Origin: Pseudovirgaria hyperparasitica | Lineage: Eukaryota | Length of the DNA stretch: 32,179 bases | Assembly (NCBI GenBank): GCA_010093815.1 | Contig: ML996600.1 | Reading direction: 5' to 3' (one strand) | Notes under the pieces: model-generated | Database searches by the model: none | What the model was told of the DNA's origin: nothing | The model's input: only the letters and a program-made list of their open reading frames with translations | Position numbers and translations under genes: made by a program | In this document: piece by piece, positions 1 through 32,179 of the stretch | Position numbering within the stretch: position 1 is the stretch's first letter | How the letters are laid out: every line of letters starts with the position of its first letter

Positions 1-301
1 CGAGCCAGCTGGAGTGCTTGCAGGGCGGCATTTCCAGACTTGCGCAACTGAAAATGAGTGGGAGCTTGTTTTTATATCAGGACAGCAGATCTTTCTTGAG
101 ATACGGTCGTGTTCTATACAAGAATTGGGCTAGAACCAGTCGACTACGAAACAGGGACTTCTTTAGAAATGCCGTTGTCCCGAAGTAGGAGCAGACAAGT
201 TTTGGGGTCTGTTCTAAAAATGTACTCTATACTCTTATATCGTTCTGCCGCGCCTTTCTCCTTTCTGCCCTGTAATAACTTCTGGAGAGTTGGTCGCGAT
301 G

Positions 302-1234
302 ATGGACTTCGCTCTCGCTGTCTTTATGGCTTTCATTGCTCTTTTTGAATAGACATTGGCCGAATACTACTCCGGCGTTGGCCCACACTACGAAATGTCC
401 GACGCTCCTCAAGGTAAGGTGTTTGTTAGGAACTACTGTGTCAAGGACTTTTATGCATACCATACGACTGCATTTGACGATCCTAATCCTGAGAATGGAA
501 TTGCACTCAAAGCCGGGCATGAAATATCTTTTCCTGTCATCATTCCCGAGAGGGGCTGTCAGTGTGGAACAAGTATAAAGCTCTTCGAAGCCCAGACAAA
601 ATCGGGCAAGCAAACCCAAATGGAGTATAGCATACGTGATGTCGGCGATCGGAAAGACTGGTTTATAAGCTATGACATCTCTTTCGTGGATTGTGCAACA
701 AGTACTCCTGGCGTCGTTGATACCTTTTTCAAAAATCATACTGGTCAAGGGTGTCCTGGATGGGACGAGGGCGTCAAGGTCTACGGAACTAATGGTCGCG
801 AATGTGGTGCGATGCAATGCTCCAAGAGCAAGTTCTGTCCATGGGATGCATACTTTGAACCTGAGCCAGCCAAAGGCACAGAGAACCCGTATCAGCCTGT
901 ACGCCAATGCGCAGCCGGATCGATCGATGCTGACATCCATTTTGTTTTGTGCTCCGGCACCACATCCGACGGCGGTGATCCGGCCATCCCCGGCTACCGA
1001 GCACCTTCACCGGATGACGGACCGAACGCTACGCCGCAGCATTTCTCTGCTTCATCTCCCTCTCCCTCTCCGTCACTTGCCAGCTTGGTGCACCAGGGCA
1101 CATCGCCTCTGTACAGCCCGGCAGACGATGGCGTCACGACACGTTATGCGGCTGCTCCAGCTATAGTGACGATTGCGGTCACCGGGACTGCCCTACTCTC
1201 TGAGGATAATCTTGCTAAGATCTTCATAGCTTAG
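302..1234 (+). pseudogene. Secreted Bys1/thaumatin-like Cys-containing protein with a nonsense codon in the signal peptide
   Basis: ATG at 302 is in frame with the 356..1234 ORF and reads MDFALAVFMAFIALFE*TLA-EYYSG (TAG at 350-352), a hydrophobic signal peptide. The mature part has Bys1-like motifs (VFVRNYC, GTSIKL, TQMEYS, SYDISFVDC, CPG), then a Ser/Pro-rich stretch and a hydrophobic C-terminus. Confidence 0.6.
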
Positions 1235-1613
1235 CGGGTTGAAGAAGAGCATCTTGACTGGGTTGTTAGTTAGTGTTCTTGAATCCAGGAGCCGGAAGCT
1301 ATCAGGCGATGTCCTATTATAGATGTTCCAGTAACACTACTCGTGTTCCTGCCGTCGCGTGCAATGAGCACGGCACCCAAGTGTCCCGCGAATATGCCGC
1401 GTGGCCCAACAGAGTTACTATCAGATAATGAGGAGACTAAACTCGTAAACGAGGGTCAAGAGGGTCAGGTTCTACGAAAACAACAGATGTGTGTCTGACG
1501 GTACTGAGCATCATCTTCATAGATTAGTTCACAGTGTCATCATGCTGAGCCGTCTGATACTGAGCCGTTAAATCCACTAAGTCGCCGCCTAGTCTCGGCT
1601 AAACTGGTAGGCC

Positions 1614-1790
1614 ATGGATACTGAGCCATGGAATTGCAAGGACCTTCCGCACAACGCGCAGGCCATCCTTACTCAACGGTTCACGCAGCGGCTCGCAGAC
1701 CCATATCTTACTGCGCTGACAGATCTAAGTGTCCGTCAGGTACAAGTATGTTTCGCTGATGCTCGTGCGAGGAAGCTCTGTCGAGGACAA
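1614..1790 (+). pseudogene. Degenerate TALE/KN-type homeodomain fragment
   Basis: LPHNAQAILTQRF...DPYLT-ALTDLSVRQVQVCFADARARK follows the TALE homeodomain pattern (LP..a..iL..W...PYPt...tgLt..QV.nWF.NaRrR), but W, N and part of helix 2 are lost. Confidence 0.45.
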
Positions 1791-2171
1791 GCGAAAGCAA
1801 GGGTTGTGCTGAAAAAGTTACGGACGAATCACATCAACCGCCCGATCACCTTTTCTTCCAAACAGTCTCAACTCTTGGAGTGGAGACAATCGAAGCGGGG
1901 TAGTTGTGGTCCTCTACTCTCTTGCATCGTTTCTTCAAGGAGTTCGGGGACTTCATGGATCGGGGCAAACCCTTCAAGGTCTTTAAACCATACAGACTCG
2001 CAGCACTGTGCAAGAACCTAGCGATTTCCGAATTGACTGTCGCCTCATGTTAGGTGTTTGATATCATGTGTTTGATATCTTATGTAATAATGAATGATAC
2101 TCACGCTGTGCCAAAAATATTCGTTACCTTTGGACGTGTTCGAATACCGTCGAAAGCTTTGGTACTCCGGA

Positions 2172-2708
2172 TCAAGGACCACATGCAAGCATGACTTTGA
2201 AGCCGTCAAGCTCTCTTTTCGAGATTTGATGTAATTCCATGCTCGGTACATCTCGGTCGGCTTCTGGGCAATGGTATTCGTAGTGTAGGTATGGTCGAGT
2301 AATGATTGTTTCTGCACCATAGTATTTCGCTCGTAGCCTAGTAATATTTAGATCTGGGGAAGGATCGTTATAATCATCCCAATCCACACCCATCGCTTTA
2401 CTCACGTTTAGCCAGTTATATAGCCAATTGAGAAACGAAGGTATGCCTGTTGACGCCTCTCTACCGAATGGAGGTTCGTATACGCCAGCTGGGAAGTTGT
2501 GTGGTGGATGGTTCCATAAGGGGAATAGGTACATGGGGACCTGATTGAGTATCTTACGCAATTGTATCTGTGCTGAATACAACACTATGGTGATGTCACG
2601 CTGGTTGTCGACTTGCTGGGCCTTGTCTTCGTGTGTCAGACCTTCACCCCTACCGTATATCCGTAAGATTCCCCGTTCCTCTTCAATCTTTAAGGGGTAG
2701 TCACCCAA
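2172..2708 (-). pseudogene. Fragment of the C-terminal region of a fungal C6 (Zn2Cys6-type) transcription factor
   Basis: YSAQIQLRKILNQV...W...PSPDLNITRLRAKYYGAETIITRPYLH resembles the conserved C-terminal region of a family of fungal C6-finger proteins. No Zn2Cys6 cluster or complete gene structure was found. Confidence 0.4.
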
Positions 2709-3337
2709 AATAGGAACCAGTTCCAGACGAGGAGACTGGATTGGCTTGGACTAATGTTTGAAGAAATACGGTACTGGTAGTATATGTGTGAAAATGCTGT
2801 ACCATGCACGAGGTTCTTTTTGATAAGGACACTTCAGCCTCGTTGGCTATTCTATTTTCCATGTCGAAGCAGAAGGAAGCAAAATGATGCACTGTACGGC
2901 CTTACAAACCCCTCAACTTGGCGGAATGAGATCCGGATGCCTTGGGCTTTATATGTATGACGGACTGTGCGACATCGCTCGGAGATCTTGCTGCTCATAC
3001 ATTTGTTTCCCAAATTAATGGTGAGGCGGACCTCGAATGGTATGTCATGTACGTCACGCGGACTACCCGCGTACTGTTCGTGGAATGATCTGTATTGTAC
3101 ATAGCCTATCATTCCTCTGTCGAAATCACATTATCGGCTACCCTATCTCTTCTCCGAATCAATTTCAACTTCTTTGAACGGGGGCAAGTCTTGAATAGTT
3201 TTGGCGTTACGCGAATCGGAATGGGGTAATTCTGGTCCTGTTGGCCTTGTTAGTACATTCTCCCAGATGATCAGCGCCTTCATCTTACTAGCATCTTCAG
3301 ATCTGTCAGCCAAGAGACACCGTCCTCGGAGTCACAC

Positions 3338-3736
3338 ATACTACTTTTAGATTGCGCGATCGTATCTAAGCAATCGTCGTGCTGAGCTTTGAAGTAGGTT
3401 GAACACACAACCACACTCTTCTCGATACCAATCCGCAAGCATGTGTCCTGTCGTGTGGATCTCCCCAACAACTCCTTCTCGTCGTGGGAGTAAATGGAGG
3501 AGTTGTTTCGAGACTCTTCGGTCCTACATACTTGGTCGTCACAAGCCTGCCGGCTACGACAGCTGTGAATCGCTTCTAGAGCCACCAACATTTGAGACTG
3601 CGAGCATCGCCCGCCAATACAAAGGAGCTCGCAAGGCGGACACCCGGATCAATCGCAAGGCTGTGGCAGATCAAGATGGAGAACACGGCATGGGCAGACA
3701 CTATCGAATATGAGGAGAGCTTCAAAAGTGAGGTCA
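3338..3736 (+). repeat. 399-bp dispersed repeat, copy 1 (inverted relative to 29229-29627)
   Basis: It aligns colinearly with the reverse complement of 29229-29627, with scattered substitutions. Both copies keep the small ORF MLVAL..SHDEKELLGRS..STYFKAQHDDCLDTIAQSKSS. Confidence 0.9.
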
Positions 3737-4215
3737 GGTCCCACCCCCTGCAACCCGGCAGTTGATGTAGGCGACGATTGAGTCTCGGAAGCCTGTGCAA
3801 GATAGGCCGGGTCGATCGTGAGATGGGGCGTTTCTATCTCCCTAAGCAAACTCTCATTGTTCTTGGCGAGCGTAGCATTGGCCTCGTGAAGCTGTGCTAC
3901 TTGAGAAACTAATTCACCCGTGGCATCGCGAAGCTGGCTGTAAAAGTGTTGCAAAGTTGTACGAACCGGGAGACATCTCTCTTGAATATCGCGATCGATA
4001 TGAATGAATGCATCATGGAGCTGCACTGTTATCAGTTCCATAGCGATCTTCACAATCTTTAGCTTACCATGTCTGTCACCTCTGATTCTGGCAGCATGGT
4101 TTGTAAAGCTACTGGTAGACAGTCCCGCCTGGATAAGTCTAGATATTGGAAAAAGCTTGGTATCGTGAATCTCATCATGTGTTCTTTGTGCTTCATTTAT
4201 ATCAGACATGACCAT
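3649..4215 (-). CDS. Hypothetical protein with a coiled-coil segment (possibly a pseudogene)
   Basis: 188-aa ATG ORF with a heptad-like stretch LRDATGELVSQVAQLHEANATLAKNNESLLREIE. Its 3' end runs into the 399-bp repeat. No family recognised. Confidence 0.3.
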   Translation of the reverse strand: MVMSDINEAQRTHDEIHDTKLFPISRLIQAGLSTSSFTNHAARIRGDRHGKLKIVKIAMELITVQLHDAFIHIDRDIQERCLPVRTTLQHFYSQLRDATGELVSQVAQLHEANATLAKNNESLLREIETPHLTIDPAYLAQASETQSSPTSTAGLQGVGPDLTFEALLIFDSVCPCRVLHLDLPQPCD

Positions 4216-4258
4216 CTACAATCGGATACAATCTGAGGTCCTAGATTAGAATTGTATG

Positions 4259-4482
4259 TGTTGGAGATTGTGGGAAGATTGTTCCTTTATTGATCTGATT
4301 TCCTCCTTTCATGGAGAAGTCGGCTTCTTTTATAGACATGATTTCAGGCTTCAAGGCCTCAATTCAACCTTGAAGTCTTATTCGCCGATATACAGTTATC
4401 AGCTTGCTTACATAATACACTGTGGTCGAGGATTGCTCAGCCAACTTCTTCATTGCCTTGTATATAGGTCTCTATTCTGACA
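4259..4482 (-). repeat. Putative 3' LTR of the Ty1/Copia remnant
   Basis: On the minus strand TGTCAGA.. begins right after a polypurine run (GAGGGGGGG, 4483-4491) at the end of the Copia RNase H. A TATA-like TCTATAAAAG lies inside. The far end (TGTTGGA at 4259) is inferred from imperfect terminal inversion only, and there is no second LTR in the window. Confidence 0.45.
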
Positions 4483-5730
4483 CCCCCCCTCAGGTTTGGC
4501 TATCTCATAGCTAAAGCTAGATCTCGTTTGTTGGGACCAATTCAGTTGTTTTAGAAACTGCTTTTGTTGTTGCTTCGTCAAAAGCCTCGTAAATCCGTCC
4601 GCAGGCATTTCTGCCGTTGGGAGCCATTTGATTGTGATATGCCCTCGTTGTGTTTCTTGCCGCAGCCAGTTCTGATGAACATCGGTATGGCGGAGTTTCG
4701 TGTTGATCTTGGGGATTTCGTTCGTCGCGATCCGGATTGTCGCCTGGTTGTCGCCGTACATTACCATCTCCTGTTCTGCTTCGAATTGGATGCTCTCAAG
4801 GAAGCGCAACCACCATTTGTAGTGACTGCCTTCGTGAGACAGAGCCGTGAGCTCGGCCTCCGTCGTTGATTTGGTTACAGTTCTTTGTTCCTTCGCTGCC
4901 CAATCAATGGGACCGCCAAAGAGTTTGAACAGAAAACCTTCAGAAGATGCTCGATTGCTGATGTCATCAGCAAAAGCCGCGTCGCTAGCCCCTTGGAATA
5001 TCTCAGTTGCACCTCGGCCGTCGTACAGGATACCAAGACTTTGTGTCTGATAGAGGTACTGTATGACTCGATCGGCGCTTCGGATGTCTTCGATTGACGG
5101 GTTCTGCAGGTGTTCAGCCAGTATCGAGTGGGCTTTGGCCACATCTGGACGTGAAAACACTGCAGCATATCCTATCGAGCCAACTTTCTGTTGATATTCA
5201 TAGATTTGATGGGGTGATAGTTTTGCGTAGTTCTCTTTTTGGTCTTGTGTTTGACCTTGTTTTTGGTCCTGGTTTTGACCTTGTTTTTGGTCCTGCCCCT
5301 GACCATTGTTTGGTTTTGAAGTTCTTGCATCAGGATAGGTAAGAGGTAACGGCGTCAGGTACTTGTTTGAATCGTGTTGCAGATGAAATCTTGCAGCAAT
5401 ATTAGAGATATATACATCTTGCAGAAGATAGAGCTTGCGCTCGGCTCTGTTGCGTCTGATCTTGATGCCGAGAAACTTATCTGGTGTGCATTCACGCATC
5501 TGAAAGATTTCCATGATGGCTATCTTAAAGTCTTGGAGAAGCTGAGTGTACTTTGGTAGTGCAATTGCGAAAAAGTCGTCAACGAAATAGAAGACGAGTA
5601 TGCGCCCGTCTCGCGCAGAAGTCGAGCAAGGAGCTCCTTGTTTATTCGAAGCATATCAGCGTTACGGCCATCCCTATAATCGAAAAGAAGGCAGCACCGG
5701 AATGATGCAAAGCCTTTCGGCAGAGACCAC
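4450..5730 (-). mobile_element. pol: Ty1/Copia retrotransposon remnant: C-terminal half of RT plus RNase H
   Basis: The 4450..5514 frame extends upstream without a stop to include DGRILVFYFVDDFFA (the YVDD-type site, ~5575-5586). Downstream motifs are FLGIKIRR, YQQKVGSIGYAA..RPDVA, SDAAFADD, PIDWAAKEQRTVTKSTTEAE, GDNQAT, RHTDVHQNWLRQ and PTAEMPADGFT. Further upstream LPKGF..LRINKEL lies in another frame, indicating frameshift or deletion. Confidence 0.92.
5236..5304 (-). repeat. In-frame 24-nt tandem repeat (~3 units) inside the Copia RT
   Basis: It encodes GQGQDQKQ-GQNQDQKQ-GQTQDQKE, and the plus-strand unit TTTTTGGTCCTGGTTTTGACCTTG recurs with period 24. Confidence 0.85.
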
Positions 5731-6284
5731 CCTACTTTCCATATCGGAGACTTCCAACCAACAATACAATGGATGCAACATTGGCGTAAGGTCGATGGAA
5801 GATGCATGCGCGGAGGAGTCTCAGCTGGGCCATTCATCTCAACCTCAGGGACCGGTAGCCCCACCGAACTCCCCGATCAGCATTACAAATCGACTTCTCT
5901 CATCTCAGGACGTCGTATCTCGTGCGTATCTCGAGGGACGTACTCGCATCTGGTTACCACCTAAGGTCAGAGACACCAAAATCTGGTTTATCTTGCCAGG
6001 ATATATGTCTGGTCGCCGCATTCCTGATGAGCCGTACCAACTCCTTTTTGACTTGCTCCTCACGATACTGAGCCCTGGTGTATAATCAAGTGAGTTTAAG
6101 GAGTTCGATAAAGCTCAACTATTGGAGGAGTGGTTCAGGTACATACCTTTGGGTCTCTACCCTGGATCCAAGGAGCTAGAAGAATTCGCTGTCTCCTTTG
6201 TAATGACAGTGTGTCCACTCCGAATGCTCTTACCCAGGACGTGTTGGTTCTGTATTTTCTATACTAGTGAATCACCGTTACATC

Positions 6285-7181
6285 TCAGGAATCGGTTTGT
6301 GCCTCTCTGATCATCTCTCTGAATAGCAAAAGCTCCTCGTCCAACACCCTCTGGCGCCGCAGTGGTCTGAGAGAATCAAGCCACCAGTGTGGAGACATCA
6401 TCGCGCTACTGAAATCAACAAGTTTTCCATCCAGGTAATTCCTCGCGTACAGGTCTACTGGGTATATTCCCAAATTCCTCAGTTCGTGTAGGTCTCGCTC
6501 CATTTCTTCTGCATTAACGATGGCCTCCTTGGACTCTACGAGCTCTTTCACCAAAGCTCGGAACGGTGGCTTCTCCCGCCAGCTCTTGTCTTCATCTTCT
6601 TCTGGCCAGTCCCAGTCTCGAATCCCAAATTGCTCGCTGAAAATTTCCCCATACTGTTCTGCTGGGAGATAAAGATAGCCGTAGCAGGGCACAGCTAGTC
6701 GGTGTGGATGTTCCCGATGTTGCCGCCTCTCGTCTCTTGTTCGTTGTTCTTGCTGCTGTTGCTCATGGGTTTGCAGCTTTCCGTATGCTCTACACTCTGC
6801 ATAAAATGGATCGGAGTGATAGGTGATTATCTCATCGCTTGCCTTGACCCTATCGGTAGGAAATACCGAAGAGCGTTCTTGCTCGACACTAAAGAACTTG
6901 AACTAGACGTATATTAGGCTTGAACGACAAAGCAGTGATTAAATATACGCGTATTTACTTACGACCTTTAGTGCATACTTCTTCTTACCTATGCGAACCT
7001 TGAAGACATAGCTGTGACCTCCTTCGGCTCCTTCAGATCCGTCCAAGCGCGGCGACGAACTAAGAAGCTTTAGGAAGTGGATATTACCCTTATGCCTCTT
7101 GAATGGCAACAGCTTTGGTCCTTCGCAAGGTGGCAATGGCCTTCTAGGACTATATGCGAGCTGGAAGCGCGCCAGCGACAT
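6285..7181 (-). CDS. FTA2-domain (fungal kinase-like fold) protein, 2 exons (7181-6963, 6902-6285), ~278 aa
   Basis: Exon 1 reads PLPPCEGPKLLPF...GGHSYVFKVRIGKKKYALKV. A 60-nt intron (GTAAGT..CCTAAT..TAG, 6962-6903) joins it in frame to FKFF..DPFYAECRAYGKL..AVPCYGYLYL..RALVKELV..LGIYPVDLYARNYLDGKLVDFSSA, the motif order typical of fungal FTA2-like proteins. Confidence 0.8.
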
Positions 7182-7504
7182 GTTGTAGCGAAGTTTGAGG
7201 TCTTCTCGCTCTGAAGATCCGGAACAAAAGCTGACCTTGATAAGTTGCACAAAGCAAGGCAGGCATTCCTGCCACAGAGCTGAGGGGGTGTTTGAAACCT
7301 CAGCTGACGTTCAATTTGCGACGTTTCTGACGTTCAATACCCCATATTCGACCGGTGTTTGAAATTGAATCTCACCTCCAGCTTAAAACCCGAGCTGAAG
7401 ACAGGGATTAGACGACGGCGTGGAACTAAAGGATTGTGGCTTCGGGATGGCTGAACTTACCTATATTAAGTATTAGTGCATCAATCTACAGGCAAGTAGC
7501 CCAG

Positions 7505-7575
7505 CATACGGCTAAACCGTGGCCCTGACCGCAAAAAGTCGGGTTTTGCGGTCAGGGCCACGGTTTAGCCGTATG
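7505..7575. repeat. Perfect inverted repeat with 32-bp arms and a 7-nt loop; possible TIR-only mini-transposon with TA flanks
   Basis: CATACGGCTAAACCGTGGCCCTGACCGCAAAA-agtcggg-TTTTGCGGTCAGGGCCACGGTTTAGCCGTATG, with TA at 7507-7508 and 7572-7573. Confidence 0.9.
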
Positions 7576-7714
7576 ATCAAGGTACCTGCATTTACCCTCA
7601 CCCCCTGGTTCATGCAACAGATATGCAGCACTACTGTCTCGTCCTCCATAGCAGTTGCCTTCTTTCCAGTGATGGGGGATAATGAATTATACTCCGTATC
7701 GTCGCTCCAATCGA

Positions 7715-7774
7715 TCCGGAGTGGCGGAGTCACGGAGTGTCACTCCGGTCACTCCTTTGTCACTCCACTCCGGA
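7715..7774. repeat. Cluster of GGAGT/ACTCC units forming an imperfect palindrome
   Basis: TCCGGAGTGG (7715-7724) and CCACTCCGGA (7765-7774) enclose further GGAGT units and three GTCACTCC units. Confidence 0.7.
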
Positions 7775-7785
7775 GCGTATTAGCA

Positions 7786-8223
7786 TTACTTGCTTACCAA
7801 CTTCATCGAATTGATGGTTCTTAAATATGGGGAATCGCCATAGAGAGCCCTGTGGAGATTATGTACGAACAGAGACAGACTAACGTTGCTCTCTATGGTC
7901 TTCCGCCCATCGATTTCGGGGTCGTCGTTCCATCCGCCAACTGCAAGACAGACTTGGACATCGGGGCAATTCACTTTCAGGCCTAGGGACGCGCAGGCGA
8001 AGTCGAGCACTGGGGGGAGACTCTCGGTATACGGGTTGGGAACACAAGGCGCTAATGAGCCAGAGCCGGCAGCGACCCGTCGTTTTCTGGCAGCAAGTGC
8101 TTCCTCAAATGAAGTGCCTATCTTAGACATTATTGCATTAGTTCTCTCTTCTGCCAGCATGAAGGGCTTGGTAATATGATAAGAGCCCCATAGGACACAA
8201 GAAGACTTGGGTGGCAAAACCAA
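7786..8223 (-). pseudogene. Possible remnant of a GH18 chitinase N-terminal region
   Basis: LKVNCPDVQVCLAVGGWND...LFVHNL resembles the GH18 lK..p.vKv.lsiGGW....F..nl pattern. The catalytic DxxDxDxE motif is absent. Confidence 0.25.
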
Positions 8224-10430
8224 TAGCGATTCGACATTTCACTGTTCCCTTCGGCAAGGATTCTTTATTGACCAGATATCTACCTTGTGAATAGGTTCAT
8301 GGTCAACGACAAACTCAAAACATAAAGACCCCTTATATCTTCGAAAATTACCTTAGAGCGGATTATTATTACCTAGCTTAACTCAAAGTGTATAGGAACG
8401 CCTTCGCCTACTTGAAAGACACTCTCATGGGTGGGCTCTTGTTTGAAGTGAAGGTATACTTCATTGGCACTGCGCATGTAAGTTCACCAAATGCCTTGGT
8501 GATACGGCTGCACGTACGAAAAAAAAAGTTGGGATAGCCAACAATCAGGCCCGGTATTGTGTGGCAAGTATCGTATCCCGGGCCGACCTTCCTGAAGGCG
8601 TTTTCGGAGTAGTCTTTCCTGGCCCCTTGACTCCTCCCAGATATCAGACATCGAGATCCACCATCGTGTGCTCAGAGGAGATGATCAAGGTTGTTCAACT
8701 GATTCCAGGACGTGACAGTCTTCGAATCTTCCACGCTACAGATCTAACAGATTGTTTGAATAAAGATTAATACCTCCGATCACGTTTTCATTCCAAAAAG
8801 TTTCGAACATTTGTATTTGTCCGTATCTATTTCTGTGACGCACTTACCTAGGCTAAGGGGCCCGGACTCCCTTATAAAACCCGAGCTTACCCCTTATGAA
8901 TAATATTACTCTTGGTTATCAGGGCACAGATCACACCCCAGACGCAGTGTGGATCCGAATTTCACCGCGACCAAGAACAATGCTAGGGTTTTCACTAAGC
9001 CTTCCAATCAGCAAGGACATCGGTTACGTCTTAGCCAGCCATGGGGATCTGAAATCTGTTCCTTGCTCGCGAGGGGCATGCATCTGACGTGGCAGACTGG
9101 GTGCCCCATAGACGTGCCGGGGCCCCACGGTCTCGGCACGCGCCCGCAATGTGCACTTGACAAATTCATTCAAGGTGAGGTAGGCAGGGGTCCAGGTCAG
9201 CACGTTCGGTTCGCCAACGTTCCCGCGATATTAGGATATGTCAGCGACGCAGTTTAGGATATAGTAAATTAAGCTAGATTTTCTTCATTATAGGTCTACC
9301 TCGTATTGCTTGTGTTACATTGCCAATATTTATATAGTCTCAGAGCAAGTATCTCGATGGGCGCCGATACTTGACGCTCAATATTAAGGAGATTGTACTA
9401 GTAAGTTGTATACTGGTCTGCTTCCTCTAGCAGATCTTCCACGATCTCAGGGCATCCTAAAGAACCTCGACGTCGCGCGTCCGTCTGCCATCGCTGCTGC
9501 CGCTGCGAGATGCCTATGTGAGCTTGATCTCAAGCTGTGTAATTAGGTTAACTGTATCTCGTAGTCGATCGTTCAGCGATTGGGATCCGTTTGTCGGTTG
9601 TTTCGGAGTTTGCACAATTGCTGTCTCCTGGAGGCGTTATATGTTGGCACGGAATAAGATAGATAATCCCAAGGAATTCTTGCACATACCTCAAAGTTCT
9701 TGGAACAAGCTCTGATGGCGTGGAGCGTGTGACTATTATCGCTGTTCTCGTCTTTCGTGCGGTGTACACCGATAATACCAGCAAAATTGCATTTGTGACC
9801 TAGAGAGCTCGTGAGTATATTTTTCGATGCTCTACGCGACTAAGATTACATTCTGGCTGAGCGCCATCGTACTGGGGGCACTGGTGAGCATAATCTATAT
9901 AGTTAAGAAGCTTAGCGTACCTGTATCTTCGGGCGATGGCAGGTCTCACAGCTGCGATTCAAGGTGTTGGTCTCGGACGAATAGTCCTCAGGTGCAATAC
10001 ATGTCATAGTAGGGGAGGACTGTGCTGTAGACAGATGTGAGACTGTCTCTGCAAGAGGGACATCGATAGATATTAGTACGTAGAGATCTAAATCGGGACA
10101 CTTAATGGGGAAGACTTTGCCTCATCCAATCCTGCATTTGCTATAAGAGGAGACGGCTCAGCGGGTGACTTGAGCTTACCTTGATGGGATAGCTAGGCCA
10201 TCAGGAGAAATAGACCGATCAATCTTTACCCTTGTCACGACAGTAAATCGCCCCTCCTCGGGGGATCCGTTCACATACTTTTGCTCCAATTAAGCGCGCA
10301 GCTGATCTCTTTAGGAGGTTACGACCAGCTCGGCAGTCGAGGGTCCGCTACGTCCGGCTAGGCACATGTCTTGGTAGGAAATGTCATCCATCGTTAGCAT
10401 GTACATCCTCAGCTGGTAGAAAGTTACCTT

Positions 10431-11380
10431 GTGTCTCTACACTCATCTAAACTGATAGACGACTGCTTCATACCTTTACACCTACCTAAGCTTATGCGAC
10501 ATGTCTGGATACCGTGTATTCTCTTCAAAGAGGGCCCTCATACTGAAAACGACGACCTACGCGATCCTGATATCATTCTAGCGGAACACAAGAGACGGAC
10601 ACATCAACCGCTATCGCCAAACTGTGAGAAGGTAGAGCTTCCTGGGTTTCCAGTTCCTGTTCTTAGATATAGGCCGGAAAACGCTGTCTATACGGGATTC
10701 CTGGTTGTAGGAGGGGGAGGTGTGTACGATAATTCACATCTACATTCAAAATACCATGCGCATATGGCGAACTCCCTCATGTGCGAACTACTTGTACCTC
10801 AGTATCGTTCAGCGGTTCAGGAGCCCTTCCCAGCGAGCCAGAAAGATATTAGCGCTGCTTTAGACTGCTTTCTAGACTTATTCAGAGGACGAAAGACTAT
10901 ACTCATCGGTGAAGTACATGATAGCTATATAGATCTACCAGGCTAAGCTAACTGGTTATAAAGTCTTTCGGAGGGTCGCTCTTACATAATGCCTTATGTT
11001 GGACTAGATGCGATATCGAGTCTACTTCTCGGCTCGAAGAAAAAGACGAGGATAGGAACGCCGACCGTTTCCTTGCATTCTTCGATATAATCAATCCCAA
11101 TCAAGAGGCAGAGTCATAGTATGCTCAGTGCTCGCCCTCGGCACAGACCCTTCCAGGAAGCCTACCTCCGGCTCAATCTATTTATGCTGAAGCAGAGTGC
11201 ATCTCCCAAGATGTCGTGGCGATGCACCGGATGTGGCACCCTAGCTTAGTTGTTCTCACTCCGGTGCCGGATGTCGATCATGGCTTCCTATTTGGTGAAC
11301 AGGAGGGTGATTTACCGGAGACAGTAAAATTTCTGGCGATGTTTCGACACGGCCCGCCAAGACAGTTGGTAGAACCATGA
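10431..11380 (+). pseudogene. HSL-family alpha/beta hydrolase (Abhydrolase_3-like) with one intron and a premature stop
   Basis: VVGGGG (HGGG-like) and QYRSAVQEPFPA (YRLAPEHPFPA-like) are present. Removing intron 10914-10963 (GTACAT..GCTAAC..AAG) builds the nucleophile elbow GE|SFGG. After an in-frame TAG at 11117-11119 the same frame continues LPP..AEAE..D...PDVDHGF to TGA at 11378-11380. The true start is uncertain. Confidence 0.7.
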
Positions 11381-14300
11381 AGACCAGCGAGGTTGACCAG
11401 GACTGGGCATAAACTGGTAGCTTATGTCTTTGTCGCCGAACATGACCTTGAAGACCGATCTGACAATCCTTGTGTGTTAATAAGTGGGTGAGATTGCGGG
11501 GCAAGAGGATGTCGTGTATATGTCTGCATAGGCCTCTTAGCTATCGAGAAGGGATGCGACGGGGGCAAATTTAATCACCTGGAATTTGTGGGGCGCTACC
11601 GGTCTATCTTCCAATAGCTCGCTGAGTGTACACGTACGTAGCGAGTAGTGCGTACGGTTATATTGGCCCAGCCAGTTCTGTATCCTCTGATCACGGAGGA
11701 GTGGTCCCTTTAGAAGGTATGATGACCGTCGAGGGCTCGGATGTGCGGCTACTTCGTACGTAGCTCTAGGCTCTTTGAGCTGTGAATGGCTCTGCCTAGA
11801 TACTGGTATCTTTCGTTTGATACTGGTGGACCTGCCGCTCCTTAAAATCATCACGATATATAGTTCGTCCACAACAGTGGCATAATGTGAGACTTAATAT
11901 AATACTCTGTTCAGGGAGATATCTTTTTAACACAGGCACGTGAATTCTAGACGCGCGCGAGAGCAACACATCTAGATATCTCAATCTATTTTCGTTCTTC
12001 CGCACCAAGCCCAGCCAACTCGGCATCTCCGCCTGCATCAGGTGGCCAATGGAATCTCATGGGATCAAAACTACGGCTGAGTTGCAGGCATTCGACCCCT
12101 TAGTCTCGCCCTAGATCTTTTGGGTACCAAGTTTCAATGGTGCGCATCTACAAGTCCGCTGAAATCTCGAATCTTTCGAGTCCGGGCACAGGTATATTCC
12201 ATCCCAACAGGTCGTCCAACTCTGCCTGCTTTGCGCGTGCATCCCAGATACCGACCACACACTGCGCTATGCTAGAAGGTCGGCTTCTTTTCAATTCGCT
12301 CCCCGATCAAGCCACCTCGCCGGGTCGGCTTTGCTAGCCAGTGACCTACTCTTGTCTAACGTCTTTGAAGGGGGGAGATCTACAACAGCTCTTGATGCCT
12401 CTCATACATTAATTACAGCAACGCCAATACTGTCATGGCTCGGCGAGACTATGAGTCTGACGAGAATCACGACATAGGATAACATGCTTATGTTCGCGTG
12501 GCCGATAATCCTCTGGACGCATATTAATCGAGTACCCACGGTCTATAAATCTTCACGAGACTTTGGTCATGACACTTACGTTGTCTTGCGAATATTGTCG
12601 GTAGGTCAGGCTAGATCTGCAGACCTTCTCGATGTTAACTAAGTCATAGCGCTCGAAAACAGAAGTGCAGTCCAGAGCAACCGCAATGTGCAGCATGCCT
12701 TAAAATTCAAAAGAAGTGCACTTATCTTGGACGTAAAAGGTATCAACGCAAAAGGGTTTCACATTCCCATGTTCTCGACTACCCTTGGCAATCTTCATCG
12801 GAGCTATACTTTATAGCTCGGAATCCGAAAGGGCGGATGCCCGCACCATACCGTCCGGAACTCTTATCGATGAATACGTAGGTAGGAAAGGAAGTAAAGA
12901 TCGAAAGTAAGATTACTTCCAAGGAGTATCTGGCATACTTACGACCTGGCTGGGGTATCGATACCGAAGACTCAAAACATCCCAGCAGGGAAATCAATCA
13001 CTCGTGTGCACCGAATTGCGCACTCAAAAAGAAGCAAGTGCTCGGAGAAGAGTGTCTAGCGAGGTACTAGAGAAGAGCAGAAGCATCCCTGGCGACGAGC
13101 ATCCGGACACGCTGTAAATTATCAGACGGCAACCCTGCATCCGGAAAGGGACGCACCTCATTCGGGTAACCCGGGGCCTCGCTTATGGTTTCGCCTCTAC
13201 GCCCGAATAGGCAATCGACCTCAACGTTTACCATAAAAACGCCCTCCCTCTCACCGTCATCGTTTTTCCTTCTCAGCCTTTTCTCTCTATTCCTATCCCT
13301 CCGTCCATGCCCCTCTCACCTGCTCCAACTGCTCTCATTGGGCCTCAACGAATCCTCCATCAGGCATTTTTGCAAACCCCGCCGCCGCCTCATCGCCGCA
13401 CTGCCTCCTTTCGCCCTATCATTTCACTCCTATTCAGGCACTGATGTCCAGCTTTTCGTGCCATGACGATTGCGGATGCGGAAAGTAAGTTTCAGCTCAC
13501 ATTCGCACTCGTTCAGCGGCCCCTCTGCTTTCTATTACTATGGCTCTCGTACGTACACTCTCGCTGTTCGTTTTTCTTCGCTGCATGCTCTCCTCCTTCT
13601 CTCGCTAAATGCTTGCTCACCTCTCGCCAGTGACGGCTACAGTTAAGGGGCGAAGCGCTCTACCCGCTGCATAGCCATACCCGTATGCGGTCTTACGAAA
13701 CCTTTTCCCTGCTCCGGGCTTGCCGATAGTGTTTCCTGCACCCTTTCCTATCCCTATTTTGAGCGAGCAAATGCGTGGCTCACACGCTATCGTCTCAGCC
13801 CTGGCACGGCTACATTGCGCCCCGCCCCTTCAGTCGAATACGCAGAACCAATCCTTCAGGCAGTGACGTGGACATTCACATGCATGGCACACTGATCAGC
13901 ATGATACTCCACCTCGCATGATGCATACGGTGTTGTAACATTAAAATGCAACCAAAAGGGGGCCGACACCTGAAATCTGCCAGCTGATAGCTCGGGGATG
14001 GCCGCAGGCGTGCCACAAAAGGCAAACGAAGTTCCGAAGTCCAGTCACCGGACCATGAAGCGCCGTCGACGGATACCACAGATTCATGGGTTATTTGGCA
14101 CAGACTCATCTTATGGGAGAGGGTGCTTGACGATCGAAGAAGAAGCTAGCGATCGGTGGTTTCATTCGAGGTGATATGGACACCTGGACAGCTGAAAGAC
14201 GCCCAAGGCGCCTAAGACCAGGTCACAGTGACTGTTTTCTAACCAATCGCTGGATGAGCTAGGCTGATTTTTGATACTACGAGTCCATCTACGCCGCTTG

Positions 14301-14561
14301 GTAGCGTGATACGAGTGTCTTTTCAAGGCGCTGGTGCTGACAAGCATTGAGCCCGCCCGCCTGCCCCTGCAGAGAGTGCCTTGCGTTGCTCGCTACGCCC
14401 CTTACAGTCATTTCCACAATAGATGCGGTATTAATGCAGGTTCCTTATTCTTAGGCAACCATGTCGACCGCAACATATAAAGCGACGCCGCTCAGTCTGG
14501 GGAGAGGATTACTCGTTCAGACTCCTCGTAGTTAGAGAAGTTACTAGATCGCCACTTCACA

Positions 14562-15330
14562 ATGGCGTCTTCTTGCAGCATCTCTTTATTAGCCCCTTCG
14601 TTTCCTATAAAAATTGTTCCTTACGATCCTTTAGCGCCCAAGCCCAACCCGAAATCCAAGAGCAAAGCAAAGGCGAAAATCAAGACAGCCGAGCACAACC
14701 ATTCCGAAACCGTCTCCTTTAAAGACCGTGGAGAGTGGTTTGATATCGACGATTTCCCAATGCCAGATTCCAATGCATCGCTCTCTCTTAATCCAGGAGT
14801 GCACCCTCGGTTCGAAGTTGCAGTCCCTTCCGGCTCGCCACATCAAGGTATTACTCACCCACTGAACGTTACAAGCCGATAGAACTCCGCTAATATATGG
14901 ACGTAGATGTCGTCGGTGGAGTTGGCGCTGCCTTCTTACCGGACGAGCCAGAGCACTGCCAGTCCGGCCAGGAATCACTTGACGATGGAGGGACAGGCAA
15001 CGCTACTGATGTCACGAAGACGAATTCGGCTACAAACGAGTTGCTTGGACGCAGCCCAGGTAAGTATATGGGTAGATCGTGGTGCCCATTTACTGATTAG
15101 CGATAGAATTTCCATTAAATTTAGAGGGTGACGTAGCCGAAGATCACAGTATAATGCACGTTGAGCCCAGCGACAGAGCGTCAGACTACCAAGCGAACGG
15201 TTACAACGAGGCTGCTGGCACTGAAGGATACCATGCCATACAGTATAGCGATCCCGACACAGTTGGCATGCGCGCTCTCTCCGTAGAGGATATGGAAGTT
15301 GTGCGTCATAGTGAGTAATATCCTAGTAGA
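14562..15330 (+). other. Probable upstream exons (possibly disrupted) of the Myb-domain gene
   Basis: ATG 14562 has a good context (CACAATGG) after a TATA-like CATATAAA (~14474). Splice donors GTAAGT at 15060 and GTGAGT at 15311 are present, but a stop at 14880-14882 and a frame change prevent a clean model. Confidence 0.3.
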
Positions 15331-15479
15331 ATTAAGGAGCCCATTTTGACGTCTTCAAAGAGAGACCACCAGCCGAGGATGAACCACTCTTTAGCGATAT
15401 TGGCGTAACAAGCGGACCGCCAATAATACGCAAACGAACGCACTCTTTATCTACTGATACGATAATCTCCCCAGCAGAA

Positions 15480-16691
15480 GTGGTGGATCTTACGTCGAAA
15501 CCGGAGCTGGAAGAACGTCGTTTAGCGAAGCGGCGAAGGCTGGCTAAGCAGCGGGTAGAGAACCTCATACTCGATCCTGTATCCATGCCCAAGTCAACGC
15601 CTTTGCCAAGCCCTAGCAGCCAAGTTCCCTCTCCTAGAGCCAGCAACGGTCCTAGACCTGATTTTCCAGAGTGTAACGACAAAGGCGATGGTGCTGAATC
15701 CCCAGGCCTTTACTCCTCAAGACAATCCATCTCTCCTTTTGAAGGAACAGTGAGCGAACAAGATATCAATCCGGATTCAGACAGGCGTGAGAAGAGTAGA
15801 AAAGGCAGACGTAGTGAAGTTGGGGAAAGCCATAGGGACGAACTCAATCAGGTCGACGTGTCCTACGGAGCTTCAGCGACACCTCCTCAGCGACATAACC
15901 CTAGCAATCGTTCGGTCCAGGAGAGACCGCGCGGTCGACCACAGACTCATCTTAAACCACAGAATGGGAGCACAGTCTTTAGGAAGACATCACGACAACT
16001 AACATCACCCCCATCACAACAGCTATCTGGGCCAAGAGCGGATAGCACAGCACGGATCAGTCGGATCGGTCCCCCGCGAACCTTTTCCACAGGAGCAAAG
16101 GCAGCATATGATTCTAGTATCTACCGCGGAACCAGCGACTACGAGTTAATGGATATTGCGCATTACTATTGCGACGTACCGAATGACTCGCCTATTATTA
16201 CAGCAACCGTCTATTGTGCCGACGTAATGTCAGCATTGTATGCAAAGTCATCAGCGCTTAGATGGAACTTGCTTGGTAACAAAGGCGAAGTCATCCGAAC
16301 GATTAAGTTATCATCAGATTCATGGTTGGTAATAGGATACCGGCATGACGATTGCGGTGCGCCAAAATTATGTAGCGGTCGAGGCTCGATGCAGCGAAGC
16401 ACGGATAGGGAGACTGGCCGCCACAGTAATGCCATCAACTATGACGCCGTCCATCCAGAAACATACGGAAACGAGAAGTACGAGGATGAAGATGAAGACG
16501 TGAGCGACAATGGCTATATGCTCTCAGGCAAACGAACACATGTACCGTGGAAAGAGTCGGACGGACAGCGCTTACTGTCGTACAAGGACAAGATGGGCTT
16601 GGACTGGGATGACATAGTTTTTCGTTTCCCAGGTCGGTCGGTGGGCGCCGTAAAACTCCGCTACTACACATTGCACAAGAAGGATTCGTAA
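15480..16691 (+). CDS. Last exon of a low-complexity protein with a C-terminal Myb/SANT domain
   Basis: 403-codon open frame ending in KRTHVPWKESDGQRLLSYKDKMGLDWDDIVFRFPGRSVGAVKLRYYTL (W...L...W..I...FPGRS...K.RY, the Myb/SANT signature), preceded by an acidic patch. Confidence 0.75.
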   Translation: MVDLTSKPELEERRLAKRRRLAKQRVENLILDPVSMPKSTPLPSPSSQVPSPRASNGPRPDFPECNDKGDGAESPGLYSSRQSISPFEGTVSEQDINPDSDRREKSRKGRRSEVGESHRDELNQVDVSYGASATPPQRHNPSNRSVQERPRGRPQTHLKPQNGSTVFRKTSRQLTSPPSQQLSGPRADSTARISRIGPPRTFSTGAKAAYDSSIYRGTSDYELMDIAHYYCDVPNDSPIITATVYCADVMSALYAKSSALRWNLLGNKGEVIRTIKLSSDSWLVIGYRHDDCGAPKLCSGRGSMQRSTDRETGRHSNAINYDAVHPETYGNEKYEDEDEDVSDNGYMLSGKRTHVPWKESDGQRLLSYKDKMGLDWDDIVFRFPGRSVGAVKLRYYTLHKKDS

Positions 16692-17536
16692 GGCTATTGC
16701 GATGTCCTCGACCTACCACTTCCCACCAAGATCGAACTCTCGCCTTGTTGAGGTTGGAGCATTTACGGGTGAAAAGGAGCGTACGGTGGATGCTAAGCTT
16801 TGCTATCTCGTTTTTACTAGATTATGCATAGACTTGGCGCAAAGAGTTATATAACTCCGTCCCACTTCGTCGCTCGTCTCTCTTCAGGTTATGTCGATTT
16901 TGATTAGTTTCAATAGTCGGGCATCTTCACGGTGCTGCCATCTGCCTCTAGGGATTCCTGCTTGAGATCTGGACTTCTTTCTATAGCCTTTTGTGGCATG
17001 ATGCAAATCCCTGGAAATGTTAGGCAAAGCTCGGCTACCAGAAGTTCTATGAATAACGGAGGTCCCGATTCCAGACCCCTGAGGGTGCCAACGGGGTCCG
17101 AAACCGGCCCCGATGCCTAGTCATCCCCTGTCATCGTTTAGTATCTATAGCTTAGTATGGCAGTTGTTCGCTCCTCTACCAACAGGAACTGTTTCTGTAA
17201 GTCGAGCACTCTCCCCATAATACCGCCGAGGATGCGAACGTGAAAGGTTCTTGTGGAAGCACAACGGCTCTGGAGCCATCACTTGCAACTGCATTGAAAA
17301 AGTTTCTTCTCTGTCAAAGCGCCCGCGCCTGCCATTGCCTGACAGCTGCTTTAAAACGACCTTGCGGCGCCAAGTAATGCGTAGAGCTAAATTTAGTCGA
17401 TGAATCAGACTAATCAGCGCTCGTTTACTGGCGCCGATAGAAGTGTGCTCGCCATCTGGGCCAATAAGGCTTGCGGGAATAACGTCGATACTAATCATCA
17501 GCCTTGGCGTCAAGTGCTGTTAGTCCCTATCCTCCA

Positions 17537-17668
17537 TGTAGGAATTTAGGTAGATTTTACGTGGTAAACTTGATTGCCCGTTCTATCTAGTCTACTTATC
17601 TACTATATATACCTAGCCTACGCTGAGTAAGATTTGAGTAATGGGGATTACCTAATATGAATCCCACA
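17537..17668 (-). repeat. 3' LTR (132 bp)
   Basis: TGTAGGAAT...ATCCCACA on the plus strand, identical to 26612-26743 except C17651 vs T26726. It is adjacent to the PPT. Confidence 0.97.
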
Positions 17669-17680
17669 TCTTCCCCCTCC
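17669..17680 (-). other. Polypurine tract
   Basis: Minus-strand GGAGGGGGAAGA lies immediately 5' of the 3' LTR. Confidence 0.9.
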
Positions 17681-17936
17681 TGATTATACGAGCTCCTGCG
17701 AGGCGTCAAAGACGATTGACGGAGTCTAACTCATATAATAAAGAGAGGTAGGCGTGTAAAATCTCTTCAACGCTAGGCCATATCCAGTAACACGTCGCGT
17801 AAGGGGGGGTGGTCCGAGCTTGTTTTGGCGCTGAATAGTCACCTTCACCATTGACGTATCCTGCCAACTTCAACCTCACATTACTTGACCATTTCGCCTT
17901 TTTCTTGACCTTTTTCTATACCAAACTCGTTTGACA

Positions 17937-20179
17937 ATGTCTGAAAACACTGCTGAAACTCCTGCGCGCTCAGAAATTACCCCAATTGATGTTGTGATCT
18001 CAGGTATGTGAACTTCAGCTTCACCTTTTCTTTTTAACTTGACCTTCCTACAGCGGACATGGTTATAAATGATGACCTTCGTCATGCCTTTTCGCGAGGT
18101 GGGATAGACGAGAGGTCGCTTGACGACATGATGGCAGAACATGCCCGCGCTCCCGATAGTAGGTCAAGTTCTTTAGTAGTTCTAGCCTAGGCTGACCTAT
18201 ACAGTTCGTGAGAGCTATTTAGAGATGGCTCATGGCTACCTGTATCCACGGGGTCCTTGGGGTTCGCCATTTTTCCGCAATCCAGGCCTAGAAAACGAGG
18301 CTTCGAATCAACTGAATGAAGAGAACAACCAGGCCCTTGGAGCTGAGGTTCCACAGGTTAAGATCTTGGTCCCTGTGATTCCGCAGGAGTTGGCAATCGC
18401 CATTGACGAGACTGTTCCTGAAACAGAAGGTAGTTTCGCTCAGTCCTTCTCTTTTCAAAAACTTTATTAACCTGTGTGGTTCCTATAGGTCAAGTTATAG
18501 ATCACGATTCTGCGCCAACTGATCTTGACGAGCCTTTTGAAACTCCTACCAAGCCTAACAGGTTCGAGAATCTTTCAGATGACTCTGACGATGTCTTTGA
18601 TCCTGAAAAGGAAGGAGCTTTGAGCTCTGGGCTATCAGACCTTGACAGCGATGCGATAATGGAAATTGACGAGCTTGATGAAGCAGTTGCTCTCAAGGCA
18701 GGCAAGAAAGGTGAATCTCTAAGCCTTAATTGGGTTTTCAATTTCCTAATATCATCATAGGCCTTCGTCCTAAGGCACCTAGGACTCCTAAGAAGGTCCG
18801 CAAGGCCGTGAGGACTCTGTCAAAGTTGTTTGACAGCCCTAAAACTCGCTCCATGACTTCCTCATTGGCCTTAACAGGTCTCGGAAGTCCTAGCAAGATC
18901 GTGAAGAAGGCTCCTATCAAGCGTAAGGGGTCTGCAGCTTCTCGCAAGGTCAGCGCGGCATCAGAGACTGCGGCAACTGAACTTGACAGCTATGGCGGTG
19001 CCGAGATCATGGTGAAAGGCCGGTCAGGCCTCAGTGTTCATCCTGACTACTACTTCTTTTCGGGGAAATCGGCAGAGTTCGCGCAGTGGTTGGCCCGTCG
19101 GCGTAGGTCTTCTTCCTGTTAATTGCCTTTGACGGTCAGCTAACTTGACCTAGGGGAGATGTTCTCGGATCCTCCCATCTCAGTGCCGTTCTGCCAGGAA
19201 TTCGTTGATGGCTTGATCAAGGCGTATACTGGCGGTCAACATGCCTCGATTCCGAAGGATCTGCTTCCGTTTTGTATGACGGATAAGTTTGATGACTGCT
19301 GCTATCCCCAGGATATCGCAGCAACAGTAGGACAGATCTTTCGGGATCCCGAGAAACGACTGGATGGGAAGTATCCGTATACCATTCCTGCCGTCCTAGG
19401 CATGATGGCTCGTGGCGCGTTCTGGCACTTCGGTGATAGCGCCTGTGGATCCTGTTCTGCCGGCAAAGGTGTCTTCAAGGAGTGTGTGCAGCTTTTTCCC
19501 AATGGGTTCCTACTGTTTGAAGGTACTTGTTTGAATTGTTTCCACCAAGGAAATGGGAAATTCTGCAGCATGTCACGTCGTAAGTCACTCCCTTATGTTG
19601 TCAAAGGCCTTTGACGGGGCTAATTGTGTATCCACAGTATACCGGGGCGAGCGTAACGTCATTGAGAAGCTTCAGCGTGCCGAACAGTCTTCTTTTGTGG
19701 AAAAGACCAAGTCCACTGGCAGGTATTCGGCTGCCCAGCTTCGTCAAAAGAAGTTGTCAGGTCTCAAGGAGACCAGGTCAAACTCTGCGGCTGGTCCTTC
19801 GCTCGTGAGTCAGGTTTTCTATCTCGTGTAATCTCTAGCTAATTAAAAGGTCACAGCCATGATAGAATGGATGTATCACGGCGGTCCAGAGGTTCTCGTT
19901 CCTGGCTATGATGATATCATGCCTCCCGACCCGAGTATCATCCCCACTCGTCCTATACAGGACATAGATGACGAAGGTCTTCCGCTTGACGAGGCTGTTG
20001 AGGGTTGGTTTGCTCTTCCGACAAACGCGTTTGGCGAGGCTGGTCGTACGCCTCAAGGGTTGCCATGCCGGTTCCTGATCGAGGATGGCATGCCCAAGGA
20101 GAGTAAGAAGGTCCTGGTGAAGTTCGCGAAGAATATGAACTTCAGTCGTCGTAAATCCGCTTTGAGGGTCCAGGGCTAG
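17937..20179 (+). CDS. Antisense accessory gene inside the retrotransposon, 8 predicted exons, ~627 aa, with a Cys-rich DUF3716-like module
   Basis: Predicted exons are 17937-18003, 18054-18158, 18205-18429, 18489-18710, 18761-19102, 19154-19579, 19638-19804 and 19850-20179. Introns are 45-59 nt GT-AG, most with GCTRAY/CCTAAT-type branch points, and they join the six short plus-strand ORFs into one frame. Exon 6 has ACGSCSAGKGVFKECV...GTCLNCFHQGNGKFCS. Intron 7 boundaries are ambiguous. Confidence 0.85.
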
Positions 20180-20448
20180 GTCGACGACGTCTCTTTTGTG
20201 TTGATACCCCTTCTCCTTGAGCGTCAAAGGGCGTTGACGGCTTTTCTTTTGTGTCTGGTTGGGTTGCGGTTCTTAGGTAGCGATTTTAGACTTGAATAGT
20301 ATCATCACAAGTCCACATCTTCTTTCTTTGACCTCCTGGTGATTCCTATGGCTCGTCAACCTTCGTTGACGGCCATGTGTATGAGTAATGAGTGAATGGG
20401 AGATCAATAATGGTGTGTACATAGGAGATATTCAAGGAAAGACTGAGG

Positions 20449-23400
20449 TTAGTTGTAATCTAAGCTTTCTTGTAACAACTTAGAAGGTAATATCTTTTTC
20501 CTTAGGGAGTACCTCTCTCCCTCTGATCTGTCAACTCGTCTTGACGCGCTGGCTACAGCCGCTTGGGTTTCTCTATTGCGTTCATCCGTATAGGATCGCT
20601 TTCTTTTCCGCATATGAGGTTTGCTTTCTACAAGGTCCCTTATAGGGACGTCCGAGTCTATTAGAGGTTGTTCGGTCACTTCGTCAACCTCTTTTGGCAC
20701 TTCTTCAGTGTCTGTATCTATATCCATACTCGTAGGATTCTCATTTTCAGTTTGGACATTCTTGTCTAAGTCCATTCGTATATCATCAAACTCGTCTCCT
20801 GAGCTTGTTTCTTCAGGCAATTCATCCTGTATCGGTTCTGCAGTGGCTTCCTCTGCCATGTCAATCTCGTTTGACGGGTCATCTGCTGTATTCTCGTTTA
20901 TCGTTTGGGCTTCCTCTGCCCTTGGAGCATCGTAGCTTCTTTCGATGTTGACTATCGGCGGTTGCATCGCTCCGCTGTTCTCACCTTGTTCTTCCGGTGT
21001 GTCTCTTGGTTCGTCAAAGACGATTGGCACTGGTGCGGCCGACGTAGCTGTAGTAGCTTTTTGTTTACGTCGATTTTTCGCATCGGTAAGCCTGATTTGT
21101 CGCGCGATATTTGCGTCTATCGAGCTCTCCCCTACCAAGAACGAACGTACGCCCTCGTACGTCAACTCTCGTTGACTCCGTAGCTGTTGCAGCCGGTTCC
21201 ACTCCTTTTTAGGAAGGGAGGATAGAGTCGTCCAGTGTAGGGTCGGTTTTTCTTTCTCTAAAACCTTCTCGATGTCTGGTGAGTGAGGTGCCACTTGGTT
21301 CCGGATTTCCTCGGACATCTGTGAGTCAATTTCCTGTCTAGTCCAGAAGTCCTCTAGCTTGTCAATGCCCCGGGCTGTTATTAATCTATTGCCGTGTACA
21401 AGGTGCCGTAAGATACGCCCGTTCGGTGTTTCGAGGGCATATGTTCCCAAAGGATGTTGCATGTGAACCTTGTATGGACCTAAGTAGTTCGTTTTGAACT
21501 TCGTTTTCTGCTCGTTCTTTAGCAAAACGATTTGACCGACAGGTAGTCGCGCCTGATCTTCAGGTTTGAGTCGAGTCGGGTCTATGAGGTCTCGGCGGGC
21601 GGCTTCCACAAGCAGCTCACTAAGCGCTAGTGTTCTGGCGTGTTGGACTTTCTTGACTCGCTTGATGAGTTCGTCAAAGGACATTGACTCATCCTTTTCC
21701 CCAGGAATGTTCCCTGGTAAGTTGGGGTGTTGTCCATACACCAGATAATATGGACTAACTCCCATACTTCTATGACGGCGAATCCTTGTGGCGAAAACGG
21801 CGGCTGGTAGGTACGTGTCCCAGTTTGTCACCAGCTCGCCTATACACATACGGGTAAGTATGCCTCCTAATGTTCCATTGAGGCGCTCGACTTTCCCGTT
21901 TGTGCGAGGGTGATAAGGGGTTGTGAGCTTGTGTTCTGTCTTGAGGATGCGTAGCAATGCGCCAACGACTCTTGACAGAAACTGTTGACCATTGTCTGAG
22001 GTTAGTGCGGCGGGAGGTCCGAAGTCTATGAAGATCTTCTCATAAATGAACCTTGCGACGGACTCCGCAGTCGCCTCAGGGACTGCCTGTGCAATAGGCC
22101 ATCCCGTTGTGTAGTCAATTGCTGTTATCACCCAGCTATTGCCGTTGTGTGTGGTGGGGAGTACGCCTATAAAGTCGATACCCCATTCTTCAAAGGGTGC
22201 TCGGCGTGCGACCCTATGAAACTGTCTCTCATGTTGTGGATTTGGTGGCACTCGTTGCGCCAATTGACATTGACGGCAGTTGCGAGCGACCACTTCCACG
22301 TCTTTCTTCATTCTAAACCACCAGCCTTGTTTTTCTAGGGCTCCTAGTAGTCCGGGCCACATGAAGTGACCGAATTGACGGTGTATTGTTTCTACCAGCG
22401 AAGTACGGTATTGTTCGGGGATGTACGGCGCTGAGTTTTCCGACAAATCTTCTTGACTATCATCAAAATCCCATAGCTTGTGTCGTAGTTTACCTTCGTG
22501 GTCCAGGCGTAGCCGGGACAGGATTTCGGGGGAGACTTTTAGCACATGCTCTGTCGGTTCCGCTCCTTTAAGGAACTCAATGATTTGGGCGACGAGAGTG
22601 TGTTCGTCAACCTTAGTTGACGGCATTGCGGAGATCTCGCCTTGAAAGTCCGGCCTCCTACTGATGGCGTCAGGTACCACTGCCCTGGATCCTGGGCGAT
22701 ATTTTATGTCTAGATCGAAGCTTCCGAACTCATCAATCCATCTACCTACACGGCCTCCTTGTTCCTTGGCAGTCTTGAGGAACTGTAGGCTATGGTGGTC
22801 GGTGAGGATCGTGGTCTTCTTCGTTCCTAGCAAGTATCCCCAAGTGCGTAGGGCGTGTTTGATGGCAAGAAGTTCTTTTTCGTGCACTGGGTAGTTGAGC
22901 TCGGCGCCGTTGAGCTTCCTCCCGTCAAACGCGATTGGCTGATTCTGCTTGTCGGCGTCTTCCTGGCAGATCACCATACCGATCGCGTAGTTGCTCGCAT
23001 CCGTTTCGATGCAGAAGGGCTTTGTTTCATCTGGCTGAGCCAGGACTGGCTCGGAACATAGGGCATTCTTAAGCGTTTTGAAGGCAAACGCTGTTGACAG
23101 TGTCCATCTAATGGGCCTATACTTCTGCTTTCGAATGAGCGGGTCTGCTTCTTTAAGAAGGTCTGTCAAAGGTGCCGCGATGCTTGTAAATCCCCTAATG
23201 TACCTTCGGTAGTAGTTCGCTAGGCCCAAGAACTGTCGAACTTCGCTAACGTTCGTAGGTTCCGGCCATTCGCGGATGGCCTGAATCTTATCCTTCATAG
23301 GACGGAGTTGTCCTCGCGAGACGTGGTGTCCGCAGAAGTCAACTTCGGCCTGGCCGAAGCTACACTTCTCCGGATTGGCGAGCAGGCGATATTCGCGGAG

Positions 23401-24804
23401 TAAGGCAAGTACTTTTGACAGCACTCTTGCGTGTTCCTCCATGGTTTCGGAAAAGATAATGATATCGTCCAAGTATACAACCACGGATTTGTGTAATAGA
23501 GGTTGAAGGACTCTGTTCATCATCTTTTGGAATGTGGCAGGTGCGTTTGACAGACCGAACGGCATTACCTTGAACTCGTATTTGCCGTAGATCGTGTTGA
23601 AGGCGGTTTTCGGGACGTCTTCATTGTCAACACGTACTTGCCAGAATCCTGAGGTCAAATCCATCTTGGTAAACACGGTTGACTGGCCGAAGGCACGTAG
23701 GCACTCATCAATGCGTGGGAGAGGTGTCGTATCTTTACGCGTGAGTGTGTTGAGTGCCCTATAATCGATACACATTCGCCATTTGCCTCCGGGCTTGGGC
23801 ACGAAAAGTACTGGGCTGCCCCAGGCACTTCCTGATTCTTGAATCAGGCCTCGCTTGATTAGCTCCTGTATCTGTCTCTGTTGTTCTGCGATCTGTTCTA
23901 AGGAGAGACGATAGGCTGCGTTGTTGATAGGTCGGCCATCTCCTGTGTCTATTTTGTGGTCCCATTGTCTTGAAGGAGGTAGCCCTTCGGGCAGGTCTTC
24001 CTTGAAAACGTCCTTATACTTCGTCAAAACGGGTTGCAGTATTGGGTCAGGTGCATGCGGTACAGGAGGAGTGTCCTTTCTAACGAACCACATTACACCC
24101 TGTTCACAGCCGTTCGGGTATTGTTTCCGTGCTTGACTAGCAGTGAGGACGTTTAGCACTTGTTCTCCTTGTAAGTCAATGTCGATTGACGCAGGAATCC
24201 CTTTTAGAAGGTACTCCTTGGTTCGTCCTCGGGCTGCTGGCTTCTTAATTACTAGGGAATGAGACCTCCATGAGATATCGGGGTCCCATTCGTAGAGCCA
24301 TTCGTATCCTAGAATCAGATCGTAGCCTTTGAGGTCGAGCACTCTCGCGGAGACTTCGCAAGTGAAGCTTTCCATGCGTAGGGGGATCTTCACAACTTCT
24401 CGACTTGTCATGAGGGGTCCTGACGGAAGTTTGACACGTATTGCGGGAGCAGGTTGTGGCACCAGCTTCAGACGCCTGGCAACCTTCGTTGACATATACG
24501 TTCTATCAGCCCCACAGTCGATGAGTACTGAAACCTTCTGAGGGTGGACTTCTCCTGCGTAAGCTTTGAGTTCTAGCAACTGTCTGCCGATGGAGTTTAG
24601 TTGACAGAGGCGGTCGTCGACGGCGTGCGTCAACTCCTCTTGACACTGGCGAGCACTCTCTAGCGATTCGCAAAGCGCGTTAATGTGCTCGTAGTCCCAT
24701 GTGTTTACCTCCTTTTCATCGGAATTGTCAGTGCAGAAGCTCTCTTCGTCGCTCGTGGTGTGTTCTGTGTCCACTACGGGCGACTGGCTTTTGGGGGCTC
24801 TTCG
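20449..24804 (-). CDS. pol: Pol polyprotein (aspartic protease, RT, RNase H, integrase with GPY motif, acidic tail)
   Basis: Motifs are LIDCGAD (PR); WRMCIDYR, MPFGL and YLDDII (RT); ETDAS and HEKELLAI (RH); HRQFGH..CRQC, GIDF, SDNG and VERLN (IN); and YLGPYKV. The frame opens after TGA at 24807-24805 and has no ATG before the protease active site, so it is probably reached by frameshifting. Confidence 0.97.
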   Translation of the reverse strand, partial: RRAPKSQSPVVDTEHTTSDEESFCTDNSDEKEVNTWDYEHINALCESLESARQCQEELTHAVDDRLCQLNSIGRQLLELKAYAGEVHPQKVSVLIDCGADRTYMSTKVARRLKLVPQPAPAIRVKLPSGPLMTSREVVKIPLRMESFTCEVSARVLDLKGYDLILGYEWLYEWDPDISWRSHSLVIKKPAARGRTKEYLLKGIPASIDIDLQGEQVLNVLTASQARKQYPNGCEQGVMWFVRKDTPPVPHAPDPILQPVLTKYKDVFKEDLPEGLPPSRQWDHKIDTGDGRPINNAAYRLSLEQIAEQQRQIQELIKRGLIQESGSAWGSPVLFVPKPGGKWRMCIDYRALNTLTRKDTTPLPRIDECLRAFGQSTVFTKMDLTSGFWQVRVDNEDVPKTAFNTIYGKYEFKVMPFGLSNAPATFQKMMNRVLQPLLHKSVVVYLDDIIIFSETMEEHARVLSKVLALLREYRLLANPEKCSFGQAEVDFCGHHVSRGQLRPMKDKIQAIREWPEPTNVSEVRQFLGLANYYRRYIRGFTSIAAPLTDLLKEADPLIRKQKYRPIRWTLSTAFAFKTLKNALCSEPVLAQPDETKPFCIETDASNYAIGMVICQEDADKQNQPIAFDGRKLNGAELNYPVHEKELLAIKHALRTWGYLLGTKKTTILTDHHSLQFLKTAKEQGGRVGRWIDEFGSFDLDIKYRPGSRAVVPDAISRRPDFQGEISAMPSTKVDEHTLVAQIIEFLKGAEPTEHVLKVSPEILSRLRLDHEGKLRHKLWDFDDSQEDLSENSAPYIPEQYRTSLVETIHRQFGHFMWPGLLGALEKQGWWFRMKKDVEVVARNCRQCQLAQRVPPNPQHERQFHRVARRAPFEEWGIDFIGVLPTTHNGNSWVITAIDYTTGWPIAQAVPEATAESVARFIYEKIFIDFGPPAALTSDNGQQFLSRVVGALLRILKTEHKLTTPYHPRTNGKVERLNGTLGGILTRMCIGELVTNWDTYLPAAVFATRIRRHRSMGVSPYYLVYGQHPNLPGNIPGEKDESMSFDELIKRVKKVQHARTLALSELLVEAARRDLIDPTRLKPEDQARLPVGQIVLLKNEQKTKFKTNYLGPYKVHMQHPLGTYALETPNGRILRHLVHGNRLITARGIDKLEDFWTRQEIDSQMSEEIRNQVAPHSPDIEKVLEKEKPTLHWTTLSSLPKKEWNRLQQLRSQRELTYEGVRSFLVGESSIDANIARQIRLTDAKNRRKQKATTATSAAPVPIVFDEPRDTPEEQGENSGAMQPPIVNIERSYDAPRAEEAQTINENTADDPSNEIDMAEEATAEPIQDELPEETSSGDEFDDIRMDLDKNVQTENENPTSMDIDTDTEEVPKEVDEVTEQPLIDSDVPIRDLVESKPHMRKRKRSYTDERNRETQAAVASASRRVDRSEGERYSLRKKILPSKLLQESLDYN
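24748..24795 (-). other. Predicted -1 ribosomal frameshift signal (slippery C_CCA_AAA plus downstream hairpin)
   Basis: Heptamer 24795-24789 is in the gag frame, and a -1 slip gives CCC AAA AGC in the pol frame. Four nt downstream lies the stem GTCGC-c-CGT-a-GTG/CAC-c-ACG-a-GCGAC (24784-24748), which contains the gag stop. Confidence 0.75.
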
Positions 24805-26051
24805 TCAAAGACGCTTGCCGTGTCTCCCTCTGCGGTGACGTGGGCCAGTTTGCTTGGAGTCGGATTTTCGGGGCAGAATCTTGAGATGTGTCCTGTTTTC
24901 TTGCAGATAAAGCATTCTCGAGTCTCGTTAAGCGTTCTTGACGAATTTCCTTGGTATCTACCACGGCCTCGGCCTCGACTCCAGCCTCTGCCGCGGCCTC
25001 GGCTGTTCCACTGGCGCTTTACGAAGGCGTGGAGCTTGCCTTCGTCTCCAGAGAAGTCGCCTAGGTCATCATCGCGGGTGTATAAATCCTCAGGAGGCTC
25101 GAACTCTTCGGGTTCTTCGTCCTCGTCTGGATTATACATGGCATTAAGGCGATGATTAGCTTCCCGTCTGTGGTATTCGCTCTTGGAGTGGGTGTATAGG
25201 GCTTCTTCTAGCCTTTTTACCCATGGGCACCAGTCCCCTAGCATCTGAGGAGGAAAGGGCTGCTTTTCGATTTCTCGTTGAACCTCTGATTTGAGGGCAC
25301 TTAGTATCCTGCGTTGTATCTCGTATTCTGTAGGCATGGGTCGTAGTAGTCGAGCTTTCTCGACAATGACGTCGATGAGCCTCGAGGCAGACCCATAACG
25401 ATGTTGACTTAGGTTCTCCCATTCCTTTCGGCGTTGTTCTGGGCGATTGGTCGAGATGTACGTCTTGCGTATGACGTCTAGGAAGTCTCCTAGAGTTTGA
25501 GGACTACCCGGGCTATTACGGCCGCGTGCCTCCATGAGGCTACGCCAAAGGGTACGGACATGTTTTGAGGTATATGTCCCGCAGATTTGTAGTTTCTCAA
25601 AATCAGGTATAGCCTCTTGGCGTTCCACTGACTCTACGGTATTAATCCATTCCTGGATAGATAGGCACCATTCCTCGCAGGCGTCGTCCCTGATTTCTCC
25701 TGAGTATACTTCGGGGGCTCGAAGAGGGATGCGGCCTCTGCGTGGGGGCGCAACCGTTCCTGAGCGGCCGGGGTTATTGAGGAGGAGGTTGTCAAAGTCT
25801 CTTGCCAGTTCCTCCCGGGTGACGTGATCGTTCCTCACCTGTGACTCGAGTCGGTTGGCACATATGTTGATAAGTGCCACTGTACGAGCGTCTCCAGTGA
25901 GGTCTCTCGTGGCCGGATCGGCATCGAAGAGGGCGTTAAGCACGTCAACGGTTATTGACGGTGCGTTACGAGCGCGTCCTGTGCTCTGGGGAGCGGTTGC
26001 TCCATCCATGGGGACGTCGCCGTCACGATCAGGGTTCTGGGGAAGAGACAT
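24774..26051 (-). CDS. gag: Gag protein with RG-rich segment and CCHC zinc knuckle
   Basis: 425-aa ATG ORF directly upstream of pol, with PEVYSG, a capsid-like helical region, RGRGRGWSRGRGRGR and CFICKKTGHISRFC (CX2CX4HX4C). Confidence 0.95.
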   Translation of the reverse strand: MSLPQNPDRDGDVPMDGATAPQSTGRARNAPSITVDVLNALFDADPATRDLTGDARTVALINICANRLESQVRNDHVTREELARDFDNLLLNNPGRSGTVAPPRRGRIPLRAPEVYSGEIRDDACEEWCLSIQEWINTVESVERQEAIPDFEKLQICGTYTSKHVRTLWRSLMEARGRNSPGSPQTLGDFLDVIRKTYISTNRPEQRRKEWENLSQHRYGSASRLIDVIVEKARLLRPMPTEYEIQRRILSALKSEVQREIEKQPFPPQMLGDWCPWVKRLEEALYTHSKSEYHRREANHRLNAMYNPDEDEEPEEFEPPEDLYTRDDDLGDFSGDEGKLHAFVKRQWNSRGRGRGWSRGRGRGRYQGNSSRTLNETRECFICKKTGHISRFCPENPTPSKLAHVTAEGDTASVFDEEPPKASRP

Positions 26052-26600
26052 TTTGGTACAACTTGTTAGAGACAGGGGAATTCTGAGGTGGTGATCATCT
26101 TCCGAGTTGGAATTTGGTCGTCAACTTATGTTGACGAGTGGTTGGGAGGTACATTGCGGGTACAGGGAGCGTCAATGAAAAAAAATTCGTTTCCTTAGTC
26201 TTTGCTCGTTTTGTGATATGTCACTACCCGTTGTGACTATTGAACTGGTCGTCAAAGTTTGTTGCCGTAATTTGATTCTCTGAATAGTTGATGTTTCGGC
26301 AGGGATATCCCATCGTAGGCATGACTCGTTCTTATGGCGCGCCTGTATCCGCTGAGTTGTTGGAATTGTCGTCAAACGTTGTTGCCGTAATTTGTTTTTC
26401 CGGGACTATGGCATGTCCCTTCGTGGTAGTGTTTTTCCTGTTGGACTATAGGTTCCTTTGCCGTTGTCTTCGGCGGAGGTGTTTAATGTCGTGGGTGTCA
26501 ATTGCGTTTGACGAGTTGCCTCGTGTAAGGGGAGATATAGCTACCCCTTAGGAGGGGTCGCCGAGGCGACGGCCTCCCTAGGAGGACAAAAACCAGCTTT

Positions 26601-26609
26601 CAGCTACCA
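26601..26609 (-). other. Primer binding site, tRNA-iMet type
   Basis: Minus-strand TGGTAGCTG starts 2 nt after the 5' LTR. It is complementary to a tRNA 3' end ...CAGCUACCA and shares TGGTAGC with the iMet PBS of Ty1/Ty3. Confidence 0.75.
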
Positions 26610-26611
26610 GA

Positions 26612-26743
26612 TGTAGGAATTTAGGTAGATTTTACGTGGTAAACTTGATTGCCCGTTCTATCTAGTCTACTTATCTACTATATATACCTAGCCTACGCTG
26701 AGTAAGATTTGAGTAATGGGGATTATCTAATATGAATCCCACA
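26612..26743 (-). repeat. 5' LTR (132 bp)
   Basis: Direct repeat of 17537-17668 (131/132 identical), containing a TATATATA box and followed on the minus strand by the PBS. Confidence 0.97.
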
Positions 26744-27318
26744 TGAGGTAGCAGAGATGGTCACATGACAGAGCACTTTGGACGTCGATTTAGGCTAGTG
26801 GGCCCTGCGCTGAATCTACTGCAGGGAAAGTGAGACCGTTGATCGCCTACTGTAGCCAAGACGCAGGGGCTAGATTTGCGCAGCCCGCAGATTCTCCGAT
26901 AAGGCTTGCGCTGTCTAAAACGGTATATTAGACCCTGAGAAGCTCAACTCAAGAAATTCGTAGGCTCTGGCTTTGAATTAGGATTTGAGCACCGCGAAGA
27001 CAGATCTTGGACTGCAGCTCTCGGGATAGACTGTTCATACGCCAATCTACTGTGCATTGTAATTCTAAGTACACTGCTTAGATATAGTGGATGTTATCGG
27101 TCTCCCAAAGCAAGCCGTCGGTAGCAACGATTCCTTAATTCAGAGATTATAGGCTACGCAGAAGGTTCACGCAGATAAGATTAAGCGTGGGTATAGCTTA
27201 GACCGTTAGCTATCTATCCCGAGAGTATCATGCTCAGGCTGACGTTGTGGAATTTATTATCTGGTGTTGAAATTCTGCATCTCGGTACACAGGGAATCTC
27301 GCGACGTAGGGAGGGACG

Positions 27319-28157
27319 TTAAACTTCATCCTGCCTTCTAGATATGTGTTTTGACCCCGCACTTGAACTTGTCCTCCATTGAAGAATTGGGAAGACTAGT
27401 GTTGCTGGCAGTATAGATAGTGCTCGAAGAACCGTACGAATGGAGCTCGCATTACTTGAGAACCAAATAAGGATCAAGAGCGAGTCTCTCCGGTGCTGAC
27501 TGAGCATCAGTAGGGATGCGAGGACAACAATGACGTTTGCATAGACAAGTTCCAGCAGTGTGCCAGAAATGATACACATCATACCCATCTCTGCTGTCAC
27601 AGTGCAGATGAAGGAAAATGCACCCTCCGAAGGCATTTCTACCTTGCTAAGAACCATAAGCAGAGTTTTATATGGTCCACAGACGTACTAACTAGGCACA
27701 TAGCGTGATAAGGACTAAAAGCCGGCTGCTTGCGACAGCATATGGTAGGATACGAGGAATGGATAGCTGTCCTTTGTTGCCGTTGGTGGTAAGAGACTAT
27801 GCCTATGTTAGCTTTGTCGCCACTTGTCTGCGCATAGAGCTTTACCTGTCTCAAGGTACTGACGGTGAGGTGTGCTAGGCTCAGGTACCATATCATCTGA
27901 GAGTACTCAGGCTCATCAAGTATAAGATAGCTAAAAAGTGTGCTGAGCCCGCTGCAGGTCATGCAGATAGCTGCAAGTAACATATTGAGCATTGGCTGCA
28001 CGATTTTCAGCTGACTGGTCGCTGCGTGTCGGAATCGAAGGATGAGAGCCATTCCACACTGGATAAGCAGTAAGAGAAATAGAGAAGAATATACCATGCA
28101 ATCGAACACAGAACATAGAAAGAGCGGGCCGAACAGTATTGAGACATCTTGCGACAT
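27319..28157 (-). pseudogene. Multi-pass membrane protein gene or remnant (DUF6534-like fungal family suspected)
   Basis: It starts MSQDVSILFGPLFLCSVFDCMVYSS, with several hydrophobic helices spread over two overlapping frames. A likely intron donor GTAAAG follows TLRQ. I could not build a clean gene model. Confidence 0.35.
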
Positions 28158-29228
28158 GTTAGAACATCCTACAGGAAGTTGTCGGTGTTGCTTCTATCAA
28201 TCTTATAAGGACGAGTAACGTTGGGCTGTACATATCTGTACTATTATTAGAGCGGGCGTGGATTGCGCAGAGCGGGGCGGGGAGCGACGCAGTACCTTAC
28301 AGGCCGATATTAGGACCGCAGTCGATATATTTAGACGTCCCCTTGGACTAAAAAGCGAACGCTGCCCACTTCGAGCCGGGTAACAGATGCAAGATCCACG
28401 CGTATGCCAAACTTGGTAGCGACGTAGCGCTGTTCGTGATGAACCCAACCACTAAAGAGCTCTATAGCTACCGCTCGCGGAGAGACTTTCCTCCGGCAGA
28501 CTTAGAGACCTTGGTAAGTCGTGTTTGAGCGTTCTTAATCTAATAGAGTCGACTAATGCAACATATCTAGCTTCTGCGCCCAACTGCAAGAAATGTCCTC
28601 CTGGAAGACCTGGAGACAGCCAGCGCCGGCACCAAGCTCGCGAGAGCCAGCTTTGCAACCCCACCTCGACTTAGCGACGAGAAGGTTATGATTAGGAGGA
28701 AGAGTCGGGCTATAGCAAAAATGGCCAAGTCGTTTTTGCCGGAGCCGCCACGCCTTAGGTCAAAACCTACTTCTCGACCTACGTCGCTCACACTTGGTGG
28801 ATTTTTGTAGAGCTATCCTCGTTGTGGCAAATGTACGTCCAGGGTGTGCTATTCATTCAATGTGCCAAGACCGGTTCATTACGCGGATCGTATGTCACGC
28901 AAAAGCTCTTGCAGAATCACCCGCGAGGCCAAGTGGCCCAGCGAAAACGCCAGGACAATAGGCTCGCTCTCTTCCATCAAGAGACAGACCTCTGAAGAAC
29001 ACAGTCATTATGACGTGTGTCCAAGTATGGAGGCTCCTGAGCATACGATGAGGAATAGTATCATGTATCGACAAGTCACACGTGTATAACTCGGCCTCTA
29101 ATGTCAAGCTTCAAAAGAATGTGTGTTAGCTCGAACAGGATACCTGTGTGAGCAAAATGTACGCTGTCTACACCATACTGATGCTACCCGTTCTTATCGC
29201 AGCGTGAAAGAGTGCAAGGCGGTCAGAG

Positions 29229-29627
29229 TGACCTCACTTTTGAAGCTCTCCTCATATTCGATAGTGTCTGCCCATGCCGTGTTCTTCGTCTTGATCTGCC
29301 ACAGCCTTGCGATTGATCCGGGTGTCTACCTTGAGAGCTCTGTTGCATTGGCGGGCGATGCTCGCAGTCTCAAATGTTGGTGGCTCTAGGAGCGATTCGC
29401 AGCTGTCGTGGTCGGCAGGCCTGTGACGACCAAATATGTGGGACCGAAGACTCTCGAAACAACTTCTCCACTTACTCCCACGACGAGAAGGAGTTGTTGG
29501 GGAGATCCAGACGACAGGACAAATGCTTGCGGACTGGTATCGAGAAGAGTGTGGTTATATGTTCAACCTACTTCAAAGCTCAGCACGACGATTGCTTAGA
29601 TACAATCGCGCAATCTAAAAGTAGTAT
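29229..29627 (-). repeat. 399-bp dispersed repeat, copy 2 (inverted relative to 3338-3736)
   Basis: Colinear reverse-complement match to 3338-3736, running from TGACCTCAC to AAAAGTAGTAT. Confidence 0.9.
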
Positions 29628-29728
29628 CATTCCAACCGAAAGTGAGGATTCGACATAGACCGACCAGGCTGGATAGAGACTGCTTCGTTGGCTATTTTTA
29701 GTAAACTAAGACTACGCCTCGGTAAGAT

Positions 29729-29786
29729 CATGGCTCAGTAAGGGCATGGCTCAGTAAGGGCATGGCTCAGTAAGGGCATGGCTCAG
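29729..29786 (+). repeat. 16-bp tandem repeat CATGGCTCAGTAAGGG x3.6
   Basis: Three perfect units (29729-29776) plus a partial CATGGCTCAG. Confidence 0.95.
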
Positions 29787-30897
29787 CATATGAGTTTCGA
29801 TACTTTTAAGGTAAATTTTCTATGCTACAAGTTTAATTCCGTAAGGGATTATCTTTTAGTCAATCTTTTAGTAATATTTGGCAGTCTAATAAAAAGTTGA
29901 GTCCATTGGCATGGAAAGAATGCTCACTTCCCATGATCATGCCTGCTAACAACGATCTGACACCACATGTATTCTTTTCTCGCCTTGGTTAGTCCCCTGT
30001 CTGGTTAAGCTGCTTCTCCATTTTAGCACTTACTAAAGGCAGGCAGTAACATGGATTTTTATTTATATCCAGCTAAATCTAATGGATTCACGCCGAGGAA
30101 TTCGAGTCCGTTCTCCGCAGTAGCTGTGAGCGTTCTGCAATCGTTCCATGCTAGCTACTGCAATGTCTGATGCTCGCTGGATCGAGTCGCAATACGTACG
30201 ATACATGCGGATCTGCTGCGCCAAGTTCATGTTTTCCTCTACCAGCCTCTCTAAGGTCGTCGTATGCAGCTGTTCTCGACAGGAGTCTATCTCGGAGACG
30301 ATGCGCTCGATGTCTGTTGCTTTCCGCAGCATCTTTCAGGGCGATACTGTTGTTCACAGGATCGTTCGTGTCTCATAATGATAGCAGACATAAATACACT
30401 GCACTGGTTGTGGTCCGGCCCATGTTTCTTCCTGGTACTAAAAATAGCCGTAATGTGGAAGGGCGCTCAAGACGCTGCACAGTGCACACGTTGCGCCCCT
30501 GTCTATCTCCTAAGGGATGATGAGGTGTCATACATTCCGAACACCTGCACCGCGCAGTCTCAATGCACGCCCCAACCTCGTTCCCCTCTTAGGGCGGCTG
30601 AAGAAACAAGTGGACGTATTCATCGACAGAATGAACCCTCTGGCCAGTACAAAATCTCCACTCCCTGTTCCCGAGAACCCCTTAGACCATCGTCGACCGA
30701 AGAAAAGACAGAGAACGGATGTTGACGAGGGCAAGCCCACAGCCGTCCCGATCTACGCACGGCCTGCACGAAGCCATGTTCAGCCTCTAAAGGCAAAAAG
30801 GACCATACCAAATGCAATCATCATGCTCGTCCTTGCATTGGGTGCAGTTTCGCATGAAGATAATCCGATTAGGGGTGCCCTTAACCCTCGCAAGGAA

Positions 30898-32179
30898 GTT
30901 CGTCAACCTTAGTTGACGGCATTGCGGAGATCTCGCCTTGAAAGTCTGGCTTCCTACTGATCGCGTTAGGTACTACTGCCTTGGATACTCGGCCTCCTTG
31001 TCCTTGGCGGTCTTAAGGAACTGTAGGCTGTGGTGATCGGTGAGGATCGTGGTCTTCTTCGTTACTAGCAAGTATCCCCAAGTTCGTAGGGCGTGTTTGA
31101 TAGCAAGAAGTTCTTTTTCGTGTACTGGGTAGTTGAGCTCGGCGCCATTGAGATTTCTCCCGTCAAACGCGATTGGCTGGTTCTGCTTGTCGGCATCTTC
31201 TTGGCAGATCACCATGCCGATCGCGTAGTTGCTTGCGTCCGTTTCAATGCAGAAGGGTTTCGTTTCATCTGGCTGAGCAAGGACTGGCTCGGAACATAGG
31301 GCATTCTTAAGGGTTTTGAAGGCAAACGCTGTTGACAGCGTCCATCTGATGGGCCTGTACTTCTGCTTTCGGATGAGCGGGTCTGCTTCTTTGAGAAGGT
31401 CTGTCAAAGGTGCTGCGATGCTTGTAAATCCCCTAATGTACCTTCGGTAGTAGTTTGCTAGGCCAAGGAACTGTCGAACTTCGCTAACGTTCGTGGGTTC
31501 CGGCCATTCACGGATAGCCTGAAACTTATCTTTCATAGGACGAAGTTGTCCTTGCGAGACGTGGTGTCCGCAGAAGTCAACTTCAGCCTGGCCGAAGCTA
31601 AATTTCTCCGGATTGGCAAGCAAACGATATTCGCGGAGTAAGACAAGTACTTTTGACAGCACTCTCACATGTTCTTCCATGGTTTCGGAAAAGATAATGA
31701 TATCGTCCAAGTACACAACCACGGATTTGTGTAATAGAGGTTGAAGGACTCTGTTCATCATCTTTTGGAATGTGGCAGGTGCGCTTGACAGACCGAACGG
31801 CATTACCTTAAACTCGTATTTGCCGTAGACCGTGTTGAAAGCGGTTTTCGGGACGTCTTCATTGTTAATACGTACTTGCCAGAATCCTGAGGTTAAGTCC
31901 ATCTTGGTAAACACTGTTGACTGGCCGAAGGCACGTAGGGAAGACTCGAGTCGGTTGGCACATATGTTAATAAGTGCCATCGTACGAGCGTCTCCAGTGA
32001 GGTCTCTCGTGGCCGGATCAGCACTGAGAAGTGCGGTAAGCACGTCAACATTCATTGACGGAGCGTTACGGGCGCGTCCCGTACTTTGGGGAGCGGTTGC
32101 TCCGTCCATAGGGACGTCGCCGTCGCGATCGGGGTTCTGGGGAAGAGACATCTCGGTATAACTTGTTAGGGAAAGGGGA
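30898..32179 (-). mobile_element. Internally deleted, 3'-truncated second copy of the same Ty3/Gypsy family (continues past the window edge)
   Basis: 30898-31939 matches ~22602-23701 (RT-RH) and 31943-32179 matches ~25843-26079 (gag 5' end and leader). There is a further ~58-bp deletion and a 1-bp deletion near 30990-31003. Confidence 0.95.
30973..32151 (-). pseudogene. In-frame Gag(N-terminal 70 aa)-RT/RNase H fusion ORF created by deletion
   Basis: MSLPQNPDR...ANRLES-S-LRAFGQSTVF...YLDD...ETDAS...LTDHHSLQFL, 392 aa. It lacks the capsid core, zinc knuckle, protease, RT N-terminus and integrase. Confidence 0.85.

Follow-up and report, generated by a model that had tools for sequence, protein, structure and literature searches.

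Why does a fungal retrotransposon carry some 34 copies of one short palindrome through its internal region, and which protein would read them? The question is raised by a 32,179-nucleotide stretch of Pseudovirgaria hyperparasitica DNA (the window), in which positions 17537-26743 on the minus strand hold a Ty3/Gypsy element of 9208 bp. The element is an intact, young retrotransposon, with LTRs of 132 bp each that differ by one mismatch. As the first-pass annotation had claimed, its reading frames are open (gag, 425 aa; pol, 1441 aa; and, once spliced, an accessory gene of 519 aa), and a related copy does lie about 4 kb away. No target-site duplication was found at the element borders, and an internal repeat search detected no repeats besides the LTRs. 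The accessory gene lies between pol and the 3′ LTR, on the strand opposite to gag-pol. The features are as follows.

17537-17668, minus: 3′ LTR (element sense), 132 bp, TG...CA, direct repeat of 26612-26743 with 1/132 mismatch, at 17651
17669-17681, minus: polypurine tract adjoining the 3′ LTR, with a purine-rich sense strand right beside it
17937-19862, plus: accessory gene, antisense to the element, 8 exons, 519 aa, seven GT..AG joints in contigs
17937-18003, 18054-18158, 18205-18429 and 18489-18710, plus: accessory exons 1-4
18761-19102, 19154-19579, 19638-19804 and 19857-19862, plus: accessory exons 5-8
19438-19572, plus: DUF3716 (PF12511) Cys-rich domain in exon 6 (Pfam score 32.4 bits where the cutoff is 22, E 9e-8)
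19859-20179, plus: downstream ORF, 106 aa, its ATG and the accessory TGA overlapping as ATGA
20449-24774, minus: pol, with protease, RT, RNase H and integrase (Pfam) and a C-terminus of about 470 aa without assignment
24774-26051, minus: gag, open ORF whose CCHC knuckle is weak (zf-CCHC E 0.0011, short of the Pfam cutoff)
26052-26611, minus: leader, 560 bp, with 4 motif sites (exact and one-mismatch searches)
about 26593-26609, minus: primer-binding site, the sense strand starting TGG two bases past the LTR
26612-26743, minus: 5′ LTR (element sense), direct repeat of 17537-17668
30898-32179, minus: second family copy, partial, internally deleted and running off the window end (sequence comparison with copy 1)

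The element contains 15 exact GTCAA-N6-TTGAC sites against 0.011 expected (mean of 2000 first-order Markov simulations, maximum 1), and the excess persists for one-mismatch sites (19 against 0.28) and for the relaxed form GNCAA-N6-TTGNC (33 against 0.12). When half-site spacers of 0-19 bp were tried, only a spacer of 6 occurred; one additional pair has a spacer of 20. The flanks are symmetric, with C or T at position 0 in 31/34 sites and G or A at position 17 in 30/34. The full motif is an 18-bp palindrome, Y-GTCAA-N6-TTGAC-R, in which position 2 of the half-site is tolerant. It is present throughout the internal region (gag, pol, accessory exons and introns, leader and 3′ gap) and absent from the LTRs.

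The first-pass annotation had described the element as tiled with a private motif, an observation that is confirmed and proves stronger than first described. The sites it named at 17705, 19600, 20223, 20355, 26120 and 26497 are exact, those at 19118, 26251 and 26371 have one mismatch each, and the "weaker" site ahead of the accessory ATG corresponds to 17920. Privacy holds as well: the 21.6 kb of non-element DNA in the window has no site, and the left 17.5 kb flank has neither an exact nor a one-mismatch site. Outside the element, the relaxed form occurs five times, always within the second copy. Among 80 related Gypsy loci (506 kb), there is no exact motif, nor is any locus tiled with a spaced palindrome of a comparable kind. 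In a check of co-occurrence, distant relatives (28-44% pol identity) lack both the accessory gene and the motif, a result compatible with self-recognition but not diagnostic of it. The sites are listed below.

17705-17720: exact, upstream of the accessory gene
17920: two mismatches, before the accessory ATG
18392-18407: one mismatch
18514-18529: one mismatch
18819-18834: exact, accessory exon 5
18972-18987: one mismatch
19118-19133: one mismatch, accessory intron 5
19600-19615: exact, accessory intron 6
19743-19758: one mismatch
20223-20238: exact, convergent 3′ gap
20355-20370: exact, convergent 3′ gap
20530-20545: exact, pol C-terminal extension
20683-20698: one mismatch
20860-20875: exact, pol C-terminal extension
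21013-21028: one mismatch
21161-21176: exact, pol C-terminal extension
21673-21688: exact, pol
21961-21976: one mismatch, conserved integrase sequence
22259-22274: one mismatch, conserved pol sequence
22442-22457: one mismatch
22606-22621: exact, pol linker, retained in copy 2 at 30902
22924-22939: one mismatch, copy 2 identical
23083-23098: one mismatch, copy 2 identical
23404-23419: one mismatch, copy 2 differing solely at half-site position 2
24175-24190: exact, pol
24478-24493: one mismatch
24629-24644: exact, pol N-terminus
24804-24819: one mismatch
24927-24942: one mismatch
25791-25806: one mismatch
25944-25959: exact, gag, also in copy 2 (32044), the spacer there having 3 changes
26120-26135: exact, leader
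26251-26266: one mismatch, leader
26371-26386: one mismatch, leader
26497-26512: exact, leader

A new feature is the regular placement of the 34 exact and one-mismatch sites, which keep to a lattice of about 158 bp whether the DNA is coding or not. The best period is 157.9 bp (Rayleigh R 0.67, reached by 0/2000 random placements), and nearly the same value is obtained from exact sites alone (158.2 bp) and from one-mismatch sites alone (157.8 bp). One-mismatch sites fit the lattice set by the exact ones (mean cosine 0.67) and sit on it as well as these do (R 0.69). Moreover, 26 of the 33 gaps deviate by no more than 30 bp from a multiple of 158, where 12.7 are expected to (p 3e-6). The densest stretch, seven consecutive occupied nodes at 20223-21161, is at the 3′ end of pol, where site density is high because coding constraint is weak. 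Off the lattice are the leader sites, which are spaced by 120-131 bp, and a small number of others. No tandem repeat was found beneath it, and GC content has no clear 158-bp signal. Shuffling the gaps reaches the same fit in 4.9% of shuffles, so the long-range phase mostly follows from local spacing near one, two or three times 158 bp. Fungal nucleosome repeat lengths of 161-172 bp are given in the text drawn on from bioRxiv 10.1101/2021.04.16.439968, with two yeasts at 154 and about 165 bp. By this comparison, the period is in the range of fungal nucleosome repeats, roughly one site per nucleosome. In alpha-satellite DNA, CENP-B boxes likewise place a short protein-binding box at about nucleosome-repeat spacing, and they have been linked with phasing. 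Their periodicity stems from tandem monomers, whereas the DNA considered here is unique and largely protein-coding.

Three observations indicate that selection on the sites acts at the DNA level. Within pol, conserved segments hold the one-mismatch sites, whereas the exact sites are found where conservation is poor. The exact coding sites are read in two phases and encode unrelated peptides. All five homologous sites are retained in copy 2, and differences between the two copies affect 0/40 core positions as compared to 90/1191 elsewhere (p 0.043).

The accessory gene offers a candidate reader. Contigs of two runs from a second study, X3 and X4, have all seven of its introns spliced, the DNA runs X1 and X2 have no such joints, and the frame is open up to the TGA at 19860-19862. 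The Cys-rich protein that the first-pass annotation had proposed is real, is assigned to DUF3716 by Pfam and is expressed. An acidic N-terminal half is followed by a basic NLS-like stretch and the DUF3716 domain, whose six cysteines are invariant or almost so across 16 sequences; no other Pfam family was found at E 0.01. The nearest relatives that a database of 1.84 billion representatives offers for the domain are distant, with 17 matches and E 1.3e-7 for the best of them. Its predicted structure (pLDDT 73) resembles none of the solved folds, and sequence comparison gives the family no relative of known structure, so nothing structural marks DUF3716 as a DNA-binding domain. The gene bears seven lattice sites and is therefore a long-standing component of the element. 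For the 106-aa ORF downstream, neither a family nor a look-alike was found.

Precedents exist for several parts of this arrangement, here as described in the portions of the cited sources drawn on. Anti-silencing VANC proteins are encoded by VANDAL elements, Mutator-like DNA transposons of Arabidopsis (PMC5735166; PMC10398659). Like the accessory protein, VANC is transposon-borne and dispensable for transposition chemistry, and it binds short family-specific motifs dispersed over its own element family (PMC5735166). VANC changes the chromatin of its own element family, an effect that is the proposal here by analogy. VANC belongs to a class II plant element, whereas here we have a fungal LTR retrotransposon and a DUF3716 protein; its targets are non-coding and often tandem repeats, while the present sites, known from sequence alone, are palindromic, run through coding sequence and are spaced by a lattice of about 158 bp instead of being tandem repeats. 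In Zymoseptoria tritici, the IS3EU-type DNA transposon REP9 holds two DUF3716 genes, and when one of them, REP9-1, was overexpressed, the remaining three genes of REP9 were induced (PMC8232023). REP9 is thus a fungal transposon with a DUF3716 accessory gene, and REP9-1 behaves as would be predicted here. REP9 differs in being class II with TIRs, in the length of REP9-1 (193 aa against 519 aa), and in that the portions of PMC8232023 drawn on describe no binding motif, the word "motif" being absent from its main text. Plant Ty3/Gypsy lineages (Retand, Grande and RIRE2) also have an extra gene in this place and orientation, an antisense additional ORF past pol and ahead of the 3′ LTR, and the encoded proteins are suspected to be nuclear or DNA-binding, with a proposed regulatory role (PMC11963269). 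They have a TRP28 domain instead of DUF3716 and often tandem repeat arrays between pol and the 3′ LTR; the portion of PMC11963269 drawn on describes no element-wide private palindrome or nucleosome-scale lattice. Finally, recombinant Neurospora crassa NCU05718, a protein with no annotated DNA-binding domain, directly binds double-stranded TTAGGG repeats (PMC4650311), and its orthologue in Fusarium, PSC58, belongs to the DUF3716 family (PMC10776026). NCU05718 binds a specific dsDNA repeat and is tied to DUF3716 by this orthology only; it is a host gene with a telomere repeat as target, and in these portions its DNA-binding region is never mapped to DUF3716.

Taken together, the element looks like it has its own built-in system for marking and controlling its chromatin. 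The best explanation overall, to which we assign a probability of roughly 40%, combines private dsDNA sites, the element's own DUF3716 protein as their putative reader and a role in chromatin. DNA-level self-recognition is made more plausible by the lattice running through coding sequence, by mismatched sites that lose an RNA hairpin while keeping the lattice, and by DUF3716 membership given the NCU05718 and REP9-1 precedents. Judged from their anatomy, the palindromes are very probably dsDNA sites for a dimeric protein on the integrated, chromatinized element. That this protein is the putative DUF3716 reader is about an even bet. One binding event per nucleosome repeat would set or exploit a phased nucleosome array, which in turn would keep the element recognizable and competent for transcription, and the sites at 17705 and 17920 would let the accessory gene regulate itself. 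This chain, from per-nucleosome binding and a phased array to VANC-like trans-activation or anti-silencing with autoregulation of the accessory gene, is a tentative proposal, less likely than not. The first-pass annotation had arrived at a candidate self-recognition system too, a reading that is partly supported; its element-encoded Cys-rich protein and element-only motif stand, while its RIP-related remarks find no support, differences between copies 1 and 2 having no CpA bias.

Two other accounts of the motif do not involve a DNA-binding protein. The sites could form hairpins in genomic or antisense RNA and serve as dispersed packaging, dimerization or stability signals, and indeed all 15 exact sites can fold on either strand (stems of 5-8 bp, dG −3.9 to −10.6 kcal/mol). 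Conservation, however, is on stem sequence and not on pairing. Among the 19 one-mismatch sites, dG exceeds −1 kcal/mol at 10 when the sense strand is folded and at 8 when the plus strand is, with lattice placement unaffected, which favors a dsDNA site for a dimer; only 3/19 (sense) or 5/19 (plus) mismatches, read from the site list, are G-U compatible. With no Rfam match and no obvious RNA meaning for a period of about 158 nt, we regard RNA hairpins as highly improbable. There is a negligible probability that the sites arose by chance, are an artefact of base composition or coding, or are left over from an ancient tandem repeat: simulations never exceeded one exact site, the coding sites fall in two reading phases with unrelated peptides, and neither tandem repeats nor internal repeats other than the LTRs were found.

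If a dimeric protein binds the sites, it may still be one other than the DUF3716 protein. Another element product (the pol C-terminus of about 470 aa, the 106-aa ORF, Gag or integrase) might read them and possibly organize, import or tether new cDNA. The pol extension and the 106-aa ORF both lack a family match, and the densest lattice run falls at the pol 3′ end. That density, however, is accounted for by weak coding constraint, no DNA-binding domain was detected in the extension or the ORF, and naked cDNA would not predict one-per-nucleosome spacing, so that this reading is improbable. A host protein, for example a dimeric transcription factor or else a barrier or general regulatory factor, deserves more weight and is still rather unlikely. 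In this scenario, the DUF3716 protein acts otherwise, and sites have accumulated for nucleosome phasing and open chromatin, or for tethering. Motif anatomy and lattice demand merely some dimeric dsDNA binder, fold and sequence searches provide no link between DUF3716 and DNA, and barrier factors setting nucleosome phasing are discussed for fungi in the part of bioRxiv 10.1101/2021.04.16.439968 drawn on. Word depth in the DNA runs also hints at many family relatives without the accessory gene: in X1/X2 DNA contigs of at least 80% likeness, pol reaches a summed word depth of up to 2468 per bin compared to about 310-460 in 6/7 bins of the accessory gene and about 270-310 in unique flank, contig word depth not being equivalent to copy number. 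Against a host factor are the lack of sites in neighboring DNA and in the Gypsy loci, although few host sites of 16 bp would be expected in any case, as well as the element's own nuclear-type Cys-rich protein with its acidic region, the lattice sites in accessory exons and introns, and the activation of its own element by a transposon-borne DUF3716 protein reported for Zymoseptoria in the text drawn on from PMC8232023.

Returning to the DUF3716 protein as the putative reader, the weakest step is the sign of its effect, anti-silencing versus repression. In RNA-derived contigs, whose depth is not usable for ranking genes, mean word depth of the spliced accessory contig is 755 (X3) and 412 (X4), and that of gag-pol pieces is about 8 (X3) and 2-6 (X4). 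If real, abundant accessory mRNA together with scarce gag-pol RNA would fit a repressor as well as an activator.

The element and its surroundings can be described by three features in the window.

17537-26743, minus strand: the element, an intact LTR retrotransposon
17937-19862, plus strand: the accessory gene, antisense to gag and pol, 8 exons, 519 aa
30898-32179, minus strand: copy 2, a partial second copy of the family

The motif GTCAA-N6-TTGAC is present in 15 exact copies in the 9.2-kb element, versus 0.011 on average and never more than 1 in Markov simulations, and when spacers of 0-19 were scanned, 6 was the sole one that occurred. Another 19 sites carry one mismatch (0.28 expected). 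These mismatches are confined to half-site positions 2 (n = 17) and 3 (n = 2); the G, both A's and their mirror bases are invariant in 34/34 sites. Because of the tolerance at position 2, the relaxed form GNCAA-N6-TTGNC captures 33 sites (0.12 expected). The flanks are mirror symmetric as well, with C/T before the site in 31/34 and G/A after it in 30/34 cases, and the unit is thus an 18-bp palindrome (YGTCAA-N6-TTGACR). The half-site centres are 11 bp apart, i.e., about one helical turn, as is typical of DNA-binding proteins that act as dimers. On the plus strand, GG follows the site in 9/34 cases vs 2/34 on the other side, an asymmetry too weak to interpret. The sites are found in every part of the element except the LTRs.

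Sites in each part of the element
Upstream of the accessory gene: 1
Accessory exons and introns: 7
3' gap: 2
pol: 16
gag: 4
Leader: 4
LTRs: 0

The first-pass annotation had proposed that the element combines a Cys-rich protein with a dispersed, private palindrome. This proposal is confirmed and extended by the one-mismatch sites, their regular placement and the identification of a DUF3716 domain (see below). The sites that it had placed upstream of the accessory gene were recovered, an exact one 232 bp and a weak one 17 bp upstream of the ATG, as were those in introns 5 and 6. With respect to privacy, the 21.6 kb of the window that belong neither to the element nor to copy 2 contain no exact, one-mismatch or GNCAA-N6-TTGNC sites. 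As comparison loci we used the best 80 of at least 582 Gypsy relatives from metagenomes (5-sequence pol alignment; 28-44% pol identity, 506 kb). In these 80 loci there are no exact sites, no comparable tiling by any 5-mer spaced palindrome and no DUF3716 match in six-frame translation; the few palindrome families with 3-6 copies that they do contain sit in LTR-type repeats. Hence, across the window and the best 80 of the at least 582 loci, the motif is enriched on its own element and rare elsewhere. The closest pol relatives are metagenomic proteins with identities of at most 57%, and the nearest of them (P0018, 57%) lies outside the 80 comparison loci. Named relatives are from ascomycetes (Aureobasidium, 41%; Penicillium, 46%; Ascosphaera, 42%). 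A pol scan of viral contigs gave five pattern matches and no relatives.

The placement of the sites is periodic. Gaps among the 34 sites cluster at ~150, 310, 470, 630 and 790 bp, and the maximum of a Rayleigh scan (periods 60-400 bp) is at 158 bp (R 0.67). Among 2000 random placements in which sites were kept at least 100 bp apart, none attains this value at any period. The two disjoint subsets agree, the period being 158.2 bp (R 0.65) for the exact sites and 157.8 bp (R 0.69) for the one-mismatch sites; moreover, the one-mismatch sites land on the lattice set by the exact sites (mean cosine 0.67). Twenty-six of the 33 gaps are within 30 bp of a multiple of 158 vs 12.7 expected (p 3e-6), and 21 gaps fall in the range 120-185 bp. 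Sites fill 34/57 lattice nodes, none of which has two. Most sites are 0-30 bp from their node; the largest deviations, ~50-58 bp, are those of site 18392 and of two of the four sites in the leader. Shuffling the gaps attains the observed R in 4.9% of trials, and the long-range phase is therefore largely a consequence of a local spacing rule. GC content is without a clear signal at 158 bp (power 0.46 against a median of 0.18), its highest power, 1.11, being at 152 bp. In CENP-B-like satellites, the periodicity comes from tandem monomers. This is not so here, as Tandem Repeats Finder detected no repeat able to generate the lattice (its only finds were two short arrays with periods of 6 and 7), and a repeat search of the element gave no internal repeats apart from the LTRs. 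According to a preprint on fungal nucleosomes, repeat lengths are 161-172 bp in four filamentous ascomycetes; for S. pombe and S. cerevisiae it quotes 154 and ~165 bp, respectively (bioRxiv 10.1101/2021.04.16.439968). The lattice is the unexpected part of the system: it implies that selection has placed the sites in nucleosome register inside unique, protein-coding DNA.

On what level this selection acts can be judged from the coding sequence and from copy 2. In pol, exact sites occupy stretches that are unaligned among the five closest proteins, such as linkers and the C-terminal extension, and one-mismatch sites occupy conserved stretches, as if protein constraint capped the quality of the match. 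The exact sites in coding sequence are read in two phases and encode unrelated peptides. Copy 2 shares 1.3 kb with the element at 89-94% identity and retains 5/5 homologous sites. Differences between the two copies amount to 0/40 in the cores, 1/10 at position 2, 3/30 in spacers and 90/1191 elsewhere, which for the core gives p 0.043 in what is a small test. Collectively, these data indicate that selection on the sites is at the DNA level.

A palindrome could also act in RNA, where its two arms would pair, and the exact sites are indeed able to form hairpins (dG -3.9 to -10.6 kcal/mol). At the one-mismatch sites, the hairpin is absent in 10/19 cases on the sense strand and in 8/19 on the plus strand, and these sites are still phased as well as the exact ones. 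Most of the mismatches could not form G-U pairs, they are not consistent as to strand, and a search of Rfam gave no matches. The conserved feature is thus the sequence and not the pairing. Given hairpin-less sites that keep the phase, mismatches that G-U pairs would mostly not accommodate and the empty Rfam search, the sites are very probably double-stranded DNA sites acting in chromatin.

Copy 2 is itself a deletion derivative, in which sequence corresponding to 22602-23701 is fused to sequence corresponding to 25843 and beyond, with 3 nt in place of 2141 bp; in addition, 14 nt replace a 72-bp stretch. These deletions disrupt the 158-bp register. Its frame, which includes RT and RNase H, is still open over at least 401 aa, and its joints are also found in contigs from X1, a DNA sequencing run, and from X3 and X4, runs from a second sample and study, where their depth is above that of full-length gag-pol. 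The first-pass annotation had remarked on a relation to RIP. This remark is not borne out by the comparison of copies 1 and 2, in which the bases after C-to-T changes are A 7, T 9, G 6 and C 1, i.e., without CpA bias. Other family copies in contigs from X1 and the second DNA run, X2, differ from the present copy by C>T at 86-89, G>A at 102-110, A>G at 43 and T>C at 28-29 places, and the loose ends of these contigs are AT-rich. The excess of C>T and G>A together with the AT-rich ends suggests that older family copies have been degraded by deamination or a RIP-like process, with this copy intact.

The accessory gene lies between the 3' LTR, with its polypurine tract, and pol. Seven GT..AG segments are missing from the X3/X4 contigs and all seven are kept in the DNA runs X1/X2.

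Introns of the accessory gene, from X3/X4 contigs
18004-18053, plus strand: intron 1
18159-18204, plus strand: intron 2
18430-18488, plus strand: intron 3
18711-18760, plus strand: intron 4
19103-19153, plus strand: intron 5
19580-19637, plus strand: intron 6
19805-19856, plus strand: intron 7

The library kind of X3/X4 is unrecorded, and we take them as RNA-derived on the basis of these missing introns; on this reading the gene is transcribed and spliced. Six of the seven introns agree with the model derived from the sequence, the acceptor of intron 7 being the difference. A gene model with an AAG acceptor for this intron, which fused a 106-aa ORF to the gene, was dropped, as the contigs use the CAG at 19854-19856; with this acceptor the frame stops at TGA 19860-19862, giving 519 aa. 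The 106-aa ORF (19857-20179, plus strand) has its ATG at 19859, overlapping this TGA, and is on the same mRNA-derived contig, which in X4 ends near 20311. It has no family and no look-alike, and ESM Atlas returned nothing for it. Termination-reinitiation or a second isoform are possible routes to its expression. Upstream of 17300, the spliced contigs (X3, 9033 nt; X4, 6345 nt) extend for a further 3.7-4.3 kb, crossing the LTR and entering host DNA (~13600-17536), and the X3 contig also continues antisense to pol up to 22631. These long contigs could reflect read-through from the upstream gene or an assembly merge.

The Cys-rich part of the accessory protein is encoded by exon 6 and matches DUF3716 (PF12511; 32.4 bits vs a cutoff of 22, E 9e-8, profile positions 13-58 of 59), the sole Pfam family found on the accessory exons. 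In an alignment of 16 sequences (exon 6 and 15 remote relatives), the pattern C-x2-C-x9-C-x14-C-x2-C-x8-C is conserved, with C97, C110, C125, C128 and C137 invariant and C100 at least 90% conserved. The relatives of the domain are remote (17 matches among 1.84 billion representatives, best E 1.3e-7), and a word-index search with the DUF3716 alignment gave one match, which was known already. Zn2Cys6 clusters have six Cys in two C-x2-C...C units that hold two zinc ions, and they bind as dimers to spaced palindromes. The DUF3716 pattern resembles this cluster in form, with longer loops, which makes the cluster a lead; Pfam gave no Zn_clus match at E 0.01, and no solved fold or sequence gave a match. 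A 141-aa model (pLDDT 73.3; the domain-only model is poor, pLDDT 55.4) found nothing in the PDB at E ≤0.001 with Foldseek (best of 17 rows, E 2.9) and no Z ≥2 among 48,161 chains with VIA-align. A PDB profile search with the DUF3716 family had no matches at E up to 10, and ESM Atlas gave one sub-threshold lead for exon 6 (0.81). Outside the domain, residues 121-210 are acidic (26 D/E, 7 K/R) and residues 211-270 basic (18 K/R, 1 D/E).

Which protein reads the sites? The accessory protein is the sole product of the element with the look of a nuclear regulator, and since lattice sites are present within the exons of its gene and within introns 5 and 6, the gene is an old part of the element. Against this protein as the reader, depth in the DNA runs hints at many family relatives with coverage of pol and none of the accessory gene, although such depth does not measure copy number. 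In the literature, DUF3716 in fungal host genes is tied to telomeric DNA and sexual development and also occurs in at least one other transposon (PMC4650311, PMC10776026, PMC8232023). As a precedent in favour, recombinant Neurospora NCU05718 binds double-stranded TTAGGG repeats directly, without an annotated DNA-binding domain (PMC4650311), and the orthologue in Fusarium, PSC58, is assigned to DUF3716 (PMC10776026). We give the element's own DUF3716 protein about an even chance of being the reader. As to the direction of the effect, REP9, a Zymoseptoria tritici DNA transposon that is similar in protein family, is reported to have two DUF3716 genes; when one of them was overexpressed, the three remaining genes of that transposon were induced (PMC8232023), which is also a second precedent for the accessory protein as the reader. 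REP9 and the acidic region suggest activation or anti-silencing. The contig depths, which cannot rank genes, are high for the spliced accessory contig (mean word depth 755 in X3, 412 in X4) vs the gag-pol pieces (~8 in X3, 2-6 in X4); they point the opposite way or nowhere. The sign of the effect is therefore given with low confidence, and an anti-silencing function, taken by itself, is rather doubtful. The chain as a whole, from double-stranded DNA sites through a DUF3716 reader to anti-silencing, is plausible but unproven, with a probability of roughly 0.4.

Transposons are recognised by host silencing systems. To our knowledge, their self-recognition and self-protection are much less known, the VANC anti-silencing proteins of Arabidopsis VANDAL transposons being nearly the sole worked example. 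VANC is also closest in the putative mode of working, in that a spliced, expressed accessory protein is encoded by the element and the motif is concentrated on that element. Membership is not implied, since the two systems differ in element class, in protein family and in how the sites are laid out; the likeness is one of putative working. In gene layout, the plant elements Retand, Grande and RIRE2, with their antisense extra ORFs, are similar (PMC11963269). In the literature outside subscription journals, we found no description of a transposon with private binding sites through its coding sequence at nucleosome spacing. In the most specific scenario, the retrotransposon would write a private palindrome "barcode" in nucleosome register through gag, pol and the reader gene; its own DUF3716 protein would read this barcode, one dimer per nucleosome repeat, and would impose phased, silencing-resistant chromatin on copies of its own family only. 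This scenario is unlikely as it stands. If true, it would be without precedent as a chromatin-phasing system encoded by a transposon and as a VANC-like system in either fungi or retroelements, and the DUF3716 domain would gain its first function. As a fungal case, the element is compact, with one gene, an 18-bp site and ~34 positions, and it lets one ask whether nucleosome phasing over a transcription unit of 9 kb can be set by a sequence-specific factor or has to be followed by it.

The remaining features of the element fit a Ty3/Gypsy LTR retrotransposon. The LTRs have TG...CA ends and one mismatch between the pair, a primer-binding-site-like TGG is located 2 bases past the 5' LTR on the sense strand and a purine run (polypurine tract) adjoins the 3' LTR. 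The pol domains are in the order protease, RT, RNase H and integrase (Pfam, residues 74-160, 325-485, 557-683 and 785-969), followed by ~470 aa without a family match. Both gag (425 aa) and pol (1441 aa) are open, and the CCHC knuckle of gag is weak and under the Pfam cutoff. The pol frame is -1 relative to gag and overlaps the gag stop (24774-24777), which suggests gag-pol expression by frameshift. Unusually short LTRs of 132 bp go together with a long leader of 560 bp. Despite the otherwise young appearance of the element (1 LTR mismatch), a target-site duplication of 4-6 bp is absent, the flanks being CTCCA (17532-17536) and TGAGG (26744-26748); recombination between copies is a possible cause. 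A hexamer repeat, CGGCCT, is present in 6.7 copies within gag (24964-25003). The leader has an imperfect ~120-bp duplication (26245-26395) that holds the sites at 26251 and 26371, and a leader variant lacking 188 bp (26180-26367) is seen in X3 and X4 contigs. Upstream of the element, a host-like ORF of 403 aa (15480-16691, plus strand) has a weak Myb-like DNA-binding match under the cutoff (E 6e-4), and a fragment of an alpha/beta-hydrolase is located at 10431-10946.

What the first reader, a model, noticed from the sequence alone, without database searches (positions are those of the whole stretch)
17704..26513. Element-wide spaced palindrome GTCAA-N6-TTGAC written into UTRs, introns and coding sequence
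Seen: 15 perfect copies in 9.2 kb (starts 17705, 18819, 19600, 20223, 20355, 20530, 20860, 21161, 21673, 22606, 24175, 24629, 25944, 26120, 26497), often extended to CGTCAA..TTGACG. One-mismatch versions with the same 6-nt spacer start at about 18392, 18514, 18972, 19118, 19743, 20683, 21013, 21961, 22259, 22442, 22924, 23404, 24478, 24804, 24927, 25791, 26251 and 26371. With 10 fixed bases at ~50% GC, about 0.01 perfect hits are expected in 9.2 kb. Spacer sequence varies freely but spacer length is fixed. The motif occurs in different reading frames (STKVD, SRRVD, SNEID, SIDID, SITVD vs CQEELT, SQRELT), so it is not a peptide repeat. By eye I found none in the non-element DNA. Inference: fixed spacing with a free spacer is the signature of a binding site for a dimeric dsDNA-binding protein. 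The TTGAC half-site equals the WRKY W-box core, which may be coincidental.
Basis: seen in the sequence. Interest (0 to 1): 0.92.

Follow-up and report, generated by a model that had tools for sequence, protein, structure and literature searches.

The report
Periodic palindrome lattice across a fungal retrotransposon
A fungal Ty3/gypsy retrotransposon carries the spaced palindrome GTCAA-N6-TTGAC about once every 158 bases along its whole interior, genes included, which looks like a lattice of docking sites for a paired DNA-binding protein and has no described counterpart that I could find.

Summary
GTCAA-N6-TTGAC occurs 17 times perfectly in the window against 0.04 expected, and 39 times with up to one mismatch against 0.96. 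Only the 6-base spacer is enriched. All sites lie in one 9.2-kb Ty3/gypsy LTR retrotransposon (minus strand, 17537-26743) or in a second, internally deleted copy (30898-32179).

No interval is under 120 bp, 21 of 33 fall in 120-185 bp, and the sites fit a 158-bp lattice.

The motif is written over gag, pol, UTRs, and the exons and introns of an antisense, spliced accessory gene encoding a DUF3716 cysteine-rich protein. Synonymous-codon shuffles do not reproduce it. Half-sites degenerate independently and symmetrically, with no compensatory pairing. That favours a dimeric dsDNA-binding protein over an RNA hairpin.

Twenty-one related gypsy loci and 120 Pol relatives lack the array, and none of the 21 loci has the accessory gene.

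The binder and the function are inferred, not shown.

The parts
17537..17668 (-). 3' LTR of the element (132 nt, TG..CA)
   Evidence: Direct repeat 17536-17669 / 26611-26744 at 99% identity. No target-site duplication: CTCCA to the left, TGAGG to the right.
17669..17681 (-). Polypurine tract abutting the 3' LTR (purine run on the minus strand)
   Evidence: Read directly from the sequence. Its role as a PPT is inferred from position.
17705..26512 (.). Lattice of Y-GTCAA-N6-TTGAC-R sites. There are 15 perfect sites, 19 with one mismatch and about 11 with two. The best-fit period is 157.9 bp, and 44 of 57 lattice positions are occupied by a site with up to two mismatches.
17937..19862 (+). Accessory gene antisense to gag-pol. 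It has 8 exons and 7 GT..AG introns of 46-59 nt: 18004-18053, 18159-18204, 18430-18488, 18711-18760, 19103-19153, 19580-19637 and 19805-19856. The product is 519 aa: an acidic N-terminal half, a basic middle part, and a six-cysteine DUF3716 domain in exon 19154-19579.
   Evidence: The spliced joints appear in contigs of runs X3 and X4 and not in X1 or X2. Pfam PF12511 scores 33.1 bits against a cut-off of 22.
20449..24774 (-). pol (protease, reverse transcriptase, RNase H, integrase; long acidic C-terminal tail)
   Evidence: Pfam hits. The best relatives are 57% identical or less.
24774..26051 (-). gag (425 aa). The pol frame is open from 24804, so it overlaps the end of gag. Expression of pol by frameshift is inferred.
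   Evidence: ORFs. The zinc-knuckle hit is weak and below the cut-off (19.4 bits against 20.8).
26591..26609 (-). Putative primer-binding site (starts TGG, 2 nt from the 5' LTR, on the minus strand)
   Evidence: Sequence. The tRNA was not identified, so this is an inference.
26612..26743 (-). 5' LTR
30898..32179 (-). Second, internally deleted copy of the element, cut by the window's end. It is 88-93% identical to copy 1 and has 2 perfect and 3 one-mismatch sites at homologous places.
   Evidence: The same deletion junction (23701 to 25843) appears in contigs of X1 and X3.

Best explanation
The palindromes are binding sites on double-stranded DNA for a symmetric (dimeric) sequence-specific protein. 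The retrotransposon has accumulated them by point substitution along its whole interior, at about one site per 158 bp, roughly one per nucleosome repeat.

Shown:
- The enrichment, the strict 6-bp spacer and the regular spacing.
- Placement across coding and non-coding DNA of both strands' genes.
- A protein-like half-site specificity, G-[T>G>C]-C-A-A.
- Absence of the array in relatives.

Inferred:
- The sites are bound.
- They benefit the element. A host-defence target would be lost, not built into conserved genes.
- The spacing serves a chromatin-scale purpose. A bound dimer at each nucleosome-length could phase or mark the element's chromatin. It could either keep the element free of silencing (heterochromatin, RIP) or impose a regulated latent state.

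My preferred binder is the element's own antisense-encoded, basic, six-cysteine DUF3716 protein, at about 0.3. A recruited host factor is about equally likely. The confidence given is for the core claim only: a DNA-level lattice of protein-binding sites selected by the element.
For: Enrichment and spacer:
- 17 perfect copies against 0.04 expected; 39 against 0.96 with up to one mismatch.
- Only N6 is enriched among spacers 0-15.
- Among all 5-mer inverted dyads with spacers 0-14 in the window, this one is the sole outlier.

Not explained by the proteins:
- Synonymous-codon shuffles give 0.09 perfect and 1.02 one-mismatch sites in pol, against 7 and 16 observed.
- Sites sit in less conserved Pol columns (mean top-residue frequency 0.42 against 0.55).
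- One-mismatch variants occur where a conserved residue forbids a perfect site, for example invariant Pro (CCA) at 22924.

Spacing:
- The minimum interval is 120 bp and 21 of 33 intervals lie in 120-185 bp. Random placement reached neither value in 0 of 20000 trials.
- The best period is 157.9 bp with resultant 0.67, the top peak between 20 and 1000 bp. Uniform placement reached it in 0 of 1000 trials.

DNA rather than RNA:
- 17 of 19 single mismatches fall at half-site position 2, in both arms alike and uncompensated.
- There is no excess complementarity in flanks or spacer.

Selection and lineage specificity:
- Half-site positions changed at 1 of 70 against 105 of 1228 elsewhere between the two copies, p=0.039.
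- The peptide footprint of the motif is 6.9 per 1000 aa in this Pol, against a mean of 0.5 and a maximum of 2.5 in 120 relatives.
- It is the top outlier among 121 proteins, 11 spacers and all half-sites.
- 0 of 21 related gypsy loci has this or any other element-wide palindromic dyad array at the DNA level.

Candidate binder:
- The accessory gene is transcribed and spliced.
- It has a basic stretch and a conserved C-x2-C...C...C-x2-C...C domain.
- None of the 21 array-less relatives has a homologue by tblastn.
- DUF3716 also occurs in accessory genes of an unrelated DNA transposon (PMC8232023, passages read).
Against: - No binding data exist.
- DUF3716 has no known function. Its model (pLDDT 73) matched no solved fold, and its profile matched no PDB sequence. 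Nothing shows that it binds DNA.
- The link between accessory gene and array rests on one family with both and 21 relatives with neither. Many of those loci are partial.
- Nine of 33 intervals are 120-132 bp, too short to hold a 147-bp nucleosome between two occupied sites. A strict 'one site per linker' model therefore does not fit; 'one site per nucleosome length' does.
- Shuffling the order of the observed intervals reaches the same lattice coherence in 50 of 1000 trials. The long-range phase thus follows mostly from the local spacing rule.
- There is no GC-content signal between sites.
- Host-genome density could not be measured, because no genome is held.
Confidence: 0.55

Rival explanations
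1. The sites are bound by a host protein, not an element protein. The candidate would be a general chromatin or transcription factor that the element recruits along its length, for example to stay open, to be transcribed, or to be targeted to a nuclear compartment.
For: All the evidence for a DNA-level dimer site applies equally. Nothing shows that DUF3716 binds DNA.
Against: The 21.7 kb of non-element DNA in the window, which contains several genes, has no site with up to one mismatch. This is a small sample. Array and accessory gene are both absent from the 21 related loci, although those elements live in other hosts.
Confidence: 0.25
2. The palindromes act in the genomic RNA as short hairpins (5-7 bp stem, 4-6 nt loop) or as intermolecular pairing points. 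They would serve as dispersed packaging or dimerisation signals for Gag.
For: The motif is a perfect inverted repeat, so it can fold in transcripts of either strand. About 45-57 dispersed sites per genome would resemble the dispersed packaging signals of some RNA viruses, as I recall them.
Against: - The stem sequence is fixed and the loop is free, the reverse of what protein-recognised hairpins usually show.
- 11 of 19 single mismatches break the pair on both strands. That count is my own classification of the sites listed.
- Wobble-preserving changes are no commoner than chance.
- Only 1 of 11 two-mismatch sites is compensated.
- Pairs next to the arms show no excess complementarity.
- The sites continue through the introns and exons of the antisense gene with the same spacing.
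Confidence: 0.12
3. The sites are targets of a sequence-specific enzyme acting on DNA (methyltransferase, nuclease or recombinase) rather than of a stably bound regulator. They would form, for example, a self-marking system.
For: Bipartite sites with a fixed, free spacer are typical of such enzymes too (recalled). The regular coverage would suit marking the whole element.
Against: The element encodes a DDE integrase and no recombinase, methylase or nuclease domain detectable by Pfam. The spacers differ between sites, which excludes site-to-site tyrosine-recombinase exchange.
Confidence: 0.06
4. The pattern is chance, base composition, a peptide repeat or a hidden tandem repeat.
For: None found.
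Against: - Shuffle controls.
- Two reading frames are used, in the genes of both strands.
- Tandem Repeats Finder finds no array inside the element.
- The 5' UTR segments between sites align poorly, at 58% mean column identity.
Confidence: 0.01

Closest known systems
VANC anti-silencing proteins and their motif arrays in Arabidopsis VANDAL21/VANDAL6 transposons (PMC5735166; passages read)
   Same: A transposon family carries many copies of a short motif that is rare elsewhere. An accessory, non-transposase protein encoded by the same element binds the motif and changes the element's chromatin. Motif density gives the specificity, and related families differ.
   Different: VANC motifs are asymmetric 8-9-mers in one orientation. 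They are confined to non-coding regions and multiplied by tandem repeat formation. Here the motif is a spaced palindrome written by point substitutions through coding sequence, non-repetitive, at a regular spacing of about 158 bp, in a fungal LTR retrotransposon. Binding is not shown and there is no VANC homology.
Papillomavirus E2 binding sites (ACC-N6-GGT) and the EBNA1 site arrays of Epstein-Barr virus oriP
   Same: Spaced palindromes with a fixed-length, free-sequence spacer. They are bound by a dimer encoded by the same genome, are present in multiple copies on that genome, and are used for regulation and genome maintenance.
   Different: They belong to episomal DNA viruses.
CENP-B boxes in alpha-satellite and other satellite arrays with one protein site per nucleosome-length monomer (recalled)
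   Same: One sequence-specific site per roughly 150-170 bp, associated with phased nucleosomes.
   Different: In satellites the period comes from tandem duplication of a monomer. Here the intervening DNA is unique coding sequence, so each site arose separately.
Su(Hw) site cluster of the Drosophila gypsy element, and the palindromic motif clusters of plant Sireviruses (recalled)
   Same: LTR retrotransposons that carry repeated protein-binding or palindromic motifs.
   Different: Those are local clusters in untranslated regions, not element-wide and not periodic.

Membership tests
Ty3/gypsy (Metaviridae) LTR retrotransposon | pol domain order protease, reverse transcriptase, RNase H, integrase | tested here: met
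   Pfam hits at residues 74-160, 325-485, 557-683, 785-840 and 859-956.
Ty3/gypsy (Metaviridae) LTR retrotransposon | Flanking LTRs (TG..CA) with an adjacent primer-binding site and polypurine tract | tested here: met
   132-nt LTRs at 99% identity. A TGG-starting stretch lies 2 nt from the 5' LTR, and a purine run abuts the 3' LTR.
Ty3/gypsy (Metaviridae) LTR retrotransposon | Target-site duplication | tested here: not met
   The flanks are CTCCA and TGAGG. This may reflect recombination between copies and does not affect the classification.
DUF3716 (PF12511) proteins | Match to the Pfam model above its gathering score; conserved cysteines | tested here: met
   33.1 bits against a cut-off of 22. 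C97, C110, C125, C128 and C137 are invariant and C100 nearly so across 16 sequences. The nearest ESM Atlas clusters are 90-100% DUF3716 and Ascomycota.
W-box / WRKY system | TTGAC followed by C or T (recalled definition) | tested here: not met
   The next base is G in 19, A in 11, T in 4 and C in 0 of 34 sites.
W-box / WRKY system | A WRKY-domain protein | tested here: not met
   No WRKY hit in any element ORF. The host genome was not available.
VANC-type transposon anti-silencing system | Motif highly enriched in the protein's own element family and rare elsewhere | tested here: met
   within the limits of one window and 21 related loci.
VANC-type transposon anti-silencing system | The element-encoded accessory protein binds the motif and removes silencing marks | not testable with these tools
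   Needs EMSA or ChIP and methylation or H3K9me3 maps.
VANC-type transposon anti-silencing system | [quoted passage not shown] | tested here: not met
   There is no tandem repeat in the element. 20 of 34 sites lie in gag or pol and 5 more in accessory-gene exons.
Gal4-type Zn2Cys6 binuclear cluster (considered because of the six-cysteine pattern and because such proteins bind spaced palindromes as dimers; recalled) | Match to the Zn_clus family | tested here: not met
   Only DUF3716 was reported at E up to 1. There was no PDB sequence or fold match.
Satellite-type nucleosome-periodic site arrays (CENP-B-box kind) | Period generated by tandemly repeated monomers | tested here: not met
   By contrast, the metagenome loci recovered with the motif-pair pattern were such tandem repeats, with conserved spacers.

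The most novel reading that the evidence does not exclude
The retrotransposon specifies its own chromatin. Its antisense-encoded DUF3716 protein binds as a dimer to one site per nucleosome repeat along the whole element, forming a phased, element-private nucleoprotein array. That array shields the element from the fungal genome-defence machinery (heterochromatin or repeat-induced point mutation) or holds it in a regulated latent state. DUF3716, found in accessory genes of unrelated fungal transposons, would then be a new class of transposon-borne sequence-specific DNA-binding domain.
Probability: 0.2. Interest if true: 0.95.

Novelty: new variant of a known kind. Interest (0 to 1): 0.85.

Why it matters
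Transposons are known to carry local clusters of binding sites. I could not find a described case of a lattice of about 45-57 palindromic sites built base by base through conserved genes at nucleosome-scale spacing.

They were read at listing level, except for passages of PMC11481914, PMC5735166, PMC8232023 and bioRxiv 10.1101/2021.04.16.439968.

Why it would matter:
- The element has paid a clear cost in protein sequence. Motif-bearing Pol columns match the family consensus in 28% of cases, against 47% elsewhere. That implies strong selection for the sites.
- If the sites organise chromatin, this is a natural, compact system for asking how a DNA sequence can dictate a nucleosome array or evade fungal genome defence.
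- It would also give a first function to DUF3716, a widespread ascomycete domain linked to transposons.

Tried and rejected
- **Whole genome and earlier findings.** Neither was available.
- **Sequencing runs.** No listed holder is on record as RNA. X3 and X4 carry spliced contigs, which I read as RNA-derived. Contig depths were not used to rank expression.
- **Homodimer prediction of the DUF3716 domain.** No verdict: score 0.01 against a mark of 0.32. This is not evidence either way.
- **Fold and sequence searches of the DUF3716 model.** No match by Foldseek, VIA-align wide or the PDB sequence profile.
- **HMMER against 1.84 billion representatives.** Only 17 weak hits. Two long ones (P0013, P0014) are spurious bacterial proteins.
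- **Pol search in viral contigs with the single protein.** No relatives.
- **Motif-pair pattern scans.**
  - Viral contigs gave 16 loci: phage or tandem-repeat sites.
These were mostly tandem satellites with conserved spacers, and none was homologous to the element.
- **GC profile around sites.** No pattern.
- **Helical phasing of short intervals.** Only a weak hint: R 0.47 near 10.6 bp, reached by 180 of 5000 random sets.
- **MoIsw2 'palindromic motifs' in Magnaporthe transposons** (PMC11481914, passages). The motif sequences are not in the text and the supplements were not opened, so relevance is unknown.
- **Rejected readings.** W-box, bZIP CRE, tyrosine-recombinase core sites, peptide repeat, tandem repeat.


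Full report
**1. The observation**

The pattern GTCAA-N6-TTGAC occurs 17 times perfectly in the 32,179-base window, against a mean of 0.04 in 100 dinucleotide-preserving shuffles. Two more are at 30902 and 32044.

With up to one mismatch there are 39 matches against 0.96 expected. Five lie in 30902-32059.

A scan of spacers 0 to 15 gave perfect hits only at N6 (17; every other length 0). With up to one mismatch it gave 39 at N6 and 0-4 elsewhere. Among all 5-mer inverted or direct dyads with spacers 0-14, this is the only outlier in the window.

Outside the two element copies (about 21.7 kb) there is no site with up to one mismatch. There are 6 with up to two, roughly the chance number by my arithmetic. 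No whole genome is held, so host density could not be tested further.

**2. What carries it**

The sites fill the interior of one Ty3/gypsy LTR retrotransposon lying on the minus strand.
- Its 132-nt LTRs (17537-17668 and 26612-26743) are 99% identical and end TG..CA.
- A TGG-starting stretch sits 2 nt inside the 5' LTR, and a purine run abuts the 3' LTR.
- gag is 24774-26051, with a weak, sub-threshold zinc knuckle.
- pol is 20449-24774, with protease, RT, RNase H and integrase.
- No target-site duplication is present.
- A second copy, 88-93% identical and carrying an internal deletion, runs from 30898 to the window's end.

The closest Pol relatives in 5.8 billion proteins are only 57%, 48% and 47% identical. 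The named ones are ascomycetes: Aureobasidium, Penicillium, Ascosphaera.

**3. An antisense, spliced accessory gene**

Between the pol stop and the 3' LTR, contigs of runs X3 and X4 skip seven 46-59-nt stretches with GT..AG ends on the plus strand. Contigs of X1 and X2 do not. I read X3 and X4 as RNA-derived, although the record does not say so.

Joined by these introns, an ATG at 17937 opens a 519-codon frame ending at 19862. The product has:
- an acidic N-terminal half;
- a basic middle part;
- a C-terminal domain in exon 19154-19579 that matches Pfam DUF3716 (33.1 bits, cut-off 22). Six cysteines are conserved across 16 aligned members.

The gene's orientation and introns mean that it is carried intact through the element's sense-strand RNA.

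DUF3716 has no known function. It also occurs in two accessory genes of an unrelated DNA transposon (IS3EU superfamily, per that paper) in Zymoseptoria (PMC8232023, passages).

Motif sites lie upstream of the ATG (17705), in exons (18392, 18514, 18819, 18972, 19743), in two introns (19118, 19600) and after the stop (20223, 20355).

**4. The motif is selected as nucleic acid, not as peptide**

In gag-pol, 16 sites use the frame that reads S/P-x-x-[VFIL]-D and 4 use the frame Q-x-x-L-T. The third frame would contain TGA. The plus-strand gene uses the same frames.

Shuffling synonymous codons while keeping the proteins gives 0.09 perfect and 1.02 one-mismatch sites in pol, against 7 and 16 observed. 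In gag it gives 0 and 0.07, against 1 and 4.

In an alignment with 40 relatives, motif-bearing Pol columns are less conserved (mean top-residue frequency 0.42 against 0.55). The query matches the consensus there in 28% of columns, against 47% elsewhere. Where a residue is invariant, for example Pro at 22924, the site keeps a mismatch rather than change it.

Between the two copies in the window, 1 of 70 half-site positions differs, against 105 of 1228 other aligned positions (Fisher p=0.039). Spacers change freely, at 5 of 42 positions.

**5.

Intervals between the 34 sites with up to one mismatch are never below 120 bp. Twenty-one of 33 lie in 120-185 bp, and the rest are near multiples (288-321, 480-512, 687-864). 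In 20,000 random placements, none reached either the minimum interval or the count in that range.

The positions fit a lattice of period 157.9 bp with resultant length 0.67. This is the highest peak between 20 and 1000 bp, and none of 1000 uniform placements reached it. Shuffling the order of the observed intervals reaches it in 50 of 1000 trials. The long-range phase therefore follows largely from the local spacing rule.

With sites of up to two mismatches, 44 of 57 lattice positions are filled.

There is no tandem repeat in the element. The 5' UTR segments between sites share little beyond the motif. The period is thus not inherited from duplicated units.

Nucleosome repeat lengths of 161-172 bp were reported for four ascomycetes (bioRxiv 10.1101/2021.04.16.439968, passages). 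A period of 158 bp is of that order. However, 9 of 33 intervals (120-132 bp) are too short for a full nucleosome between two occupied sites.

A hint of about 10.6-bp quantisation of the short intervals is weak: 180 of 5000 random sets reach it.

**6. DNA site or RNA hairpin?**

The consensus is Y-GTCAA-N6-TTGAC-R. Of 19 single mismatches, 17 are at half-site position 2 (T>G 9, T>C 6, T>A 2) and 2 at position 3, in both arms alike. Positions 1, 4 and 5 never vary. By my classification of the list, these changes are not compensated on the other arm, and 11 of 19 break the pair on either strand. Only 1 of 11 two-mismatch sites is compensated.

The pairs flanking the arms and within the spacer are no more complementary than independent base preferences predict (for example 15 observed against 15.6 expected for pair 0/17).

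This is the behaviour of a protein's half-site specificity on duplex DNA, with half-site centres one helical turn apart. It is not the behaviour of a conserved stem.

**7. Relatives lack it**

- The peptide footprint of the motif is 6.9 per 1000 aa in this Pol, against a mean of 0.5 and a maximum of 2.5 in 120 relatives.
- I tested, for each of 121 Pol proteins, every 5-mer half-site and spacers 0-10 for codon-compatible palindromes. The query's GTCAA/N6 came out as the top outlier (9 against 0.43 expected). Nothing comparable appeared in any relative. This is a weak proxy.
- At the DNA level, 21 related gypsy loci were recovered from misbinned genome contigs and viral contigs (27-44% Pol identity; several partial). 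They have 0 perfect and 0-1 one-mismatch sites, and no other element-wide palindromic dyad.
- The single exception, L152, is a local tandem repeat of five identical units downstream of pol.
- None of the 21 has a homologue of the accessory protein by tblastn.

Array and accessory gene are therefore both peculiar to this family. That is compatible with a functional link but does not prove one.

**8. The candidate binder**

The DUF3716 exon has only 17 weak relatives among 1.84 billion representatives, with a best E-value of 1.3e-07. An AlphaFold model built on 16 sequences is moderately confident over the cysteine-rich part (mean pLDDT 73, with 82-92 over residues 61-140). It matches no solved fold and no PDB sequence profile.

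The six-cysteine spacing recalls the Gal4-type binuclear cluster, whose members bind spaced palindromes as dimers (recalled). Pfam does not support membership.

**9. Mechanism proposed**

Shown:
- a lineage-specific, selected, strictly spaced palindrome placed at regular intervals of about 158 bp over an entire retrotransposon;
- the half-site degeneracy pattern of a protein-DNA interface.

Inferred:
- a dimeric protein binds each site;
- the element benefits, since it built the sites into its own conserved genes;
- the spacing reflects one bound dimer per nucleosome length, acting on the element's chromatin.

My odds for the binder are about 0.3 for the DUF3716 protein, about 0.25 for a recruited host factor, and the rest undetermined. 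Whether the effect is anti-silencing, protection from repeat-induced mutation, or self-imposed latency cannot be told from sequence. Other copies in the same genome show mostly C>T and G>A differences.

**10. Comparison and novelty**

The nearest described system is VANC and its motif arrays in Arabidopsis VANDAL transposons (PMC5735166). It shares the logic: the element's own accessory protein, its own motif, and specificity through density. It differs in motif type, in location (non-coding only), in origin (tandem repeats) and in the lack of periodicity.

Papillomavirus E2 sites, EBNA1 arrays, CENP-B boxes and the gypsy Su(Hw) cluster share single features (all recalled).

Six full-text searches, including the motif string itself, found no description of such a lattice.

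I rate it a new variant of a known kind, namely transposon-borne binding-site arrays. Its element-wide, in-gene, nucleosome-scale periodicity appears to be new.

Noticed in passing
window 30898-32179 (and joint 23701 to 25843): A second copy of the element with a 2.1-kb internal deletion joining pol to gag. The same junction appears in contigs of runs X1 and X3, so the deleted form is a real genomic variant. It keeps the motif at homologous places.
   Followed up: partly
window 16500-27800 (table 1): Differences between this copy and other copies in the same genome are dominated by transitions (in X1: C>T 31, G>A 24, A>G 20, T>C 12). AT-rich loose ends occur at 21509 and 22376. This suggests RIP-like mutation of some copies.
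   Followed up: no
window 16500-18000: The spliced contigs of X3 and X4 run without a break from the upstream flank through the 3' LTR into the accessory gene, and continue unspliced into pol (to 22631 in X3). The gene's own promoter and 3' end are therefore undefined. The transcript may be read-through from the upstream gene or an assembly of overlapping transcripts.
   Followed up: no
window 17532-17536 and 26744-26748: No target-site duplication flanks the element (CTCCA against TGAGG), although the LTRs are 99% identical. This may reflect recombination between neighbouring copies.
   Followed up: no
window 19835-20272 (minus strand): A 145-codon stop-to-stop frame lies downstream of pol on the element's sense strand, with no Pfam match. 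It overlaps the 3' end of the antisense gene. Whether it is coding is unknown.
   Followed up: partly
window 15480-16691 (plus strand): A flanking ORF of 403 aa has a weak, sub-threshold Myb-like hit (20.3 bits, cut-off 24.4).
   Followed up: no
window 29718-29786 and 5236-5311: Short tandem repeats outside the element: a 16-nt unit with 4.3 copies, and a 24-nt unit with 2.5 copies.
   Followed up: no
L152 7460-7756: A distant gypsy relative (30% Pol identity) has five identical copies of CGTCACCCCTGACG in a tandem repeat of about 70 bp just downstream of pol. The half-site is related, but this is a local non-coding tandem array of the classic kind.
   Followed up: partly
L012 (66-kb viral contig), 360-10154: Eight copies of a fuller 16-bp palindrome (mostly GTCAACCCGGGTTGAC) are scattered over 10 kb of a phage-like contig. 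This is probably an unrelated regulator's operator set.
   Followed up: no
window 17705-26512: Short site-to-site intervals cluster near 120, 131, 142, 153, 164 and 175 bp. This is a weak hint of helical-turn quantisation (R 0.47 at about 10.6 bp; 180 of 5000 random sets reach it).
   Followed up: partly

Follow-up and report, generated by a model that had tools for sequence, protein, structure and literature searches.

A spliced, seven-intron antisense gene in a Ty3/Gypsy retrotransposon of Pseudovirgaria hyperparasitica, putatively encoding a DUF3716 DNA-binding regulator of its own element

LTR retrotransposons are known to carry antisense accessory genes, none of which, to our knowledge, has an established function. 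One of them, brtn, was reportedly described in Boty-like elements by Zhao et al. (2011, Virology 417:248). According to the accessible parts of several papers, brtn is the antisense gene of the Boty-like Ty3/Gypsy elements of Botrytis cinerea and Sclerotinia (PMC7264820, PMC8365987, PMC4227169, PMC5987419). A Monilinia transcript with a match to BRTN, again as given in partial text, shows that transcripts have been reported in relatives. In plants, the available excerpts describe antisense ORFs between pol and the 3' LTR of the Ty3/Gypsy elements Grande, RIRE2, and Retand with TRP28; the protein of Grande is described as nuclear and as driven by its own promoter, DNA binding is predicted for TRP28, and a regulatory role has been proposed (PMC7264820, PMC11963269).

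Here, we describe a gene of this kind in a window of 32,179 nucleotides, i.e., the whole stretch of DNA that was analyzed, from contig ML996600.1 of P. hyperparasitica (GCA_010093815.1). Its features are listed in Table 1. Like brtn, as judged from position and from partial published descriptions, it is an additional gene of a fungal Ty3/Gypsy element, oriented opposite to pol and situated between pol and the 3' LTR. Whereas the pol of Boty-like elements is described there as carrying a chromodomain, none was detected by Pfam in the pol studied here. With the plant antisense ORFs, as far as the excerpts describe them, it shares the position, the orientation, and a long pol-to-LTR region (2.8 kb in this case), but those elements belong to another kingdom and Retand encodes TRP28 where we find DUF3716. 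Two further features set the present gene apart from the plant ORFs as presented in these sources, namely, its seven RNA-verified spliceosomal introns and a palindrome array running through the whole element, of which the same text makes no mention for the plant elements. A preliminary description of this DNA had pointed to the plant precedents; these hold, but they are not confined to plants, given brtn. The kind of gene is known from the plant antisense ORFs and from brtn of Botrytis Boty, and a DUF3716 gene together with a palindrome array is a variation on it. In the literature outside subscription journals, our searches turned up neither a DUF3716 gene carried by an LTR element nor an array with this kind of periodicity.

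For the domain itself, the closest descriptions come from elsewhere. The IS3EU-like class II transposon of Zymoseptoria tritici, REP9, carries two DUF3716 genes, and its other three genes were induced when REP9-1 was over-expressed, according to the part of the paper that was available (PMC8232023). As in our locus, a DUF3716 protein is there the cargo of a fungal mobile element, with a role like the one that we propose. Judged by description only, however, REP9 is a DNA transposon with 43-bp TIRs and encodes short proteins (193 aa for REP9-1). In Neurospora crassa, NCU05718, for which no DNA-binding domain is annotated, shows direct and specific binding to double-stranded TTAGGG (PMC4650311, accessible part), and a Fusarium DUF3716 protein is stated to be the orthologue of NCU05718 (PMC10776026, likewise). 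PSC58 of Fusarium graminearum and, via that orthologue statement, NCU05718 would thus belong to the same Pfam family as our protein, but the text available describes both as single-copy genes of the host whose target is telomeric TTAGGG, with the binding domain unmapped. DUF3716 is thus cargo of both a class I and a class II fungal element, which suggests that mobile DNA has recruited this domain repeatedly and offers a lead on its function. The present element combines transcript-verified exons, a recognizable domain family, and a candidate target motif (34 spaced sites), making the DNA-binding and chromatin question directly testable. We lean, with reserve, towards the interpretation that it carries an expressed and spliced accessory gene, on the strand opposite gag-pol, which encodes a putative DNA-binding regulator of its own element.

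Table 1. Features of the Ty3/Gypsy element, its antisense gene, and a second element copy in the window
Feature	Position	Strand	Basis or remark
3' LTR, 132 nt, TG..CA	17537..17668	-	direct repeat
Region 5' of antisense gene	17669..17936	+	TATA-like TATAATAAA near 17736; CT-rich leader with TTGACC repeats; palindrome at 17705
Polypurine tract AGGAGGGGGAAG (minus-strand letters)	17670..17681	-	adjoins 3' LTR; read from sequence
Array GTCAA-N6-TTGAC, 34 sites (<= 1 mismatch)	17705..26512	.	sequence search
Exon 1	17937..18003	+	start codon 17937; X3/X4 contigs
Exon 2	18054..18158	+	joints 18003/18054 and 18158/18205 in X3, X4
Exon 3	18205..18429	+	X3/X4 contigs
Exon 4, acidic block	18489..18710	+	X3/X4 contigs
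Exon 5, basic S/T/P-rich NLS-like block, palindrome 18819	18761..19102	+	X3/X4 contigs
Exon 6, DUF3716 at about 19438-19572	19154..19579	+	Pfam PF12511; X3/X4 contigs
Exon 7	19638..19804	+	X3/X4 contigs
Intron 7, 52 nt	19805..19856	+	joint 19804/19857 in X3, X4
Last exon	19857..20311	+	stop 19860-19862; X4 contig ends at 20311
106-codon ORF (putative coding sequence)	19859..20179	+	ATG overlaps main stop (ATGA); exon 8 frame of the earlier model
pol, PR-RT-RNase H-integrase and C-terminal tail of ~470 aa	20449..24774	-	Pfam
gag	24774..26051	-	open frame; CCHC knuckle just under Pfam cut-off
5' LTR	26612..26743	-	direct repeat; candidate primer-binding site just inside
Second, partial element copy	30898..32179	-	blastn, 88.6-93.6% identity

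The element is a Ty3/Gypsy (Metaviridae) LTR retrotransposon, as established by its LTR pair, the order of its pol domains, and its polypurine tract. The two LTRs have the same orientation and TG..CA ends and are contained in a direct repeat of 134 nt (17536-17669 and 26611-26744; 99% identical). A candidate primer-binding site, TGGTAGC, is located 1-2 nt from the 5' LTR (26603-26609), and we take it to be a match to the initiator tRNA; the window contains no tRNA gene and no Rfam family. Pfam places protease, RT, RNase H, and integrase in this order along pol (residues 74-160, 325-485, 557-683, and 785-969). Its closest relative, P0027, is 62% identical across residues 300-1000 and has the C-terminal tail in common with it. 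No related DNA was found for the pol tail and P0027 in metagenome_contigs, nor for pol and exon 6 in viral_contigs. The pol frame overlaps gag by 28 nt in the -1 frame, and the zf-CCHC match of gag scores 19.4 bits (cut-off, 20.8). Since gag and pol are intact and the LTRs are 99% identical, this copy is young. The antisense gene (17937-20311) occupies the plus strand between the pol stop (20449-20451) and the polypurine tract and 3' LTR, where the preliminary description had put it. The word "intact" used there for the element as a whole is overstated, as no target-site duplication of 4-6 bp was found (flanks CTCCA and TGAGG). The DNA runs show the right flank to be a repeat itself, so recombination or nesting could possibly account for this absence.

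The antisense seven-intron gene is real, expressed, and spliced. The transcript evidence consists of the intron-less contigs of runs X3 and X4 only, from one sample of one (second) study whose library type is unrecorded, and the transcript strand was deduced from the GT..AG borders. An earlier eight-exon model started at ATG 17937, had an open frame of 627 codons, and comprised seven introns of 45-59 nt, all GT..AG and each with a YTRAY branch motif. In the contigs of both runs, all eight exons are joined and all seven introns are absent. Six joints are exactly those predicted (for introns 18004-18053, 18159-18204, 18430-18488, 18711-18760, 19103-19153, and 19580-19637), while the seventh, which is unambiguous in both runs, uses an acceptor 7 nt downstream of the one proposed at about 19849. 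The branch adenosine at 19842 lies 14 nt before the observed acceptor and 7 nt before the proposed one; the corresponding distance is 9-18 nt in the other six introns. No X3 or X4 contig covers any of the introns (depth 0 at 19815), the bin depths of these runs equal the spliced contig depth multiplied by the covered fraction, and the spliced joints have a depth of 0 in DNA runs X1 and X2. A multi-intron antisense gene within an LTR-bounded Ty3/Gypsy element, as first described, is thereby supported by the spliced contigs and the LTR pair. The size of its product must be revised, however: the last exon as observed starts CCA TGA, which places the main-frame stop so that the transcript encodes 519 aa and not ~627, the last 109 codons of the longer model being out of frame with the observed acceptor. 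These 519 codons are stop-free over seven exons. The start codon is the first ATG past the LTR, with an in-frame stop 48 nt upstream, and codon usage gives a coding score in six of the seven exons, in the correct frame only. The end of the X4 contig is possibly the 3' end of the transcript. On the other side, the RNA-like contig continues unbroken leftward across the LTR into the left neighbor, a Myb-like gene, so the antisense gene may be transcribed by read-through from the left, its own promoter being a candidate only.

The 106 codons that follow the main stop look coding. They score 0.25 bits/codon under a model trained on exons 1-7 only, a value reached by 0.16% of 1896 stop-free flank windows and by none of 5000 shuffles; they have no homologue in the protein search and no usable Atlas match. 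A minus-strand ORF at 19835-20227 was considered and rejected, having no Pfam match and a lower codon score. Since the ATG of the 106-codon ORF overlaps the main stop, translation of this frame might involve re-initiation or depend on a minor splice form. Coding-like codons thrown out of frame by the observed intron-7 acceptor could also be a sign of decay, and the gene would then be a relic, formerly an accessory gene, now shortened by the shift of a splice site and owing its transcription to host-gene or LTR read-through only. The continuity of the RNA-like contig with the left flank and the missing target-site duplication fit such a history, but the uninterrupted 519 codons, the retention of all six domain cysteines, the clean removal of all seven introns, and the young copy with its intact gag, pol, and near-identical LTRs do not, and we regard decay as unlikely.

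The 519-aa product retains the three features first noticed in the locus, i.e., an acidic block (aa ~111-190), a basic S/T/P block that is NLS-like (aa ~191-260), and a module of six cysteines (C418, C421, C431, C446, C449, and C458; C-x2-C-x9-C-x14-C-x2-C-x8-C). The suspected DUF3716-like nature of this module was upheld by Pfam: residues 95-139 of exon 6 match positions 13-58 of the 59 of PF12511 with 32.4 bits (E 9e-8; gathering threshold, 22). In an alignment of exon 6 with 15 of its 17 library matches, Cys97, 110, 125, 128, and 137 (exon 6 numbering) are invariant and C100 is conserved in at least 90% of the 16 sequences, all of which match PF12511. These 17 matches, of which the best reaches 47.9 bits, were obtained among 1.84 billion representatives and all lie over the DUF3716 part; no close relative of exon 6 was found in that set, none of the 17 matches looked up is a named BRTN, and a search among longer proteins found no homologue. 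The Atlas clusters closest to exon 6 are 90-100% DUF3716.

Zn(II)2Cys6 regulators such as Gal4 have six cysteines and recognize, as dimers, pairs of short half-sites separated by a spacer of fixed length, the half-site of Gal4 being CGG. The order of the six cysteines in our protein (C-x2-C ... C ... C-x2-C ... C) is the same, and the AF2 model of exon 6, with pLDDT > 80 at residues 61-140, has a short helix at each C-x2-C, reminiscent of these regulators; a model of the domain alone is poor (pLDDT 60). The module nevertheless differs from them in its longer cysteine spacers, in a half-site that would be GTCAA rather than CGG, and in the absence of a structural match or of a Zn_clus match. Indeed, DUF3716 is the sole Pfam entry for exon 6, with no Zn_clus match at E <= 1; the domain fold has no Foldseek match in the PDB at E <= 0.001 and no chain at Z >= 2 by VIA-align, and the DUF3716 profile has no match at E <= 10 among PDB sequences.

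The palindrome GTCAA-N6-TTGAC occurs 17 times in exact form in the window (0.34 expected). With up to one mismatch there are 39 sites, 34 in the element and five in the second copy, and none outside the element copies, the 21.7 kb of flanks being devoid of it. Seven of the sites are inside the antisense gene (18392, 18514, 18819, 18972, 19118, 19600, and 19743), within 2.2 kb and in exons and introns alike. Its half-site density (8.5 per kb) is close to that of the element (9.2 per kb), compared with 1.2-1.6 per kb in the flanks, in line with the original observation that the gene shares its motif with gag, pol, and the leader. The intervals between sites are also regular, 21 of the 33 measuring 115-185 bp (R = 0.67 at a period of 158 bp). 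This ~158-bp spacing is continuous through the gene, pol, gag, and the leader, and seven of the eight gene-side sites fall 1-40 bp from a lattice defined only by the sites in pol, gag, and the leader. Because palindrome density and spacing are the same as in the rest of the element, the gene looks integral to it and not freshly captured, which strengthens what the motif alone had suggested at the outset. What is kept in these palindromes is the arms and not base pairing. Among the perfect 5-N6-5 inverted repeats of the element, 15 of 31 have the GTCAA arm, only one of the 12 two-mismatch sites is compensatory, and site 25944 and its counterpart 32044 have both arms the same and spacers differing at three of six bases. 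We do not favor a hairpin reading on these grounds, as the GTCAA arm alone is enriched and compensatory double changes are rare.

The shared array also bears on whether this copy acquired a host gene, by transduction or nested insertion, whose protein serves the fungus, or nothing, and has no role in the biology of the element. Several observations are compatible with such an origin: at >= 90% identity, DNA runs X1 and X2 show a single copy of the region 18023-19727, which makes up most of the gene, no relative was found beyond the DUF3716 domain, and seven introns suggest a genomic rather than a cDNA origin. Moreover, a related contig shares 17683-17775 and is unlike the window beyond 17775, and it may be a relative without the antisense gene. 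A fresh capture, though, would not carry the ~158-bp spacing that the gene's sites share, nor a palindrome and half-site density equal to that of the element and ~6x that of the flanks, in exons and introns. Furthermore, X1 yields another contig, at ~2x single-copy depth, that spans part of 19728-20068 and lacks 1 nt at 19815, and X2 has a loose end at 19820 whose sequence has diverged; the gene, or at least its 3' part, thus also occurs at another place in the genome. The gene also occupies the usual place of antisense accessory ORFs, according to the accessible part of the source (PMC7264820). We therefore hold the acquisition of a host gene by a single copy to be improbable.

A role of the RNA only, in which the antisense transcript would pair with the 3' 2.4 kb of the genomic RNA and act through double-stranded RNA or transcriptional interference, is very unlikely in our view, for although the transcript overlaps the long 3' region of the element, and spliced antisense transcripts of the retroelement TART (PMC1636488) as well as antisense genes of retroviruses (PMC11963269) are described in the parts of these papers available, such a role has no need of a long open frame with a recognized domain or of coding codon usage in six of seven exons in the correct frame only. 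An RNA role and a protein role are compatible with each other.

Introns that are antisense to the genomic RNA stay in that RNA and survive retrotransposition. In the interpretation that we prefer, a spliced accessory gene of the element, the seven introns survive retrotransposition because of their antisense orientation. The main mRNA would be translated into the 519-aa protein with its acidic block, its basic NLS-like block, and its C-terminal DUF3716 module, and the protein would enter the nucleus. There, the putatively metal-binding module, with zinc as the probable metal, may bind DNA in a sequence-specific manner, the GTCAA-N6-TTGAC palindromes found about every 158 bp being candidate targets, and the protein may thereby regulate its own element. 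By analogy with the published DUF3716 proteins, such a function as a DNA-binding regulator is plausible, as is the nuclear, Zn-binding DNA or chromatin factor suggested in the preliminary description. We further speculate, as a rather doubtful extension, that the element writes a CGTCAA-N6-TTGACG mark at ~158 bp, a nucleosome-repeat scale, and also encodes the reader of this mark, a DUF3716 dimer with a six-Cys module of the binuclear type. The mark would be imposed on the leader, gag, pol, the spacers, and both exons and introns of the antisense gene, and its reader might phase chromatin, activate the element, or protect it against silencing.

The second copy of the element in the window matches 22602-23701 and 25843-26079, with an internal deletion of 2141 bp, and is cut off at 22602, short of the antisense gene region. 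The differences between the two copies are mostly transitions (50 of 60 substitutions) without CpA bias, and this lack of bias leaves RIP unsupported as their source. The deletion joint of the partial copy is also present in runs X1 and X3.

The 2.8 kb between the pol stop and the PPT of the retrotransposon hold a plus-strand gene, antisense to the element. From ATG 17937, the first ATG past the LTR (with an in-frame stop 48 nt upstream), the exons of the preliminary description form an open frame of 627 codons, interrupted by seven introns of 45-59 nt with GT..AG ends and YTRAY branch motifs. Four public sequencing runs contain the stretch, and their contigs were compared over 17000-27200. 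Runs X1 and X2, both from a single sample, are DNA-like and may have supplied the assembly; X3 and X4 derive from one other sample in a second study, their library type not being on record. In X3 and in X4, one contig lacks seven segments that have GT..AG ends on the plus strand. Six of these coincide exactly with predicted introns (18004-18053, 18159-18204, 18430-18488, 18711-18760, 19103-19153 and 19580-19637); for the seventh, the acceptor seen is not the predicted one at 19849, the contigs joining 19804 unambiguously to 19857.

Since the joined, intron-less forms have depth 0 in X1 and X2, and no X3 or X4 contig covers any intron (depth 0 at 19815), we infer X3 and X4 to be cDNA and a plus-strand mRNA to be spliced as predicted. 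In both runs, bin depths equal the depth of the spliced contig multiplied by the covered fraction. Unspliced RNA of the region, including the element's genomic RNA, would be too rare for assembly in these runs. This transcript evidence comes from one sample of one study, with the strand of the contigs given only by splice signals and the start undefined by them. Because the transcript contig crosses the LTR without interruption and reaches the left flank, an own promoter of the antisense gene is only putative. Starting 3.4 kb or more to the left of 17000, the X3 and X4 contigs extend without a break across the 3' LTR and into the antisense gene; the Myb-like left neighbor and the antisense gene are linked by read-through or overlapping transcripts. 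The X4 contig terminates at 20311, a possible 3' end of the antisense transcript. Within 17937-19804, introns 1 to 6 are all in phase 1, the lengths of exons 2 to 6 (105, 225, 222, 342 and 426 nt) are all divisible by three, and introns 1 and 5 have AACTTGACC around the branch site in common.

The original observation thus holds, save for intron 7 and the length of the protein. Splicing to acceptor 19856, as observed, places CCA TGA at the start of the last exon and gives a product of 519 aa instead of 627 aa. Acceptor 19856 is the expected choice, because it lies 14 nt from the sole branch motif of intron 7 (A at 19842; 7 nt to acceptor 19849), within the 9-18 nt seen in the other six introns. 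The frame first proposed for the last exon looks coding: under a codon model trained on exons 1 to 7 alone it scores 0.25 bits per codon; real exons score between -0.07 and 0.39, and negative values are obtained for the region's other frames. This score is reached by 0.16% of 1896 stop-free flank windows and by none of 5000 shuffles. Within 19857-20179, the main stop (TGA, 19860-19862) overlaps, as ATGA, the ATG at 19859 of a 106-codon ORF in that frame; a minor splice form, re-initiation or the recent loss of a C-terminal part may account for this. Searches of the protein library and the Atlas found no homologue of this ORF.

The gene lies within a minus-strand LTR retrotransposon of 9.2 kb, whose LTRs differ at one of 134 aligned bases. 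Just internal to the 5' LTR sits TGGTAGC, a candidate primer-binding site that would match the initiator tRNA. Gag and pol overlap by 28 nt, with pol in the -1 frame; in Pfam, the domains of pol follow the Ty3/Gypsy order (protease, RT, RNase H, integrase), a chromodomain being absent, and the CCHC knuckle of gag scores slightly under the cut-off. The element had been called intact, which holds for its internal parts and not for its insertion signature, since it is flanked by CTCCA and TGAGG and has no target-site duplication. In the DNA runs, the right flank itself is repetitive. The pol most similar to it in the protein collection is P0027, which comes from a metagenome contig; the two share 62% identity across residues 300-1000 as well as the long C-terminal tail. 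After the integrase, this tail spans about 470 aa (20452-21870, minus strand) without a Pfam domain, and is partly conserved in P0027, e.g., around VGESSID and the final Y-x-LR.

Features of the element and its surroundings
Feature	Coordinates	Strand	Remarks
FTA2 kinetochore-subunit match, host gene	6288-6692	minus	60.5 bits
Alpha/beta hydrolase fragment, host gene	10431-10943	plus	28 bits
Myb-like gene, left neighbor	15480-16691	plus	
LTR pair, 132 nt each, TG..CA	17537-17668, 26612-26743	minus	
Purine tract AGGAGGGGGAAG	17670-17681	minus	abuts 3' LTR
pol, open	20449-24774	minus	
gag, open	24774-26051	minus	
Second element copy, deleted and truncated	30898-32179		88.6-93.6% identity to full copy

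The FTA2 match and the hydrolase fragment both lie in the left part of the window.

The most surprising part is a periodic palindrome array in which the antisense gene is embedded. The shared palindrome described earlier does exist and is far more prominent than first stated: the window has 17 instances of GTCAA-N6-TTGAC where 0.34 are expected, a count attained by none of 100 shuffles. Of these exact sites, 15 lie in the element and 2 in the partial copy; when one mismatch is allowed the counts are 34 and 5, with 0 in the remaining 21.7 kb, and when two are allowed they are 46, 7 and 6. The sites, often extended as CGTCAA..TTGACG, span 17705-26512 and 30902-32059. Intervals measure 115-185 bp in 21 of 33 cases and never less than 100 bp, the rest being mostly near 300 or 480 bp. 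Phase coherence is maximal at 158 bp (R = 0.67), with 27 of 34 sites within 25 bp of the lattice. None of 2000 uniform and none of 2000 minimum-distance placements attain this R, but with the observed intervals in shuffled order 128 of 2000 do, so that the periodicity is the quantised spacing itself. The spacing, which is about the nucleosome repeat length of fungi, is maintained in coding and non-coding sequence. Neither a generic hairpin nor a repeated peptide is favored: GTCAA forms 15 of the 31 inverted repeats of this shape in the element and is the sole enriched arm, compensatory double changes amount to 1 in 12, and the palindromes within pol occupy two reading frames. At one site, the two copies agree in both arms and differ in 3 of the 6 spacer bases. 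Together, these features fit a sequence that may be read by a protein.

The array also bears on the origin of the gene, which carries 2 exact and 5 one-mismatch sites (exons 3, 4, 5 and 7, introns 5 and 6). Its half-site density is 8.5/kb, compared with 9.2/kb for the element and 1.2-1.6/kb for the flanks, and 7 of 8 gene-side sites lie 1-40 bp off a lattice set by the pol, gag and leader sites alone. Palindromes, density and lattice would not be expected in DNA recently taken from the host and support the earlier view of an integral accessory gene; in addition, fragments similar to 19728-20068 are present elsewhere in the genome. Other findings speak against presence throughout the family: at ≥90% identity the greater part of the gene is single-copy in the DNA runs, a related contig sharing 17683-17775 diverges past 17775, and no related DNA was found by scans of metagenome contigs with the pol tail and P0027 or of viral contigs with pol and exon 6.

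In the 519-aa product, an acidic block (aa ~111-190) precedes a basic, S/T/P-rich block (aa ~191-260), followed by cysteines at 418, 421, 431, 446, 449 and 458. Exon 6 (19154..19579) matches Pfam DUF3716 at 32.4 bits (cut-off, 22), in agreement with the domain first noticed. Against 1.84 billion representatives it gave 17 matches at E ≤0.001, all over the domain, the best at 47.9 bits and none attaining 1e-10; those named are from Hortaea, Phyllosticta, Aureobasidium, Periconia and Friedmanniomyces. Exon 6 was aligned with 15 of the 17, two proteins of >1700 aa with repeated matches being excluded; all 16 sequences match PF12511, and the alignment gives the pattern C-x2-C-x9-C-x14-C-x2-C-x8-C. 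This order resembles that of a Zn2Cys6 cluster, but Pfam finds no Zn_clus match in exon 6. An AlphaFold2 model is confident over exon 6 residues 61-140 and places a short helix at both C-x2-C motifs; structure searches and a profile run against PDB sequences found no solved structure matching the domain. Phyllosticta capitalensis has two different DUF3716 proteins (P0006/P0018 and P0009/P0024), with accession numbers two apart and both encoded on one Logan contig of 9130 nt, a pairing reminiscent of REP9-1 and REP9-2 of the Zymoseptoria transposon.

REP9, a class II transposon of Zymoseptoria, has two DUF3716 genes, and over-expression of REP9-1 induced the other three REP9 genes (PMC8232023); NCU05718 of N. 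crassa binds double-stranded TTAGGG directly and has no known DNA-binding domain (PMC4650311), and a Fusarium DUF3716 protein is called its orthologue (PMC10776026). By analogy with these proteins, and from the palindrome pattern, we propose that the antisense-gene product would be a nuclear protein with metal-dependent, sequence-specific DNA binding that may regulate its own element, the GTCAA-N6-TTGAC palindromes being its candidate sites.

Antisense accessory genes in LTR elements are already known as a kind, from which the present case differs as a variant. Antisense ORFs have been placed between pol and the 3' LTR in the plant elements Grande, RIRE2 and Retand, and also in Boty of Botrytis and Sclerotinia (PMC7264820, PMC11963269). 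The fungal gene is brtn, reported by Zhao et al. in 2011. Searches of the literature outside subscription journals turned up neither a DUF3716 gene within an LTR element nor a retrotransposon with a palindrome array of this sort.

The partial copy stops at the equivalent of 22602 and is therefore uninformative on whether the antisense gene was present. It has a 2141-bp internal deletion (equivalent of 23701 to 25843), the joint of which is also present in DNA run X1 and RNA-like run X3; since it appears in the latter, the deleted form seems to be transcribed. Transitions account for 50 of the 60 substitutions between the copies, with no CpA bias. In all four runs there is a variant in which 48 bases within 17706-17755 are swapped for TTT; its contig departs from the window sequence beyond both 17683 and 17775, and the variant represents a diverged relative, located at another genomic site, of the PPT-proximal region of the element.
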